A stretch of 64,000 nt of DNA, taken from positions 1 to 64,000 of IMG/VR virus record IMGVR_UViG_3300030419_006105; one strand, given 5' to 3'. Position 1 is the first letter of the stretch, and each line of letters begins with the position of its first letter. Source of the stretch: a virus. The notes beneath the pieces were generated by a model. The model was not told the DNA's origin. It was given only the letters and a program-made list of their open reading frames with translations, and searched no databases. A program made the translations under genes and the position numbers. Below, piece after piece: positions 1-64,000 of the stretch.

Positions 1-197
1 ATAAACTTAAACGACTTTGATTCATCTTTTTCGTCCCAGTTTTTATATACTGTAGGAGAAATATGAGGTATCCATACTTTTACTTTTCCACCTTTATCGG
101 GGTCGTTATTTTGAACTACTATACCTAGATAATTACCAAAATATTTTTTACTTTGATCTAAATCCGTATCAGGTGTTGCATTTACAAATATACTCAT
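1..197 (-). CDS. gp5-like baseplate hub/spike protein, N-terminal OB-fold (runs off the window edge)
   Basis: Not in the ORF track; manual translation from ATG at 197: MSIFVNATPDTDLDQSKKYFGNYLGIVVQNNDPDKGGKVKVWIPHI..., matching the gp5/VgrG-type GxVxxNxDPxxxGxVKV motif. Confidence 0.75.
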   Translation of the reverse strand, partial: MSIFVNATPDTDLDQSKKYFGNYLGIVVQNNDPDKGGKVKVWIPHISPTVYKNWDEKDESKSFKF

Positions 198-202
198 TGC
201 AA

Positions 203-1123
203 TTATTCTTGTGGAGAACCGTTATCAGGAAGAACTACTCTAGCTTTAACACCGGTAGATACACCCATTTCTACATCGAGAGAATATGGAGGTAATATTT
301 CTTCTATTGTCGACGAACCAGTTTGTTCTAATTGTGATTTAATTTCTCTATCTACTTCTTGTGCAGTTTGGGCTACTTTATCATTTACAACCTTTCCAGT
401 TCCAACTGGGTCTTCCTTAAACATCTTTTTACGACCATTACTTATACCTTGAGCTGCAGTAGCCACTTGAGTCTTAACTTCTACTTTAGCTTCGCTTATT
501 TTATCAGTAGATAATGTTTTAACACGATCAACACCTTTATGTTGCGCGCTTCTTTTACTAAATAAGTTTTTTATTGAATTATTAAAATCCTGAACCTCAG
601 CAACACTAGCAGGAGTAGCTCCAGGGCAGATATCTTTAATCTTTCCACGAATACGCTGTTTAAATAATGTAGTTTGATGTACTTTTAATTTTTGATAGGT
701 TAATTGTCTCAATTCAGCATCTATTTTAAACTCTAATTTATTTCTAAACTTTCCTAATATACCGTTAATACGATCTTCAAAATTTATAATAAAATCAACT
801 TCAGGGCTTTTATTCATTAAATCCCTTATAGCAGTATTAATACACCCTAGTACTTGTTGTTGTAATTGCATTATTAAACCTGCAGCTTGACCTTCTATAA
901 AATTTCTAGCTTGTGCTCCTAAACCATCTACTCCAGCTCCTTGACTTAAATCAATACCGGTAAAAGATTCTAACGTCTCATTAATAACTTGTTTTGGGGT
1001 TGCGTTTAGACCAGCTTTATAAGCCTGTCCGACTTGTGTAACCTGAGACGGAGTAATAGCATCTACTACATCAATTGCAGCTTGTTTTTGATCGTTAGCA
1101 AATGTGTCAAAGCTGAAAGCCAT
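203..1123 (-). CDS. Hypothetical protein, probably late/virion-associated
   Basis: 306 aa ORF directly upstream of the gp5-like gene; TAAATA 5 nt before the ATG. Confidence 0.6.
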   Translation of the reverse strand: MAFSFDTFANDQKQAAIDVVDAITPSQVTQVGQAYKAGLNATPKQVINETLESFTGIDLSQGAGVDGLGAQARNFIEGQAAGLIMQLQQQVLGCINTAIRDLMNKSPEVDFIINFEDRINGILGKFRNKLEFKIDAELRQLTYQKLKVHQTTLFKQRIRGKIKDICPGATPASVAEVQDFNNSIKNLFSKRSAQHKGVDRVKTLSTDKISEAKVEVKTQVATAAQGISNGRKKMFKEDPVGTGKVVNDKVAQTAQEVDREIKSQLEQTGSSTIEEILPPYSLDVEMGVSTGVKARVVLPDNGSPQE

Positions 1124-1128
1124 ATAAT

Positions 1129-1134
1129 TATTTA
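1129..1134 (-). promoter_or_regulatory. T4-type late promoter core TAAATA
   Basis: TAAATA-N5-ATG(1123); the same spacing recurs at many late genes; gp55 is encoded in the window. Confidence 0.6.
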
Positions 1135-1138
1135 TTGC

Positions 1139-1166
1139 TTGACCTTTATTGTGAAACTACTATAAT
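1139..1166 (+). promoter_or_regulatory. Sigma70-type early promoter for the dpdA-like operon
   Basis: TTGACC-N16-TATAAT-N6-ATG(1173). Confidence 0.7.
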
Positions 1167-1172
1167 AATGGG

Positions 1173-2006
1173 ATGACGATTAAGGTATCTCATGAATCTC
1201 CAATAGCTCTTCTTCCAGAGTCTGTAGATTATAACGATTATCAGTATTGCTTAGTTCATCTTATGGAAGAACAAGAACAATATAAAGAATGGTTTCTAGA
1301 AAAATATCAAGCTAAAGTACCATATGGTGAAATTCTCTTAGATAATTCCATCTTCGAGCTTAAAGAAGCATTTGATTCAGAAAAATACGCTGTTTGGTGC
1401 GAGAGAATTAAACCTAATTATTATATTGTTCCAGATGTTTTAGAAGATTCATGGGCAACTATGACTAAAATGGAAGAGTGGGATAAACAATATGGAAATG
1501 ATTTACCTGGATTAAAAATTGGTGCTGTGCAAGGTAAAACTTGGACCGAAATTGTTGAGTGTTATAGGTTCATGACAGCGTATGCTGATTATATTGCTAT
1601 TAGCTTTGATTTAAGCATGTATCAAGTAACAGGTACTAGTGGTAAGATTGATATAAATCCAAAACTTAAAAGACAAATGACTGGTCGTCAGCACCTAGTA
1701 AAGAGATTAATTGATGAAGGATGGTGGGACTGGGAAAAACCTCATCACTTGTTAGGAGCATCTCTTGCAAGAGAATTTAAATGGTATGTAGATAATAATA
1801 TCTACAATATTAGAAGTCTGGATACCTCTAACCCTGTAGTAGCTGGTCTATTAGGTCATACCTATAATGGAGACTTTGGGCTTAATATTAAACCGTCAAC
1901 ACTATTAGCTGATTTGATTAACGCTCAACCAGACGAGGATGCAATAGAACGTATTGAATATAATACAAGTCAATTTAAGCGCATTATTAAAAGAGAAGAT
2001 TGGTAA
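1173..2006 (+). CDS. dpdA: TGT-fold 7-deazaguanine transglycosylase-like protein (DpdA family, possibly DpdA3 type)
   Basis: TGT-like motifs LLDNS, IVPDV, GAVQG, HHLLG, SLDTSNP; clustered with queF and a formyltransferase. Confidence 0.7.
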   Translation: MTIKVSHESPIALLPESVDYNDYQYCLVHLMEEQEQYKEWFLEKYQAKVPYGEILLDNSIFELKEAFDSEKYAVWCERIKPNYYIVPDVLEDSWATMTKMEEWDKQYGNDLPGLKIGAVQGKTWTEIVECYRFMTAYADYIAISFDLSMYQVTGTSGKIDINPKLKRQMTGRQHLVKRLIDEGWWDWEKPHHLLGASLAREFKWYVDNNIYNIRSLDTSNPVVAGLLGHTYNGDFGLNIKPSTLLADLINAQPDEDAIERIEYNTSQFKRIIKREDW

Positions 2007-2587
2007 TGAAGTGGATAGCATTCTTTAGTCAGACTGGGTCTGAAATCGCGAACATCTCTAAAAAAATAAAAAGGTGGCCTGATCTTGTAGTCACTAATAA
2101 ACAGGATAATAAAGATGTAAATGTTGAACTACTATATCATTATAGAAAAGGTACTGAGGATAGTATAATTAGATTACCTAAATGGCCTAAAGAAATGGAT
2201 TATATTAGAGCAGCAGATGCTTTAAATTATTCTATTCTTAATGAGGATTGGAAGAAAGATGTGTTTGTAACTTTACATGGTTATCTTAGAATATTACCTC
2301 GTGATTTTACTAGATCGTCTAATATTTTTAACGGACATCCAGGAGCTATTCATATTCATCCTGAACTTAAAGGTTTTAATCCTCAAAAGAAAGCTTGGGA
2401 AGCAAACCATATTCGAGTCGGGTGCGTTATTCATAAAGTAACCCCCGAGCTCGATGATGGTCCTATTGTAGCTAAATCATTGATTGACAATAAGTTCAAT
2501 ACATATGAAGAGTTAGAAAAAGGACTACACGTTGAATCTACAAAACTTTGGATAAATTTTTTAAATGAAAGACTACGACACAATTAA
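2000..2587 (+). CDS. PurN-like formyltransferase (candidate preQ1 N-formyltransferase, DpdN type)
   Basis: FFSQTGS N-terminal loop, GYLRIL, NGHPG and GCVIHKVTPELDDGPI match the GAR transformylase fold; lies between dpdA-like and queF. Confidence 0.8.
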   Translation: MVMKWIAFFSQTGSEIANISKKIKRWPDLVVTNKQDNKDVNVELLYHYRKGTEDSIIRLPKWPKEMDYIRAADALNYSILNEDWKKDVFVTLHGYLRILPRDFTRSSNIFNGHPGAIHIHPELKGFNPQKKAWEANHIRVGCVIHKVTPELDDGPIVAKSLIDNKFNTYEELEKGLHVESTKLWINFLNERLRHN

Positions 2588-2915
2588 AACATCGGTTGAG
2601 AAAGATTACCCTGAGACATGTAATATGTTGAAGAATCTTTTAGAAGAAGAATATAGGCTCTTTATACGCAAACAATACGACTACGGTCCTACGAATATTT
2701 CCGTCGGTCAAGACTTATCTAAACCTGATGGCCAGCATGTTGCTAAGGCTGGACTAGTATTCCGTGTTAATGATAAAGTACAGAGACTCATTAATCTCAT
2801 CATTAAGAAACGTAGTACAGAAGCTGCCAATGAACCTATTGTTGATGCATGGAAAGATTCAAGTTTATATTGCAAAATTGCTCAGATAGTCGATAATGGT
2901 GTCTGGGGTAAATAA
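2565..2915 (+). CDS. DUF1599/nucleotide-modification-associated domain protein
   Basis: KQYDYG..N, RVNDKVQRL, NEPIVDAWKD..Y pattern; context in a base-modification cluster. Confidence 0.65.
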   Translation: MKDYDTIKTSVEKDYPETCNMLKNLLEEEYRLFIRKQYDYGPTNISVGQDLSKPDGQHVAKAGLVFRVNDKVQRLINLIIKKRSTEAANEPIVDAWKDSSLYCKIAQIVDNGVWGK

Positions 2916-3469
2916 TGTTAGTATCATTTACAGGTGCACAGAGTAGCGGAAAAACTACTCTGTTGCGTCGTTTTTTAGAAGATCATCCTTGGGGTAGTGT
3001 TGATGAAGTAACACGACGTATTCGTCGTGACGGTTTCGTTATTAACGACGACGGAATTGATTACAATGATACACAGTTAGCTATTTTCGCAGATCATTTA
3101 CAGAACATATTTACTTATAGCGGTAAACAAATGAATAATATTTTAGATCGCTGTATTGTAGATGGTTTTATTTATACGAGATATTTTCGTAAGTTAGGAA
3201 AAGTAAATGAATTTGTTGATAAAATGTTTAACTATGCTCTAAAGAGATATATAGAAAAATATGATTGTATTTTTTATACTAATCCATATGATGTTCCTCT
3301 TATTAATGACGGTGAAAGATCTATGAGCGAAAGCTTTAGGAATCAAATTATTGAATTATATGAACATTTAATATTAAATAAATATCCTAATATTTATATA
3401 CTTGAAGGTAGTGTAGAAAGTAGATATAATCAAATGGAAGAAATTATTGCTAATGTCAAAACTAGATAA
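2915..3469 (+). CDS. P-loop nucleotide/NMP kinase-like protein (AAA_28/NadR-like)
   Basis: Walker A GAQSSGKTT, LDRCIVD, DGER motif. Confidence 0.75.
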   Translation: MLVSFTGAQSSGKTTLLRRFLEDHPWGSVDEVTRRIRRDGFVINDDGIDYNDTQLAIFADHLQNIFTYSGKQMNNILDRCIVDGFIYTRYFRKLGKVNEFVDKMFNYALKRYIEKYDCIFYTNPYDVPLINDGERSMSESFRNQIIELYEHLILNKYPNIYILEGSVESRYNQMEEIIANVKTR

Positions 3470-4364
3470 TAAAAACGTAAGTAAGCATTTAGGTAAAACG
3501 AGTCAATATAAATCTCAATATGACCCTAAATTACTAGTAAGAGAGCCACGATCAAGTAATCGCAAGCATCTAGGTATTAAAGAAAAGGATTTACCTTTTA
3601 TCGGTTGTGATGTATGGAATGGATATGAAATATCTGCTCTAGCGAATAACGGTGTACCTATATGCGGAGTTGCTAAAGTTGTATATCCAAGTGATAGTAA
3701 ATATATTGTTGAATCTAAATCAATGAAGTTGTATTGGAATAGTTTTAATATGACTAAAATGGGAGATACCTTCTCACAAGTATATAAAAATATAGAAGAA
3801 ACTGCTTCAAAAGATTTAAGCAAATATCTACAAACAGATGTACGTGTAACTGTATTTCCATGTCATACGGAATTTACTGATAATAATCCTTATAATGATA
3901 ATACGTATAAGAGATTAGAAAGATCAGATGAGATAGACCCTGCAGGGTATTATGTAGATGTTTACAGTGAAGACCCTAGTCTGTTAACTACTAAACATAA
4001 AAACGCTACAACTATACCTTTTAAGGCTATGTCATCTCTACTTAAAAGTAACTGTCGTGTTACTTCACAGCCTGATTGGGGTGATGTATTTATATCATTA
4101 GAAGGTACTGACCATCCTTCAGAAAAAGAACTATTAAAATATATTATCTCTTTTAGAGATGAATGTCATTTTCATGAAGAAATTTGCGAGACGATCTTTA
4201 CTAGATTAAATAATACGTTTAATCCTAGATCTCTATTAGTAGCATGTTTGTATGTAAGGAGAGGAGGATGGGATATTAATCCTATTAGAACCACTCACGA
4301 ATATCTAATAGATGAATTCTTCTGGGATGATAAAGTTCCGTGGATTAAGACACTTAGACAATAA
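3447..4364 (+). CDS. queF: 7-cyano-7-deazaguanine (preQ0) reductase, bimodular QueF
   Basis: VESKSMKLYWNSF, catalytic KSNCRVTSQPDWG, FHEEICE, YVRRGGWDINP and C-terminal LRQ. Confidence 0.93.
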   Translation: MLMSKLDNKNVSKHLGKTSQYKSQYDPKLLVREPRSSNRKHLGIKEKDLPFIGCDVWNGYEISALANNGVPICGVAKVVYPSDSKYIVESKSMKLYWNSFNMTKMGDTFSQVYKNIEETASKDLSKYLQTDVRVTVFPCHTEFTDNNPYNDNTYKRLERSDEIDPAGYYVDVYSEDPSLLTTKHKNATTIPFKAMSSLLKSNCRVTSQPDWGDVFISLEGTDHPSEKELLKYIISFRDECHFHEEICETIFTRLNNTFNPRSLLVACLYVRRGGWDINPIRTTHEYLIDEFFWDDKVPWIKTLRQ

Positions 4365-4393
4365 AAAAAAGGGCGCTCTTTCGAGCGCCCTTT
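4363..4393 (-). terminator. Intrinsic terminator after gp23, probably bidirectional
   Basis: Stem AAAGGGCGCTC/GAGCGCCCTTT with a GAAA loop on the minus strand followed by a T-run; lies between convergent queF and gp23. Confidence 0.9.
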
Positions 4394-4412
4394 GCTTTTA
4401 ATCTTATACAGA

Positions 4413-5921
4413 TTATGAATAAGATGGGTTACCAGCAGCCGTAGCAACACCCAATCCAACAACAAATACTACATGGTAGTAGTTCGCTGCACCAAATAGG
4501 TGATCAACAACGCCGTAACGTGTTAACATACCCACTTTCGGATAGAATGAATCTGGATCAATCGAACGTTGAACCATAACTGGAATGTAAGGACAGTAAA
4601 TGATACCAGTATCATAATACTCAGGACCTTTATAACCAAGCAATGCGTACTCAATCTTAGCAGACTCAGTAGCAGTTGTTAAGTTGTAAGTAGCCTCTGT
4701 GCGTGTATCGCGGTAGATGTTAAAACGTCCACCAACGTTACCAACCTTAGCAACACCAACCGGTTGAGTGTTAACGTTACCGTCAACAGTCATCCATGAG
4801 AACTCAGGAAGCATCTCAAGCAGAGCGCAAACACGAGGAGTTGCAACGATAAAGTTAGCAGCACCACGACGGTTACGAACAGCAAGCCTGTTTGCTTCTA
4901 CGATCAACCTCTGATAGAAGTCACGGTTTCTTTCACCCATCCAACGAGCATCAGCTGTTGAAGACTTCCAGATTGAATAACCAATGTTCTTACCAGCGCC
5001 TGTAGCGGCCTTGATCATGCGAACAATCATTTCACGATCGATTTCAGCTTGAATCTCATAAGACATAGCATTTGTCAACTCAGCGTCAACATCAATACCA
5101 TTCATGTTCTTGAGATCCTGCTCTAACTCAACAGACCAACGAGCGTTCAACCTACGAGTACCAGCTTCAACAGCTGTCTTCTCGAAGCTCAACTCAATAG
5201 TTGGAGCTGTCTTACCGTTATCAAGCTCGAAAGCAGACAACGCAGCAGCGAAACCTTGATCAGTAGCATTGAAACCAGCAGACAACCAGTGAGTAGCTGG
5301 AACATCTGTATGGTTACTAGCTGTGCCATCTAAAGCTGCACCAAGTGTAGCAGTAGCAGAAGCACCTGTAAAGGCTGTATCCAAGTTATTGTGACCCATT
5401 TCACCAGTAGGTGCACCAGAAGAACCAGTGCCAGCAGTACCAGCGACAGAACTACCATAAGGTACGGGCGAAATAGTATTGCCATCGATCTTATTAGCAG
5501 TGTACTTATAACGAAGAGCAAATGCGAGACCAACCGGACCACTCATTGGCTGAACACCAACGATTTCGTTAGTAATCAACTCAGGGAATGTACGGCGAAT
5601 CATCGGAATAAGAATCTTCGGTAAACGAGCATCACTTGCAGCATATGTGTCGGCATCGTTATACGAGCCAGCACCCTGTCCAGCAGCCGGTGAAGGCGTA
5701 CCAAACGATCCACTAGCACCACCAGAGGTGTTAGCTTCCTTCAAACACCATTCCTCTTGGTTCTCAAGAAGGATGGCGGTGTTCAAACGCGTATGAGCGT
5801 TATCGATTGCTGAAACTTTATCAGAGGTATAATCCAATACAGGACTCCACTTCTCCAACAATGCTTGAGCTCGACTATTATCAATATAGTCTGTATTAGG
5901 ACGAGTTTCTGTTTCGTTCAT
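4413..5921 (-). CDS. gp23: Major capsid protein (T4 gp23-like)
   Basis: LLEKWSPVL, LLENQ, GVQPMSGPVGLAFALR, ELEQDLK, YCPYIP, TRYG motifs. Confidence 0.98.
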   Translation of the reverse strand: MNETETRPNTDYIDNSRAQALLEKWSPVLDYTSDKVSAIDNAHTRLNTAILLENQEEWCLKEANTSGGASGSFGTPSPAAGQGAGSYNDADTYAASDARLPKILIPMIRRTFPELITNEIVGVQPMSGPVGLAFALRYKYTANKIDGNTISPVPYGSSVAGTAGTGSSGAPTGEMGHNNLDTAFTGASATATLGAALDGTASNHTDVPATHWLSAGFNATDQGFAAALSAFELDNGKTAPTIELSFEKTAVEAGTRRLNARWSVELEQDLKNMNGIDVDAELTNAMSYEIQAEIDREMIVRMIKAATGAGKNIGYSIWKSSTADARWMGERNRDFYQRLIVEANRLAVRNRRGAANFIVATPRVCALLEMLPEFSWMTVDGNVNTQPVGVAKVGNVGGRFNIYRDTRTEATYNLTTATESAKIEYALLGYKGPEYYDTGIIYCPYIPVMVQRSIDPDSFYPKVGMLTRYGVVDHLFGAANYYHVVFVVGLGVATAAGNPSYS

Positions 5922-5989
5922 AATGTTATTTTCAATATTGTATCCACATTGGAGAATCAGGTAGTAAATACCTCATAGGTTAGATTACA

Positions 5990-6874
5990 TTACAGTCGCA
6001 TGTTAGCTAACTCTTGAGCATACATACTAGTTGCTGATTTAGGTGTATCTGAGCTCTCTGATACAGCTTCAACCTGTGCATCCTGTATTTTTGCTTCACT
6101 AGCAGCCTCTTCCTTAAGAATCTCAAGAGACTCTTGAGCTTTCTTATCGAACATATTAACCGTGTAATCAAAATTTTCTTCAATAAAAGAAAGATCTTTA
6201 TCTGCAAATGTCTTTCTGACGAAATTGCTCTTCTTTTCATCAAGACCAACAAGCTTCTTCTCTAAGAAAACATCTTTCTTAAGAGTTTCAACTTCAGTGG
6301 TTAATGAGCTATTTGCTTTAGTAAGTTCTTCAATATTCTTTTTAGACTCTTCAATAGTATTCTTCCCATCTTGAACAGCCTCTCTAATAGATTCATTAGC
6401 AAGTACCATATCTACTGAAAGCATTTTACGAATCTCTTCCAACACTCCCATGGCTCTCTTATTATTAGTAGCTTCTTCGATAGTAGCTGCTGGAACTGCT
6501 TCTGCGATATATGAGTCAAGATAATCAGAAACAGATTCAACAATTGTATCTTTTAAACCACCAGCCTCTTCATTAAGAGCAGTCTGATATTTACGAACAA
6601 CATTCTTAAGCTTACGAGCACGATCAGCATCTACGGCTTCAACAACTTTTTTGAGTTTTTTCGTGTGATCGTTGTCTATTGTTTCCATGAGCTGTTCCAA
6701 CTTCTTAGAATGCTCGTCGTCTTGAGCCGCTAAAGCAGCTTCAGTGGCGATCTGAGCACGCTCCTCAGATTTCTTTTCTACAGCTTCTGTAAACACTGCT
6801 TCGATTTGCTCTAGACTTTCTTCTGTGAGAACGTCTTTTCCAACTTCTTTAAGTAAATCAGTTATCTTGCTCAT
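5990..6874 (-). CDS. gp22: Prohead core scaffold protein (gp22-like)
   Basis: Acidic coiled-coil, VSDYLDSY, many L/I-x-E sites, directly upstream of gp23. Confidence 0.88.
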   Translation of the reverse strand: MSKITDLLKEVGKDVLTEESLEQIEAVFTEAVEKKSEERAQIATEAALAAQDDEHSKKLEQLMETIDNDHTKKLKKVVEAVDADRARKLKNVVRKYQTALNEEAGGLKDTIVESVSDYLDSYIAEAVPAATIEEATNNKRAMGVLEEIRKMLSVDMVLANESIREAVQDGKNTIEESKKNIEELTKANSSLTTEVETLKKDVFLEKKLVGLDEKKSNFVRKTFADKDLSFIEENFDYTVNMFDKKAQESLEILKEEAASEAKIQDAQVEAVSESSDTPKSATSMYAQELANMRL

Positions 6875-6876
6875 AA

Positions 6877-7023
6877 TTAAAATAAATTCTTTTTAGTTGC
6901 TTTTGCGATACTGGTTTTTAGTTTCGCCTCTACAACTGCTTTTAAATCTTTATTAGCAGCTGCATAGTTTTTGTCAATAATATTACTGACAAACGATTTG
7001 ATCTCTTGTTTTTGATCCATCAT
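6877..7023 (-). CDS. Small prohead core protein (gp67-like)
   Basis: Manual translation, 48 aa: MMDQKQEIKSFVSNIIDKNYAAANKDLKAVVEAKLKTSIAKATKKNLF; TAAATA at 7027-7032; lies between gp21 and gp22. Confidence 0.6.
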   Translation of the reverse strand: MMDQKQEIKSFVSNIIDKNYAAANKDLKAVVEAKLKTSIAKATKKNLF

Positions 7024-7051
7024 AATTATTTATCGTTTCTTAATGGTTTTT

Positions 7052-7714
7052 TTAAATGTTTTTAATAAAAGCAATTATTTTATTTGTTAAATAATCACTC
7101 ACATCCTTAGACGGTAACTTCTTTAAACCCTCTTCAAATTTATCATAATGCTCTTCAAACTCACCTTTACGGTTTAAAATCCATTGTTTTGATTCTAAAA
7201 TACCGTTAACAAATGCATCAGAATATGACGGATCTGCTACACAATCAATAGCAACCAACTTCATTTCTGTAACATGACCAACATCAGAACCCGTATCCTG
7301 ATCAATTTTTCCTAATGCGCGAGATGACATACCAACACGAACACCATCTAAAACTAAATTCTTTACTATAGTACCTGTAGGGGTATTTAATACTTTACTC
7401 TTACCATAAAATATATTACCATCCTGTTTCATTTCGGTAACTATGTGACATGCTCTTTCTAGATCTACTTCCGCTGTAGTGGGATGATTCAATTCACCCA
7501 TGGCACGGTCTTGTTGAATCATTTCTTTGTCGTATCTACTTACTTCTTCAACCATATTATCTAAATCATAGATACGTTTATTTTTGTTAACATCAGACGC
7601 CATCATATAAGGGCCTTTGATATATAATCGTTCCCCTGACTTGGCATTCTTCTCTTCAACAATATATTCGAACTCAGACGGATCCGTTTTTTCGATTAAA
7701 AGTTTAAAGGCCAT
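7052..7714 (-). CDS. gp21: Prohead core protease (gp21-like)
   Basis: NKNKRIY, AMGELNHP, GMSSRALG, DCVADPS motifs. Confidence 0.96.
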   Translation of the reverse strand: MAFKLLIEKTDPSEFEYIVEEKNAKSGERLYIKGPYMMASDVNKNKRIYDLDNMVEEVSRYDKEMIQQDRAMGELNHPTTAEVDLERACHIVTEMKQDGNIFYGKSKVLNTPTGTIVKNLVLDGVRVGMSSRALGKIDQDTGSDVGHVTEMKLVAIDCVADPSYSDAFVNGILESKQWILNRKGEFEEHYDKFEEGLKKLPSKDVSDYLTNKIIAFIKNI

Positions 7715-7742
7715 AACTGTTATAAAATATTTATTGTCTGTT

Positions 7743-8204
7743 CTAGTTTTTTCCGCTAAATAATTGCTTTTCAGTAAGAATTAAGAACTTATATCCATGA
7801 TCATCTGCCCAATGTTTTGCAGCTTTCCACTTAGCTTGATTAATAGAATACGTGGCTTGTTCATGGAGTAAAGTACTTTGCTTTTTTCTTCCTCTCATAA
7901 CCGGTGGTTGTGTTTGACTGTAAGGTTTAATTTCTACTAAATATTTTACCCTATGTCCACGTTCATTTAAAACGAGACTATTATCAACATAGTACTTGTG
8001 AGTTCTAGTATCAACAGGACTAATATATGGTACTACTATACCTTCACTAGTCCATTCTAAAACGTTTGAATTATAATCACACCACTTAAAGAAACGAAGC
8101 TCCCAAGAACTTCTATACTGTGGATATTTTTTACCAAGGAATTTTTCTCTATATAAAGGTCGATATATACCTTGTTTAAAATTACCTTTTTTAGGAGGAG
8201 CCAT
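7743..8204 (-). CDS. gp4: Head completion protein (gp4-like, TnsA-type nuclease fold)
   Basis: YRSSWE, W.SE...PY.SP, YYVD, VEIKP, NQAKWKAA, LTEK. Confidence 0.92.
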   Translation of the reverse strand: MAPPKKGNFKQGIYRPLYREKFLGKKYPQYRSSWELRFFKWCDYNSNVLEWTSEGIVVPYISPVDTRTHKYYVDNSLVLNERGHRVKYLVEIKPYSQTQPPVMRGRKKQSTLLHEQATYSINQAKWKAAKHWADDHGYKFLILTEKQLFSGKN

Positions 8205-9556
8205 TATCCTACAAAAAACATTGGAGGTGCAGCATCTCCAAATCCTGGAGATGCACCATTCATTAACTGCTCTTCTAGATATTTTTTCTCTTCTAAACCT
8301 TCTTGTAATATAGAAGCATCTAAACTTGTACCACCGAATAATTGAGCACCACCATACTTACCTCTAATCCTTCCTAATGTTATTTTTGTTAAAGCTAATG
8401 CATATTGATAGACCCAAGGCTCTACAATTAAGTCCACAATCGGTTTTTCTACATAGCAACTAACCACACCGTAAAAGTCATTACCACCAGTTTTTGGTTC
8501 TGGTATTAATCTCATAAACTGTGTCCGTTCATCAAATGTAAAATATCGCTTAGTAGATAGCATTTTCGATCGTGTGTCTAACCACTGTTTTAATATGTAC
8601 CAACTAATTAAATCAAAACCGTAGTTACCCATTGCGTAACTAAAGTACGTTTGTTGAGCTAATGTTTGTTCAATTGTAAATAATGTATTTAAACTATCAC
8701 TAGATGATTCATCATAGCTGTGAAGAGAAATTACTTTCCTACTTGACCTTGTTAACCCATCCCATCTACCTATTCTCGATACAGTAGATGTAAGAGCAGT
8801 AGTCGTTGTTTCATCTGCTAAAGTATCTTGTCTTGTAGCATTAATTGTTCCTGCTTGGGTAGTATTAGAATTAAGAACCACACCAACAGAAACACTATTA
8901 GTAAAACTACCAGCATGTGCTTCAGTTGCATCTCCAGGTACAGCACTAATTTCAAATATCTCAGTAGTGGTAGTATAGACATCACCATATTGAGTTAAAC
9001 TAACATCAACACTAGAAAGAGATGTATTAGCAGAAGATAAAGTAACCACTAAAGCTTTAGCTACATGAGCATTAGAATCAGCAAGGTTAATTGTAATTGT
9101 ATACTCAGATGGATCAATAACTGTATCACCTGAGTCAAATGAAAAAACTGGTATAAATCCAGTATCATCTGCTCCAAATGCTATGGAAGTTACTGAAGGT
9201 AAAATAGAACTTTGTCCTACTGTAACTTCAACTTCGTCAGTATATGTACCAGTTAGTTCTGAAGTTAACGTTAATAGATCGGATATATTAACTCCCTTAC
9301 CTGCTACATACTTACCACTATTAAATACTAAATGCTCTTCTGTATAACCCGCGTATTTACTAAACATCTCACAAGCCATTGCGATGTTAGTATATATTTG
9401 ATTACCATGAAGTTCTAAGCTAACAATAGGGTAACCTAAAGCATATGTAATCCGATCTGCTAGTCGAGAATAACTTTTAACTTGGTTAGCAAGATATGTA
9501 GAATATAAATGACTTCCAGCACTTAAATATGTATCTTTCCATGTATCTGTGGCCAC
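8204..9556 (-). CDS. gp13: Neck protein (gp13-like) with a large internal Ser/Thr-rich insertion
   Basis: LGYPIVSLEL N-terminus; WVYQYALALTKITLG...KY, GGTSLD and PPMFFVG C-terminus. Confidence 0.88.
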   Translation of the reverse strand: MATDTWKDTYLSAGSHLYSTYLANQVKSYSRLADRITYALGYPIVSLELHGNQIYTNIAMACEMFSKYAGYTEEHLVFNSGKYVAGKGVNISDLLTLTSELTGTYTDEVEVTVGQSSILPSVTSIAFGADDTGFIPVFSFDSGDTVIDPSEYTITINLADSNAHVAKALVVTLSSANTSLSSVDVSLTQYGDVYTTTTEIFEISAVPGDATEAHAGSFTNSVSVGVVLNSNTTQAGTINATRQDTLADETTTTALTSTVSRIGRWDGLTRSSRKVISLHSYDESSSDSLNTLFTIEQTLAQQTYFSYAMGNYGFDLISWYILKQWLDTRSKMLSTKRYFTFDERTQFMRLIPEPKTGGNDFYGVVSCYVEKPIVDLIVEPWVYQYALALTKITLGRIRGKYGGAQLFGGTSLDASILQEGLEEKKYLEEQLMNGASPGFGDAAPPMFFVG

Positions 9557-9564
9557 ATAATTAT

Positions 9565-11355
9565 TTATGTCGGCAACGCTGAAGTTTCTCCGCCTGGAGT
9601 TGGTACAGGTTCAGGAGCTGGACCCTCTCCACCTGGAGCTGCTCCAGGAGCTGCGGCAGGACCCATATCAGGTGGCATTTCTTCTCCTTCAGGACCAACT
9701 GCACCACCAGGTGCAGCGCCACCAGCTGGAGGTGTTGCACCTCCACCAGCAGCCCAATCAGCACCACCACCTCTAATTTGTTCTAACTCATGTTGTAATG
9801 CTGCATCTTTACGTAACCACTCTCTATTAGCCTTTATTTGTTCGTCAGTCCATCCAAGAAATTCTTTTTGACCATACCCTTGAGAAATAGATTCATTACC
9901 AGTAATGTTAGTAAAGTTATTAAGTTTAAGATCTAATACTTGTTGTTTACGTAATTCGAAATAATTACGTGGATGTACGAACTCTAAATCAAACCCGTTC
10001 TCCCTAAGTTCAAATTGCTTCCATACATTCCTTAATTTAAGGTGAGTAATAAATGCATCTTTTAAACCAGCAGCAAATTGCGCTTGTAGTCTAACGATAA
10101 AATTAGCGAACTTTAATTCTTCTCTTAACACATTAGCATCAGCACTATATTGCGAATTTTCTGTATCAACTCTATTAGTTGGTACCTTGAGTGCCTTATA
10201 TAACTTTTTAACAAAATAAACTAGGTCTTGTAATTCACCTAAATTTTGACCACCAGGTAGAGTATTAACTTCTGTACCAGTACTACCTTCTCTCTTTGGA
10301 AACCAGTAAGCATCTAATATAGATTGTGGATTAAATGACTGGACTCTTTTATCTTCATCAAGATTAAAAGATTTCTTACTCCAATAATTTTGCATTAACT
10401 TACGAATATAACTTTCTGCTTTTGGAGGACTCATTGTTCCAACATCAACATTAAATACTAATCGTTCTGGAGCTCTTACTAGACGATATATAATAATCGA
10501 ATCTTCAATTAATGATAACTGTCTATAAGCACGACGAGCATTTTCAATAAATGGTATTCTAAATGTTTTATTTTCATTCCATGTACCAGAATTAATATAT
10601 GTAATCTGATTTCGCTCCATAGGAATAAAATCCTTATCTTGCATAGTAGTGTGCTGGTATTGCTCATCTGCTTCTTTATGATGTTTAGCCTTTCTTAGCA
10701 AGTAAGCTTTAATATGCATATTTTGATAGTTATCATATACTGGGTCAATTGCTTGTGTCGGTACATTTATTACACCAAGTATACCTTCTTTAACATGCTT
10801 CTTATGAATAATGTTTTCAAAATACACTTCACCATCAACTAACAAGTTCCTTACATACTCCCATGCACGTTCTTTAAAATCAAATAAATTAATAAATTTA
10901 TTAAACTCTTCATTAAGTTGCTTATTAACTAAAGGATCAAAATCTCTTTCATCTCTTAACATGAGATTAATCATATTACCATTTTCATCTTCATTTAAGA
11001 ACTCATCACAAATTTCATCTAATGCATCTGCTACTTCAGCAAACTGTGCCATAGTTCTATAATCTCTAACCCTACGATACTTATCTACGTCTAGTGTCGC
11101 GTACATTAATTCGTTATACGCCTTATCAGCTAAGAACGAACCAACAGGGTGAGCTGATTCTGGTAATTTAGGAGCAACAATAGAGTGATGCGCTAAAAGC
11201 TCCTTGCGCATTGAACCTGCTTTATAAAAGTCTTCAAACTTCGGATTCTGTTGAGTTACGTCGTCTATAATAGCCGCAGGTGACCTATAGGGTAAATTGT
11301 TTTGAATAAATTTTTGTAACCCTGTTCCAAATGTTCCTTTTTGTCCGTCTGGCAT
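9565..11355 (-). CDS. gp20: Portal vertex protein (gp20-like) with a Pro/Gly/Ala-rich C-terminal tail
   Basis: YRTMA, IEDSIIIYRLVRAPERLVF.VDVG, YWFPKREG..GTEV.TLPGGQNLGE, LYKALKVP. Confidence 0.97.
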   Translation of the reverse strand: MPDGQKGTFGTGLQKFIQNNLPYRSPAAIIDDVTQQNPKFEDFYKAGSMRKELLAHHSIVAPKLPESAHPVGSFLADKAYNELMYATLDVDKYRRVRDYRTMAQFAEVADALDEICDEFLNEDENGNMINLMLRDERDFDPLVNKQLNEEFNKFINLFDFKERAWEYVRNLLVDGEVYFENIIHKKHVKEGILGVINVPTQAIDPVYDNYQNMHIKAYLLRKAKHHKEADEQYQHTTMQDKDFIPMERNQITYINSGTWNENKTFRIPFIENARRAYRQLSLIEDSIIIYRLVRAPERLVFNVDVGTMSPPKAESYIRKLMQNYWSKKSFNLDEDKRVQSFNPQSILDAYWFPKREGSTGTEVNTLPGGQNLGELQDLVYFVKKLYKALKVPTNRVDTENSQYSADANVLREELKFANFIVRLQAQFAAGLKDAFITHLKLRNVWKQFELRENGFDLEFVHPRNYFELRKQQVLDLKLNNFTNITGNESISQGYGQKEFLGWTDEQIKANREWLRKDAALQHELEQIRGGGADWAAGGGATPPAGGAAPGGAVGPEGEEMPPDMGPAAAPGAAPGGEGPAPEPVPTPGGETSALPT

Positions 11356-11371
11356 CTTATTTAATTAATTA

Positions 11372-11905
11372 TTAGCTGTTGATTGTTATTGCACTACCTA
11401 TATCTGTACTAAATTTTCCAACTCCTGCAGGATTTATTGCTATAATATCAACTTCACCTGTACCTGATAGCTGTGGAAACGTTATCTCCATCGTATTATA
11501 ATTATTTAATGTATATTTTGAAGAAGATAATATAATACCACTTAGTACCGGGCTAAGAGAAAGAGTACCCCCTGTAACTGATATAGCAGATAATCCTATA
11601 GCAGGAACAGTACTACCAATACCAACACTAGAAGCACCAGTAATATGAGTAAAACCGTATGTAGCAGACAAAGCATGACCTGATAAAAATAAATCACTAT
11701 TATTTGTACAACTAAGTACCACATACTCTACCGAATCTAAATTATAACCAGTAAACGTTTTAATAACTGAGAAACCACAAGTCAATGTAGTATATGTATT
11801 ATCAGCTGAAAACTGAGGCCTTGCGGATAACTCTCGGTTTTCAAAATTTGCACTAAACGACGTTACATCAGTTAATGCGCTATCATATTTTATAAATTTA
11901 CTCAT
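11372..11905 (-). CDS. Hypothetical beta-rich protein, probably virion (Ig/IPT-like C-terminus)
   Basis: Ser/Thr/Gly-rich; ITFP...G.VDIIAINPAG; lies between gp15 and gp20. Confidence 0.5.
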   Translation of the reverse strand: MSKFIKYDSALTDVTSFSANFENRELSARPQFSADNTYTTLTCGFSVIKTFTGYNLDSVEYVVLSCTNNSDLFLSGHALSATYGFTHITGASSVGIGSTVPAIGLSAISVTGGTLSLSPVLSGIILSSSKYTLNNYNTMEITFPQLSGTGEVDIIAINPAGVGKFSTDIGSAITINS

Positions 11906-12581
11906 AATTAAATCCGCTTACTGGTATAAAGTCTGTGTCAATTGTAAATATATTCTTAGTATCTGAGTCAGCTGGTCCTCTAAACAACCAACCTTTAATA
12001 GTAAAACTAGTATTAGCTATTACTCGTGCTGGTTGAGTAGATGATATTTCTATAGGATAATCAAGACTAATATCTCCTGACCATAATACTTCAGATCTAA
12101 TTTCATAATTACTAGCTAAGTTTTGTGATGTTGGAATAATCCAACTCATAACTATATATGGATTATTATAAGGTGCAAAGTTACTTATAATCTGATCCAT
12201 ATCAGTTTGAAATTTAGTCATGATAGACATATTAATATCTACATTTACAGGTAATGGCGTCTTTAAATGATCAGAATCAATAGAGCCGCCACTCACACTC
12301 GGTGATTTAGAATAATAAAAACCAGATATCTTATTAAATACTCTATCAGGATCTCTACTAATAGAACTATAATTTACGGCGACCACCGGAAGTTTAAGAG
12401 AACCTGCTCTATTAACTATATCATGAATAGCTCTTTCTTTAGGACCATAATAAAATGAGCATTTGATCTGATCAACAACATCTTTATCTTTATTATATCG
12501 ATTTATAACGATACTATTAAAAGCAGTAATAAACTGCCTTATCATATCTTTTAGCTCAAAACCATAATATTGGTTTTTCAT
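11898..12581 (-). CDS. gp15: Tail sheath stabiliser/terminator (gp15-like)
   Basis: F...FNSIVI.R, YGPKER, LP, P+PVN, DMDQII.NF.PY, FTIKGWLF. Confidence 0.85.
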   Translation of the reverse strand: MKNQYYGFELKDMIRQFITAFNSIVINRYNKDKDVVDQIKCSFYYGPKERAIHDIVNRAGSLKLPVVAVNYSSISRDPDRVFNKISGFYYSKSPSVSGGSIDSDHLKTPLPVNVDINMSIMTKFQTDMDQIISNFAPYNNPYIVMSWIIPTSQNLASNYEIRSEVLWSGDISLDYPIEISSTQPARVIANTSFTIKGWLFRGPADSDTKNIFTIDTDFIPVSGFNYE

Positions 12582-12593
12582 TGTAAATATTTA

Positions 12594-14231
12594 TTAAATA
12601 AACCTGTCTATAAAATATGTTGGCAACAGATTCAAGTAATCAGGTAATAATTTTCTTATACCACCAGCGTCTAAAACATATGTAACACTAGCGTCATCTT
12701 CAGCTCTAGTACACCGACCACACTGTTGAACAAAGGTAGTAAACATCTTATTTGTATACCATTTTTTATTATTTTTAGACATCTCTTTAATCCGAACATC
12801 ACCTAAATCTGGCCATGGACATTTTAAAATAATACAAAAACGAGCAGCTGCACCTTTCAAATCAACTCCAAAATTCATAGAAGGACTAGCTAATACTGTA
12901 GGCTCACTTGTATCTAAATGTTCGGCTAATATATCAATATTATCTCTATTACCTCGTATTCTATATAAAATTCTATTATCTTTTAATCTATTTTTCAACA
13001 TTTTAGTTATGTTGTTAGACTGAGTATGTATCAATCCCTTATCATCTTTATGTTCTTGTAATATCTCTTTAACACAATCAACGATCTTAGGAAAATTATA
13101 ATCAAGATTTTTCTTATTCAACTGAAAGGTACCAAATAATATTGGAGATTGCCTAGGATCAAAAGTAGACGGTATATCAATATACTTATAATCATTTTCT
13201 TGCACGCCTAAGTTTCTCATTATCTGTTTATAATCTACAAACGTAGCAGACATTAAAATAATATTATCAGCATATTTAAAAATATGTTGAGCTAACATAT
13301 CAATCTTCTTAGGTATTAATTGTATATACTGTTTATTACGTATAGATGTTTTATGAATAATATATTCAGATTGTCTCCATGTATCAATCACTAATGATAA
13401 ATCACCTTTAAGGTCAGAAATAAACTTATACTCTCTCTTAATATCATCTCCTAAAGTTGAGGAGTGTTTATCGAACATACGAAGCAATTCTACATATCTA
13501 CTCTCTAAATCTTCTTTAAGAGTTACTAACTGTTTAAAAAATATATTTGAATTCTTACTATAAGATAATTTGAAACCATATTTGATAAGACGACCTAATT
13601 CAATACCACAACTAAATCTGCTTACAATAATATTTTCTAATTCTGAAGCTTCATCACATACTATAACTTGTCTATGCTTGAGATGATCTGGTTTATGAAA
13701 AAAGCTAGAATAATTCTCTACACTAATCTTAGCACTAATAGATTCATTTCTAGCTTCATAATAATCACAACGATTACAATCCCAACACTCTCTTTTTAAC
13801 TTACTACTAAAGATACATGGAGCTTGATCAGCTGAACTCCTATCATCAAAATTACATATATATGTTCCTTTACCTTTAAGAGGTTTAACGTCTTCAAAAT
13901 CTCTAGTATACTGATCTTGAAGTGCTTTAGTAGTTGTTAATATTGATGTACCATATCTCTTACTAGAAAAATCATCTGCATACTCATATACTAATTTACC
14001 ATTCTCCCAAGTAGTCTCGAAAGCAGCATAATTATTAACAAGCTTAGTTAGCCTAGAAGGTGGTTTATTTAAACCATTCGCAATAGTTTTAGCTATAAAA
14101 CTCTTACCACACCCAGTAGGACCCTGAACAACAATAAACTTATATTTCTTTAACCCATTTAGTATATTAGGGATAGCGTATTGTTGGCCAGATGAAGGTC
14201 TATAACCTTTAGGAAAATGTTTTATAGCCAT
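12594..14231 (-). CDS. DinG/XPD-family SF2 helicase
   Basis: GPTGCGKS, Cys cluster (Fe-S type), DEASE, MSAT, GVDL, QQCGRCTR. Confidence 0.88.
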   Translation of the reverse strand: MAIKHFPKGYRPSSGQQYAIPNILNGLKKYKFIVVQGPTGCGKSFIAKTIANGLNKPPSRLTKLVNNYAAFETTWENGKLVYEYADDFSSKRYGTSILTTTKALQDQYTRDFEDVKPLKGKGTYICNFDDRSSADQAPCIFSSKLKRECWDCNRCDYYEARNESISAKISVENYSSFFHKPDHLKHRQVIVCDEASELENIIVSRFSCGIELGRLIKYGFKLSYSKNSNIFFKQLVTLKEDLESRYVELLRMFDKHSSTLGDDIKREYKFISDLKGDLSLVIDTWRQSEYIIHKTSIRNKQYIQLIPKKIDMLAQHIFKYADNIILMSATFVDYKQIMRNLGVQENDYKYIDIPSTFDPRQSPILFGTFQLNKKNLDYNFPKIVDCVKEILQEHKDDKGLIHTQSNNITKMLKNRLKDNRILYRIRGNRDNIDILAEHLDTSEPTVLASPSMNFGVDLKGAAARFCIILKCPWPDLGDVRIKEMSKNNKKWYTNKMFTTFVQQCGRCTRAEDDASVTYVLDAGGIRKLLPDYLNLLPTYFIDRFI

Positions 14232-14238
14232 ATAAACA

Positions 14239-14565
14239 TTATAGCTTTTCTATAGAAAGAAGCAAGTCACAATATTTGTTTCGTTGATTAGTTATCATCC
14301 GATTAACTCTCGGCTTTAATAAAACATCATCAGTGTGAATATTATATAATGTATAATCAAAATAAATTACTTTATCCTCTTTAATTACATTAAAGGGATA
14401 TAAAATCTCTAATTTCTTTCCGGTAGTAAATAAAAGCTTAATATTAAAATCTCTAATATCAAATAATTGAACTTGACCAACACCTAATGTTCGTTTTTTA
14501 GAAGTTATTTTTACTGTACTCAGTAATAACTCTTTTAGTGTATTTTCTACAAGTTCAAATGTCAT
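14239..14565 (-). CDS. Hypothetical protein
   Basis: 108 aa ORF packed in an operon with 4-nt overlaps. Confidence 0.6.
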   Translation of the reverse strand: MTFELVENTLKELLLSTVKITSKKRTLGVGQVQLFDIRDFNIKLLFTTGKKLEILYPFNVIKEDKVIYFDYTLYNIHTDDVLLKPRVNRMITNQRNKYCDLLLSIEKL

Positions 14566-14939
14566 GTATTCATAAACGCCATTTTATCAGCTGATGACAT
14601 CGGCGCAATATGCTCATTCAAATACATCCAAAATGTATCATCAGCTTCTAGTGTACTTATTAAGTCAACAGTATCGCAATTAATTGTACGAAAACCTTGC
14701 ATCATTATATCCCATGTAATGATTAAATTTTCTTGATTAGGATTATATGCAGGAGCTTGCCTAGGGGGCTTATAATTTAAAACTGTTCGACCTTCGACTG
14801 AATTTAAAAGTTGTACATTATTTGTGCACAACATTCTACGGGATGCAGGACGACCTGGTTTAGGATTTCGTCTAGCAAATTTGACCTCACATACTTTATC
14901 TAAAAGTATGCTTTTTAAATTACTCAGTCCTACTATCAT
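14562..14939 (-). CDS. Conserved T4-like SH3/WYL_2-type (DUF2693-like) protein
   Basis: V.F...R.M.CT...WD....FR pattern. Confidence 0.55.
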   Translation of the reverse strand: MIVGLSNLKSILLDKVCEVKFARRNPKPGRPASRRMLCTNNVQLLNSVEGRTVLNYKPPRQAPAYNPNQENLIITWDIMMQGFRTINCDTVDLISTLEADDTFWMYLNEHIAPMSSADKMAFMNT

Positions 14940-15402
14940 CTTGTTCTAACTCTTCACATATACCAAAAAATCTATCCTCATTTAAAAATAAACAATTTCT
15001 AAGAGAAGAGTCAAAACCTGTAACAGCTAAATTATCAACTTTAATACCCTTGTCGTCTGGAAAACAAACTATATCACCTGGCTTCGTAAACTCGCATCGA
15101 GGACCAGCTAAAATAACTCTCGCCATTCTCCATGTACGCTGAACATGAGCTAAAGGAATATATACACTTCCTCGCTTTACTGATGTTCCAGAGTCATCTA
15201 AATCTACATATTGAGCTAAAACAATATCATCCATTACCTTGCTCAATTTATAACCATGCAAACTAAAACAATCTGTATTTTGATAAGTATCTAAATCTAT
15301 GAGACCTTTTTTGACAGAGTGATCGAACGCATCACGCTGACTATCTGTAAGATCCATTTTATCTAGAGCTGCGTCATATTTCTTCTGTTGTTCATTGTTC
15401 AT
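14920..15402 (-). CDS. GroES-like co-chaperonin (functional analogue of T4 gp31)
   Basis: D.VL, mobile-loop-like GSVYIP, ARVILAGP, KPGDIV, FLNEDRFFG. Confidence 0.75.
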   Translation of the reverse strand: MNNEQQKKYDAALDKMDLTDSQRDAFDHSVKKGLIDLDTYQNTDCFSLHGYKLSKVMDDIVLAQYVDLDDSGTSVKRGSVYIPLAHVQRTWRMARVILAGPRCEFTKPGDIVCFPDDKGIKVDNLAVTGFDSSLRNCLFLNEDRFFGICEELEQDDSRTE

Positions 15403-15766
15403 ATTTTTTAATATTTACACCAAAGTTTTCCGAATACAATTGTATTTCTCTTTGAGAAAGTTCGTACAATTTTGCAGTACGTTCAAAAGTTTTTTTATCT
15501 TTTTTTTCTTTCTTTATATACCTAATAAACTTCCTCTTCGTCTTAGGTATCAAGTTAAATAATAATTTATAATGTAATTCATTATTGAATACTAAACCAA
15601 ATTTATTAACGGTATTGTTTATTAATAGAGCACATTCCTTATTAATGAATGTAATATATCTATTAGTAATATAAGCAGAGTATAATTGAGAGTCAGAAAT
15701 ATTAATATCTATTTCTTTTCTCTCAAACGCAATGTTGTTTACAAAATCAAAAAAACTATTTACCAT
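15392..15766 (-). CDS. gp62: Clamp loader small subunit (gp62-like)
   Basis: FFDFVN.I, YSAYITNR, HYKLL.NLIPK.KRKF.Y.KK. Confidence 0.7.
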   Translation of the reverse strand: MVNSFFDFVNNIAFERKEIDINISDSQLYSAYITNRYITFINKECALLINNTVNKFGLVFNNELHYKLLFNLIPKTKRKFIRYIKKEKKDKKTFERTAKLYELSQREIQLYSENFGVNIKKYEQ

Positions 15767-16280
15767 TATTACTACGCCACGCTAAATGGCTCTCCTTAAT
15801 AATTTTCTTAGTAGCAGTTTTAGATAACCAACCATTAATGGTCACCTTCTTATCTTCTAAATCTTTATAATGAGCGAAGAAGTTTAACGTCTTACTAACC
15901 CAGTGCGACTCTAAATCCTTTAGCGTCCTATATTCTCTAATATGACTAGTAGGTACACAAACAACTTTATAATCTTTATGACCGTTGTCATTCATATCTA
16001 GTGCAGCAATCGGTTTTACCTCTACTAACACTCCTGTATTAATAGGTGTGTTATTGTAAACAACAACATCAAGCGGGTCATTATCTAGCGCTAAGGTTTG
16101 AGGTATAAATCCATACGATGCAGTGTAGTTCATGGAACTATACAAGCATCTATTCAATTTAAATATATCTAACTGCTCGTCGTACTCATATTTTGTACTA
16201 GTACCCTTAGGTATTTCAATAATACAATTAATAGTACATGGGTGTTCATCACCAATTGGTATTCTATCTACTAAATTCAT
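15756..16280 (-). CDS. ppa: Family I inorganic pyrophosphatase
   Basis: IEIPKG..KYE, YGFIPQTL..DNDPLD, D....DYK, FF.HYKDLE. Confidence 0.95.
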   Translation of the reverse strand: MNLVDRIPIGDEHPCTINCIIEIPKGTSTKYEYDEQLDIFKLNRCLYSSMNYTASYGFIPQTLALDNDPLDVVVYNNTPINTGVLVEVKPIAALDMNDNGHKDYKVVCVPTSHIREYRTLKDLESHWVSKTLNFFAHYKDLEDKKVTINGWLSKTATKKIIKESHLAWRSNNGK

Positions 16281-16314
16281 AATTGTAAAAATTCCTTATA
16301 GGAATTTCATCAAA

Positions 16315-16409
16315 GTTTTGCGAAAAAATTTTGACCACGGGTTTGAGTCTGTAAAACATAAAACCCTAATAGGGAAATCCCCCGGGTTTTGCAAAAAAAT
16401 TTTGACTAC
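16315..16409. repeat. 24-bp imperfect direct repeat with nested inverted repeats in an intergenic gap
   Basis: GTTTTGCGAAAAAATTTTGACCAC (16315-16338) and GTTTTGCAAAAAAATTTTGACTAC (16386-16409), 22/24 identical. Confidence 0.75.
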
Positions 16410-16420
16410 AGACCTCGATC

Positions 16421-17008
16421 TCACAGGGTCAGTTTTGTAGTTGCAATAAACGCGTCATCCACCATAGAATAGTAGGTATCCACCACTAATTTCATGAATT
16501 CTTCCACTTGTTCATCGGTTAAATTAGTGGAATATGCAAAAACTGGTGCGTTTCTACCTGCAACAACATTAATGGCAGTGTGACCAATAGCAACATTATC
16601 TTTTGAATAGGTAATACTAACGCTGCATTTGCCTTTTGGTTGAATTACCCCATTTTGTTCAAATTCTTTATGTACGATTAAGTCATCTCCATCTACTTCA
16701 ATGGGGGCGTTGAGATATTTCGTCGACAACAAGTTTGCAATTTGCGTGTTAAGTAATCTTTGAAAGAAAACAGCACCAAGAGGATCCAAATTAGGAAGCT
16801 CCCAGCAAAAATTAACAGCGTCATCAGAATATATAAAATCATTATTAAGTAAGTCTTCATTGTCGATCATTCCCTCTGTTTCAACCTTCATCGGTGCGCG
16901 AAACGCAACAATATTCCCAATCGGAAGGGTTTTTTTTCGAAAATATTTATAAGCAAACCGGTTGTGTATTAAATTCCCATCATACAGATCGATATCTCTT
17001 AAAATCAT
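16421..17008 (-). CDS. DUF366-like protein (biotin/lipoate ligase-like fold)
   Basis: IVAFR.PM.V, ID.EDL, FQRL, DGDDL, K.SVSI, GH.AINV; start moved to ATG 17008 because TTGATT-N16-TATAAT-N7 precedes it. Confidence 0.7.
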   Translation of the reverse strand: MILRDIDLYDGNLIHNRFAYKYFRKKTLPIGNIVAFRAPMKVETEGMIDNEDLLNNDFIYSDDAVNFCWELPNLDPLGAVFFQRLLNTQIANLLSTKYLNAPIEVDGDDLIVHKEFEQNGVIQPKGKCSVSITYSKDNVAIGHTAINVVAGRNAPVFAYSTNLTDEQVEEFMKLVVDTYYSMVDDAFIATTKLTL

Positions 17009-17043
17009 ACTAAATATTATAACATAATAAATCAAAAAATCAA

Positions 17044-17649
17044 ATGAAACATTATTGTGATAAGATAGATAAAAAAAACATTACTGCTGAAGAATGGAAT
17101 AATATATATAAAGAAAATGGCTTTTACGGAAAAGGTTCTGGTCCGGGAAGCGCTGCTCAGAATAATAAAAAATTAATTCAATGGCTACAAACATTTATTG
17201 TAAATAATAATATACGAAGTATTGTTGATATAGGTTGTGGAGATTTACAATGGATGCCGCTCCTGTTGGAACAATTTACAGGACCAGAGACTATAAACTA
17301 TACCGGAATAGATTGTACAGAAATATTAATTAACAGCCATCAAGAAAAATATACAAACCACACATTTATATGTAAAGATATTTTTAGTGACGACTTTGAG
17401 CACGGAGGTGAATATGACTTACTACTTTGTAAGGACGTACTACAGCACAACATGAATAATCCTAAAGCTGTAATTGAACCTATAAGCAATATAAATTCAA
17501 GATATAAAATGTTAATAACACCGACAAACGGTCCCGGCGCGGGAGCATTAATAAGACACAATTTTACAAATTATACTTGGATTACTGATTACAAAAGCGA
17601 TGAAAGAAAAAGTATATATCTCAATACTAATACTGCTTTAAAATGTTAG
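17044..17649 (+). CDS. Class I SAM-dependent methyltransferase
   Basis: SGPGS, IVDIGCGD, YTGID, KDVLQH. Confidence 0.85.
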   Translation: MKHYCDKIDKKNITAEEWNNIYKENGFYGKGSGPGSAAQNNKKLIQWLQTFIVNNNIRSIVDIGCGDLQWMPLLLEQFTGPETINYTGIDCTEILINSHQEKYTNHTFICKDIFSDDFEHGGEYDLLLCKDVLQHNMNNPKAVIEPISNINSRYKMLITPTNGPGAGALIRHNFTNYTWITDYKSDERKSIYLNTNTALKC

Positions 17650-18417
17650 TTATAATATGTTTGGATCAAAATTATCTCGCTTATATTTTTCTGGTCGGGT
17701 TATAAATTCTTTACTGATAATTTCTTCTCCGTCAATTTGACTTTCAAATATTGTACCTCGAGCTAAAAACGGATGAAAAACATACGCATTATAAAATTGT
17801 CTAGCAAATATTGTTGCTGACATTGTTCCTATAATACCATCAGACGACTTCATAATAGGGAAATATTTGGTAAGCAAGTATTTAGCCGAGTTAACAGTCA
17901 ATGAATAACAAACTGTACCACCATATTCTTTATACCCGGTGTAAAAGTAATCGTTAACTAATTTTCTATGACTGACTAAAGATTGTTCACGTTTACTATC
18001 AAATCCTCTCCATGAATGAAAATGAATTATGTCCCAATCAGATGGAATATCTTCTTTCCAGTCAAGAGCATTTTTACATAAATCTATATCTAACGATACG
18101 TCATCTTCTACTACGAGAAAAGTTTTAACTCCATCCCTTATAGCGTTTCTATACGCTTTTATATGACCATAAGAGCAACAAAGTTCAGTTAAGGATAATG
18201 GATAGGGGCTATTAGGATAATCTCCTTGCATGGCCCAGTTTTCTCGGAGATGTTTAAACCGAGGTTTATTTTTTGCAAAAAGATTCTCTGGGATTAGACT
18301 ACGAACAAATTCATAATTATCAATATTACATTGCTCAAAATGTTTTTTAATATATTCTTTACGCTCAGGATCTTGACCCCACACTACATATATTTTATTG
18401 AACAACGTATCTAGCAT
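17650..18417 (-). CDS. Glycosyltransferase family 25-like
   Basis: ER...., ELCCSYGH, LVVEDD, GTVCY. Confidence 0.8.
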   Translation of the reverse strand: MLDTLFNKIYVVWGQDPERKEYIKKHFEQCNIDNYEFVRSLIPENLFAKNKPRFKHLRENWAMQGDYPNSPYPLSLTELCCSYGHIKAYRNAIRDGVKTFLVVEDDVSLDIDLCKNALDWKEDIPSDWDIIHFHSWRGFDSKREQSLVSHRKLVNDYFYTGYKEYGGTVCYSLTVNSAKYLLTKYFPIMKSSDGIIGTMSATIFARQFYNAYVFHPFLARGTIFESQIDGEEIISKEFITRPEKYKRDNFDPNIL

Positions 18418-19124
18418 TCTTTTAAATTATTATTGTATATGTTTTCATTGTCAATACAATACGGTAAACAATCAGTTTCAATGTGAGTAGTTAAGGATGG
18501 TATAGGAGAGAAGCACTTATCAAAAACATATAATAAATTCTGATAATGATCCCAATACAACGACTCAGTAATAGACGTAAAGATACTATAATGTTTAGTA
18601 AACATATGTTTTGTAAAAGCAAATGTTACTGTAGTACTTTTGACCGATCTCCAGTGCCAATTTTTAGTCACTACTATTTCACTGAACTGATTATATTCTT
18701 TTTTATTTTCATATAGATTTGGATAATCGATCGGGTGACAAAAGTATTGCGGGTATGTTGTTAGAAAGTCTTTTATATTATCTAAACAATTATTATAATG
18801 TAAATAATCATCATCACACATATAAATTAATTCATCCTTATCAGTAACATCGTTGATAATATACAATAAACATTCTTTATTAATACGAACTGCACAACCA
18901 TAATTAAATGACTTTATGTTATAGTTTATTTTATATTTGTTACAAATAGTTTGTATAGTATCTAAAGGATCATCACCATCAAGAAAAAAAATTATTTCAT
19001 CATTTATATCCATCTGTTTTACTACAGATAATAAACAAGCAGATACCATATCTTGTATACTGTTGCATAGTGGTCTACTATTTAGGCGAGATTCATTAAA
19101 ACAAACTTTATATAAAATTTTCAT
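18411..19124 (-). CDS. GT-A fold glycosyltransferase-like protein
   Basis: YMCDDDYLH, DYP, HWR...STT.TF, SPIPSL.TH. Confidence 0.7.
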   Translation of the reverse strand: MKILYKVCFNESRLNSRPLCNSIQDMVSACLLSVVKQMDINDEIIFFLDGDDPLDTIQTICNKYKINYNIKSFNYGCAVRINKECLLYIINDVTDKDELIYMCDDDYLHYNNCLDNIKDFLTTYPQYFCHPIDYPNLYENKKEYNQFSEIVVTKNWHWRSVKSTTVTFAFTKHMFTKHYSIFTSITESLYWDHYQNLLYVFDKCFSPIPSLTTHIETDCLPYCIDNENIYNNNLKEC

Positions 19125-19125
19125 A

Positions 19126-20259
19126 TTATATATTTGTTAACTCGTAAAACAGTTTTTTAGAATTTTGTTGATTTATATGTTTAAAATATTTTCTAACTAA
19201 ATCAGGTTTATGATTTTTTAAATTTTTCTTATAATTTAAAATCTCATCATTTAAGTGATCCTGGTTAACTGTCCACCCTATATGATGTGGGAATCGGAGA
19301 CGATATTTTAAATACCATTGCTTTTCTGATTCTGAATATAAATTATTAATTTGAGAAATTTCACTATATTTACGAGCACCTGGTAGTAACGCTCCTGGTC
19401 CAATATTATCAAATTCACAATCTAAAAACACTACTAAATCTGGATCTATCCATTCTAAGAACATAGGAATTTTTGTAACATATAATAAAGCTCCTACAGA
19501 CATTCCTTCATATACATAATGTCCCCACCCTTCATAATAACTAGGACCTAAATGAATAGAGTGTTTATTTATTTGATTTGTAATTTCTTCATCAGATAAA
19601 AATTTATCTATATATGTAATGTTTGGTTTTTTAGATAATGAACTATAATATCCATTACTCTGTAATATAGTAATAGGTATATTTTCACAATTACCATTAA
19701 ATGATTCAAATACTCTCTCAGTTCCTTTTTGTTGACTCTGACCAGCGACGTGTAAAAATAGATCCTTTGTATCAAGTAAAGATTTTGTTGATACTATATT
19801 TGAAGAACTAGAATCATATCTATCTCGTGAAATAAAACCACAGTTAATTACGTTTTTATTATATGGAGATAATAACTGCTTAGCAAAGGTAGATTTAGTT
19901 ATAATTTTATCAAAATGTCTTAAATCAGAAAAAGTATTTAACTGAGTCCATTCTTCATTAGCTATTAAAATATTTTTTTTATTTCTATCCATCCAATTAA
20001 TATCAAATTCTTGAATGAATATACCGACTTCATAATTAGCAAAAATATTATTAGATTCTCCAGGTGTAGATAACTCTGACCCCATATACACCACATCAAC
20101 GTCGTAATGATCAAATAATAAGTCTTGAATTAATTGTAAATCATGAAGTAGACCTACACCTTGATGAGAAGTATACAAACACGCTTTAGGTCGAACTGCT
20201 TGCACAGGGCCACCGAACACCATACCTGCAGGAGCTTGTAATGAGGAATTCCTCAACAT
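19126..20259 (-). CDS. GT-B (GT4-like) glycosyltransferase
   Basis: FLHVAG.S.QKGT, PSYYEGWGH...EGMSVG. Confidence 0.8.
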   Translation of the reverse strand: MLRNSSLQAPAGMVFGGPVQAVRPKACLYTSHQGVGLLHDLQLIQDLLFDHYDVDVVYMGSELSTPGESNNIFANYEVGIFIQEFDINWMDRNKKNILIANEEWTQLNTFSDLRHFDKIITKSTFAKQLLSPYNKNVINCGFISRDRYDSSSSNIVSTKSLLDTKDLFLHVAGQSQQKGTERVFESFNGNCENIPITILQSNGYYSSLSKKPNITYIDKFLSDEEITNQINKHSIHLGPSYYEGWGHYVYEGMSVGALLYVTKIPMFLEWIDPDLVVFLDCEFDNIGPGALLPGARKYSEISQINNLYSESEKQWYLKYRLRFPHHIGWTVNQDHLNDEILNYKKNLKNHKPDLVRKYFKHINQQNSKKLFYELTNI

Positions 20260-20273
20260 AAATCTTTATATTT

Positions 20274-20642
20274 TTATCGTAAAAGATTTTCTTTATAACC
20301 TAGCATTTGCCATTCTTGTGTATCAGCCTCCCAATACACTACAATACCAATTGGAAGTTCAGCTGTATCAACGAACTCATCATCAACAATACCTTTTTTA
20401 AATTTAGCAGTTTCTACAAGAAATACTTTTTCTTTAAAATAAACAGCGCGCGTTTTTCGCTTATATTTGTTTTCATAAGCTTCCTTGTCTGAGAGTTTTG
20501 TCCAGTCCCAAGTTAACGGATTCCAAAAAAGGGTGAGATTATCTTTTACCTTTGCTTGTAATGTCTTAGTACCAAGAAATTGTATCTCTTGTATTGATTT
20601 TGCAGTTGGCTTATACTCAACACCATTGAAATATATGTCCAT
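20274..20642 (-). CDS. Hypothetical protein
   Basis: 122 aa ORF divergent from the radical SAM gene. Confidence 0.6.
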   Translation of the reverse strand: MDIYFNGVEYKPTAKSIQEIQFLGTKTLQAKVKDNLTLFWNPLTWDWTKLSDKEAYENKYKRKTRAVYFKEKVFLVETAKFKKGIVDDEFVDTAELPIGIVVYWEADTQEWQMLGYKENLLR

Positions 20643-20660
20643 ATCTATAATTAGTTATAC

Positions 20661-21719
20661 ATGTCTGATGATCTTTCAACTAGGTTTTGCGAACACCCAT
20701 GGACTTTTCTAGAAATACAAGAAAAGGGGTTATATAATTGTTGTCCTAGATGGGTAAATCATAATCGCATAGGAGATTTAACTCCAACTTTAGATTTTTA
20801 CGATGAATGGAATAGTAAAAGAAGTAAAGCATTCCGTAGAAGTATTCTTGATGGTTCATTTAGCTTATGTAATTCAGAAGAATGCCCAAAAATACAAAAT
20901 GGTACACTACCAAAAAGAGATGATGTACTAGCTGGTAAATATGGAGATGAATTAAAATTTATTTTAGAGTTTGAGATGGATGTAGCACAACCTCCAAACA
21001 CTATAAACTTATGCTATGATAAATCTTGTAACTTAAGATGTCCAAGTTGTAGAAAAAATCTAATACAATACGGTGAAAAATCAGAACCAAATAGATATAA
21101 GCAAGCGTTAATGATTAACAAACGGTTACTAAGAATGATACATAGTAAACCACACAAAGTTAATTTAAATATAACTGGGTCTGGTGATCCATTTGGTTCT
21201 CCATCTTTCTATGAGTTAATGAAAAGAATTGACTTAAAGAAAAACCCGGAAATAAGCTTATGTCTACAAACTAACGGAGTTTTATTCGATGAAAAAAGAT
21301 GGTCTAAATTAAAAAATTTACATAAACGTACGGATCATATTAGTACTATTATTAGTTTAGATGCTGGAATTAAGGATCACTATGATAAAGTAAGAGTCGG
21401 TGGTGATTGGGAAAAATTAATGAAAAATCTTACGTTTATACGCACATTAAATTTAAAAGAGGTCAGATTAGATATGTGTGTACAAAATAACAACTATAAA
21501 AGTATACCAGAGTTTATTCAAATTGCTCAAGCGCATGATTTTTATTCTTATACTTCAAGAATATATAATTGGGGCACATTTACAGATAAAGAATATAATT
21601 ATCATAACATTTTTGACTCAAAACACCCGGATCATGTTAAGTTTTTAAAAATACTAAACCAAGACTATCACTGGCATAAACACGACTGGGGTAATCTAAC
21701 AGATTTTATAACAGATTAA
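20661..21719 (+). CDS. Radical SAM protein with an N-terminal SPASM/twitch-like Cys domain
   Basis: CNLRCPSC; FCEHPW...CC; GSGDPF; TNG; ISLDA. Confidence 0.88.
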   Translation: MSDDLSTRFCEHPWTFLEIQEKGLYNCCPRWVNHNRIGDLTPTLDFYDEWNSKRSKAFRRSILDGSFSLCNSEECPKIQNGTLPKRDDVLAGKYGDELKFILEFEMDVAQPPNTINLCYDKSCNLRCPSCRKNLIQYGEKSEPNRYKQALMINKRLLRMIHSKPHKVNLNITGSGDPFGSPSFYELMKRIDLKKNPEISLCLQTNGVLFDEKRWSKLKNLHKRTDHISTIISLDAGIKDHYDKVRVGGDWEKLMKNLTFIRTLNLKEVRLDMCVQNNNYKSIPEFIQIAQAHDFYSYTSRIYNWGTFTDKEYNYHNIFDSKHPDHVKFLKILNQDYHWHKHDWGNLTDFITD

Positions 21720-22825
21720 TGAAATTAGCAGTATTATTATATGGGCAACCTAGATTTTGGGATATAAGTCACGAAAGTATTATACAGGAAACGACTTTTG
21801 ATAACTGTACTACTGATTACTATTTTCATTTTTGGGACAAAATATCATATCATAGTAATGATCCAGAATATCAATTAACACAAGAAGATAAAGATAATAT
21901 AATTGCTACATATAAACCAAAAAAACATTTATTTACTGATTATAAACCATTAGAAAAAGCATGTGAAGAAGTTTATAAAGTAATAGAGCAATGTAAAAAT
22001 AAATTAAACTACTTTTATGATAGTTCTGGTAAAATGGAAAAGTTGAGTTTAAGTAAAAGTATTTTTGAAACATGCGCGCCAGAGCATTTAACATACTATC
22101 TAGGACAATTTGTATCATTAGAACTAGGAGCAAAGCTAATAAATGAAGAATATGATTATATTTTTAGAATTAGAACAGACTTATTATTTGTCACTCCTGA
22201 TTTATATGAGGATAAAACCTTTTATAAAAAAGATAAACGATTATTTTACCATAGATTAGAAAAAAGAGAAAAAGGTATTTTTTGTAAATACGGAGATTTA
22301 CAAATATGGGAAGGTGCAAAAGATGTATCTGGTAACCACACTGATCATCAACCTCAAAAAAGAACAACATACGAAGAATTGTCTTTTTTAGACAATAAAA
22401 TGTATGCTAAAAAACGTAATAGCGGAGAATGTGATATCTATAACCCTAAAACTCAATACCTACACATGAAGGACTGGTATATTATTGGTAGTGGAGATGA
22501 AATGTTGTGGTGTATAAAACAATATGTAACAACTATTATGATTATGATTGAAAAATCAGCAAAATTCCTTAAAAAAGATGGAATAGATATTAACTGGTCG
22601 GCTGGAGAAATTGTTTGTGGGGAAGTATTAGGTTTAAATGGTATACATGCAGGAGAATTAGCTCATGAATATATCAATAAAATGATTATACCTAACAGAA
22701 TATTAAAAATTGCAAATAAACACACAAAAGAGTGTATATTAGATAGACCTCATATAAGGGTATTAGCAGATAGTAATGTTTCTATTAAAAAACAATATTT
22801 AGATCTTATAGCAAATAAAAAATGA
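21719..22825 (+). CDS. Putative glycosyltransferase-like protein (hAhhhxGQxR family), paralog 1
   Basis: MKLAVLLYGQPRF, YFHFWD, YDYIFRIRTD. Confidence 0.6.
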   Translation: MKLAVLLYGQPRFWDISHESIIQETTFDNCTTDYYFHFWDKISYHSNDPEYQLTQEDKDNIIATYKPKKHLFTDYKPLEKACEEVYKVIEQCKNKLNYFYDSSGKMEKLSLSKSIFETCAPEHLTYYLGQFVSLELGAKLINEEYDYIFRIRTDLLFVTPDLYEDKTFYKKDKRLFYHRLEKREKGIFCKYGDLQIWEGAKDVSGNHTDHQPQKRTTYEELSFLDNKMYAKKRNSGECDIYNPKTQYLHMKDWYIIGSGDEMLWCIKQYVTTIMIMIEKSAKFLKKDGIDINWSAGEIVCGEVLGLNGIHAGELAHEYINKMIIPNRILKIANKHTKECILDRPHIRVLADSNVSIKKQYLDLIANKK

Positions 22826-23700
22826 TTGTATCATTAACTACAATACCTAAACGGATAAAACATATACACTTAGTTATACAATCATTAAAAAGGCAAACAA
22901 AAAAACCGACTAAAATTCTACTATGGATACCGCATTTATTTAAAAATAAAGAAGAATATATAATACCAGAATTTTTAAAAAATGAAAAACTCGTAGAGAT
23001 TATAAGATGTGATGATCTAGGGCCTGCGACAAAATTTATACACACTATAAAATATCTAAAAAAGAATAAAGACTTTATAGTAGTAGATGACGATACAATA
23101 TATAGTCAATATCTAATTGAAGATTTAACAGCTTTACCTAATTTGTATGGTGCTAAATGTATAAAGGGAACTGCATTTGATGAATGGAATCAAAAATCTA
23201 TTAAATCAAGAGATCCTGATTATATAAATAGACAACGAAAATCAATTAGAGTAACTACTGTACCTAATAAATTTAAAAATAGAGAAAAATTAGATAATTA
23301 CAACTGTATTAATATTCGAAAAGTACCGATAATTTGTGGATGTGATGGGATGTTGCTAAATACCTCCTTTTTTAATAATGATATTTATAACGTACAAGAG
23401 CGTTTTTTTCATTGCGATGATATATGGTTGTCAGGTTATTTAGCTGCAAATAATATAGATAAGTATGTTGTTCCATGCAGAGAGATACAGTATGATAAAT
23501 CTACAAATAAATGGAAAGATATACCAGACGATTGCGCGGGAGGTGCTATTCAATTTTACTTAAATACAAACAAAACAACAATATTTAAAGAGGGACAAAT
23601 GCCTCATACCCGGTACCTAAGTGATTACGGAAAAATTGACGGTGGTAAATATGAGACAATAAAAAACTATAAAACAGCAATTAATTATTTTAAAAAATGA
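22822..23700 (+). CDS. GT-A glycosyltransferase
   Basis: IVSLTTIPKRI, DLGPATK, VDDD..Y, DDIWLSG. Confidence 0.8.
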   Translation: MIVSLTTIPKRIKHIHLVIQSLKRQTKKPTKILLWIPHLFKNKEEYIIPEFLKNEKLVEIIRCDDLGPATKFIHTIKYLKKNKDFIVVDDDTIYSQYLIEDLTALPNLYGAKCIKGTAFDEWNQKSIKSRDPDYINRQRKSIRVTTVPNKFKNREKLDNYNCINIRKVPIICGCDGMLLNTSFFNNDIYNVQERFFHCDDIWLSGYLAANNIDKYVVPCREIQYDKSTNKWKDIPDDCAGGAIQFYLNTNKTTIFKEGQMPHTRYLSDYGKIDGGKYETIKNYKTAINYFKK

Positions 23701-24773
23701 ATAAACCTAAAGTAGCAGTTTTATTATTTGGTCAAGCGAGATACATCGATGTTAATTATCAAGCTTTAAAAAAAGAATTTGCTTTTGATGATGGTACTCC
23801 ATTTGATATATTTGCTCATTTTTGGGAGGATACTGGATTCTCTCCTAAAGGTGAAAAAGAAGGTATTCTAGTTAATTATAACGACAAAATCCGTAAAGCA
23901 TCTGAACACTTAAACATAAAAAAATTATCAATAGATAACAATGACCAGTTAGATGAATATGTATTACACATAGAAAATATAATACGAATACTAAATAAAC
24001 AAATTTTTAATGGTACGAAGAATCCAGAAAAAAGATATAAATGGGGACAGCATTTAAGTTTATTAAAAGCATATAATTTACTAAAAAGATATGAAGACAA
24101 ATTAAATCTAGGACCACCAGATACAAACGGAGATCCACAAAGATACGATATTGTTATTAAAGGGAGAACAGACTTTACATATAAAACTATTGAATGCTTT
24201 AAAAATGAACAAGAATACTACAAGGCAAAAAACGATAATTATATTAATTTTGAATTTTTTGATGAACCTATGATAAAAACAAGTGGTGTTCAATTTCAAC
24301 AGTACAATAGACCACTTGATAAATGGGATAATAACCCGAACATAAAAATTAAAAAAGGAGAATATGTAGATTTTGATACATTAAATTGGAAGCGTGATAA
24401 AAATAATATATTTCGTATTGCAGATATAAGTTTAGCAGCAAATAGAAAAGCAGCAAAACATTTTTTTGCAGAATATCTTAATGTATACTTAGAAACATTT
24501 TTAAATGACTACTTTAATAGAGACAATAAAACATATGACAGACATGATGCTGTACAAGGAGATGTAACATACTATAATAATATTAAAGTATATAAAACTA
24601 AGTGTAGATTTTTTAGATTAGCAAGAGATTGGGACTGTAAATTATGTTGGAGAAATACATCAAAAAACGGTACTGTAGTCTTTCCTTCTTCTGAACAAGA
24701 AACATATGAGTTTATATTATCGGAAGTTAAAAGAATAAGTAGTACCGGAAAGGAACCAGCACCATTTGGTTAA
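23697..24773 (+). CDS. Putative glycosyltransferase-like protein (hAhhhxGQxR family), paralog 2
   Basis: VAVLLFGQAR, FAHFWE, YDIVIKGRTD. Confidence 0.6.
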   Translation: MNKPKVAVLLFGQARYIDVNYQALKKEFAFDDGTPFDIFAHFWEDTGFSPKGEKEGILVNYNDKIRKASEHLNIKKLSIDNNDQLDEYVLHIENIIRILNKQIFNGTKNPEKRYKWGQHLSLLKAYNLLKRYEDKLNLGPPDTNGDPQRYDIVIKGRTDFTYKTIECFKNEQEYYKAKNDNYINFEFFDEPMIKTSGVQFQQYNRPLDKWDNNPNIKIKKGEYVDFDTLNWKRDKNNIFRIADISLAANRKAAKHFFAEYLNVYLETFLNDYFNRDNKTYDRHDAVQGDVTYYNNIKVYKTKCRFFRLARDWDCKLCWRNTSKNGTVVFPSSEQETYEFILSEVKRISSTGKEPAPFG

Positions 24774-25840
24774 AGTTGTGGCATTTTAAAAGCTCGTGCA
24801 TGACCACGTTTTTTATCTGTACTCCATCTTTTAACTAAATCATATTTTAATTTATTTGTTCTAGTATGATAAGGGGTAACTAAAATTTTTCCATCTACAT
24901 CTACATCTTCTTTAATTTCTTTCTTATTAAGAAGTCTAACATCTCGTCTTTTTTTCATACACACCGCTTGTATGTCGTTATTCAATAAAATTTGTCCTTG
25001 CATACTATGTTCAGAATTAGTTATACATTTTTTCATCTTATTTTTATTTTGTAAAAGATCTTTAGCTAAAGAATAATGAAAATTTTCAAACCATCTACCG
25101 AAATATACATCTGCAGCTTCTCTAGAAGCAATTAATGTCCAATCATTATGACATAATCTTACATAATATTCTTCTATATAAGATTCCCACCAGTCTTTAT
25201 CTTCAAATTCTCTATATTTTTTATTATGAAATGAATAAATTGTTTTGGTATACACCTCTTTAGTACTATCAAAAGCTTTTTTTGTTAAATTTAAAAATCT
25301 TAACGCCGTACATTTTACAAAATTAGTATATAAATTATTATTATTAAAATAATAATCATATTTTACCTTATTATACTCTTCTTCAGTTTCATAACACTCA
25401 GGTATTCTATAAATTATATCAGATCTAGTTTTTACTACTAAATCATATTTTATATTATTACGTTTCTCATAATCTCTAATTAAATTATAAGCTGTCTTAA
25501 TGCTAAAATGTTGACCGAAGGTATATCTTAAATTTTCTCTACTATTTTGTAATGGATTATCTCTACATATTATATTATCATAGAAATCTTTTATACCATC
25601 ACACATTTTATCTAATTTTTCGTAATTAGTAATTTTTACGTTTTTAAACTCTTCCTTTAATATACCACGTACGTTGGCATCCATCGGTTCCTCAATACCC
25701 ATAGGAGTATAACCAGTATTATTCCAAAAATGGATAAAATAATCCACTTCTACACCATTAAATGTAAATTCTTGTTTTATTAATGGCCAAGTAATATCAA
25801 AAAACCTACTTTGACCGAATATTATTACTGCTAATTTCAT
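24770..25840 (-). CDS. Putative glycosyltransferase-like protein (hAhhhxGQxR family), paralog 3
   Basis: MKLAVIIFGQSRF, FIHFWN, YDLVVKTRSD. Confidence 0.6.
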   Translation of the reverse strand: MKLAVIIFGQSRFFDITWPLIKQEFTFNGVEVDYFIHFWNNTGYTPMGIEEPMDANVRGILKEEFKNVKITNYEKLDKMCDGIKDFYDNIICRDNPLQNSRENLRYTFGQHFSIKTAYNLIRDYEKRNNIKYDLVVKTRSDIIYRIPECYETEEEYNKVKYDYYFNNNNLYTNFVKCTALRFLNLTKKAFDSTKEVYTKTIYSFHNKKYREFEDKDWWESYIEEYYVRLCHNDWTLIASREAADVYFGRWFENFHYSLAKDLLQNKNKMKKCITNSEHSMQGQILLNNDIQAVCMKKRRDVRLLNKKEIKEDVDVDGKILVTPYHTRTNKLKYDLVKRWSTDKKRGHARAFKMPQL

Positions 25841-26709
25841 TGATAATTAGTTCTATTAGATTTCATTTGTTTAAGTTTATAGCCAAAACCTCCAATCGGA
25901 GCTCCTAGTTCAGTTTTTTTATTTTTACTAAGAATTAAAGGAACAGCGTTGTGAGAGCTTCTAAAAACTATTATATTTTTGTTTGGTGATGGTTTCTCTT
26001 TCACATAAATTAAAATATTACACAATCGAGTTACAAAATCTTCTAATAAATCTGTATTAATTATAGCTGAAGATGAAACAAAAAAACAATATTCGGTAAA
26101 TGGTGATTTTTCTCCTAAAACATTACGTACTGAAATTGATGGAAATTGTACATAACGAGATAGCTTATTTTTATTTATAATAGTTTCTATTGATTTATAA
26201 TTAATATTATAAAATTCGACATCTGATCTAGATCTAATAATTATATCATAGTGTATGTCGTTTTTATCAGAATAATCGGTCATTAATTTAAGAGATTTAT
26301 ACATGCTAATAAGTTGAGAATATGGTGGGTAGTTAGTTGTTTTAACTAACTGAGTAAATATATCCTTATTATTAACTTTGATATCTTTAAATTCAGCGTT
26401 TTGTTCTATTTTTAATTTTGAAATATGATCCCACGCATAGTCTATATATTCATCTAAACAATCTTTATTTTCACATACCCCTATAGTTGGTTTAAATTCT
26501 AATTCTAAGTCATGTTTATTAATTTTTTCGAGTACTGGTTTATCTATTATATCAGATTGTCGTTTAGTTATATTATCCCAAAAATGATAGAATATATCTA
26601 CATTACATTCATTGTTTATATCATTTTTTATAAAATTATGAATACTATTCGCTGCACGTTCTCGATATCTCGGTTCACCACTTAAACATATTGCTATATT
26701 AATACTCAT
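25837..26709 (-). CDS. Putative glycosyltransferase-like protein (hAhhhxGQxR family), paralog 4
   Basis: IAICLSGEPR, FYHFWD, YDIIIRSRSD. Confidence 0.6.
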   Translation of the reverse strand: MSINIAICLSGEPRYRERAANSIHNFIKNDINNECNVDIFYHFWDNITKRQSDIIDKPVLEKINKHDLELEFKPTIGVCENKDCLDEYIDYAWDHISKLKIEQNAEFKDIKVNNKDIFTQLVKTTNYPPYSQLISMYKSLKLMTDYSDKNDIHYDIIIRSRSDVEFYNINYKSIETIINKNKLSRYVQFPSISVRNVLGEKSPFTEYCFFVSSSAIINTDLLEDFVTRLCNILIYVKEKPSPNKNIIVFRSSHNAVPLILSKNKKTELGAPIGGFGYKLKQMKSNRTNYQ

Positions 26710-26720
26710 TTAAAAAAAAT

Positions 26721-27572
26721 TCATTGCTTATTATAGTCATTAAACTTTTTTACACTTATAATGTCATATTTATCACTCACTGTATCAACAAAATTATTTA
26801 CCTTAGTTTGCTGAAAATGTTGTATTGCGGTAAATAGATCTTTAATATTTTGCGATCTTTCAGATTTTAAATTATCATATATTTCTCTACAATTAACTGT
26901 ACGACCAACATATACTAAATCCTCATAGGTTTTATCTTTAGACTGTTCAATCTCTTTTAACAATATATTATATTTTTTAATATCTATATTTTTAAGATTA
27001 CTCTTATAACTATAAACTCTTTTAACATCAGGATTAACATGCTGTGTTAATATATTAACAAATACGTGCCGATTAATTTTTTTAGCAACATTATTTAACC
27101 ATTTATCTGCCATGCCTGAGACAAAATAAGGAGGTGTTACATAACCAATAACGTCTACCCAGGCTCTATGTAAGAATGGATGAGTAGCGAAACATGTAGG
27201 GTTATGTCCATCATGACCATACACTAAAGCAATCTTATCTTCAATTTGGTTATAGGCATTTAATACTATTTTATCCCAATCTCGAGTTCTTACTATTAAA
27301 TCATCACTACCTAAAAACAGAATATCCCCTTCAGCTAGTTTATAGCATTCGTTGATTGTTTGACTTAAGATAATACGATCACCAAAAACATACTTTATAT
27401 TATATTTTTCTTTTAATTCCTCAGCACGATCTTTAGATGGTAAATCATCGTTATCTATATAAAAAATAACTTCTATAGAACTAGGATCACTAGCAGTATC
27501 AAAAACACTATGTACATATCTAGTCATATTATCAGGTCTACCACGTGTTGGTACTAAAGAAGAAAATTTCAT
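26721..27572 (-). CDS. GT2-like glycosyltransferase
   Basis: LVPTRGRP, YIDNDD, GSDD, THPFLHR; tandem paralog of the next ORF. Confidence 0.8.
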   Translation of the reverse strand: MKFSSLVPTRGRPDNMTRYVHSVFDTASDPSSIEVIFYIDNDDLPSKDRAEELKEKYNIKYVFGDRIILSQTINECYKLAEGDILFLGSDDLIVRTRDWDKIVLNAYNQIEDKIALVYGHDGHNPTCFATHPFLHRAWVDVIGYVTPPYFVSGMADKWLNNVAKKINRHVFVNILTQHVNPDVKRVYSYKSNLKNIDIKKYNILLKEIEQSKDKTYEDLVYVGRTVNCREIYDNLKSERSQNIKDLFTAIQHFQQTKVNNFVDTVSDKYDIISVKKFNDYNKQ

Positions 27573-28405
27573 TTATTAAAATATTTCTGTTGTACCTCAA
27601 TTGGGTATTCTTTTTTAGTTTTTTCGGCAAAATGAAGTAACTTATATAATTGAAACTTATGTATAGCGTCTTTTAATTTATTAATATCATTTTTTCTTTC
27701 TTGACCTAAAGAGTCGTATAACCGTTTAGGGTTATTTTCTTTATCATGATATAGTAAACTTAAATCATGGGTAGTTTTATCATGTTTCCTTTTAGTAAAT
27801 TCTTGAGTTTTGTTATGTCTATACGATACATGTTGATGAAATACCGGTACAAAAAAACGTCTTTGAATTTTTTCCGTAATTGCGTTTATCCATTTATCAG
27901 TAACAACACTAAATTGATTATTACACCATGTTTGCTTGTTATTACCTGTACCAAAATATTGTGGGGTAACATAACCTAAAACCTCTAACCATCTTCTATG
28001 TAAAAAAGGATGTGTAGCAACTAATTTATCCCTATGAAAACCATCAAGACCATAAATTAAACAAATTTTATCTTCTACTTTATTAAATGCATCTATAATA
28101 ATATCATCCCAGCCCTTAGTTAACATTATTATGTCGTCACTACCACAGAAAAATATATCACCTTCAGATAATTTATGACAATCATTTATTGCTTTACTTA
28201 AAGGTACCCTATTTTCAAAGAGATATTTTATATTATATCTTTCTTTTAATTTATCTGCACATTCTTTAGAGGGTAAATCATCATTATCTATATAAAATAT
28301 TATTTCTACATCATTAGAGTTATTCGCAGTATTAAAAATTGTTTCTGCAAATTCAGTCATACCGACTACTCTACCACGAGTAGGTACTAAACAAGAAATC
28401 TTCAT
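27569..28405 (-). CDS. GT2-like glycosyltransferase
   Basis: LVPTRGR, YIDNDD, GSDD, THPFLHR. Confidence 0.8.
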   Translation of the reverse strand: MKISCLVPTRGRVVGMTEFAETIFNTANNSNDVEIIFYIDNDDLPSKECADKLKERYNIKYLFENRVPLSKAINDCHKLSEGDIFFCGSDDIIMLTKGWDDIIIDAFNKVEDKICLIYGLDGFHRDKLVATHPFLHRRWLEVLGYVTPQYFGTGNNKQTWCNNQFSVVTDKWINAITEKIQRRFFVPVFHQHVSYRHNKTQEFTKRKHDKTTHDLSLLYHDKENNPKRLYDSLGQERKNDINKLKDAIHKFQLYKLLHFAEKTKKEYPIEVQQKYFNK

Positions 28406-29079
28406 TATAAATACCCCTCAGCAATATCAAAATCTAACTGTGTATCTAAATCAATATACTCCATTCTATCCCTTATTATATAAAAGTATGGAGTAGCACC
28501 TATCCTACATCTAAACCTATCATAGGCCCTTTTAGATATACCATACAGCCCTGTTGTCTCTTTAATTACTGGCGGAGCATCTTGAGATCTAGGTAAGATA
28601 TTAGGTTGATAATTAACAGGCTGATCTTTATGCCAAAACCACCCAAATTCTTCTGTAGCTGTAAGTATAGAATCATGCTTTGAACTATGAGTTAACTTAT
28701 CTACACACTCTCTAATAGTCTCTGGTTTTAAAAATGGTGCTGTAGCATATAATTGAAAGTAAAAATCATAATGCCCTATAAAATCTATATCATAATGAAA
28801 AACATCATTACCGTTGGCAGTATCTAATGTTAGTTCAGGTTTACGTTTAATGCATATAATCTGATTTTCAGTACAATAACTATTAATCTCAGCACTATCA
28901 GTATCTACATATATATCATCAAAGCATTCTGCTTGAATACAATGATCTATAATATATTGATATAAAGGTTTATCTCCTAAGAGTCGGAAATTCTTATTTT
29001 TAACTCTTGTCGAATTACTCTTTATTGGAATTGTTGCACAGACTTTCATAATATGTCTTTTAACTCTGTAGAAGAACAC
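28405..29079 (-). CDS. Acylneuraminate/KDO-type cytidylyltransferase (NeuA-like); probable start at the second Met (MKVCA)
   Basis: IPIKSNSTRVKNKN, VDTDS, TAPF, PRSQD, IDLDT..DF. Confidence 0.88.
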   Translation of the reverse strand: MFFYRVKRHIMKVCATIPIKSNSTRVKNKNFRLLGDKPLYQYIIDHCIQAECFDDIYVDTDSAEINSYCTENQIICIKRKPELTLDTANGNDVFHYDIDFIGHYDFYFQLYATAPFLKPETIRECVDKLTHSSKHDSILTATEEFGWFWHKDQPVNYQPNILPRSQDAPPVIKETTGLYGISKRAYDRFRCRIGATPYFYIIRDRMEYIDLDTQLDFDIAEGYL

Positions 29080-29480
29080 GATTTAGGTAAATCAATGAGC
29101 TTAATATCTATATTATGCTCTTTACATAAAGCTAATTCTACTGGATCCCACGACTCTAATGTAACATCTCCGCTGTTAAAAAATGTTAATTTATTTTGTT
29201 TATATTTTTCACGTATATTTAAAAGAGTTTCAGCAGAACGATATTCAAAATCTACAGCTAACATAACCTCATCAACAGCTTTTATGTTTTGAAGTATTAT
29301 CATTCTATGCTCTTCATCCATAAACAATTTCGACCCCTTAACTTGAACTTGTTTGTCGTTATTAACAATACAAACTAAATAATCACATAATTCTTTTGAT
29401 GAATTAATATAATCTAAATGACCTTTATGTATAGGGTTAAAAAATCCCGATACAATACCAATATGCATATTATCATTCAT
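29046..29480 (-). CDS. Cytidylyltransferase-like protein (TagD/RfaE domain II)
   Basis: SGFFNPIHKGH HIGH motif, VNND.Q...KG, SSTEL. Confidence 0.85.
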   Translation of the reverse strand: MNDNMHIGIVSGFFNPIHKGHLDYINSSKELCDYLVCIVNNDKQVQVKGSKLFMDEEHRMIILQNIKAVDEVMLAVDFEYRSAETLLNIREKYKQNKLTFFNSGDVTLESWDPVELALCKEHNIDIKLIDLPKSCSSTELKDIL

Positions 29481-30430
29481 GATAATACTGTTTGACTCCC
29501 TTCTTTATCAAATTCAAAATTCAACACCCTATCTTTATAAATATGATTTATCTTGTTAATCACTTTAGGTGGTCCTACTACACAGATAAAACCACAACCA
29601 CCACTACCAAGTAACTTAGCTCCATATGCTCCATTATCTAATACATTACTAATAATAGTATCTACTTCACCGGTAGATATTAAATCAGATATTTTTCTTT
29701 TTTCTTCCCAAGAATTTTTTATTAACTTTCCAATACCTTGTACATCTTCATTAGAAAAACATTTTAAGCCTTCTTTTGCGATATCTAATAAACCTGTCTT
29801 ATCAATATTCTCATGAGACTTTGCTATCTCACTTGTATCTCTTTGAATATTAGTATATATTAAAGTTAAAGATTGCTTAAATTCAGAAATAAATTCTTTA
29901 CTTATAGGTAATGGTTTAACTAAAAAGTTTCCATCAGGTTTAATAACAATACTATTAAGACCACCGTAACCAGCCCATATTTGATCTTGTATTCCACCAC
30001 TATCTTTTAATACATTTCTTTCAATATCTATAGCTTGATTAATAATAGTGTTTATATCAACCGATTTATTTAAAAGTTTATATATACTATGTATTAAAGA
30101 TACACAAAATGATGAAGAACCGCCTAAACCAGTCCTCGAGGGAATATCATTAAATGTTATTAAGTCTATATGTTGAAAAATATTAAAATATTTTAATGTC
30201 TCTCTAATTAATGGATTGTTAATGTGTTCTACATCATCGACAATATCATAATTACTATAAGCTACATAAGTCCGACGATCTAAAAATCTAGGACGATATC
30301 GTAAACCTGTAAAAGCATATTTGTTAATAGTCGTTCCTATTAACAATGAACCATGTTTACTATAAAAATCTTTATAGTCGGTCGATCCACCGAAAAACGA
30401 AATTCTTAATGGTGATCTTGAAATAAACAT
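29477..30430 (-). CDS. hddA: GHMP sugar kinase, HddA-like (D-glycero-D-manno-heptose 7-phosphate kinase family)
   Basis: PLRISFFGGSTD, GLGGSS, GIQDQ, GAKLLGSGGCGF. Confidence 0.85.
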   Translation of the reverse strand: MFISRSPLRISFFGGSTDYKDFYSKHGSLLIGTTINKYAFTGLRYRPRFLDRRTYVAYSNYDIVDDVEHINNPLIRETLKYFNIFQHIDLITFNDIPSRTGLGGSSSFCVSLIHSIYKLLNKSVDINTIINQAIDIERNVLKDSGGIQDQIWAGYGGLNSIVIKPDGNFLVKPLPISKEFISEFKQSLTLIYTNIQRDTSEIAKSHENIDKTGLLDIAKEGLKCFSNEDVQGIGKLIKNSWEEKRKISDLISTGEVDTIISNVLDNGAYGAKLLGSGGCGFICVVGPPKVINKINHIYKDRVLNFEFDKEGSQTVLS

Positions 30431-31389
30431 TAATAATTTTTAATCACATCATCATATATATTCTTAGGTAAAAAATTATAAAAATTATCCATCTCTTTTA
30501 TTCCTGTAACTAAGTCAATATCTGGTTTATATCCTGTTTTATATAACTTATTACTACTAACTTCATAATCTCTTTTATCAGGATCAGTTTTATTTTCGTT
30601 AATTATATACTCTGTATCGAGTGTTGTAGATATTGTTTCTGCTAATTGCTTTTTTGTACAATTAATTTCATCATTACCTAAATTATAAACATTACCTGTT
30701 AAATTTTTACCACCTCTCCACCACTGAAATATACCATGATAAAAGGCTTTACAAATATCCTTAACGTGTATATAATTACGACGAAAATGGGCGTCAAAAA
30801 TTTCTATTTTTCTCTCTGTTTTCGCTCTATAAGTAAGATTATTAATAAGTAAATCTAACCTTGGCCGTGGTGACCATCCAAATACAGTAGCCAACCTAAA
30901 CACTATAGTATTATTATGTGATTCTAATAGTACATTCTCTGTGTTCTGTTTATCTATACCGTATAAAGAAATAGGATTTGACGGTGTTTCTTCAGTACAT
31001 ATATCACTACCAGTACTTCCATAACCAGAATTAGTGTTAGGGTATATAATTAATGCATTTGAATTTACTCTTTTAACAAATTTAGTAAACCAATTATAAT
31101 TAACATCAGTAGATACAGTTGGCATTTTATCACAAGCTGGTGCACCCACAATAGCTGCTAATGGAATAATAACATCAGCAGTTTTTATATCTTCATTTAA
31201 ACGAGCTGACCAATGTAAAACATCTTCTTTATTAAAAACTGTATCACGAAAACTATTGTAAACTAAAGGTCCTTGATCATACATGAGATTATCATAACAG
31301 TGTATATCTGCTGCTGTAAATTTTTCTCTTAAATAAGGTACAAGCGTAGAACCAATATAGCCTGCTGCTCCAGTAATTAATATTTTCAT
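30430..31389 (-). CDS. NAD-dependent nucleotide-sugar epimerase/dehydratase
   Basis: ITGAAGYIG, LAAIVGAPAC, YGIDK (YxxxK), RLATVFG. Confidence 0.9.
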   Translation of the reverse strand: MKILITGAAGYIGSTLVPYLREKFTAADIHCYDNLMYDQGPLVYNSFRDTVFNKEDVLHWSARLNEDIKTADVIIPLAAIVGAPACDKMPTVSTDVNYNWFTKFVKRVNSNALIIYPNTNSGYGSTGSDICTEETPSNPISLYGIDKQNTENVLLESHNNTIVFRLATVFGWSPRPRLDLLINNLTYRAKTERKIEIFDAHFRRNYIHVKDICKAFYHGIFQWWRGGKNLTGNVYNLGNDEINCTKKQLAETISTTLDTEYIINENKTDPDKRDYEVSSNKLYKTGYKPDIDLVTGIKEMDNFYNFLPKNIYDDVIKNY

Positions 31390-32561
31390 GCGTTATTTAA
31401 TAAATCTAATAATTTGTCAATTTTACTTGATTGTAATGACGGGTAATTACCTATATACCAACTATATTTGTGTATATGTTCAACTACCGGAAATTCTGTT
31501 AAGTCAAAATTATAATTATCTTGTATATATGGCTGTCTTAACTGATTTCCACCACCTGAAAGTCCTCGTCTAAATTCAATCTTATTATCAATTAAGATCT
31601 TTTCTACATTATCACGTGTTTCATTAGTAGGATTATCATCAGGATTTAAAATAACGATAAATGCATAATTACTATTACCTTCTGTATCAAATTTAGTATA
31701 ATATTTATTCGGATTTAAACGCTTAATAAAATAATTAAAATTATTTGTACGCTTTTGTACATTCTCACTTAATCTCTTGATTTGATTTAAACCTAACACG
31801 GCATTAATCTCTGTTGAACGTATATTAAAAGCAGGATTAACAAAAAAGAAATCTGGATTTACAGTTGGATATCTTTTGTGATAATTTTTAACTATATTTT
31901 CATTAGTACATTCTCTTAACATTCCATGAGATCTAAATATCCTACAATGCTCATACAGCTCTTCATTATTAGTAGACACCATTCCACCTTCAATAGTAGT
32001 CATATGATGCGCAAAGAAGAAAGAAAAATTACTAGCGTCTCCAAACGTACCTACTAACTGACCATTATGTGTCGTACCATGAGATTCACACACATCTTCA
32101 ATTAATAATATATTTTTTTCCTTACATATATTAATAATATTATCAGTTAATCCATTTAAACCTAAAATATGAGTCAGTAATATAGCTTTAGTATTATCAT
32201 TAATTTTCTGTAGTAATAATTCCTCGTTTAAAGCAAGGTTATGATAATTAATATCAACAAAAACTGGAGTAAACCCATTTTGAATAACACTAGATACATC
32301 ACTAATCCAGTTTAACGGAGATAATATCACTTCTCCTCCACCATATAAATGCTTAATAGCTAACATGGTCACTTGATTAGCACTATGTCCTGAATTAACA
32401 AACACACTTTTTTTAGTACCTAACCAATCAGACCAAGCTTTTTCAAATTCTACAACTTTAGGACCATTAGTAAGCTTGGGTATTTTCTTCTGAGAAAGGA
32501 AAGATATTATTGCATCAACATCTTCACGGACAATATTATCTTCCATTAATGGTATATACAT
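31386..32561 (-). CDS. DegT/DnrJ-fold PLP enzyme, ColD/E1-type sugar 3-dehydratase
   Basis: FVNSG.SAN, EDVCESHG, SFFFAHHMTTIEGG with His in place of the usual Schiff-base Lys. Confidence 0.8.
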   Translation of the reverse strand: MYIPLMEDNIVREDVDAIISFLSQKKIPKLTNGPKVVEFEKAWSDWLGTKKSVFVNSGHSANQVTMLAIKHLYGGGEVILSPLNWISDVSSVIQNGFTPVFVDINYHNLALNEELLLQKINDNTKAILLTHILGLNGLTDNIINICKEKNILLIEDVCESHGTTHNGQLVGTFGDASNFSFFFAHHMTTIEGGMVSTNNEELYEHCRIFRSHGMLRECTNENIVKNYHKRYPTVNPDFFFVNPAFNIRSTEINAVLGLNQIKRLSENVQKRTNNFNYFIKRLNPNKYYTKFDTEGNSNYAFIVILNPDDNPTNETRDNVEKILIDNKIEFRRGLSGGGNQLRQPYIQDNYNFDLTEFPVVEHIHKYSWYIGNYPSLQSSKIDKLLDLLNNA

Positions 32562-32565
32562 AAAA

Positions 32566-33075
32566 CTATTTAAAAGTTAATAATCGAGTAGCAAGTTTAG
32601 CTGAAATATTTTCTCCTCTAATTCTAAAAACTCTATTATGGTTATGAGGTCTATTAGTGATATTGAGAATTTGATATGCGGCATCTTCAGGTGTTATTAA
32701 CTCTAAAGAACCATATGGGACTGAATTTCCTGATTTTAAATCTGTACAAATACCAGAACCTAACAGTATAGGTAAACGTACAATTTTACATCTACAACTA
32801 TTTGTTAATAAATATGCTTCTGCAAGTTGTTTATAGTACGTATAAGGATTATTTTGTTCACTATACGTAGAAATAAAAACTATTTCATATGCAATATGTT
32901 TCTCAACAAATTCAACAAATTTATCATAACACTTTGCCTGAGTTTCTCTATCTTTATCTAAAAAATTCCATGTATGATAAATATATACCTTTTCACTAGT
33001 ATTGGATTTTAAATTTAATTCCCTAAGAGCGTCTCCTAGCTGTCCACGACCATTACATAAAACTATATCTGCCAT
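32566..33075 (-). CDS. Short Rossmann-fold sugar reductase-like protein (RmlD-like fragment)
   Basis: GRGQLG, FIST, Y..YK..AE. Confidence 0.6.
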   Translation of the reverse strand: MADIVLCNGRGQLGDALRELNLKSNTSEKVYIYHTWNFLDKDRETQAKCYDKFVEFVEKHIAYEIVFISTYSEQNNPYTYYKQLAEAYLLTNSCRCKIVRLPILLGSGICTDLKSGNSVPYGSLELITPEDAAYQILNITNRPHNHNRVFRIRGENISAKLATRLLTFK

Positions 33076-34280
33076 TATACAAATTCTGGATGAGTAATAC
33101 TATTTCGAACCTCTTCACCTAATGCTAATAAATCTTGTTCATTAATATTGTCTACATTTTCATGTAGATACCACATCATTTTATTACTTTCATGAGGTTT
33201 ACATAATTTAGTACAGTTCTTAAAACACTCTACATTGTCAATAGTATTCATTATAGATTTTCTAGTAGGTAAATCATTCCAAATCTCTTTGAAACTCTTT
33301 TCATGTAAACTTCCATAACTATATTGTTTATATCCTCTATGATTTGGACACACATAAACATGACCATCAGCTCCAATACATGGAGACAATTGAGAACCTA
33401 AACACTTTTTATATGTACGACCATATAGAGAAGGATCTTTTTCTAAATCAGTTATTTTATAACCGTTTATTTGAAATTTTTTCCCTAAAATACTCTTTGC
33501 CTCCATAAGTTTAGGCTGTACTTCTTTGTTCCAAAATTCAACATCACGCTGTACACCATCTTCTCGTTCACGGTTTACAACTTCTGGTTTATATTGACAA
33601 TAATTAATATCAAAATCTTTAAAATTATTCGCAAAATCAACAATCTCTGTATATGTATCTGGAGTAATAACAAACCCAACACCTATATCTATTTTTTTAC
33701 CTTTATTATTATTGACTTCAATTAATTTAGAAAGATTAGAAGTCATTTTATCCCATCCTTGATTCTTACGAGCTCGACGAATACTATTATAGGTTTCTTT
33801 CGTACCAGCGTCAACAGAAAATCTAACCCATGTCATATTATCTACTATAGTATCAAATAAATCCCATTTATCTAAAAGAGTACCGTTAGTAAACATACCC
33901 ATTTTGATATTATTCTCTCCTAAGTATGTAATTGCTTTACCTAAGTGAGGATTAATAGTAGGTTCTCCACCACCAGTCCAATTAACAGCACGAACACCCA
34001 TATCAACAAAATCTTTACACGCGTTTAATAAAATATTCTCAGGCATAACTGATTTGTTATACGTTTCTAAATTTTTTGATTCTGGTAAATGTATATAAGA
34101 AGAAATACAAAAGTAACAACCATGATTACATGTGTTACTAGGATCTAATTCTATTAATACAGGAGCAGTATTACCTGTCTTAATAAATTGTAAAGCTCTA
34201 TCTGCATTGGCTACAATCTTAGCTTGAGGATTAAAAATTTTAGTACCTCTAGTAAGTGCATTTTTTATCTCTGTAACCAT
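33075..34280 (-). CDS. Radical SAM/SPASM protein
   Basis: CNHGCYFC, TGGGEP, TNG; C-terminal C..ADG.VY.C...C..C..C. Confidence 0.9.
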   Translation of the reverse strand: MVTEIKNALTRGTKIFNPQAKIVANADRALQFIKTGNTAPVLIELDPSNTCNHGCYFCISSYIHLPESKNLETYNKSVMPENILLNACKDFVDMGVRAVNWTGGGEPTINPHLGKAITYLGENNIKMGMFTNGTLLDKWDLFDTIVDNMTWVRFSVDAGTKETYNSIRRARKNQGWDKMTSNLSKLIEVNNNKGKKIDIGVGFVITPDTYTEIVDFANNFKDFDINYCQYKPEVVNREREDGVQRDVEFWNKEVQPKLMEAKSILGKKFQINGYKITDLEKDPSLYGRTYKKCLGSQLSPCIGADGHVYVCPNHRGYKQYSYGSLHEKSFKEIWNDLPTRKSIMNTIDNVECFKNCTKLCKPHESNKMMWYLHENVDNINEQDLLALGEEVRNSITHPEFV

Positions 34281-35227
34281 TTTAAAAAATATAGCGTTGG
34301 ATCTTCAAAATATGTACGTAATACATTATCAAAATATTTACGTGCTAAAATCGCTCGCTCTTTTAATTCATTAATATCTGTTTTATAGATTTCTAATAGA
34401 CTATTATATAAAAAGGTCTCTCCTAATCCAGGTTGTCCAATTTGGAGATCACAAATTCTATAGAAAAAACTAGTATCATAATGATCATCTCCAACAATAT
34501 AAAAATCATGATCGGATACAAGAACAGGTACTCTAGTAAAATAACAACTCTCAAATAATCTAGTACTATCTATACCAGAACCACGAGGGCAAAGAGATAT
34601 AATATTATTTTGCATAGTACTTCTATATTGTTTTTGAATATCTGAATTTGACTCTGAAGGTCCTTCCCATTTGTTATTAATATGTAACTCGCTTTTTATA
34701 TCTTTAAACTGGTTTAAAGTATTAGCTAATACAACTCTAACTTTATGATTAATAAAACCTCTAAAACCCATACTTACATCAGTAGGAAAAGAAAATTCTT
34801 CAGTCTGATCTTTTAGATCTACTAACATATGTGAAAAAGTAGGTCTAATAAACATCTTTTTTATATTAGAATATCGCTTTAATGGGCCATTTATAGTTAA
34901 AATACTATTATGAAGCCATTGAGGGATAGGCTCACCACCTGCACCATGCTCTTGACCACCTTCCCCTTCATAATCCCATATATGTCGTTCTTCATTTCCA
35001 TCAAAATATGGAAATTTATTTTTATCATATAAAGTAATAGAATTTTTACTAATAGAATCATTAGTAATTTGACCCATGTAAAAATAATCTGCCTTTTCTG
35101 GTGGTACTATATTGCAATAGTCGGTAATACCTTTATTACTTAATGGTACAGTGTTAATATAATATGGATCAGAATCGTGTACATGAGGTTGCGCATGCGG
35201 GTATATATATAAATTAATTTTATTCAT
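34265..35227 (-). CDS. Exostosin-like (GT47) glycosyltransferase
   Basis: F.G...R, LCPRG.G..S.RLFES...RVPVL. Confidence 0.75.
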   Translation of the reverse strand: MNKINLYIYPHAQPHVHDSDPYYINTVPLSNKGITDYCNIVPPEKADYFYMGQITNDSISKNSITLYDKNKFPYFDGNEERHIWDYEGEGGQEHGAGGEPIPQWLHNSILTINGPLKRYSNIKKMFIRPTFSHMLVDLKDQTEEFSFPTDVSMGFRGFINHKVRVVLANTLNQFKDIKSELHINNKWEGPSESNSDIQKQYRSTMQNNIISLCPRGSGIDSTRLFESCYFTRVPVLVSDHDFYIVGDDHYDTSFFYRICDLQIGQPGLGETFLYNSLLEIYKTDINELKERAILARKYFDNVLRTYFEDPTLYFLKWLQR

Positions 35228-35912
35228 CTAATACCTTACGAAGTTTTTCTACTAGAAGATCTCTTTTATCTTTATTATCAGTAAATGCCTGATAAGAATG
35301 TCTATTCATATTAGCAGAACCTTCAACATAAGTATTATCTCTATCTCCCTTACCTACTAACCAATGCATGTGCTCTACAACAACATCAGGCTCAGGATAA
35401 TATCTATCAATTTTCTTAAAAATATATGTTAACCATTCATCACCATAATTACAATCAATTTCAGGTGGTAAATAATGACCAAATACATCTAAAGCCTTTC
35501 TACTTATAACAGGATGTGTGGCAAGTTTTGCAGGATCTTGATATAAATCATTAAGAGAAAATAAACATACTTTATCCTTTACAAACTTAAAATTATGTTC
35601 TAGTAAAACGTCCCAATTTTTAGTTCTAAATAGAATATCATCAGCTCCTCCCATAATTAAATCTCCAGAACTTATTTTAAAAAGTTCATTACATGCTTCT
35701 CCTAAAGACACTCTAGGTCCAACAATATGTTTTATAGGTATTGTAAATTTATCTTTATTATTATCGACAAATTTAATACTTTGTACATCATCTTCATCAA
35801 TATAAAGTAACACTTCTACATTATTAGACTCAGATGTCATATGATGTAAACTCTCATACATAGCTTTGAGTTTTTTAGCTCGTTTACGTGTAGGTATAAG
35901 TATACTAATCAT
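35220..35912 (-). CDS. GT2-like glycosyltransferase (third PTR-type paralog)
   Basis: ILIPTRKR, YIDEDD, GADD, THPVISR. Confidence 0.8.
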   Translation of the reverse strand: MISILIPTRKRAKKLKAMYESLHHMTSESNNVEVLLYIDEDDVQSIKFVDNNKDKFTIPIKHIVGPRVSLGEACNELFKISSGDLIMGGADDILFRTKNWDVLLEHNFKFVKDKVCLFSLNDLYQDPAKLATHPVISRKALDVFGHYLPPEIDCNYGDEWLTYIFKKIDRYYPEPDVVVEHMHWLVGKGDRDNTYVEGSANMNRHSYQAFTDNKDKRDLLVEKLRKVLDE

Positions 35913-36877
35913 AATTTAGTTTCTACTCTCATCTTATCATAATCTAATTCTTTTTTATTAAGAAAGAAATATTTGTTTATTAATGTTTTCATTCCCTCAG
36001 GATCTAATGGCATATCATTTTCATCATATGCTTCTCGATTATGTGATGATATATTATTACATTCTTCATAACCAATACCAGATTTAATAAAATCCACATT
36101 TGTAATAAAATCTAAAGCATTTCTATTATGTAATAAATTATTCCATGTTGTACCATGTTGAGGAGAAACATGTTGAAAACCAGTTGAAGGACCTTCAATA
36201 GCTTTTAAGTGTTCTATTTGTTGATCTTTCATGACATACCATTTAGTATTAACTGCGGCCGCTAAATATCTAAATGTTGATTCTGTACAATGAGCTCTAA
36301 ATACATCAGGTATAAGTTTATTATTATAAGCTTCATACATTTCATTACTAAACATAGTAACATGACAATTGAGAGCATGACCTAGTGGTACATATAAATC
36401 ATCTCCTACCACTTGTACATCTGGACTTTGGTACTTATATTTTGGACTAATAGTTTGTAAAGCTTCATCTGAATCTGTTTGTAAACTTATAAGACTATTA
36501 TTATATTTTTTAAATGTATTATACGTATTTTTTAAAATAGTATTATCTAAAGTATTAGTAACTGGATTATAAAAACTACAACCCGAATCTACATACAAAT
36601 AAGACTCTGCAGGTCCTTTTTCTTTAACAAACTCTTGTATAGCTTTGTTAAACGTTGTATTTACAGTATATATTTCGTGATGATAAACGTATGATATTTT
36701 ATCTTTGTATCGCTTATATAAATTATTAAATAATGTAGGATCGCTTTTACAAGCAGAAAGTAATACTCGATAATCTTCAAAATCTTGATCTAAAAAACTA
36801 TTAATACATTTAATATAATGATCTAACGGTGGTGTATTACCTAAACCACATATATTATAAACTAAAAGATTTTTCAT
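35909..36877 (-). CDS. GT-A-like hypothetical protein
   Basis: CINSFLDQDF, TFNKA, YVDSG; glycan-island context. Confidence 0.5.
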   Translation of the reverse strand: MKNLLVYNICGLGNTPPLDHYIKCINSFLDQDFEDYRVLLSACKSDPTLFNNLYKRYKDKISYVYHHEIYTVNTTFNKAIQEFVKEKGPAESYLYVDSGCSFYNPVTNTLDNTILKNTYNTFKKYNNSLISLQTDSDEALQTISPKYKYQSPDVQVVGDDLYVPLGHALNCHVTMFSNEMYEAYNNKLIPDVFRAHCTESTFRYLAAAVNTKWYVMKDQQIEHLKAIEGPSTGFQHVSPQHGTTWNNLLHNRNALDFITNVDFIKSGIGYEECNNISSHNREAYDENDMPLDPEGMKTLINKYFFLNKKELDYDKMRVETKL

Positions 36878-38757
36878 TTTACAATATCAGGGTAGGCTGG
36901 GTTATCCCAATCCTCTAAAGGCTCGATATACATATTTTCTAAAAACTCATCTCGATCAACATATGGATACATGTCTTCAATAGGTGTTTTCCATCCAAAA
37001 ATTCTTGGTTCATATGTATGATATTCATGACAGTTTACATCACATACAACAATACCATCATATTCTAAGACTTCTTTAATTTTATCCTCCATCTCATCAT
37101 GATTGTTGATAGTAACAGTTTTAATACCATACGCATCACAAATTTTCATAAAATCAGGAGGATTATAACCTGCAGGACCACATGCTTCGGCACGACCTTC
37201 AAAATTTGTTTCTTGAAACGCTTTTGTAATACCATAGATATGATTGTTAATAATGAACGTTTTAGCTTTTATGTTATAATTAACATAAGTTTGTAGCTCT
37301 TGTATGTTCATATTAAAACCACCATCACCAATAGTACATATAACCTGTCTATCTGGGTCAGCTAAATAACAACCCATAGCTGCTGCATGAGAAAAACCCA
37401 TTGGTGAGTTACCATTATTAGTTAAATTACGTTGTCCATATTTTGTTTCAAACGAATGATTACTAACAACAATATTACCACCACAATCACCTATCAATAC
37501 TGCATTACTATCTGCATATTTCGATAGAGTTCGCATAAAAGCATACGGATGTACATTTTCTTTTTGATCGAAAAATTCTGGTTTAACTGGATCGTATTTT
37601 ATTTTCCAATCCATTGCGCGTTTAGTCCATTTTTCAAACTTATTCGGTAAATCTGTTGCAGTAACATCTAATGTACCATCAGGATTTAACCACCCACCAC
37701 TAGCAGTCGGTGATGTAATTAGTTTATAACGTTTAATTAAACGCTGTATAAACACTTTAGCATCACAATATACATTTACATCAAAAGGTACTTGTTGTAA
37801 CTTTGGCTGTAATAATGCTTTATCTACATCTACTACATACTTTTTAGCTCCTCGTGCAAATGAATGAATATTACCACCTGTAATTCTACCAGATATTCTA
37901 CTTCCAATAGCTAATAATAAATCAGAATTTTGTATAGCAAAATTTCTTCCTGCTCCACCATATGTACCAATTCTACCACCATAGAATTCATAATCAGATG
38001 TAACAGCATCTAAAGCATTCCATGTTGGAAAGCATGGTATTTTTAATAAGTTACCTAATTCTCTAAAATCATCTACTGCATCAGATAATCTAACACCACC
38101 ACCTATCATTAAAACAGGTCGTTCACTACGTACTAAATCATACAAAAAATCATCAATTTTATCGTCTATATCCTTATAATCATAAGTAGGTAATTCTGTT
38201 TTAACATCAAAACCTAATAGTTCATTAGGATCAATCATAGTCTTTTGTATGTTTAATGGAATATCTAGTAATATAGGGCCAGGTCTACCTTCCTGACATA
38301 AATGATAAGCTTTTTCTAATTCATACTTAACATTATTAGCATCATCAATCATAACAGCATATTTTGTAACAGGTTCTGCCATGCTAACAATATCTGTCTC
38401 TTGAAAACCTACCTGTCTTATAGAAGGGTCAGGTCTTAAAAATTGAGAGTTAATTTGACCTGTAATAAAAATACAAGGAATTGAATCATAAAAACAATTC
38501 CCCATAGATGTAAGTAGATTCATACCACCAGGGCCGCTAGTCGCCATAGCGACACCTGGTCGTCCTGAAACTTTAGCATAACCTTCAGCGGCAAAACCAC
38601 CTCCTTGCTCATGCATTACTGCAACGTAATCAGTTTCATCGTTTCTAGTAAATGCATCAATTAGATCACCATTTGCAGCACCATATACTACAAACATTTT
38701 ATCTATTCCCTTGTCGGCGAGAAAGCCTATGACATAGTCAGCTAATTTTAACTTCAT
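36874..38757 (-). CDS. ThDP-dependent enzyme, acetolactate-synthase/YerE-like
   Basis: HEQ...FAAEGYA, TSGPG..N, ITGQ, GFQE, GDGGF.MNIQEL...NN ThDP motif. Confidence 0.9.
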   Translation of the reverse strand: MKLKLADYVIGFLADKGIDKMFVVYGAANGDLIDAFTRNDETDYVAVMHEQGGGFAAEGYAKVSGRPGVAMATSGPGGMNLLTSMGNCFYDSIPCIFITGQINSQFLRPDPSIRQVGFQETDIVSMAEPVTKYAVMIDDANNVKYELEKAYHLCQEGRPGPILLDIPLNIQKTMIDPNELLGFDVKTELPTYDYKDIDDKIDDFLYDLVRSERPVLMIGGGVRLSDAVDDFRELGNLLKIPCFPTWNALDAVTSDYEFYGGRIGTYGGAGRNFAIQNSDLLLAIGSRISGRITGGNIHSFARGAKKYVVDVDKALLQPKLQQVPFDVNVYCDAKVFIQRLIKRYKLITSPTASGGWLNPDGTLDVTATDLPNKFEKWTKRAMDWKIKYDPVKPEFFDQKENVHPYAFMRTLSKYADSNAVLIGDCGGNIVVSNHSFETKYGQRNLTNNGNSPMGFSHAAAMGCYLADPDRQVICTIGDGGFNMNIQELQTYVNYNIKAKTFIINNHIYGITKAFQETNFEGRAEACGPAGYNPPDFMKICDAYGIKTVTINNHDEMEDKIKEVLEYDGIVVCDVNCHEYHTYEPRIFGWKTPIEDMYPYVDRDEFLENMYIEPLEDWDNPAYPDIVK

Positions 38758-38760
38758 ATA

Positions 38761-39768
38761 TTAAAACGTATGTGTTTTTACATTGTCAGGAGTATCATAT
38801 TTCCATCGATCATCACTAACGAGTTTATCTAACTCGTCTTCATTAATCTCATAAAACTGTTCTGCAGTTGGAAATTGACCTGCACGTACTTCAGCGGCAT
38901 ATTCTTTAAGAGAGTCTTCAATTAACGCCCCTGCTTCACAATAACGCTTAACGAATTTAGATTTAAACTCAAAGAACATACCAATTAAATCATGTTGAAT
39001 TACTAATTGACCATCAACCTGATCACCAGCACCTATACCATAAATTGGAATATCTAATTTCTCAGCAATATATTGAGCTGACTCTCTCGGCATTGCTTCA
39101 AGTAGTAAAAATGAGCAACCTGCATCTTGTAAGCGAAGAGCTTGATCTAAAATAATGTCAGCTGATTCTTTCGTCTTACCTTGTACACGATAACCACCAA
39201 GCTTAGCTCGAGTATGAGGAGTTAAACCCAAATGACTCATAGTAATAATACCAGAAGACGAAATAGCCTTTACACGGTCAACCATTGCACCTTCAATCTT
39301 AACACAATCCATACCAGCAGTAATAAATTTACCAGCATTCCGTACAGCTAATTCATTAGATTCTTGATATGACATAAAAGGCATATCTCCAATAAGGAAA
39401 GCAGTTTGATTTGCACGCCAAACTGCTTTACAATGTGACAACATATCATCCATAGTTACTGGAATCGTCGTCTTATACCCTAGAGTAGTCATACCTAAGG
39501 AATCTCCCACTAAAATAGCATCTACACCAGCACGATCAGCTAATAACGCTTGTGGATAATCATACGCTGTACATAGTACTGTTTTAATACCCTTTTTCTT
39601 ATGATTTTTAAGTGTTAAGATAGTAACTTTCGTTCGCTCTTCAATGGGTTGATCACCGCGTGGTGGTAAATTTGGCTTCTCCGTAGGCAAATACTGGCCT
39701 AATGGCACAGCCTTCGCTGGAGTAGGGCTGTGCAAATCCTCATCTTTTGATTTATTATCAGTACTCAT
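38761..39768 (-). CDS. panB: Ketopantoate hydroxymethyltransferase-like protein
   Basis: TAYDYP, LVGDSLGM, GDMPF.SY, VKIEG, HLGLTP, GIGAG..VDGQ. Confidence 0.92.
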   Translation of the reverse strand: MSTDNKSKDEDLHSPTPAKAVPLGQYLPTEKPNLPPRGDQPIEERTKVTILTLKNHKKKGIKTVLCTAYDYPQALLADRAGVDAILVGDSLGMTTLGYKTTIPVTMDDMLSHCKAVWRANQTAFLIGDMPFMSYQESNELAVRNAGKFITAGMDCVKIEGAMVDRVKAISSSGIITMSHLGLTPHTRAKLGGYRVQGKTKESADIILDQALRLQDAGCSFLLLEAMPRESAQYIAEKLDIPIYGIGAGDQVDGQLVIQHDLIGMFFEFKSKFVKRYCEAGALIEDSLKEYAAEVRAGQFPTAEQFYEINEDELDKLVSDDRWKYDTPDNVKTHTF

Positions 39769-39772
39769 AATA

Positions 39773-41263
39773 TTATGTAAATTTTCTCTGTAACGTTATG
39801 CTAAGCATTTTATCTACTTCTTTCTGAAAATCAACACCTATTTTTTCGGTCATTTTTTTAATGTAAGAAGGAGATTTAAAATATTTTATAAAAGCTTCGT
39901 CTCTAAATTTTAAGATTTGTGAGTGAGTTAAATCTTCAGTAGGTAAATTAAATGTTTCATATGCATGTTGAGAATAACCAATCCATCCGATATCGTTATT
40001 TTCTGGTAAAGCTTGTGGATTATTTTTACTAAAATCTCTATGTAGTTGAGATCCAGGATATGCCATAGCACAATACATATTAACCCACTCTGTTTTTAAC
40101 TCTAAAGCTAAATCTAAAGTCTCATTCATTGTTTCATATGTATCTTTTGGTAGACCAAAAATATAATTACCAGTTGAATAGATATCATGATTAGATATTT
40201 TTTCAATAATACTTCGTATATTAAGTTCTTGAAATTTACCTTTAACAACTTCTTGTCTTACTACTTGATTAGCAGATTCAATACCTAAACCTAACCAATT
40301 AACACCAGCATTTTTTAAAATTTCTAAATATTGTTCCTTTACTGTATCAATCCTAGCATATGCCCATATATTAAAATTGTAATTTCTTTCAGCGATTAAT
40401 TTACATAATTCAACATAATGTTGTTTTTTAAAAACAAACATCTCATCAGCTATTTTAATATTTTTAATATTATTTTCTGCGAAGAAGTCTAATTTTTTAA
40501 TTATATTTTGAGGTGACCAATGACGAAAAGTATTATTTTTTGTATCACCGTTGTTAAATGGTGAGTTAATCATACAAAAATTACATTTAAATGGACAACC
40601 TAAGCTAGTATATATAGAACCAAACGGAGATGTTTCATTATTATTAGTCCAACTATGCCAATTAGCAGTTCTATATCGATGAATATCTAAATATTCTACA
40701 GGAAGCATATCTAATTCTTCATCTAAATTTTGTATTAAAGGAGCTGGTGGTGTACTTGCTATTTGTCCAGTAGTTTTATCTGTATACCATAAACCAGGAA
40801 CTTGTTGTAATTGAGAATTATCTGTATAGTCAGTTACTTTTAAAAAATTATAAATAGTATGAGGACCTTCTCCTTGACAAACAAAAGAATTAGGATCATC
40901 TTCTATAGTTTTTCTAGGGAGAGAAGATGGATGTGGACCAGTATACATTCTAATTATATTACTATCCTTAAGTAGGTCCATTATCTCCATAATCCCTACC
41001 ATATTTTGAGTTGAAGCTGATGGTTGTTGACCGAACGCAACTAAACAAACAACTTTAGGGTTAAGTTCTAAAATAGTAGTAGCTGCTTGTTCGCTGTTTA
41101 TTCTTAAAGCCTCACAATCTAACAAATCAACTGAAAACCCTCTATCAGAGACATACTTAGATAACATTGCAGCCCATATAGGAGGCTCAATTGCTGAAAA
41201 ATCCTTACTTAAATCTTGATAGACTTTTTTAGAAGAATTCGGATGTACAAATAAAATATCCAC
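39773..41263 (-). CDS. Cobalamin-binding (class B) radical SAM methyltransferase-like protein
   Basis: N-terminal B12 domain (EPP.W, GPHPS), SLGCPFKCNFC, DE.F, GIES, IFGLP, YPGS. Confidence 0.88.
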   Translation of the reverse strand: MDILFVHPNSSKKVYQDLSKDFSAIEPPIWAAMLSKYVSDRGFSVDLLDCEALRINSEQAATTILELNPKVVCLVAFGQQPSASTQNMVGIMEIMDLLKDSNIIRMYTGPHPSSLPRKTIEDDPNSFVCQGEGPHTIYNFLKVTDYTDNSQLQQVPGLWYTDKTTGQIASTPPAPLIQNLDEELDMLPVEYLDIHRYRTANWHSWTNNNETSPFGSIYTSLGCPFKCNFCMINSPFNNGDTKNNTFRHWSPQNIIKKLDFFAENNIKNIKIADEMFVFKKQHYVELCKLIAERNYNFNIWAYARIDTVKEQYLEILKNAGVNWLGLGIESANQVVRQEVVKGKFQELNIRSIIEKISNHDIYSTGNYIFGLPKDTYETMNETLDLALELKTEWVNMYCAMAYPGSQLHRDFSKNNPQALPENNDIGWIGYSQHAYETFNLPTEDLTHSQILKFRDEAFIKYFKSPSYIKKMTEKIGVDFQKEVDKMLSITLQRKFT

Positions 41264-41826
41264 TATCTGTCTCTATCTGATAAAATTGCATTTGAAGGTG
41301 ATATAGGCCAAGAAATATTATATTCAGGATCATTCCATTTAATAGATATTTGTTCCTCTTCAGGAGTATAATCTTCTGTCAACTTATAATGAAATATACA
41401 ATCGTTTGATAGACATAAATGTCCATTAACACATCCTGGTGGTATTAATATTTGTTGACGGTTTTTATCATTAATATAAAATTTATCATAATGTTTATAA
41501 GTTGGAGAATCTTTTCTTACATCTAATACAACCACATAAATAGACCCTCTTAAACATTGTATTAGTTTATATGTTTTACTATCTCCATGTAACCCTCTAA
41601 TAACGTTTTTTGTTGAAAAAGAAGCACTATCTACTACAAACTGTTTCCCGGGTGCGGAAGGTGTTCCACGAAAATCATCATATACACTAAACATTTTTCT
41701 ATAATAATCAGCGCAAAATGTTTCTACATTTTCACCTCTATTATCATAATGTATAACCGGTTGTACTACAGTAACATCTTTAATGATACTATCATCCACC
41801 TTAACTACTCTGTATTCATTACTCAT
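41263..41826 (-). CDS. rmlC: dTDP-4-dehydrorhamnose 3,5-epimerase family
   Basis: DNRG, RGLHG, KL..C..G, D.R.DSPTY, IPPG..NGH, WNDP...I.WP. Confidence 0.88.
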   Translation of the reverse strand: MSNEYRVVKVDDSIIKDVTVVQPVIHYDNRGENVETFCADYYRKMFSVYDDFRGTPSAPGKQFVVDSASFSTKNVIRGLHGDSKTYKLIQCLRGSIYVVVLDVRKDSPTYKHYDKFYINDKNRQQILIPPGCVNGHLCLSNDCIFHYKLTEDYTPEEEQISIKWNDPEYNISWPISPSNAILSDRDR

Positions 41827-41831
41827 ATACT

Positions 41832-42677
41832 TTAACTAATGGCAGCAGCCATTAATAATTTATTTGCAGTATGTTTTTTATCAAATTTCTCGAGATTATC
41901 TTCGGTATGCCAATATACCTTTTTAATAGTACCTACATTATCAACGTCAAACTGTAGGATCTTTTTACCACATAATAAACCTTCTATAGATGTACGACCT
42001 AAAAATATACCTGACACAACATCACATTGTCTATAGTATTTTTCTACTTTCCAAGTAGGTTCATGTGTTACAAAATTAGGATGTACGGTACTATAATCAT
42101 TTCTACCTACATGCATAACTTTAAAATTTTGTTTTTCAGATAATTCTAACAAGTATTTTAAAGGTTTATATCGCAAATAATCTAAACTACCTGGAAATAA
42201 AACTATTTTATCTTTAATACTCTTTTTCTTTTTACAATTTTGTGGATTAAATCGAGTTAAATCAAATGGATTATATATTAACTGAGCATTTGCTCCTGGT
42301 ATTTTTTGTTTTATAAATTCAACAATAGAAGGTCGTATACCTACATAGGTATCTATTTTTGAATCAACAATTGGTTCCTCTAAATCAATAACTTCAGAGT
42401 GTATAACGTTAATAAACTTTTTAGATTTAACATTCTTAATAAAATCCCATATTGCTTTACCGTGAGAAAATATTACTAAATCATATTCTTCGTCATACAA
42501 TGTACCCCTGGTTAAAAAAGATATATTAGATGTTTTATCTTGTAATGGAGAATCAGGAAACGGAGAAAAAATAGATACTTTATGACCTAAATCTCTCAAA
42601 GCTGTTGAGAGCTCATAAAAATATAATTCCGACCCTGTATATTCCCTATAACTAAGGCAACCTATAAGTATATTCAC
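41832..42677 (-). CDS. GT-B glycosyltransferase-like protein (first gene of the island operon)
   Basis: TGSELY, IYNPFD..RF, GRT.IEG..CG; TTGCTT-N16-TATAAT-N7-GTG upstream. Confidence 0.7.
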   Translation of the reverse strand: MNILIGCLSYREYTGSELYFYELSTALRDLGHKVSIFSPFPDSPLQDKTSNISFLTRGTLYDEEYDLVIFSHGKAIWDFIKNVKSKKFINVIHSEVIDLEEPIVDSKIDTYVGIRPSIVEFIKQKIPGANAQLIYNPFDLTRFNPQNCKKKKSIKDKIVLFPGSLDYLRYKPLKYLLELSEKQNFKVMHVGRNDYSTVHPNFVTHEPTWKVEKYYRQCDVVSGIFLGRTSIEGLLCGKKILQFDVDNVGTIKKVYWHTEDNLEKFDKKHTANKLLMAAAIS

Positions 42678-42728
42678 TGTAATTATTATAATTGTAAACC
42701 ACGAAAAAGCAAATAAATACTTAAAGTT

Positions 42729-43526
42729 ATGGCGAAACGAACTCGTGTTGCAGCTAATAGCTCAACTAAAAAGACATCGTTAACTGGACGTAAAGTTAGT
42801 AAGAAAACAAAGATTAGTAAAAATGAAATTACAGACAGTATACAAAAAAATACATTTCTTGATTATACAATACAACAAAAATATAATCTAACACCTACAC
42901 ATGATAACTTCTTAGAAGTTTGCTTTAAAGACGACTGCAAATTATCATTAATAGATGGACCTGCAGGGTCAGCAAAAACGTATCTATCTGTTTATATCGC
43001 TCTACAATTACTACGAACTCACAAAATAGAAGAAATAATATACATCCGAAGTGTTGTAGAATCTGCTTCTAAAAGTATGGGGTCTCTCCCAGGTGAAGTT
43101 GAAGATAAATTTTTACCATGGAGTTTACCATTACTAGAAAAACTAAATGAGTTACTCGATAAACCTACAATTACTAATTTAATGTCAGAAAGTTTTATTA
43201 AATGTATTCCTGTTAATTATACTAGAGGATTAACTTTTAAAAATGCATGTGTATTAATTGACGAAGCACAAAATTTAACTAAAGAAGAACTTACAACAAT
43301 ATTAACTAGATTTGGAAGTAATTCAAAATATATGGTTATTGGAGATTCCCGACAAAGCGATATTGGTAATAGATCTGGTTTTAAGGTAATATATGATGCG
43401 TTTGATACAAAAGAATCTATTGAACATGGTATGAATGTATTTAAATTTACAGAACTTGAAATTGTTAGATCTGAAATATTAAAATATATTGTAAAGGTTT
43501 TACAAAAATTAAAGGTGAAAAGTTAA
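42729..43526 (+). CDS. phoH: PhoH-family ATPase
   Basis: GPAGSAKT, RS.VE, G.LPG, RG.TF, DEAQN, TRFG, GD..Q.D, IVRS. Confidence 0.93.
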   Translation: MAKRTRVAANSSTKKTSLTGRKVSKKTKISKNEITDSIQKNTFLDYTIQQKYNLTPTHDNFLEVCFKDDCKLSLIDGPAGSAKTYLSVYIALQLLRTHKIEEIIYIRSVVESASKSMGSLPGEVEDKFLPWSLPLLEKLNELLDKPTITNLMSESFIKCIPVNYTRGLTFKNACVLIDEAQNLTKEELTTILTRFGSNSKYMVIGDSRQSDIGNRSGFKVIYDAFDTKESIEHGMNVFKFTELEIVRSEILKYIVKVLQKLKVKS

Positions 43527-43700
43527 TGCTTTGCGCATTCTTTCAAATAATGTCCTTTTATTTTGACCACTCTCAATTAATCTAGAATATTCTGCTTTAA
43601 AAGCTTCTATAAATTCTGGAGATAAATCAAACTTACGAGGATAAAACGATCTTACTCTTTTTATCATATATTTCTCGCATAATTTATCGTAATCAGTCAT
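43509..43700 (-). CDS. Small hypothetical late protein
   Basis: 63 aa; TAAATA-N7-ATG upstream. Confidence 0.55.
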   Translation of the reverse strand: MTDYDKLCEKYMIKRVRSFYPRKFDLSPEFIEAFKAEYSRLIESGQNKRTLFERMRKALTFHL

Positions 43701-44464
43701 CGATAATTATTTAATCGATTCTGCTGTTTATCTTTAGCTATTTTTTCTTGTAATTTCTTCTTTAATACAGAATCCTCTTCTGGGTCAACATCTTTCCATA
43801 CTTCTTCTAGTTTTTTAATTTCTTCTAAAGTTTCTTCATCTAAAATATTACCGGGAGCTGATGCTTCACCTGACGGATCAATATATAATTTTAATATTTC
43901 TATACGCTCTGTACGACTACCAAATACTTCAATAATAGCTGGTTTATCATCTACTATAAAAAACGTAGTTTTAGGGTTTTCTTCATGATCTCGATGAACA
44001 GCTTTAAAAATATTATCTATCTCTTCTATAGTTTGAGGATTAGTTTCTCTTAAATCATCTTCCTCTAAAGGAACAAGAGCTACCTTTGTAATAGGTGTAA
44101 AAAATATAATATCTAAATTTCGAAAACTTTCTCTTACCAGTGGAATACACTTTTTAATAAACTCATCGTCGATGTCATTATCTCGTTGCTCTGCTGCCCA
44201 TAAACTATACACCAAATTATCTAATGGGCATCGATCAAAAATAACATTCTGACCTCGCCTATATTTTTGTTGCTCCTCAATCATAAAATTGAGAATTTCC
44301 CATTGAGTTTTTTTATTAGTCTTAGAGGAATGATCTAAATCATTTTCTTTAATAATGTCCCTATACGTTTTTTTGGGTGTAACATAATTAGGCCATTGTC
44401 CTAGAAAGTCTTTAATTAAAGTAGTCTTTCCCTGACAAGCTGTACCACTAATTGCAATCCTCAT
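43697..44464 (-). CDS. P-loop nucleotide/NMP kinase-like protein (AAA_28)
   Basis: ISGTACQGKTT, FDRCPLDN; downstream of queE. Confidence 0.75.
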   Translation of the reverse strand: MRIAISGTACQGKTTLIKDFLGQWPNYVTPKKTYRDIIKENDLDHSSKTNKKTQWEILNFMIEEQQKYRRGQNVIFDRCPLDNLVYSLWAAEQRDNDIDDEFIKKCIPLVRESFRNLDIIFFTPITKVALVPLEEDDLRETNPQTIEEIDNIFKAVHRDHEENPKTTFFIVDDKPAIIEVFGSRTERIEILKLYIDPSGEASAPGNILDEETLEEIKKLEEVWKDVDPEEDSVLKKKLQEKIAKDKQQNRLNNYR

Positions 44465-44481
44465 ATATTATATTTATTAAG

Positions 44482-45243
44482 TTAAACTTTTAAAGCCATA
44501 TCCCATACAAGTAAATGCAATCTAGGACTAAATTTAAAATATTCTTGTTTAGCATACTCAGCTACTTCTTCAGCTATTTCAATATGCTCTTTTCTACTAC
44601 CTGCACAAGGCATTAACCAAACCCTTTCTCTTGGTATATTAAACTTCTCAACATACTTCTGTAAGACCTCTTCTAAATCTTCTTTCTTACTAATAACAAA
44701 CTTAAAACCTGACCCATTTGTTACATGCCATTTTAATACATCTGGTTTATATCGACGGTCTTCTGGATCACCATTATTACTAAGCTTAGGAGAAGTAGTA
44801 AAAGTTGCATCAACTCTTAACCATTCTGGATCTGGCATTATTGTTGCATTAGTTTCAAAATCTATCCGTGGTATAGTACCCCACTCTACATCTATATAAG
44901 CTAAAAATTTAAGTAATTTTGGTTGTTGTACAAGTGGTTCACCACCTGTTATCTTCCATATAGCACCATTATCTAAGTGTTTTTTATATCCTTCCTCTTC
45001 TAATAACGTTCTAAGTTCTTCAAAACTTAATTTATTTTTTACACTCCATGATATATAGCTATCACAACCATGAGGTGAATCTTCTGTTGCAAATCCTTGA
45101 CATGTAAGATTACACATAGATAATCTCATAAAAACAGACGGCCAACCAACATATTCACCTTCACCCTCTACCGTATAAAATACCTTATCGTCAGATAAAA
45201 ATATTTTTTCGTCTTTAAGCTCCTCCTTATAAAGATTTGTCAT
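44482..45243 (-). CDS. queE: 7-carboxy-7-deazaguanine synthase
   Basis: FYTVEGEG, R...CNLTC.GF......CDS, TGGEP, ETN, SPKL, PRLH. Confidence 0.93.
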   Translation of the reverse strand: MTNLYKEELKDEKIFLSDDKVFYTVEGEGEYVGWPSVFMRLSMCNLTCQGFATEDSPHGCDSYISWSVKNKLSFEELRTLLEEEGYKKHLDNGAIWKITGGEPLVQQPKLLKFLAYIDVEWGTIPRIDFETNATIMPDPEWLRVDATFTTSPKLSNNGDPEDRRYKPDVLKWHVTNGSGFKFVISKKEDLEEVLQKYVEKFNIPRERVWLMPCAGSRKEHIEIAEEVAEYAKQEYFKFSPRLHLLVWDMALKV

Positions 45244-45376
45244 TTAAATATAAATCTTTTATATCTCGTGTCTCTGGTTTAACCTCTTTCTTCTTAGGTT
45301 TACCCCAATCAATACTATCCCAGTTATCATTAACTTGACAAGTATCTTCTTTTCGTCTTTTACTACCTTTACTCAT
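45227..45376 (-). CDS. Small hypothetical protein (49 aa)
   Basis: Manual translation MSKGSKRRKEDTCQVNDNWDSIDWGKPKKKEVKPETRDIKDLYLNDKSL; its ATG overlaps the queD stop and it fills the queD-queE gap. Confidence 0.55.
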   Translation of the reverse strand: MSKGSKRRKEDTCQVNDNWDSIDWGKPKKKEVKPETRDIKDLYLNDKSL

Positions 45377-45861
45377 TAGTTTTGAACCCATTCGTATTGA
45401 GTATCTGATAAAGCTCTGGCATATTCAATATGATATATAGCAGAATTTTTCTCATGCTCAAAAACTTCTACCTTCTTACACCAACATCTATTATCAGTTG
45501 ATTCCTTTACATAATCATCAGCAGCTTTCCAGCAATATTGTGCAAATTTTTCAATACCAACTCCATCAGACATAATACGTAAATCAATTATACCTAATTC
45601 ATTTAATTCTTCAAATTTATTTAAATATGGATCGTTTGCATCAATAACCGTAGTATGATCAAATTGATTTTCTAATATTTTCTTTAAATGTTTCAAATCT
45701 CCAAAATCAACAACCCAATTATTTTCATCTAATTCTTTAGCTTCAAACCAAAATTTACCAACTAATCGATAACCATGTACAAACCGACAATGTGAATCTG
45801 CTTTTGGTTGTCTAAAGGCGCAGCTGCCTAATTCAATAATCTTTGTACTATTAAAAGACAT
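45376..45861 (-). CDS. queD: 6-carboxy-5,6,7,8-tetrahydropterin synthase
   Basis: HC..VHGY, WVVDFG, FDHT, E..A, EHEKNSA. Confidence 0.92.
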   Translation of the reverse strand: MSFNSTKIIELGSCAFRQPKADSHCRFVHGYRLVGKFWFEAKELDENNWVVDFGDLKHLKKILENQFDHTTVIDANDPYLNKFEELNELGIIDLRIMSDGVGIEKFAQYCWKAADDYVKESTDNRCWCKKVEVFEHEKNSAIYHIEYARALSDTQYEWVQN

Positions 45862-45868
45862 AAGATCT

Positions 45869-45927
45869 ATTATACATTAATCTAAAATAAAATCAAGGGT
45901 TGAATTTAAAAAAAAATTTCATATAAT
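45869..45927. promoter_or_regulatory. Back-to-back sigma70-type promoters for queD and folE
   Basis: Minus: TTGATT(45896-91)-N16-TATAAT-N7-ATG; plus: TTGAAT(45900-05)-N16-TATAAT-N6-ATG. Confidence 0.75.
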
Positions 45928-45933
45928 AAACTC

Positions 45934-46569
45934 ATGAGTGAATTACTGCAATATGCAAATGGTAACTTACCGCGAACTGAAGAAGAAAAAGAAATAATTA
46001 TTGATAAAGCCGCGGCTGCATATGAAAAATATATGGATGCTTTAGGGTTTGATTGGAGAAATGATCCTAATAGCGCTGATACCCCAAGACGTGTAGCAAA
46101 AGCTTTTGTTAATGACTTAGCAGAAGGTTGTTATAATGTACCTCCTAAAATTACAGCATTTGATAATGTTGATAAATATGATGGATTAGTTTTTCAAGGT
46201 AATATAAAAGTTAATTCTTTTTGCTCACATCACCATTTACCGTTTATCGGGCAAGCTCATGTATCTTACATACCTGGAAAAGACGGAAAAGTAATTGGTT
46301 TAAGTAAAATAAATCGAATTGTCGAATGGTTTTCGAGACGTCCGCAAGTACAAGAAAACTTAACTATGCAAATTCATAATTATATGAATGAAGTATGTAA
46401 AGATAATAAAGGAATTGCTGTTTTAGTATCAGCTAACCATACTTGTGCTGGTCTAAGAGGAGTAAAACATGATAGTATTATGAAAACTGCTAGAATGTCA
46501 GGAGCATTTTTAGATAAAACTGATTTAACCAGACAAGAGTTTTATGATTTTATAAGAGACTTAAAGTGA
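45934..46569 (+). CDS. folE: GTP cyclohydrolase I
   Basis: TPRRVAK, CSHHHLPF.G, GLSK..R, RPQVQE.LT, H.C...RG. Confidence 0.97.
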   Translation: MSELLQYANGNLPRTEEEKEIIIDKAAAAYEKYMDALGFDWRNDPNSADTPRRVAKAFVNDLAEGCYNVPPKITAFDNVDKYDGLVFQGNIKVNSFCSHHHLPFIGQAHVSYIPGKDGKVIGLSKINRIVEWFSRRPQVQENLTMQIHNYMNEVCKDNKGIAVLVSANHTCAGLRGVKHDSIMKTARMSGAFLDKTDLTRQEFYDFIRDLK

Positions 46570-47784
46570 GTCAAAAATTTCTTTAATTTGTGCAGGGTCG
46601 ATATGCTCCGGTATATCGGCTTTTATTTTCTCAAAATTATCAAAATTATCTCTTATATTACTCGCACTATAAGGGGTACCATCTGCTTTTAATGTAACAT
46701 CAACAGCAGACTGTGCTGGATCAACTATATCAATTTCTAATCCTTCTTTTTCAGCCCATGGTTGTGCATGTGACCATCTTTTCCAATCATTATCTTTTCT
46801 ACTAGCACCTAACACAACTGTTGTACCTGGATCTAACGTCTTTAATGTCTCATATGCTGATGTAACGGGGGATGGGAACTGTGAGATACTAACAGTTACG
46901 TTATTAAGAGGTTGTGTATATAATTCAAATATTTGTTTTGCAGCATCTGGTGTAATCAATTTACCATCACTAGTTCTTCTTTCACTTTTAGCTGAAGGAG
47001 CTGAGATTAATACATGAACATGACCGTCAGGATACAATTGACTATACTCTTTAACCATTTCGTAATGGCCTTTATGAGGTGGTTTAAAACTACCAGGAAC
47101 AAGAACGACTACTCTACTGTTTTTTTTTACATCTTCAATAGCAGTATTAGCAGCAATAGAAAGTTTACTTTGTAAGTCTTGTAACTCAAAATTTTCTAAA
47201 ATAGAATCTATCTTAGAATCAAACCCTTCACTCAATCCATAATCAACTACAATTTTGCGTAAAATTTTTGCTATCTCTTTTGCGTTTTCAGGTTGTACAT
47301 CTTGTGTAATTGCTTCTCTTTCAGAATCTGATAAACTAACATTATCTAAATCTACAAACAATGACTTACGAGCAAGATTAACATAAAAAGTTTCACCTTC
47401 TGTAGTCATAGGATCTGGAGTTGGTTCTTCTTCTGGTTGTTGAGTGAAATCATCTTTACTTGCTGGCTCAAATTCACCACCTGTTTCAGGACCCTTTCTA
47501 GGTGTAAATTCATCATCTTCAGCTTCAAGTACTTTACCTTTAGGTTTATTACTTGACATAGCAACTTTAGCTAATTGCTTTCCAGCAGCCATAGTAGCCT
47601 TTTTTAATCCTTGCAAAAGCTTTTTCTGCACTGGAGTAGGTTTTTTAGTAGGATCTGTCTTACCAGCGATTTCAGCTGCTCTAGCTGCAGCTATTGCAGC
47701 TTGAGTACCAGCTTGTTTTTGTTGATATTTATTAGCACCGGCCTCACTTAATAGATTGTCTATTTTCGTGGTAAACTTACTCAT
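46561..47784 (-). CDS. Late protein with a C-terminal HIGH-family nucleotidyltransferase domain
   Basis: PGSFKPPHKGH and YSASNIR motifs; perfect TATAAATA at 47791-47798; N-terminal half has repeated L/I-x-E sites. Confidence 0.7.
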   Translation of the reverse strand: MSKFTTKIDNLLSEAGANKYQQKQAGTQAAIAAARAAEIAGKTDPTKKPTPVQKKLLQGLKKATMAAGKQLAKVAMSSNKPKGKVLEAEDDEFTPRKGPETGGEFEPASKDDFTQQPEEEPTPDPMTTEGETFYVNLARKSLFVDLDNVSLSDSEREAITQDVQPENAKEIAKILRKIVVDYGLSEGFDSKIDSILENFELQDLQSKLSIAANTAIEDVKKNSRVVVLVPGSFKPPHKGHYEMVKEYSQLYPDGHVHVLISAPSAKSERRTSDGKLITPDAAKQIFELYTQPLNNVTVSISQFPSPVTSAYETLKTLDPGTTVVLGASRKDNDWKRWSHAQPWAEKEGLEIDIVDPAQSAVDVTLKADGTPYSASNIRDNFDNFEKIKADIPEHIDPAQIKEIFDSL

Positions 47785-47793
47785 TGTAATTAT

Positions 47794-48336
47794 TTATAGG
47801 AGAGAAAGTTTATTTCTTATGTCTTCGAAATATGTTTTGTCTAAAAATGTAAGCTCATATTTCTTACAAAAATAATGTAGTCTGTTAAAATAATAGTCTG
47901 TATTTTGTATCTTCTTAAGCTTGCGAAGTAATATTATGCTTAATTCTTCTTTATAACCATCACATTTGCATTTTTTCTTGAGTTCCTTAAGAGAATACAT
48001 TTCTCTTATTATTAATACTGGAAATTTTTTCTCAAAAGTCTGTAAAAACGACGAGTATTTCGTATTTAAATCAACATCAACATCAAAATATATAACAGGT
48101 TTATTCTTTTTATTATGAGCTTTAAGAACCTCGCATGTATAATGTATAAAATAATGAAAAATATATTTTTTATGTAGAGAATTGTTAAATTTAAGCTCAG
48201 GAGAAAATTCAGAAATTTTATCTATAGAAATATTATGAATATAATTAATTACTGGAGTAAAATTTACTAAATTAAAATAGGAACCAGGTATTCTATAACT
48301 TAATCCCGGTATTTTCGTTAATTCTTCTAAGTGCAT
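47794..48336 (-). CDS. Hypothetical protein
   Basis: 180 aa ORF; faint resemblance to the T4 RNase H N-terminus without the acidic residues. Confidence 0.5.
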   Translation of the reverse strand: MHLEELTKIPGLSYRIPGSYFNLVNFTPVINYIHNISIDKISEFSPELKFNNSLHKKYIFHYFIHYTCEVLKAHNKKNKPVIYFDVDVDLNTKYSSFLQTFEKKFPVLIIREMYSLKELKKKCKCDGYKEELSIILLRKLKKIQNTDYYFNRLHYFCKKYELTFLDKTYFEDIRNKLSLL

Positions 48337-48796
48337 CTGCGTTATTCTGCCAAAACTCTGTATAATTAGTTATAATATATTTGTTAGCATAACGCAAGTA
48401 ATTTTTAAATCGGAAATAATGTGACATTGTAGTTGGAAATAAAATAAAACTACCCCTCCTTGTCACTTTGATAACAAGAAACCAACAACTACCACTCTCT
48501 GCTTGCTTGATCCATTTATTAAGAGTTTTATTATCGGTAAACAATTGATGAAAATCAAATGATTTATAACTTTTACACTCGATTTTAAATTTCGATAAAC
48601 ACGGTGGTACCATGATATCTCCATCCATCATCCGTTTTTGATCTTCCGTTAGTTTATCAAGTCTGTGAAGATTAGCGCCTCCAGTATAGGCTCCGGAATT
48701 TGGAACTCTAATAAAATTTTCATTAAACGTTTCACTTAAATCTTTTGCAACTTCGCGTTCCCAAGCGTTACCTTTTTGTTTCGCTGCGCTAGGCAT
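48293..48796 (-). CDS. Holliday junction resolvase-like PD-(D/E)XK nuclease
   Basis: KG.AWEREVA, R.P.SGA, GDI, IECKSY, W..Q. Confidence 0.8.
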   Translation of the reverse strand: MPSAAKQKGNAWEREVAKDLSETFNENFIRVPNSGAYTGGANLHRLDKLTEDQKRMMDGDIMVPPCLSKFKIECKSYKSFDFHQLFTDNKTLNKWIKQAESGSCWFLVIKVTRRGSFILFPTTMSHYFRFKNYLRYANKYIITNYTEFWQNNADALRRINENTGIKL

Positions 48797-48809
48797 ATAT
48801 ATTTACTTA

Positions 48810-49736
48810 TCACTTAACCAGATCTTGCAAGTTAATAGCTTGCTTAACTGCATCTTTCGGAATTTGAGCTGTCCAATAATTACCTTCATCAGCAGGTTGT
48901 AATTCAGGTAATTTATCTCTATCTAATATAAGTAAATAACCTCTACCGGTTTCTTTATATACATGAAATGCAAATCTACCAGCTAATTGAATATCATCCG
49001 AAACATACGAACCAGTAATACCTTTGCGCGTATTACCAGCTCCACGTGAAACAACAAAACCATGTTTAATTAAATTTTTGTATTCCGCAGAAGAAATCCC
49101 GCGATAGACTTCGCTAGGGTCGTTTTGTAGTTTAGCAATTTTAGCAACGATATTTTCGTGTTCTTCTCCTTCTGGTGGGAATAAAAGGTAGTCATATATA
49201 CTTTTTTCGTTAATTGTAAAATTTTTAATAATACCATGATATTCAAATGTACTATCATCATCAATTACATTTTCGTCATTATGTAATTTGTTTAAATTTA
49301 AATTATTAATAGGGATAGATAAAATAACAATTTGATCTAACCAAGAATCCGGAACTACATCGTTTGTTTCTGCGTAACTATAAGCAACGTCAGGATCTTT
49401 AGCTAGATAAACTACCCCAGGCTTACTATCTTCCCAATTAGTCTGGGCTCCAGATCCTCCTAAACCATTTTTTTGTATACTCTTTAATAACGGTTTATAC
49501 GTTGCGTGATATAAAATGTCATTACTTTCGTTTAGTTTTTTTTTACGCTTTTTAGTTTTAACTTTACCTTGTCGCTTTATTGTAACACCTAAAACCTTAG
49601 GTATTCTATTATCTCCTGGTGCATAAGTATCAGTAGCTTCATAATCTCCTCCACCTTGTCCTCCACCAGCAGCCATTCCTGCAGAAGCTGTAGTATTATC
49701 CGTTAAATACTGTTTAACTGCTTCATCGAATTTCAT
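48810..49736 (-). CDS. Late protein: capsid N-arm-like peptide, basic patch and two ADP-ribosyltransferase-like domains
   Basis: Residues 25-55 match gp23 residues 80-110; LYHAT...GL...VYLA...FEY domain; VYRG...YVS domain; TAAATA-N6-ATG. Confidence 0.6.
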   Translation of the reverse strand: MKFDEAVKQYLTDNTTASAGMAAGGGQGGGDYEATDTYAPGDNRIPKVLGVTIKRQGKVKTKKRKKKLNESNDILYHATYKPLLKSIQKNGLGGSGAQTNWEDSKPGVVYLAKDPDVAYSYAETNDVVPDSWLDQIVILSIPINNLNLNKLHNDENVIDDDSTFEYHGIIKNFTINEKSIYDYLLFPPEGEEHENIVAKIAKLQNDPSEVYRGISSAEYKNLIKHGFVVSRGAGNTRKGITGSYVSDDIQLAGRFAFHVYKETGRGYLLILDRDKLPELQPADEGNYWTAQIPKDAVKQAINLQDLVK

Positions 49737-49800
49737 TATAATTATTTATCTCTATCTTTACAATTAGTTGCACTTACGAGGATATAACTATAATAAATAT

Positions 49801-50205
49801 ATGGATGTTAGTGAGATTATTAATCAATATCTTGAAGAAGCTAATATAGATACAGATTTAGATCGATTAGAAGTTGTTACTACTCAGGAAAGATTAGTAA
49901 ATAATAAACATAAATGGTCAGCTCGATTAATAAATCATAAAATTAATTTAAATAATTTTAAGTTAAAGAGAACTTCTATTCTTGAGGAAAAAATTACCGA
50001 ATTTCAAAATACAGAACCCGTAAAAGTTAATAGATCAATAGCAGAAAAAGCTGTTCAAAATAAAAAAGAAATTAGAGTTTTAGATTTAAAAATTAAAAAT
50101 GAACAACTAATTATTGACTACCTAGAAAACATCTACAAAAATATAAGTTTCGCTACTAATGATATTAAAAATTTAGTAGAACTTATGAAGCTTGAAACAC
50201 AATGA
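49801..50205 (+). CDS. uvsY: Recombination mediator UvsY-like protein
   Basis: Helical, HKW, YLE...K......DIKN.VE..KLE; directly upstream of uvsW; start set at ATG 49801. Confidence 0.75.
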   Translation: MDVSEIINQYLEEANIDTDLDRLEVVTTQERLVNNKHKWSARLINHKINLNNFKLKRTSILEEKITEFQNTEPVKVNRSIAEKAVQNKKEIRVLDLKIKNEQLIIDYLENIYKNISFATNDIKNLVELMKLETQ

Positions 50206-51641
50206 TTAATATTAAATTTAATTCTTCTTCTCATGCTGTTATTGACGGACCTGAGCTTGATATTATACGTGAACATTTTAGCGTAAAAAATGACGCTGTA
50301 CATTTTCAGCGTCGTTACGGAAGATTTGTTCCTCCAAGAACATATGTTATCACTAATCAAGGGAAAGTAGAAATAGGTCTAATAGAAGAAATAATAAAAT
50401 TTTGTTTACAAAAACAGATAAAATTTGAATTACAAAAAGAAATAAAAGAAATACTTTATCCATCTTTATCTAAAAAACATACAACACCATATGATTTAAA
50501 ATTAAAATTAAGAGACTATCAACAAGAAATAATTGAAAAATGTATTAATGCTGGACGTGGTACAGTAGTCTTAGCAACCGCTGGAGGTAAAACTCTTACT
50601 ATGGCTAGTCTTTTAGAATTTTATTACAAAAATTATAGTAAAAATTTTAAATGTTTAATTATTGTTCCTGATTTAGGTCTAGTAAATCAAACAAATGGAG
50701 ATTTTAAAGAATATGGTACATCGTTTACAACATCAAAATGGACAGGTAAAAACGAATTAGATTTATCTTCTAATGTTGTGGTAGCGAATTTAGGTATTTT
50801 ACAAAGTTCAAAACAATCTATAGATTGGATTAAACATATAGATCTTCTTATTATTGACGAAGTACATAAATTAAGAAGAGGAAATAAAGTAAATAAAATT
50901 TTAAAAAACGTAAACACTAATAATCGATTTGGATTCACTGGGACATTACCACCAGATAATTTAGATAAATGGAATATTTTTGGTAAAATAGGTCCTCAGT
51001 TGTTTGAAAAAAAAGCTCATGAGCTAAGAAAGGATAATTATGTAGCACCAGCTAAAGTTCATGTATTAGAATTAAATTATAACACTCCATGTGAGCAAAT
51101 ATATCATGGAAACAATAGTAATGCTTATTATCTACAGGAAAATGAATTTATACGTAGTAGTGAATATAGAAATAATTTAATTGCTAAATTATGCAATAAG
51201 CTTGACAATAACGGATTAATATTAGTCGACTATATTGAACATGGAGAACTTTTGTTAGAAGCTCTCCAAGGAATTTGCAAGTATAAAGATGTATATTTTA
51301 TACAAGGTAGTGTAGATACAGATCAACGTAAAGATATACAAGACTATATGGAGGCACAAAAGAATGTAGTTGTAATTGCTATTTCAAAAATATTTTCTAC
51401 AGGTATTAATATTAAGAATTTACACTACATTATATTTGGTGGTGGTGGAAAAGCTAAAATAAAAATAATACAGAGCATAGGTCGAGGCCTACGCTTGCAT
51501 ATTGATAAAGAAGAGCTTATAATCTTTGATATAGCTGATAACTTACGATATGGTCAACGTCATGTAGAACAAAGATTATCATTATATGACAGTGAACATA
51601 TAGAATATACATTTACACAATTTAATGAAACAAAAAAATAA
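50202..51641 (+). CDS. uvsW: UvsW-like SF2 DNA helicase
   Basis: LRDYQ, ATAGGKT, DEVH, GFTGT, FSTGINIKNLH, QSIGRGLR. Confidence 0.93.
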   Translation: MINIKFNSSSHAVIDGPELDIIREHFSVKNDAVHFQRRYGRFVPPRTYVITNQGKVEIGLIEEIIKFCLQKQIKFELQKEIKEILYPSLSKKHTTPYDLKLKLRDYQQEIIEKCINAGRGTVVLATAGGKTLTMASLLEFYYKNYSKNFKCLIIVPDLGLVNQTNGDFKEYGTSFTTSKWTGKNELDLSSNVVVANLGILQSSKQSIDWIKHIDLLIIDEVHKLRRGNKVNKILKNVNTNNRFGFTGTLPPDNLDKWNIFGKIGPQLFEKKAHELRKDNYVAPAKVHVLELNYNTPCEQIYHGNNSNAYYLQENEFIRSSEYRNNLIAKLCNKLDNNGLILVDYIEHGELLLEALQGICKYKDVYFIQGSVDTDQRKDIQDYMEAQKNVVVIAISKIFSTGINIKNLHYIIFGGGGKAKIKIIQSIGRGLRLHIDKEELIIFDIADNLRYGQRHVEQRLSLYDSEHIEYTFTQFNETKK

Positions 51642-52065
51642 AAAGAAAAACAAAAAGACTTATTATGTTAGTCCAAAAGAGTTTTTACAACTATTAAAAA
51701 ATTATTATGAAACAGATGATTTAGTAGATGAACTAGCAGAAGCTACATATAAAATTGCTGTTGGTTTAAGTTATTCACCTAATTTCATAAATTATAGCTA
51801 CAAAGATGAAATGATTGGTGATGCTATAGTAAAAATGATAGCAGCTGTTAAAAATAAAAAATTTAATCTTGAATCTACATCGAATCCGTTTTCTTATTTT
51901 ACTACAATTGCATATCACGCTTTTATTAATAGAATAAAAAAAGAAAAAAAGTATAGAGAAACTATTAATTCTTACCAAGAGCAATTATATAGCGATTTAG
52001 ATATAACCGATAGTACTCCAAGTAAAGCTCCTCAAAAGGATTACGATAAAGAATTATACACATAA
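51625..52065 (+). CDS. gp55: Late transcription sigma factor (gp55-like)
   Basis: YV..KEF, IA.GLS..PNF.NYSY.DEMI.D, NPFSYFTTIAY.AFI.RIKKEKK. Confidence 0.93.
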   Translation: MKQKNKKKNKKTYYVSPKEFLQLLKNYYETDDLVDELAEATYKIAVGLSYSPNFINYSYKDEMIGDAIVKMIAAVKNKKFNLESTSNPFSYFTTIAYHAFINRIKKEKKYRETINSYQEQLYSDLDITDSTPSKAPQKDYDKELYT

Positions 52066-53111
52066 TGTCATCTGACATCCATAAAATTGGTTTTTTTACT
52101 GATTTACATTTAGGCCAGCATCAAAATAGTGAAAAATGGCATGATGTAGCGTATAAATGGGCAAAATGGTATACTAAAGAGCTAAAAAGTAAAAAAATCA
52201 GTAAAATAATTTTTGGAGGGGATTTATTTCATTATAGAGACGAAATAAATGTTAAAACTTTATTTTTTGCAAATAAATTATTAGATTTATTTAATGATTT
52301 TGAAATATTAATGATTCCAGGTAATCATGATGCATATTATAAAGATAATTCAACAGTTCATTCATTATCAATTTTAAGTAATAGACACAATATAACTATT
52401 TTTGATAAACCTCATGTCGAAAATATATGTGGAAAACAAGTAGGATTTTGCCCATGGGGTACAGAGCCAAAAGATATACCCGAGAATTGCGATTTAATAG
52501 TCGGTCATTTTGAGTTACAAAACTTTAGCTTTAATTCTTTTAAGGTTTGTGAATCTGGAATGACATCAGATGATGTTTTAGCTAGATCTAACCTAATATT
52601 TTCAGGTCATTTTCATAAAAGACAGCATCGAAAGTATGATAACGGAGAAATTATATTTGCTGGTAATCCATTTGAAATGGACTTTAATGATATTAATGAT
52701 CAAAAGGGTTATTATATATTAGATTTTAAATCTGACGATATAAAATATAAATTTTATAAAAATGAAGTTTCTCCAGTTCATATAAAGGTAACATTATCAA
52801 ATTTAGAAAAACTTAAAGAAATAGCATCTAAAAAAGGGTGGTCAAACTTAGCAGTAAAGATTGTAATTGATAAAGATATAAAATCTAATTTATTAGATAA
52901 AATTATCTCATCGATAAATTTTGAAGCTCCTTTTTCATTGACTACTGATTATTTAAATCAATTTAGTATAGGAGATAAATTAAACATAACTAATGAGTTC
53001 GGTGACTTGAATGTCAAACAATGTATTATAGAATACATAGAGTCTTTAGATATTGACAACAAAACAGAAGTAATAAGACGAACTGTACAGTTATATAATA
53101 ATTTTTCATGA
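52065..53111 (+). CDS. gp47: Recombination endonuclease subunit (gp47, Mre11-like)
   Basis: DLHLG, GDLFH, GNHD, GHFE, SGHFH, GNP. Confidence 0.93.
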   Translation: MSSDIHKIGFFTDLHLGQHQNSEKWHDVAYKWAKWYTKELKSKKISKIIFGGDLFHYRDEINVKTLFFANKLLDLFNDFEILMIPGNHDAYYKDNSTVHSLSILSNRHNITIFDKPHVENICGKQVGFCPWGTEPKDIPENCDLIVGHFELQNFSFNSFKVCESGMTSDDVLARSNLIFSGHFHKRQHRKYDNGEIIFAGNPFEMDFNDINDQKGYYILDFKSDDIKYKFYKNEVSPVHIKVTLSNLEKLKEIASKKGWSNLAVKIVIDKDIKSNLLDKIISSINFEAPFSLTTDYLNQFSIGDKLNITNEFGDLNVKQCIIEYIESLDIDNKTEVIRRTVQLYNNFS

Positions 53112-54934
53112 AGTATGTAGATTTTAACTCGGTGAAAATCCGTAATTTTCTTTCTATTGGATCAAAGCCGGTGGAAATTGACTTTAGATACGGTTTAAAC
53201 ATTATTACTGGTGTTAATAAGGATAAAGAAGATAGAAGAAACGGGGTTGGTAAGTCGACAGTAGCTGATGCCATACATTTTGCTATTTTTGGAGAGACTA
53301 TTCGTGAACTATCAAAAGATTTTATTGTAAATTCTATTAATAAGAAAAATACATACGTAGAATTAAATTTTTCTATAAATGAAAATAATAAAATACAAAA
53401 CTACAAAATAGTTCGCAAACTTAAACCTACAAAATGTTATCTATATGTTAATGATGTAGATTTAACAGAGAGTACTATACCTAACACAAATAAAAAGATA
53501 AAAAATCTATTAAATAGCTCTCCTGAGGTATTTCAAAACTGTGTTATTATGTCTCTTAATACAACCTTACCATTTATGGCACAGCGTAAGGTAGAAAAGA
53601 GAAAATTTATAGAAGGTATACTTAATTTAGAAATATTTTCTGAAATGTTACTATCAGCTCGTGCTGAATACAACGAAGTACAAAAAAAGTACGAACATAT
53701 TACTAAGGATTATGATCACGCAAATAATATATGTAAATTATTAAATGATCAAAAGGAAAATATAGTTAAGACTGTAAAAGAGCAAAGAAAGAAAATATTA
53801 TCTCGCATTGATATTATTAACACAGAAATAGAAGAGAATAAATCTAAAATACAAAATATTAATAAAGAATTATTTGAAAAAAGTAAAAGTAAATTTAAAG
53901 TTATAACTGAGAAAATTACTGACATATCAACCCAACTTTCTAATGTAAAAACTAAAATTACAAGACATGAAACTGAAATAGATTTTCATACTAAAAAGCT
54001 TGATGCTATTGGTACATCAAAAGATGTATGTCCTACATGTTTACATCAAATTACAAGTAATGATAGAGATCATATTAAAAATGAAAAAAATATTATAGAG
54101 AAAGATATTAAAAACTGTAAAGAGGATATAGAAAGTTTAAATAAACAAATTACTAATATAAGAGAATTAAAACAAAATAATTTAAACGCACAAAAACAAA
54201 TTAATGAATATATTTCTAATATTAAAGCTGTAAACAATAATAATAAATTAGCAAAAACATATATTGTAAATTTAAATAAAGACTTAGAAAAAAATAATAA
54301 AGAACTTAAAGAATTACAAGATAGAGAGACAAGTTTAGAGATAAAAGAACTAGATAATAAAATTAATATTAATCTTAAAGAAGTACAACAATTAGAAAAA
54401 GATTCTACTAGTATTCACAATGACTTATCTATGTTAGAAGTTGTAAAATATATTTTATCAGAAGAGGGAGTTAAGTCATTTATTGTTAAAAAGATATTAG
54501 ATGTTCTTAATAACAGATTATTGTACTATTTACAGAAAATGGATGCAAATTGTGTTTGTAGATTTAACGAATACTTTGAAGAAGAAATTGTAAACGAAAA
54601 AGGAGAGAGTTGTTCTTACTTTAATTTTTCTGGTGCTGAAAGAAAGAATATTGACTTAGCTATATTATTTACATTTATGGATATTAGAAGACTTCAAGGA
54701 GACATTGCATATAATTTAGTTATGTTTGATGAATTGCTTGATAGTTCTTTAGATGAAAAAGGTGTTGAATTAGTTCTTAATATAATAAAAGAAAGAGTAG
54801 AGACATATAATGAGAGTATTTATATTATTTCTCATAGAAAGGAATCAGTAAAAGCTGCCACTGGTGATGTAGTAGTACTAGAAAAGAAAAACGGTATAAC
54901 TACAAGAGTTGACTTTACTAATAAATCTGAATAA
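53108..54934 (+). CDS. gp46: Recombination ATPase subunit (gp46, Rad50-like)
   Basis: NFLSIG, NGVGKST, CPTC zinc hook, FSGAE, FDELLD, ISH. Confidence 0.95.
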   Translation: MKYVDFNSVKIRNFLSIGSKPVEIDFRYGLNIITGVNKDKEDRRNGVGKSTVADAIHFAIFGETIRELSKDFIVNSINKKNTYVELNFSINENNKIQNYKIVRKLKPTKCYLYVNDVDLTESTIPNTNKKIKNLLNSSPEVFQNCVIMSLNTTLPFMAQRKVEKRKFIEGILNLEIFSEMLLSARAEYNEVQKKYEHITKDYDHANNICKLLNDQKENIVKTVKEQRKKILSRIDIINTEIEENKSKIQNINKELFEKSKSKFKVITEKITDISTQLSNVKTKITRHETEIDFHTKKLDAIGTSKDVCPTCLHQITSNDRDHIKNEKNIIEKDIKNCKEDIESLNKQITNIRELKQNNLNAQKQINEYISNIKAVNNNNKLAKTYIVNLNKDLEKNNKELKELQDRETSLEIKELDNKININLKEVQQLEKDSTSIHNDLSMLEVVKYILSEEGVKSFIVKKILDVLNNRLLYYLQKMDANCVCRFNEYFEEEIVNEKGESCSYFNFSGAERKNIDLAILFTFMDIRRLQGDIAYNLVMFDELLDSSLDEKGVELVLNIIKERVETYNESIYIISHRKESVKAATGDVVVLEKKNGITTRVDFTNKSE

Positions 54935-54943
54935 ATCTATATA

Positions 54944-56191
54944 ATGCTTACCCCTTTTCGACAAGCTCATGTACCATTTAGCAACGTTACTCCTAACAAT
55001 CCGTTAATGGCAGGAGTAGTTCAACCACAAGCATTAGGTCACCGACCACAAAAAAAAATTACTGCTGATGCTCACACACATTCTGCCCCAGATTTACCTC
55101 GAGGTATAAACTTTTATGCTGACTATTCAGGTTGTGGTCATTGGAGAATGATATGGCCAGAATTATTACTCAACTGTTACGGTAAAGCTAACGTACAAGG
55201 TGGTACAGTAATGATTGGTGATAAAAATTTTTATAAAGATATAAAGACCATACGTATACAGAGACAGGCGACTAATTCTCAATTAAGTTATATTAAATGG
55301 CTTAAAACTATACAAGCAGAAATGAAATTTAAAATCGTTTATGAAATTGACGATTTAATTTTTAGTGAAGATATACCGCAGTATAATAAATTTAGATTTG
55401 CATTTGAAGACTCAAGCATTAGAAAAACTAGCATGGAAATCATGCAGATTTGTGACGAAATTACAGTTACAAATCAATTCATGAAAGATTACTATATAGA
55501 AAAAACCGGGAACAAAAATGTAACTGTTATTCCTAATTTTATTCCAAGATTTTGGATGGATAGATATTTTGACTCTAATAGTATAAGAGAAAATTATCAA
55601 AAATTTAAAGGTAAGCCTCGTGTTGTATATTGTGGTAGTGGAGCTCATTTTGACGTTGAAAATAAAATTGGACAAAAGGATGATTTTTTTCATGTTAATG
55701 ATATTATTCGTCAAACCGTAAATGATTTTCAATGGGTTTTTGTAGGTGGTTTTCCTTTAACTTTACGAGATTTAATACAGCAAAAAAAGATTGAATACCA
55801 TGAATGGTCTAATTTAGTCGATTATCCTGCTTATATTAGTAAGCTAAAACCAACAGTTTTTTACGCTCCACTGGAAGATAGTAATTTTAATAGAGCTAAA
55901 AGTGATTTAAAATTTATTGAAGCTTGTGCATTTGGTATTCCAAGTATTTGTCAGGATTTATGTACATATGAAACTGCATTTCATAAGTTTAAGACTGGAG
56001 ATGATTTAATTAATAAAATTAAATTAATTACCGGAGATACAAAAAAATATTATAAAGAAGTTAAAAGAGCTAGAGATTATATGAATAAAAGATGGATGGA
56101 AGATAATATTGACCATTACACTGAACTTTATTCCCTTCCATATGCAGATCCAAACCGAAAATTACTCAATCTCCAAAACGGAATTAGTTGA
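54944..56191 (+). CDS. GT-B glycosyltransferase-like protein in the replication module
   Basis: SGCGHWR, QRQ, YEIDD, PNF, APL....FN.AKSDLK.IE....G. Confidence 0.75.
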   Translation: MLTPFRQAHVPFSNVTPNNPLMAGVVQPQALGHRPQKKITADAHTHSAPDLPRGINFYADYSGCGHWRMIWPELLLNCYGKANVQGGTVMIGDKNFYKDIKTIRIQRQATNSQLSYIKWLKTIQAEMKFKIVYEIDDLIFSEDIPQYNKFRFAFEDSSIRKTSMEIMQICDEITVTNQFMKDYYIEKTGNKNVTVIPNFIPRFWMDRYFDSNSIRENYQKFKGKPRVVYCGSGAHFDVENKIGQKDDFFHVNDIIRQTVNDFQWVFVGGFPLTLRDLIQQKKIEYHEWSNLVDYPAYISKLKPTVFYAPLEDSNFNRAKSDLKFIEACAFGIPSICQDLCTYETAFHKFKTGDDLINKIKLITGDTKKYYKEVKRARDYMNKRWMEDNIDHYTELYSLPYADPNRKLLNLQNGIS

Positions 56192-56216
56192 TTTATTTTT
56201 AAATTTTTCGTATACT
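56188..56216 (+). promoter_or_regulatory. Sigma70-type promoter for gp43
   Basis: TTGATT-N17-TATACT-N7-GTG(56224). Confidence 0.65.
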
Positions 56217-56223
56217 TAATAAA

Positions 56224-58881
56224 GTGTATAGAAATTTAGCCTACATACCTAATCAACGAGTCATGAGACTCTACACATGGGATGAGGATGGAGTACGAAT
56301 AGAAACTGATTGTCCATATCAACCATATTTTTATTATGAAACAAACTCAAATAGATATGACGGAGTGTCGTTATATGGTACTAAATTAAGAAAAGTCTTC
56401 GCTAATAGTAATTTAGATCGCCGTAAAAAAATTGAAGATTTAAATGATCATAAAATTTATGAAAACATTACCCCGTATCAGCAATTTTTAGTAGATAGGT
56501 TTTGGGAAGTAAATGAAACTGACGATTTTAGTAAATTTCCTTTAAAGGTTTGGTTTTTTGATATTGAGACATATTCCCCTGACGAGTTTCCGAAACCAGA
56601 AGAAGCTAGTCATATGATAAATGTTATCACCATATATGACACTGTAAAGAAAACATATTATACATGGGGAATTAATCCATATACTCCGAAGACAGATGAT
56701 GTAGTTTATTTTCATTGCAACAATGAAGTCGATTTGTTGCAACGATTTTTAGATTTTTATTGTGAAGATAGACCAGATATATTATCCGGGTGGAATAGTG
56801 AAATATTTGATGTTCCGTATGTAATAAATCGAGTTAGAAATCTCTTAGGAGAAGATGCAACAAGACTGTTTTCACCAGTTCATGACGAAATAATGAAACC
56901 AATTTACCAGAGAGTGTACAAAGGTAATTTTGGTAAAACTACTACAAAATACGTTGTAGAAGGTATATCTATGCTTGATTATCTTGACGTGTATAAAACC
57001 TTCAGCATGGGTATGAGAGACAGTTATAAGCTAGATAACATAGCCCATATAGAACTAGGAGAGAACAAGGTAGATATAGGAGAAACTAACCTCGCATCCC
57101 TATCTATACAAGATTGGGACAAATTTGTTGATTATAATATTCATGACGTAAGACTACTAGTACGATTGGAAGCAAAGCTAATGTATATGGATTTAGCTAG
57201 AATGTTATCATATATTGGATTAACACCGTTTAACGCTGCTTTAGGTACAATTAGTACTGTTAATGGTAGGGCTATAGTTGAAGCCCGAAAGCAAGATCCT
57301 CCAAGGGTTATACCAACTTTTATAAAAGGAGACGATAGAACCGAAAAATATGAAGGTGCATATGTCGGTGAACCAAAACGTGGTTTTCAAGATAATATTA
57401 TCTCTTTTGATGCTAATTCTCTATACCCTAGTGTGATGGTAACTTTAAATTTAAGCCCAGAAACGAAAGTAGGAAGCATTGTTGGAACAGATAATGACAA
57501 GGTTTATGTAAAGACTGTAAATAACAAGGATATTGAAATGTCTTATAGTGATTTCAATAAATGGTGTACAAAAAATGAAATTGTAATTACTCGCGCAAAA
57601 AAATTATTCTCACAAAAAACCAAAGGAATCTTTCCTAGAATTACAGATCATTTTTATGCAATACGTTCTGGTAAAAAACAAGAATGGAACGAAGCTCGTG
57701 AAGAATTACATCAATTATCTGTGAAAATAGAGAACGAAACAGATGAGAAAAAATTAGACATCTTAAGAGAAAAATCAAAAGCTACACAGTTTAAGATTGA
57801 CCAACTTTGGATTTGGCAATTTACACTAAAAATTCTTATTAACCGAATTTATGGTTATTTTGGTAATAAAATATCACAAATGGGTGATGGTGATATTGCA
57901 AGATCAATTACTTTAACTGGCAGAGATGTAATTAAACAAAGTAATATTATTCTAAGAAATTATATTAAAAAGGTAACTGATTTAACTGACAAAGACTTAG
58001 ATAAAAATGATCCAATTATTTATAATGACACAGATAGTTCATATTGTACAATTACACCTATTTTGAATCATATGGGTATACCCTTACATATTGATAATAA
58101 AATTGATGATAGAGTATATAAAATAGTACAAGATATAGAAGATGATTTAAATGTTAATATTGAAAAATGGGCCAGGGAAACTCTATTAACTAAAGACCCA
58201 CGGTTTGTATTTAAACGAGAGTCTATTTGTGATAAAGGAATATTTTTACAGAAAAAAAGATATGTACTTCATAAATTAGATGACGAAGGAGTTGTATGTA
58301 ATAAATTCAAATATACAGGTGTTGAAGTAGTGAGAACTACAATGCCTAATGCAATAAAACCATATGTGAAGAAAATTATTGAGCATATGATTATGACTAA
58401 AAACCAAAATAGTACTAATGAATTATTTGAAGAAACATATGAAATTTTTAAGTCTCTTCCTATTAGGGATATTGCATTTGTAATGGGTGTTAAAGAGTAT
58501 GAGAAATATAGTATATATGCTAAAAACTGGGAAGTTAAAAAGGGAACACCTATACATGTTAAATCATCTATATACTATAACAAACTATTAGAGCATTATG
58601 GTATATCTCAAAAATACGAAGCTATTGGTTCAGGAGACAAAATACGATACTTTTATACAGTAACTCCAAATAAATTTGGTTTAAACTCTCTTGGATTTAA
58701 ATATGATTTTCCAGAGGAGTTTGAACAAGACTTTAAAATAGACTATGAAAAGATGTTTGATAAGATTGTTTATAGTGTTATTGATAGATTTTATGAAAAT
58801 GTAAATTGGAAATCTTTTAAACCCGGTCAAGCAGTAAACATGGACCTATTTGATTTCTTTAAAACAGAAGTTGCAAATTAA
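56224..58881 (+). CDS. gp43: Family B DNA polymerase (gp43-like)
   Basis: Exonuclease DIET, GWNS..FD, YN..D; polymerase SFDANSLYPS, KILINRIYG, YNDTDS, KKRY. Confidence 0.97.
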   Translation: MYRNLAYIPNQRVMRLYTWDEDGVRIETDCPYQPYFYYETNSNRYDGVSLYGTKLRKVFANSNLDRRKKIEDLNDHKIYENITPYQQFLVDRFWEVNETDDFSKFPLKVWFFDIETYSPDEFPKPEEASHMINVITIYDTVKKTYYTWGINPYTPKTDDVVYFHCNNEVDLLQRFLDFYCEDRPDILSGWNSEIFDVPYVINRVRNLLGEDATRLFSPVHDEIMKPIYQRVYKGNFGKTTTKYVVEGISMLDYLDVYKTFSMGMRDSYKLDNIAHIELGENKVDIGETNLASLSIQDWDKFVDYNIHDVRLLVRLEAKLMYMDLARMLSYIGLTPFNAALGTISTVNGRAIVEARKQDPPRVIPTFIKGDDRTEKYEGAYVGEPKRGFQDNIISFDANSLYPSVMVTLNLSPETKVGSIVGTDNDKVYVKTVNNKDIEMSYSDFNKWCTKNEIVITRAKKLFSQKTKGIFPRITDHFYAIRSGKKQEWNEAREELHQLSVKIENETDEKKLDILREKSKATQFKIDQLWIWQFTLKILINRIYGYFGNKISQMGDGDIARSITLTGRDVIKQSNIILRNYIKKVTDLTDKDLDKNDPIIYNDTDSSYCTITPILNHMGIPLHIDNKIDDRVYKIVQDIEDDLNVNIEKWARETLLTKDPRFVFKRESICDKGIFLQKKRYVLHKLDDEGVVCNKFKYTGVEVVRTTMPNAIKPYVKKIIEHMIMTKNQNSTNELFEETYEIFKSLPIRDIAFVMGVKEYEKYSIYAKNWEVKKGTPIHVKSSIYYNKLLEHYGISQKYEAIGSGDKIRYFYTVTPNKFGLNSLGFKYDFPEEFEQDFKIDYEKMFDKIVYSVIDRFYENVNWKSFKPGQAVNMDLFDFFKTEVAN

Positions 58882-58904
58882 TTTTCACAGCGTATAATAC
58901 TTAC

Positions 58905-59258
58905 ATGGACATTATCACATACATTGATAGTATAGGTAGAACTTGCTTTGGAGAGTTAGAAGAACGAACAGACGAGTTCATTAAAGTAAAGGCACCAGCC
59001 ATGATTATGGTAACTCCTAACGATGCCGCAAATATGAAGGTTGATGTTATGCCACTATTTTTTACAGAATTTTCTAATGGTGTACAACCCATTTTTATTT
59101 ATAAAAATTCACAATTTGTAGAAGTTACTATAGATATTTCTGAAAAGATTTTACAGCATTATCATGCTAAAATTAATACGAATGGTGAACCGAATCCTGA
59201 ACCAGTTGCTGAAGCTTTAGAGGAAGAAGTACCTGAGGTAACACTATTTGAAGATTAA
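58905..59258 (+). CDS. Hypothetical protein with an acidic C-terminus
   Basis: 117 aa; TTGCAA-N16-TATAAT-N6-ATG upstream. Confidence 0.65.
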   Translation: MDIITYIDSIGRTCFGELEERTDEFIKVKAPAMIMVTPNDAANMKVDVMPLFFTEFSNGVQPIFIYKNSQFVEVTIDISEKILQHYHAKINTNGEPNPEPVAEALEEEVPEVTLFED

Positions 59259-60348
59259 TATGGCTTCTCTCGCTGATAAAGCGTTCGCTAAATTACAAAA
59301 ATTAAATCAGAACGCAACTACATTAGAAAATAATACTCTAAGTAATGTAACCGAATGGATTGATACTGGATGTTTAGTACTTAATTCAATAGTATCAGGT
59401 TCGATTTATGGTGGTGTACCTAAGGGTAGAATTACCATTTTTGCTGGAGATTCTGGTTGCGGTAAAACATTTATTTTAAATAAAATATTAGCGAACGCTC
59501 AGCAAAAGGGAATGATTCCAATCATATTTGATACGGAGGTTGCTGTAGAAAATGAAGGTGCAGAAAATGTTGGATTAGATACATCAAACGTAAAGTACGT
59601 ACCAGTTGATACAGTAGAAAATTGTCGTAATCAAATTATGACCTTTTTAGATGAAGTTGAAAAAGAACCAGAACTACATGGTAAGTTTATTATTTCAATT
59701 GACTCTTTAGGTAATTTAGCGTCATCAAAAGAAATTCATGATGCTGAATCTAATAAAGGCGCCATGGATATGGGGCTAAGAGCTAAACAGCTTAAATCCA
59801 TGATGCGTATGGTTACGTTTAAAGCAGCTGTTACTGGTACAACTGTAATTTGTAGTAATCATACTTATGCTGATCCTGGTGCACTCCATCCTACCTTAGT
59901 TAAGTCCCAGGCTGGTGGCTCTGGTCCCATATACATGGCGTCTATATTAGTACAAATGGCAGCGAAAAAAGAACGAACTGATACAGGTAATGATAGTGAT
60001 GAAGCTTTAACCGAGAGTAGAAATTACTCTGGTGTTACTCTTCGTATGTTAACAGTAAAAAATAGATTTATACCTGCATTCCTTCAAGGTGAAGCATACT
60101 TAAACTTTAAAACTGGTTTAGAAAAATACTCAGGTCTAAAAGACGTTGCTGTAGCTCACGGCATTATTCAGCAAAACGGTTCTACATATAGTATGGGAGA
60201 TAAAAAATTAGGTTATTATAAAAATTGGCGCAACGATGATGAGACGTGGAATAATATATTACCTAAGTTAGAATCTTCTATAAGTGAGAAGTACCGATAT
60301 GGTAAATCACTTAATGAAGTAGCTATATTAGAACAAGACGATGAGTAA
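59248..60348 (+). CDS. uvsX: RecA-like recombinase (UvsX)
   Basis: IDTG...LN, GG.P.GRIT, GDSGCGKT, FDTE, IDSLG.L, DMG.RAK, NH.Y. Confidence 0.93.
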   Translation: MKINMASLADKAFAKLQKLNQNATTLENNTLSNVTEWIDTGCLVLNSIVSGSIYGGVPKGRITIFAGDSGCGKTFILNKILANAQQKGMIPIIFDTEVAVENEGAENVGLDTSNVKYVPVDTVENCRNQIMTFLDEVEKEPELHGKFIISIDSLGNLASSKEIHDAESNKGAMDMGLRAKQLKSMMRMVTFKAAVTGTTVICSNHTYADPGALHPTLVKSQAGGSGPIYMASILVQMAAKKERTDTGNDSDEALTESRNYSGVTLRMLTVKNRFIPAFLQGEAYLNFKTGLEKYSGLKDVAVAHGIIQQNGSTYSMGDKKLGYYKNWRNDDETWNNILPKLESSISEKYRYGKSLNEVAILEQDDE

Positions 60349-61036
60349 AGCAGTAGTTCCTATTTCGGGTGGTTTAGATAGTTCAATAATTCTAAGCTTA
60401 GCATCTCAAAAGCATGATGAAGTTTATGCATTAACTTATGACTATGGTCAAAAGCATAGAAAAGAAATCATAGCTGCTAGTAGTCAAATAAATGAATATG
60501 ATAATATAGAAGATCATGTAACTATAGATATTAGATTCTTTAGAGATATTGCTTCAACTTCTTCTCTTACTAATAATAATATTAAAGTGGCACATGCGAG
60601 GGATGTGTTAGGAGACGCTCAAACAGTAAATTATGTTCCATTTAGAAATATGATGATGCTATCAATTGCATGCTCATATGCAGAGTCAGTAGAAGCAGAT
60701 GTCGTATATCATGGATCAGCTCTAGTAGATAGTCAAGCTGGTTATTGGGACGGTAGTGCAGAATTTTTAGAACAAATTAATAACGTAACAGCGTTAAACC
60801 GTAAAAATAGAATACGGATAGAAGCACCATTAATTACATTATCTAAACAAGAAATTGTAAAGTTAGGTATCGATAATAATATAAATTTTGAAGACACATG
60901 GACATGTTATGAAGGGAAAGATAAAGCATGTGGTTATTGTACGGCATGTAGTTCTCGAATACAAGGCTTTTTGCAAAATAATATTAAAGACCCAATAGAA
61001 TATGAACGCGACGATATCCCCTGGAAAGGAACTTGA
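60341..61036 (+). CDS. queC: 7-cyano-7-deazaguanine synthase
   Basis: SGGLDS, YGQKH..E, YVPFRN, TWTCY, CG.C..C..R. Confidence 0.95.
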   Translation: MSKAVVPISGGLDSSIILSLASQKHDEVYALTYDYGQKHRKEIIAASSQINEYDNIEDHVTIDIRFFRDIASTSSLTNNNIKVAHARDVLGDAQTVNYVPFRNMMMLSIACSYAESVEADVVYHGSALVDSQAGYWDGSAEFLEQINNVTALNRKNRIRIEAPLITLSKQEIVKLGIDNNINFEDTWTCYEGKDKACGYCTACSSRIQGFLQNNIKDPIEYERDDIPWKGT

Positions 61037-61955
61037 GTATAGTGATGTACTGTTAGTACCTAAGTACAGTATATTACAGTCTCGTAAAGACGCAAATACT
61101 ACTCTATATGTAGGTAAGTTTAAATTTAATTTACCAGTTGTTCCTGCAAATATGGAGACTGTAATAAGTTTAGAACTTGCCAAAAAATTAGATGAGTTAG
61201 GTTATTTTTATATTATGCACCGATTTGAAGATGTAGTAAGATCGTGCGAATATATGAATAGAAATAAGTTTAAATGTATTAGTTTAAGTATTGGTGTTAA
61301 TTCACAATCTTATGAACAAATAGATAAAATTTTAGACAAAAAATTACGAGTAGATATTTTTACAATTGATGTAGCACATGGACATCATGTTAAAGTACAA
61401 AACATGATTCACTACATAAAAAATAAATTACCGAGTTGTGTTATTATAGCTGGTAATGTAGGGACATATGAAGGTTTTAAATATCTTGAAAAAGCAGGTG
61501 CAGATATTGTAAAAGTAGGAATTGGTTCTGGAGTAATATGTACAACTAGATTTAAAACAGGTTTTGGTACACCTATGTTTTCAACCATAACAAAAATAGC
61601 ACAATCAGATAATACTGCTAAAATTATGGCAGATGGTGGTTGTAAACATTTTGGTGATATTGCTAAAGCGTTTGTGGCAGGTGCTGATATGGTTATGGCA
61701 GGTTCTTTTTTTGCATCATGTATTGATTCACCAGCAAAGTTAGTTAACGGTATTAAACAATATTACGGTAGTACATCTTATAATCAAAAACAAGATAGGT
61801 TAAATTTTGTTGAAGGTAGAGAAGTTGAGTTAAACCTAGCACCAGAATATGAAATTAGATTAAAAGAAATACAAAGCGCTTTACAAAGCTCTCTTTCTTA
61901 TGCTGGTGGTTATGATTTAACTTGCCTTAAACAAGTAAAGTATATAACATTATAA
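61002..61955 (+). CDS. guaC: GMP reductase (GuaC type 2)
   Basis: PVVPANM, YIMHRF, IDVAHGH, KVGIG.G..CTT..KTGFG, ADGG, YYGS.S. Confidence 0.85.
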   Translation: MNATISPGKELEYSDVLLVPKYSILQSRKDANTTLYVGKFKFNLPVVPANMETVISLELAKKLDELGYFYIMHRFEDVVRSCEYMNRNKFKCISLSIGVNSQSYEQIDKILDKKLRVDIFTIDVAHGHHVKVQNMIHYIKNKLPSCVIIAGNVGTYEGFKYLEKAGADIVKVGIGSGVICTTRFKTGFGTPMFSTITKIAQSDNTAKIMADGGCKHFGDIAKAFVAGADMVMAGSFFASCIDSPAKLVNGIKQYYGSTSYNQKQDRLNFVEGREVELNLAPEYEIRLKEIQSALQSSLSYAGGYDLTCLKQVKYITL

Positions 61956-61957
61956 TT

Positions 61958-62623
61958 ATGTGTGGAATATTTGGATCAAACAATATAGAAACGTTTAGAG
62001 AGCTGTATATTAAAAACACAGAACGTGGTAATTTTGTACGCAGTATAACAAAATTATTCCCTGCAGGAACTAGAAATAATATACGAGTAGAAACTAATTA
62101 CGAGCAAGATTTAGGTAAACATATACATGAAAATCCGTTTTGCATGTATTACTTAGGTCACTTACAATCACCAACATCTAAAGTAAGAGATTTTAATAAA
62201 ACAACTAGCCATCCGTTTAATTTAAATAATCAATATCTTGCTCATAATGGAGTATTAGAAAATGATAGAGATTTAATTGAAGAATATAACCTAGAAGGAT
62301 ATAATGATGTGGATAGTAGTGTAATATTACCGTTAATAGAAAAGATTGGATTTGAAGACGCAATATCTTCTTTACAAGGAACGTTTAGTTGTTGGTATTA
62401 TAATAGTAACACTGGGAGTTTACGGATATTTAGATCTGGTTCTACATTATTTTCTAACGGTGGAGATTTTAGTTCAATACAACCAGAAACTGACCACGAA
62501 AGAGTCAATAGCTTAGGATATAAATATATAAACGAAGGGTCTATATTAGAATATAACTTTACTTCTAACACTTTTAAGGAGGTTAATCAGTTTGAACTTA
62601 ATAAGACTCCGTTCTTTTTATGA
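61958..62623 (+). CDS. Stand-alone class II (Ntn) glutamine amidotransferase domain
   Basis: N-terminal MCGIFG, HPF, AHNGVL, DVDS. Confidence 0.85.
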   Translation: MCGIFGSNNIETFRELYIKNTERGNFVRSITKLFPAGTRNNIRVETNYEQDLGKHIHENPFCMYYLGHLQSPTSKVRDFNKTTSHPFNLNNQYLAHNGVLENDRDLIEEYNLEGYNDVDSSVILPLIEKIGFEDAISSLQGTFSCWYYNSNTGSLRIFRSGSTLFSNGGDFSSIQPETDHERVNSLGYKYINEGSILEYNFTSNTFKEVNQFELNKTPFFL

Positions 62624-63324
62624 AAACTTTAATAGCAACAGCTACTAAACATGATATAGACGGGTTTAAAAATACTAGACTATCAAAAAGTTTAACATAT
62701 CACAAAGAAAATCAAAGCGTTGTAAACTATGAATTAGAACCAACATTTAATAATACAACTGGTTTATGTTCTGTATATAATAATTATCTAACGAAAAAAT
62801 ACCTAAAGAAATATGACTGTATATTATTTGTACATGATGATTTACATATCGATAGTGTTAATTTTTTAACATGCATAAGAGAGTATTTTAAAAAGGGTTA
62901 TGATGTAGTAGGATTAGCTGGCGGTAGTAAAATACAAATTAAAAAACCATGTCTATGGCATATTTTATGTAAACCGGAAACCCTATCAGGAGTTGTAGCT
63001 CATTACAAAAACAAAACAGATTATTATCAAACTATATTTGGACAAGTACCAAAAGAAGTTGTATTATTAGACGGTTTATTTTTAGCTGTAAAGACAAAAT
63101 CATTAGCATTACATAATATACGATTTGATGAAAATATAAAAGGATTCCATCATTATGATCTAAAATTTTGTTTAGATTGCCATTTAGCAGGTATGCGTTT
63201 GACGACAGCTCCAATACAAGTAATTCATGACTCACCAGGCTTAACTAAATTCACAGAAGAATTTGCAAAATCAGAGGAGTACCTATATAATGTACTCGTA
63301 AAACATGCTGACCAGCGAAAATAA
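62620..63324 (+). CDS. GT-A glycosyltransferase-like protein
   Basis: YN, FVHDD, G.AG, LDGLFLA, FDE....FHHYD. Confidence 0.75.
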   Translation: MKTLIATATKHDIDGFKNTRLSKSLTYHKENQSVVNYELEPTFNNTTGLCSVYNNYLTKKYLKKYDCILFVHDDLHIDSVNFLTCIREYFKKGYDVVGLAGGSKIQIKKPCLWHILCKPETLSGVVAHYKNKTDYYQTIFGQVPKEVVLLDGLFLAVKTKSLALHNIRFDENIKGFHHYDLKFCLDCHLAGMRLTTAPIQVIHDSPGLTKFTEEFAKSEEYLYNVLVKHADQRK

Positions 63325-64000
63325 TTATTTAGATATAGATCTTGATTATTTAGAGAAAATAGTATTTAAAAATTGTCTTGAAGATGATATTTATTTAAAT
63401 TCTATTATTGATAATCTTAATTATAAGTTTTTTAAAAATAAAGACTTTCAACAGATTATTAAATTAATTCAAGCTCTATATAAGAAGAATAATAAGAGAC
63501 CAACGCGTACAGAATTAGAATTATACTTAAATAATGATCAGTTAAAAGAACATTATAATAAAAGTAAAATAATAATTAATGACGTTGATTCAGATTTAAC
63601 ATCTGAAGATTTATATGCTTATACAGAAAAATACTTGCAAGAGCAAGCTGTATTTAATACATTTTTAGAAATTGTTGATAGTAAAGAGAGAGATGTAAAA
63701 ACAATACATGATAAGTTTAATAAAGCTTGTAATATTTCTATTACTACAAATGTAGGTCATAATTATTTTAAAGACATTGAAGAACATATAACCAATTTAA
63801 CTACAAGAGAACATAAAATTAAAACTGGGTGGGATTGGTTAGATGAAAGATTAGATGGAGGTTTCCTGGAAGCTGGTAGAAGTATGTATGTATTTGCAGG
63901 TCCGACTAATGTAGGTAAATCTATATTCTTAAGCAATATAGCCACGACTGCAGCAAGTGAAGGAAAAAATGTACTAGTAATTTCTCTTGAAATGTCAGAA
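63305..64000 (+). CDS. gp41: Replicative DnaB-like helicase (gp41), runs off the window edge
   Basis: Manual translation from ATG 63305: MLTSENNYLDIDLDYLEKIVFK...IKTGWDWLDERLDGG...FAGPTNVGKSIFLSN...LVISLEMSE. Confidence 0.92.
   Translation, partial: MLTSENNYLDIDLDYLEKIVFKNCLEDDIYLNSIIDNLNYKFFKNKDFQQIIKLIQALYKKNNKRPTRTELELYLNNDQLKEHYNKSKIIINDVDSDLTSEDLYAYTEKYLQEQAVFNTFLEIVDSKERDVKTIHDKFNKACNISITTNVGHNYFKDIEEHITNLTTREHKIKTGWDWLDERLDGGFLEAGRSMYVFAGPTNVGKSIFLSNIATTAASEGKNVLVISLEMSE

What the first reader, a model, noticed from the sequence alone, without database searches (positions are those of the whole stretch)
48810..49736. Protein carrying a copy of the major-capsid N-arm fused to two ADP-ribosyltransferase-like domains: candidate capsid cargo-loading or capsid-mimic system
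Seen: residues 25-55 of this ORF (GGQGGGDYEATDTYAPGDNRIPKVLGVTIKR, nt 49572-49664) align without gaps to gp23 residues 80-110 (AGQGAGSYNDADTYAASDARLPKILIPMIRR, nt 5592-5684), 16/31 identical by hand count plus L/I, I/V and R/K swaps, although the two genes are ~44 kb apart. A basic patch follows (KVKTKKRKKK), then LNE/S, a domain with YHAT...GL...VYLA...FEY, then INE/K and a second domain with VYRG...YVS. The gene has a late TAAATA motif 6 nt before its ATG. Established: T4 gp21 cleaves head proteins after L/I-x-E; T4 packages and injects the ADP-ribosyltransferase Alt; H-Y-E and R-S-E are the ART catalytic signatures; the matched gp23 segment runs into the equivalent of the T4 Gol peptide sensed by the Lit defence protease. 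Inference: the peptide occupies an N-arm site in the assembling prohead to load ART effectors, which gp21 releases for injection. Alternatively it is a decoy for capsid-sensing immunity.
Basis: partly seen in the sequence, partly recalled or inferred. Interest (0 to 1): 0.9.

Follow-up and report, generated by a model that had tools for sequence, protein, structure and literature searches.

The report
Capsid-arm copy leading packaged ART-fold cargo
A late gene of an uncultured marine T4-like phage starts with a copy of the flexible N-terminal stretch of the phage's own capsid protein, followed by two small ADP-ribosyltransferase-fold modules separated by head-protease-type cut sites, so it is most likely a protein loaded into the phage head and delivered with the DNA.

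Summary
ORF 48810..49736(-) matches the phage's own gp23 over residues 26-55 against 81-110: 16/30 identical, E 7e-7. No shuffle of 5000 reached the score, and the profile-profile probability is 96.6%. Both downstream domains fold as minimal ARTs closest to the Tpt1/KptA NAD-binding domain (Z 10.4 and 11.4).

- **Domains.** Domain 1 keeps H-Y-E. Domain 2 lacks the catalytic Glu.
- **Common form.** Most relatives are about 200 aa: leader, lysine run, LNE|S, domain 2.
- **Domain 1 cassette.** It sits just after the cut site, brings its own INE|K site, and is absent from some metagenome contigs.
- **Relatives of domain 2.** Elsewhere it carries a T4-style capsid-targeting leader.
- **T4 parallel.** Uncharacterised T4 gp61.1 has the same plan: targeting leader, copy of T4's own gp23 N-terminus, lysine run.

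Best reading: an internal head protein whose leader imitates the gp23 segment that faces the scaffold core in the prohead, not an "N-arm site". Packaging, cleavage and enzyme activity are all inferred.

Short-range co-variation with gp23 was not detected, and no variable cargo was found in this clade. This scan has noted capsid-arm mimics before on other DNA. My two library searches found no paper on them.

The parts
49743..49749 (-). ATAAATA late-promoter-like motif, ending 6 nt before the ATG
   Evidence: Sequence read. 16 of 121 roughly called genes have this motif within 60 nt upstream, against 1.9 expected; they include gp21 and ORF 46561..47784. The full TATAAATA is not enriched in the window as a whole: 15 found against 25.6 expected.
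49698..49736 (-). Residues 1-13 (MKFDEAVKQYLTD): targeting-type amphipathic leader ending in L-x-D (L-x-E in the P0079-P0097 subgroup)
   Evidence: Alignment A1. Other late-motif ORFs of the same genome start in a similar way, for example MSKFDTLFE|A, MGKFENRFLSLLKE|D and MSKFTTKIDNLLSE|A. T4 IPII and IPIII begin MKTYQEFIAE and gp61.1 begins MKTFKEFIKE. Function is inferred.
49569..49670 (-). Residues 23-56: copy of the first part of mature gp23 (GGQGGGDY..DTYAPGDxRxPKVLGxTIxR)
   Evidence: In the 35-sequence family D36, D42, R44 and R55 are invariant, and T37, Y38, A39, P40, G41, P46, L49, G50 and I53 are conserved in at least 90%.
49536..49565 (-). Residues 58-67: lysine/arginine run (KVKTKKRKKK); the DNA holds an A9 run
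49524..49535 (-). LNE|S (residues 68-71): predicted prohead-protease (gp21-type, L/I-x-E) cut site
   Evidence: E70 is invariant and position 68 is Leu or Val in all 35 sequences. The T4 gp21 motif L/I-X-E is from PMC9026906 (passages read). Cleavage is inferred.
49206..49523 (-). Residues 72-177: domain 1, a minimal H-Y-E ART-fold cassette (H77, Y110, E165) ending in its own INE|K site (175-178)
   Evidence: AF2 pLDDT 86.2. VIA Z 10.4, rmsd 2.7 A over 90 residues to the C-domain of Tpt1/KptA. Foldseek tops are all ART-superfamily. Conservation. The cassette is absent from 66 of 67 leader-bearing relatives. One metagenome contig joins 49200 to 49522 across it.
48813..49205 (-). Residues 178-308: domain 2, ART fold with conserved Y211, R212, S230, Y244, D283 and N286 (no conserved catalytic Glu)
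   Evidence: AF2 pLDDT 91.2. VIA Z 11.4, rmsd 2.1 A over 90 residues to Tpt1. Foldseek results. Conservation.
5589..5690 (-). gp23 residues 78-111: the source-like segment, that is the N-terminal region of mature gp23
   Evidence: 115 of 120 gp23 of the clade carry D.Y...D.R.P..L...I.R. The segment maps to T4 gp23 at about residues 70-101.
5733..5744 (-). gp23 L60-K61-E62|A63: predicted maturation cleavage site
   Evidence: W58, C59 and E62 are invariant in 51 gp23, and the pattern is WC[LI]xE. Cleavage is inferred from the T4 rule.
7052..7714 (-). gp21-type prohead protease gene (starts MAFKLLIE|K)
   Evidence: ORFs; ATAAATA upstream. The identification rests on its position next to gp22 and gp23 and was not scanned against a family library here.
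5990..6874 (-). gp22-type scaffold gene, rich in L/I-x-E
   Evidence: 160 relatives found in viral contigs. Named from its position and composition, not from a family scan.

Best explanation
The gene encodes an internal (head-packaged, probably ejected) protein of a T4-like marine myovirus.

Its first ~70 residues form a gp61.1-type module with three parts: a targeting-type leader (1-13), a copy of the first ~35 residues of mature gp23 (23-56), and a lysine run (58-67).

In T4 that gp23 stretch is inside the prohead, is disordered, and is thought to contact the gp22 scaffold core. I infer that the copy makes the same contact and so builds the protein into the core during prohead assembly.

The gp21-type protease would then cut after LNE70 and INE177. 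That would free the basic leader peptide and two small ART-fold modules, which stay with the DNA and enter the host on infection.

Domain 1 (H-Y-E) is a plausible NAD-using transferase. Domain 2 has the fold but no conserved catalytic Glu, so its chemistry is open.

Shown here: the homology to gp23, the folds, the conservation of the junctions, the cassette polymorphism, and the parallel in T4 gp61.1. Inferred: packaging, cleavage, the scaffold contact, ejection and enzyme activity.
For: 1. The leader is a real, constrained copy of gp23.
- The invariant D36, D42, R44 and R55 of the cargo match the invariant D91, D97, R99 and R110 of gp23.

2. Junctions.
- E70 is invariant and P3 is Leu or Val in 35 of 35 sequences.
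- Across the hits outside the leader-bearing family (P0098-P0265), [LIV]-x-E lies within 14 residues upstream of domain 1 in 80 of 113 cases (23.9 expected), within 18 residues downstream in 65 of 84 (20.7 expected), and upstream of domain 2 in 10 of 12 (2.8 expected).

3. Domain 2 in other T4-like contigs stands alone behind 10-residue leaders such as MKSFSEFISE|D, MKSFIEFLNE|A and MKNFLTYLRE|A.
- These resemble T4 IPII/IPIII MKTYQEFIAE|A.
- The LNE|(A/S)K(T/S) junction is the same as in this family.

4. T4 gp61.1 is a targeting leader plus a copy of T4 gp23 57-93 (17/37 identical, E 6e-9) plus KKKK. Each mimic matches only its own phage's gp23: cross comparisons give E 0.17, 6.6 and 37.

5. 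The copied gp23 stretch maps to T4 residues ~70-101.
- PMC9546572 (passages read) says aa 66-105 are unresolved in the unexpanded head, point inward and probably touch the scaffold core.
- The same stretch holds the head-length mutations A94V and G97S.

6. Late-type motif 6 nt before the ATG.

7. ART folds. Alt is the precedent for a packaged, processed ART (PMC9026906 and PMC5512222, passages read).

8. Domain 1 is a cassette.
- It is absent from 66 of 67 relatives.
- One contig of run X6 joins across it with near-identical flanks.
Against: - No virion, cleavage or binding data exist; the phage is uncultured. Its best gp23 matches among 50,697 phage records are 31-36% identical.
- No co-variation between the cargo copy and its own gp23 within the clade. 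Own pairs average 16.2 identical of 34 and other pairs 16.4, and 518 of 720 permutations do as well. Only 3 pairs were verified on one contig; 3 were inferred from equal contig lengths.
- The leader ends in L-T-D here, not L-x-E.
- The leader's first 13 residues resemble the T4 targeting sequence only loosely and did not fit my stricter pattern.
- A more distant T4-like record (G005) that has domain 2 shows no copy of its own gp23 N-terminus at E <= 1.
- Domain 2 lacks the catalytic Glu.
- All sequence-family matches to ART families fall below the curated cut-offs.
- The flank-motif counts come from related sequences and are not independent events.
Confidence: 0.55

Rival explanations
1. One reading: the peptide occupies a gp23 N-arm binding site on neighbouring capsid subunits in the shell and so tethers the ART cargo to the shell.
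For: The copy covers the stretch that forms the N-arm/N-fist in mature T4 heads (PMC9546572, passages). The invariant residues are shared with gp23.
Against: In T4 the arm and fist form only after expansion and lie on the outer surface, where they help bind Soc. In the unexpanded head the segment is disordered and points inside (PMC9546572, passages). Cargo tethered inside could not reach such a site. No test of this binding was run here.
Confidence: 0.12
2. The gp23 copy is a docking or pacing element for the prohead protease. It mimics the substrate region next to gp23's cut site, so that the cargo is recognised, or competes, at the right time.
For: In T4 gp61.1 the similarity begins at the cut site itself (FIKE|D against FLTE|A). 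In this family the leader ends L-x-D/E at the position matching gp23's L-K-E.
Against: T4 gp21 is described as needing very few determinants beyond L/I-x-E (PMC9026906, passages). Here the cut predicted to release the cargo lies downstream of the copy, not upstream as in gp23.
Confidence: 0.1
3. A late cytoplasmic enzyme that is not packaged (as T4 ModA/ModB are not). On this reading the leader has another role or none.
For: No direct evidence of packaging. The gene lies among recombination and replication genes (uvsY-like at 49768..50205, a PDDEXK nuclease at 48293..48796), not in the head cluster.
Against: The cut-site junctions are conserved and domain 2 relatives carry targeting-type leaders. 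T4 ipI-III also lie outside the head cluster.
Confidence: 0.12
4. A decoy for host immunity that senses the capsid protein (the Lit/Gol type or similar).
For: It is a free copy of part of gp23, made at the same late time.
Against: The copy ends at gp23 R110. It leaves out the block R109-Y138, which is invariant in 51 gp23. The review PMC3014915 (passages) describes the Gol region as the most conserved part of gp23. The lysine run and the cut sites are not explained by a decoy role.
Confidence: 0.05
5. Chance or low-complexity similarity.
For: The stretch is short and partly Gly-rich.
Against: 0 of 5000 shuffles reach the score; gp23 is the unique genome-wide hit; hhalign gives 96.6%.
Confidence: 0.01

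Closest known systems
[quoted passage not shown]
   Same: A short N-terminal leader ending in L/I-x-E, late expression, variable cargo behind it, and predicted removal of the leader by the prohead protease. Stand-alone relatives of domain 2 carry leaders very like MKTYQEFIAE.
   Different: Here the leader is about 70 residues and contains a copy of gp23's mature N-terminus and a lysine run. There is no sequence similarity of the cargo to IPI-III. Packaging is untested.
T4 gp61.1 (54 aa, annotated as a hypothetical protein; NC_000866 18966-19130)
   Same: The same three-part plan: targeting leader, a copy of the phage's own gp23 from the cut site onward, and a lysine run.
   Different: gp61.1 stands alone with no cargo. 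It has no direct sequence similarity to this leader (E 37). Its function is unknown. The lead came from earlier notes of this scan.
T4 Alt (head-packaged, processed, injected ADP-ribosyltransferase)
   Same: An ART-fold enzyme predicted to be packaged, trimmed by gp21 and injected.
   Different: Alt belongs to the R-S-E-2 clade and is far larger (PMC5512222, passages). The PHROGs scan gave no Alt/Mod family for this protein. The domains here are about 105-130 residues and structurally closest to Tpt1/KptA.
ART domains of phage polyvalent proteins (Iyer et al. 2017; Pfam ART-PolyVal PF18760)
   Same: Domain 1 is a mobile module found in multidomain phage proteins of up to 1662 aa. Viral fold matches for domain 2 include ParB-like, MuF-type and ART-PolyVal-like polyvalent proteins.
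   Different: Only 3 of 50 domain 1 relatives touch PF18760, and weakly (best E 0.068). Here the modules are bounded by prohead-protease-type sites rather than accompanied by a zincin peptidase.
Tpt1/KptA RNA 2'-phosphotransferase
   Same: Best structural match for both domains (Z 10.4 and 11.4). 18 of 50 domain 1 relatives give weak PTS_2-RNA hits (best E 0.0016).
   Different: Only the C-terminal NAD-binding half of Tpt1 is matched (chain residues about 85-183). The N-terminal RNA-binding domain is absent, and the scores are below Pfam's cut-off.

Membership tests
T4-type internal head protein (CTS-bearing, gp21-processed) | N-terminal targeting leader of the MKT(Y/F)xEFIxE type | tested here: inconclusive
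   The window protein starts MKFDEAVKQYLTD, which is similar in pattern but did not fit my stricter regular expression. Stand-alone domain 2 relatives do carry such leaders, as judged against T4 ipII, ipIII and 61.1.
T4-type internal head protein (CTS-bearing, gp21-processed) | L/I-x-E cleavage motif between the leader and the mature part | tested here: met
   LNE70|S: E70 invariant, P3 Leu or Val in 35 of 35 sequences. INE177|K follows domain 1. This is a motif only; cleavage has not been shown.
T4-type internal head protein (CTS-bearing, gp21-processed) | Late transcription | tested here: inconclusive
   ATAAATA ends 6 nt before the ATG and shows a positional enrichment (16 of 121 genes against 1.9 expected). 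No RNA data are available.
T4-type internal head protein (CTS-bearing, gp21-processed) | Presence of the processed protein in virions and ejection into the host | not testable with these tools
   The phage is uncultured and no proteome is available.
ADP-ribosyltransferase superfamily (fold) | Split beta-sheet ART fold with an NAD-binding cleft | tested here: met
   Domain 1: Z 10.4, rmsd 2.7 A, 90 residues aligned. Domain 2: Z 11.4, rmsd 2.1 A, 90 residues aligned. The Foldseek top rows are all ART-superfamily members. These are predicted models (pLDDT 86.2 and 91.2).
H-Y-E ART clade (domain 1) | His on strand 1, Tyr on the next core strand, Glu on the late strand | tested here: met
   H77 is invariant; Y110 and E165 are conserved in at least 90% of 50 sequences. 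They lie on model strands 9-15, 43-47 and 98-102. No residue-level superposition on a solved ART was available.
R-S-E ART clade (domain 2; includes Alt/Mod and the cholera-toxin type) | Arg, Ser-x-Ser and a catalytic Glu (ExE/QxE) | tested here: not met
   R212 is conserved in at least 90% and S243-Y244-V245-S246 are present. The late-strand position is an invariant N286. E284 is Lys in 2 and Pro in 3 of 35 sequences, and D283 is invariant.
Pfam ART families (Exotox-A_cataly, PTS_2-RNA, PARP, ART-PolyVal, TreTu_C) | Score at or above the curated gathering cut-off | tested here: not met
   Whole protein: Exotox-A_cataly 15.1 bits against a cut-off of 25.9. Domain 1 relatives: PTS_2-RNA in 18 of 50 (best E 0.0016), Exotox-A in 7, PARP in 3, ART-PolyVal in 3. 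Domain 2 relatives: TreTu_C in 4 of 29 (best E 0.069).
gp61.1-type capsid-arm mimic module | A leader, then a copy of the phage's own gp23 from the cut site onward, then a basic run | tested here: met
   Window. T4. This 'family' is defined by architecture only; there is no sequence similarity between the two.

The most novel reading that the evidence does not exclude
T4-like phages carry a hitherto undescribed assembly or address module: a free or fused copy of the scaffold-facing N-terminus of their own major capsid protein. T4 gp61.1 is the stand-alone form and this gene is a cargo-bearing form.

The module tracks each lineage's capsid protein and can be joined to effector cassettes that are delimited by prohead-protease sites and swapped in and out in natural populations.

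If this is right, it identifies the contact that loads proteins into T4-type heads, and the contact becomes testable in T4 itself.
Probability: 0.4. Interest if true: 0.75.

Novelty: new variant of a known kind. Interest (0 to 1): 0.62.

Why it matters
How T4-type phages choose which proteins to load into the head is known only as far as a 10-residue tag; its receptor in the core is not defined.

A leader that copies the part of the capsid protein facing the scaffold points to a concrete contact. It suggests that cargo and shell compete for, or share, the same core surface.

Three points make this useful:
- The same plan occurs in the unstudied T4 gene 61.1, so it can be tested in the best-developed phage system.
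- The ART-fold cassettes bounded by protease sites, present or absent in wild populations, show how injected effector sets can be reshuffled.
- The leader could serve as a packaging tag for phage-based delivery in laboratory strains.

Tried and rejected
- **Phage records.** tblastn of the ORF and megablast of 44000-54000 against 50,697 phage records found nothing.

- **Variable cargo.** A search with residues 1-72 gave 67 hits, all the same family of 178-214 aa except P0001 at 310 aa. Only proteins of 169-539 aa sharing 5-residue words could appear. The apparent extension of matches into long proteins (P0217, P0210, P0206, P0149, P0214) proved on reading to be domain 1 only.

- **Co-variation within the clade.** Not detected. 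The test is underpowered.

- **Complex prediction.** gp22 (alignment A6) with cargo residues 1-72 (A1) gave no answer: score 0.00 against a mark of 0.32, and the controls were not run. This is evidence neither for nor against binding. No complex with gp23 was tried because the cap is one job.

- **ORF 46561..47784 against gp22.** The N-terminal likeness I thought I saw is not supported by BLASTP (best E 9.2, elsewhere in the proteins).

- **Mixed alignment A2.** MAFFT laid domain 1 relatives onto domain 2. I did not use A2 for folding and do not count it as evidence that the two domains are homologous.

- **TATAAATA.** The full octamer is not enriched in the window as a whole. Only the positional test with ATAAATA is informative.

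- **A copy of its own gp23 N-terminus in record G005.** None at E <= 1. The first look of that tool can miss short matches.

- **RNA evidence.** No RNA holder was listed. In the runs laid, X2 and X4 (identical figures, possibly one data set) have no cover over 49211-49492 and contigs that stop at 49200 and 49522. I count only the X6 contig that joins across the insert.

- **Protein Atlas.** Only unnamed clusters, plus weak leads to PARP and Tox-ART-HYD1.

- **Literature.** The search for '61.1' returned only numbers. The five-term search on capsid mimics found no relevant paper. These two searches are the basis for 'not found in print'. Subscription journals are largely absent from the library, and supplements were not consulted.
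Full report
**What is there**

ORF 48810..49736(-) encodes 308 residues. The window lies in a single 116,366-bp virus contig of 31% G+C. The contig carries a T4-type head cluster:
- a portal-like gene at 9565..11355;
- a protease-like gene at 7052..7714;
- a scaffold-like gene at 5990..6874;
- gp23 at 4413..5921 (Pfam Gp23 E 1.5e-87).

The best gp23 matches among 50,697 phage records are cyanophage proteins at 31-36% identity. The phage therefore belongs to an uncultured marine T4-like clade. The runs that hold the stretch are marine metagenomes.

**The similarity is real**

- BLASTP aligns residues 26-55 with gp23 81-110: 16/30 identical, no gaps, E 7e-7.
- Among all frames of at least 50 aa in the contig, gp23 is the sole hit besides the ORF itself (E 1.1e-6; the next is 3.7). 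None of 5000 shuffles reaches the score (86 against a maximum of 56).
- In 35 relatives of the protein the stretch is one of the most conserved parts. D36, D42, R44 and R55 are invariant. T37, Y38, A39, P40, G41, P46, L49, G50 and I53 are conserved in at least 90%.
- In the gp23 clade, 115 of 120 proteins carry D.Y...D.R.P..L...I.R, preceded by a Gly-rich stretch with GQGGG.Y and by an invariant WC[LI]xE cut-site motif.
- Profile against profile gives 96.6% probability, E 6.5e-10, cargo 23-56 against gp23 78-111.
- By eye the likeness extends to the leader's end: YLTD-NT in the cargo against CLKE-ANT in gp23. That part is not scored.

**What the copied stretch is in gp23**

phmmer aligns the window's gp23 with T4 gp23 (E 5e-37). 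By my count on that alignment, gp23 81-110 corresponds to T4 residues 70-101.

PMC9546572 (passages read) reports the following for T4:
- aa 66-105 are flexible and unresolved in the unexpanded head;
- the first built residue, L106, points inward;
- the head-length mutations A66D, A94V and G97S lie in it;
- after expansion it is externalised and becomes the N-arm and N-fist, which contribute to Soc binding sites.

T4 A94, G97 and M98 fall opposite cargo residues V48, V51 and T52.

At the stage when cargo is loaded, no arm site exists, and later the arm is outside.

**The rest of the protein**

After the copy come a lysine run (58-67; the DNA has an A9 run) and LNE70|S.

Two AlphaFold models were made from alignments of 50 and 29 sequences. 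They have mean pLDDT 86.2 (residues 66-180) and 91.2 (residues 176-308). Fold searches give:
- Foldseek tops for both are Tpt1/KptA, followed by cholera, heat-labile and pertussis toxins, Arr, DarT, RES and CC0527.
- VIA-align gives Z 10.4 (rmsd 2.7 A, 90 residues) for domain 1 and Z 11.4 (rmsd 2.1 A, 90 residues) for domain 2, both against the C-terminal half of Tpt1.
- Viral matches for domain 2 include ParB-like, MuF-type and ART-PolyVal-like polyvalent proteins.

All sequence-family hits are sub-threshold.

Domain 1 keeps H77, Y110 and E165 on the expected strands. Domain 2 keeps Y211, R212, S230, Y244, D283 and N286 but has no conserved Glu at the catalytic position. "Two ART-like domains" is therefore right for the fold. 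"R-S-E" is not met for domain 2.

**Architecture in relatives**

- Of 67 proteins that match residues 1-72, 66 are 178-214 aa: leader, lysine run, LNE|S, domain 2. One, P0001 at 310 aa, has domain 1 as well. Among 54 viral-contig loci, L001 has the long form.
- Domain 1 is inserted exactly after LNES and ends with its own INE|K.
- A contig of run X6 (594 nt) joins 49200 to 49522 with three other letters between and near-identical flanks. Run X1 has contigs across the insert. Both forms therefore exist in the sea.
- Domain 1 is otherwise a module of multidomain phage proteins of up to 1662 aa.
- Its flanks, and the upstream flank of domain 2, are strongly enriched in [LIV]-x-E: 80 of 113, 65 of 84 and 10 of 12, against 23.9, 20.7 and 2.8 expected. 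Recurrent linkers include [LIV]xE-NFADG. These counts come from related sequences and are not independent.

**Evidence that domain 2 is head cargo**

In other T4-like contigs domain 2 stands alone behind 10-residue leaders: MKSFSEFISE|D, MILSFKQFVTE|G, MKNFLTYLRE|A and MKSFIEFLNE|A. T4 IPII and IPIII begin MKTYQEFIAE|A.

PMC9026906 (passages read) states that:
- the first 10 residues of IPIII suffice for packaging;
- gp21 cuts after L/I-X-E;
- Asp at position 10 blocks processing but not targeting;
- Alt is a packaged, processed ART.

The junction LNE|(A/S)K(T/S)(V/I)(F/Y)DYLL is the same in the short-leader and long-leader forms. The long leader therefore looks like a replacement of the front part of a classical targeting sequence.

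**The T4 parallel**

Earlier notes of this scan pointed to T4 gene 61.1, and I checked the claim. The T4 record annotates a 54-aa hypothetical protein. Its sequence is a targeting-type leader, then a stretch 17/37 identical to T4 gp23 57-93 (E 6e-9) that starts at the cut site, then KKKK.

It has no similarity to this window's leader or gp23 (E 37 and 0.17), and this leader has none to T4 gp23 (E 6.6). Each mimic thus matches only its own capsid protein across a deep divergence.

Within the clade, however, six pairs show no tracking. One distant record, G005, shows no mimic at all.

**Expression signal**

ATAAATA ends 6 nt before the ATG. The motif is found within 60 nt upstream of 16 of 121 genes, against 1.9 expected. 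These include the protease gene and several ORFs whose N-termini carry [LIV]-x-E within 22 residues. No RNA run holds the stretch.

**Verdict**

This is most likely a packaged, protease-processed protein with a gp61.1-type capsid-copy leader and ART-fold cargo. The likely partner of the copy is the scaffold core rather than an arm site.

The decoy reading is weak. The copy stops just before the invariant gp23 block R109-Y138, and PMC3014915 (passages) describes the Gol region as the most conserved part of gp23.

Iyer et al. 2017 (PMC5512222, passages) predicted that phage polyvalent proteins are packaged and are processed by zincin peptidases. The prohead-protease-type junctions seen here are a different and simpler route.

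Everything about packaging, cleavage, binding and catalysis remains inference.

Noticed in passing
window 46561..47784 (-): A 407-aa ORF behind a perfect TATAAATA (47791-47798). It begins MSKFTTKIDNLLSE|A, has a long charged N-terminal half, and ends in a cytidylyltransferase-like domain (PF01467, E 1.2e-4). A database protein (P0183, 410 aa) fuses such a nucleotidyltransferase domain directly to domain 2 (PF01467 E 1.2e-6 in 1 of 29 members). This hints at a functional link between an NMN/NaMN-adenylyltransferase-like enzyme and the ART-fold module, and at a second packaged protein.
   Followed up: partly
genome contig G000:C1 73726..74118(-), 76219..77145(-), 95035..95529(-) (outside the window): Further ORFs with ATAAATA just upstream whose N-termini look like targeting leaders ending in [LIV]-x-E (MGKFENRFLSLLKE|D, MTGKDFDMLNE|A, MSKFDTLFE|A). 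They are candidate additional internal head proteins.
   Followed up: no
whole contig; e.g. window 49743..49749, 7052..7714 upstream: In most of the 16 genes that have it, ATAAATA sits only 5-13 nt before the ATG. If transcription starts a few bases after the motif, as at T4 late promoters, many late mRNAs here would have almost no leader.
   Followed up: no
window 49536..49565 (-): The lysine run contains an A9 homopolymer. Three short database proteins (P0202 98 aa, P0220 75 aa, P0233 67 aa) consist of the leader and end just after the lysine run. They may be frameshift artefacts at such runs, or genuine stand-alone leader genes like T4 61.1.
   Followed up: no
proteins P0098, P0100, P0102, P0104, P0106, P0113, P0116: Many marine polyvalent proteins join their modules with a recurrent [LIVM]-x-E-NFADGK linker. 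They end in a shared basic Cys-containing tail (..GKSRPGRVK..GASCKGS..YHWCANMK..). In 19 linkers, P3 is Leu, Ile or Val in 17.
   Followed up: partly
window 7052..7714 (-): The protease-like ORF starts MAFKLLIE|K. This parallels the LIE-9 motif near the N-terminus of T4 gp21 that PMC9026906 mentions as a possible autocleavage site.
   Followed up: no
L054 / record G005 (141,905 bp, direct terminal repeats): A more distant T4-like phage (gp23 35% identical) has domain 2 as a 140-aa protein with a classical 10-residue leader (MKNFLTYLRE|A). It has no detectable copy of its own gp23 N-terminus.
   Followed up: partly
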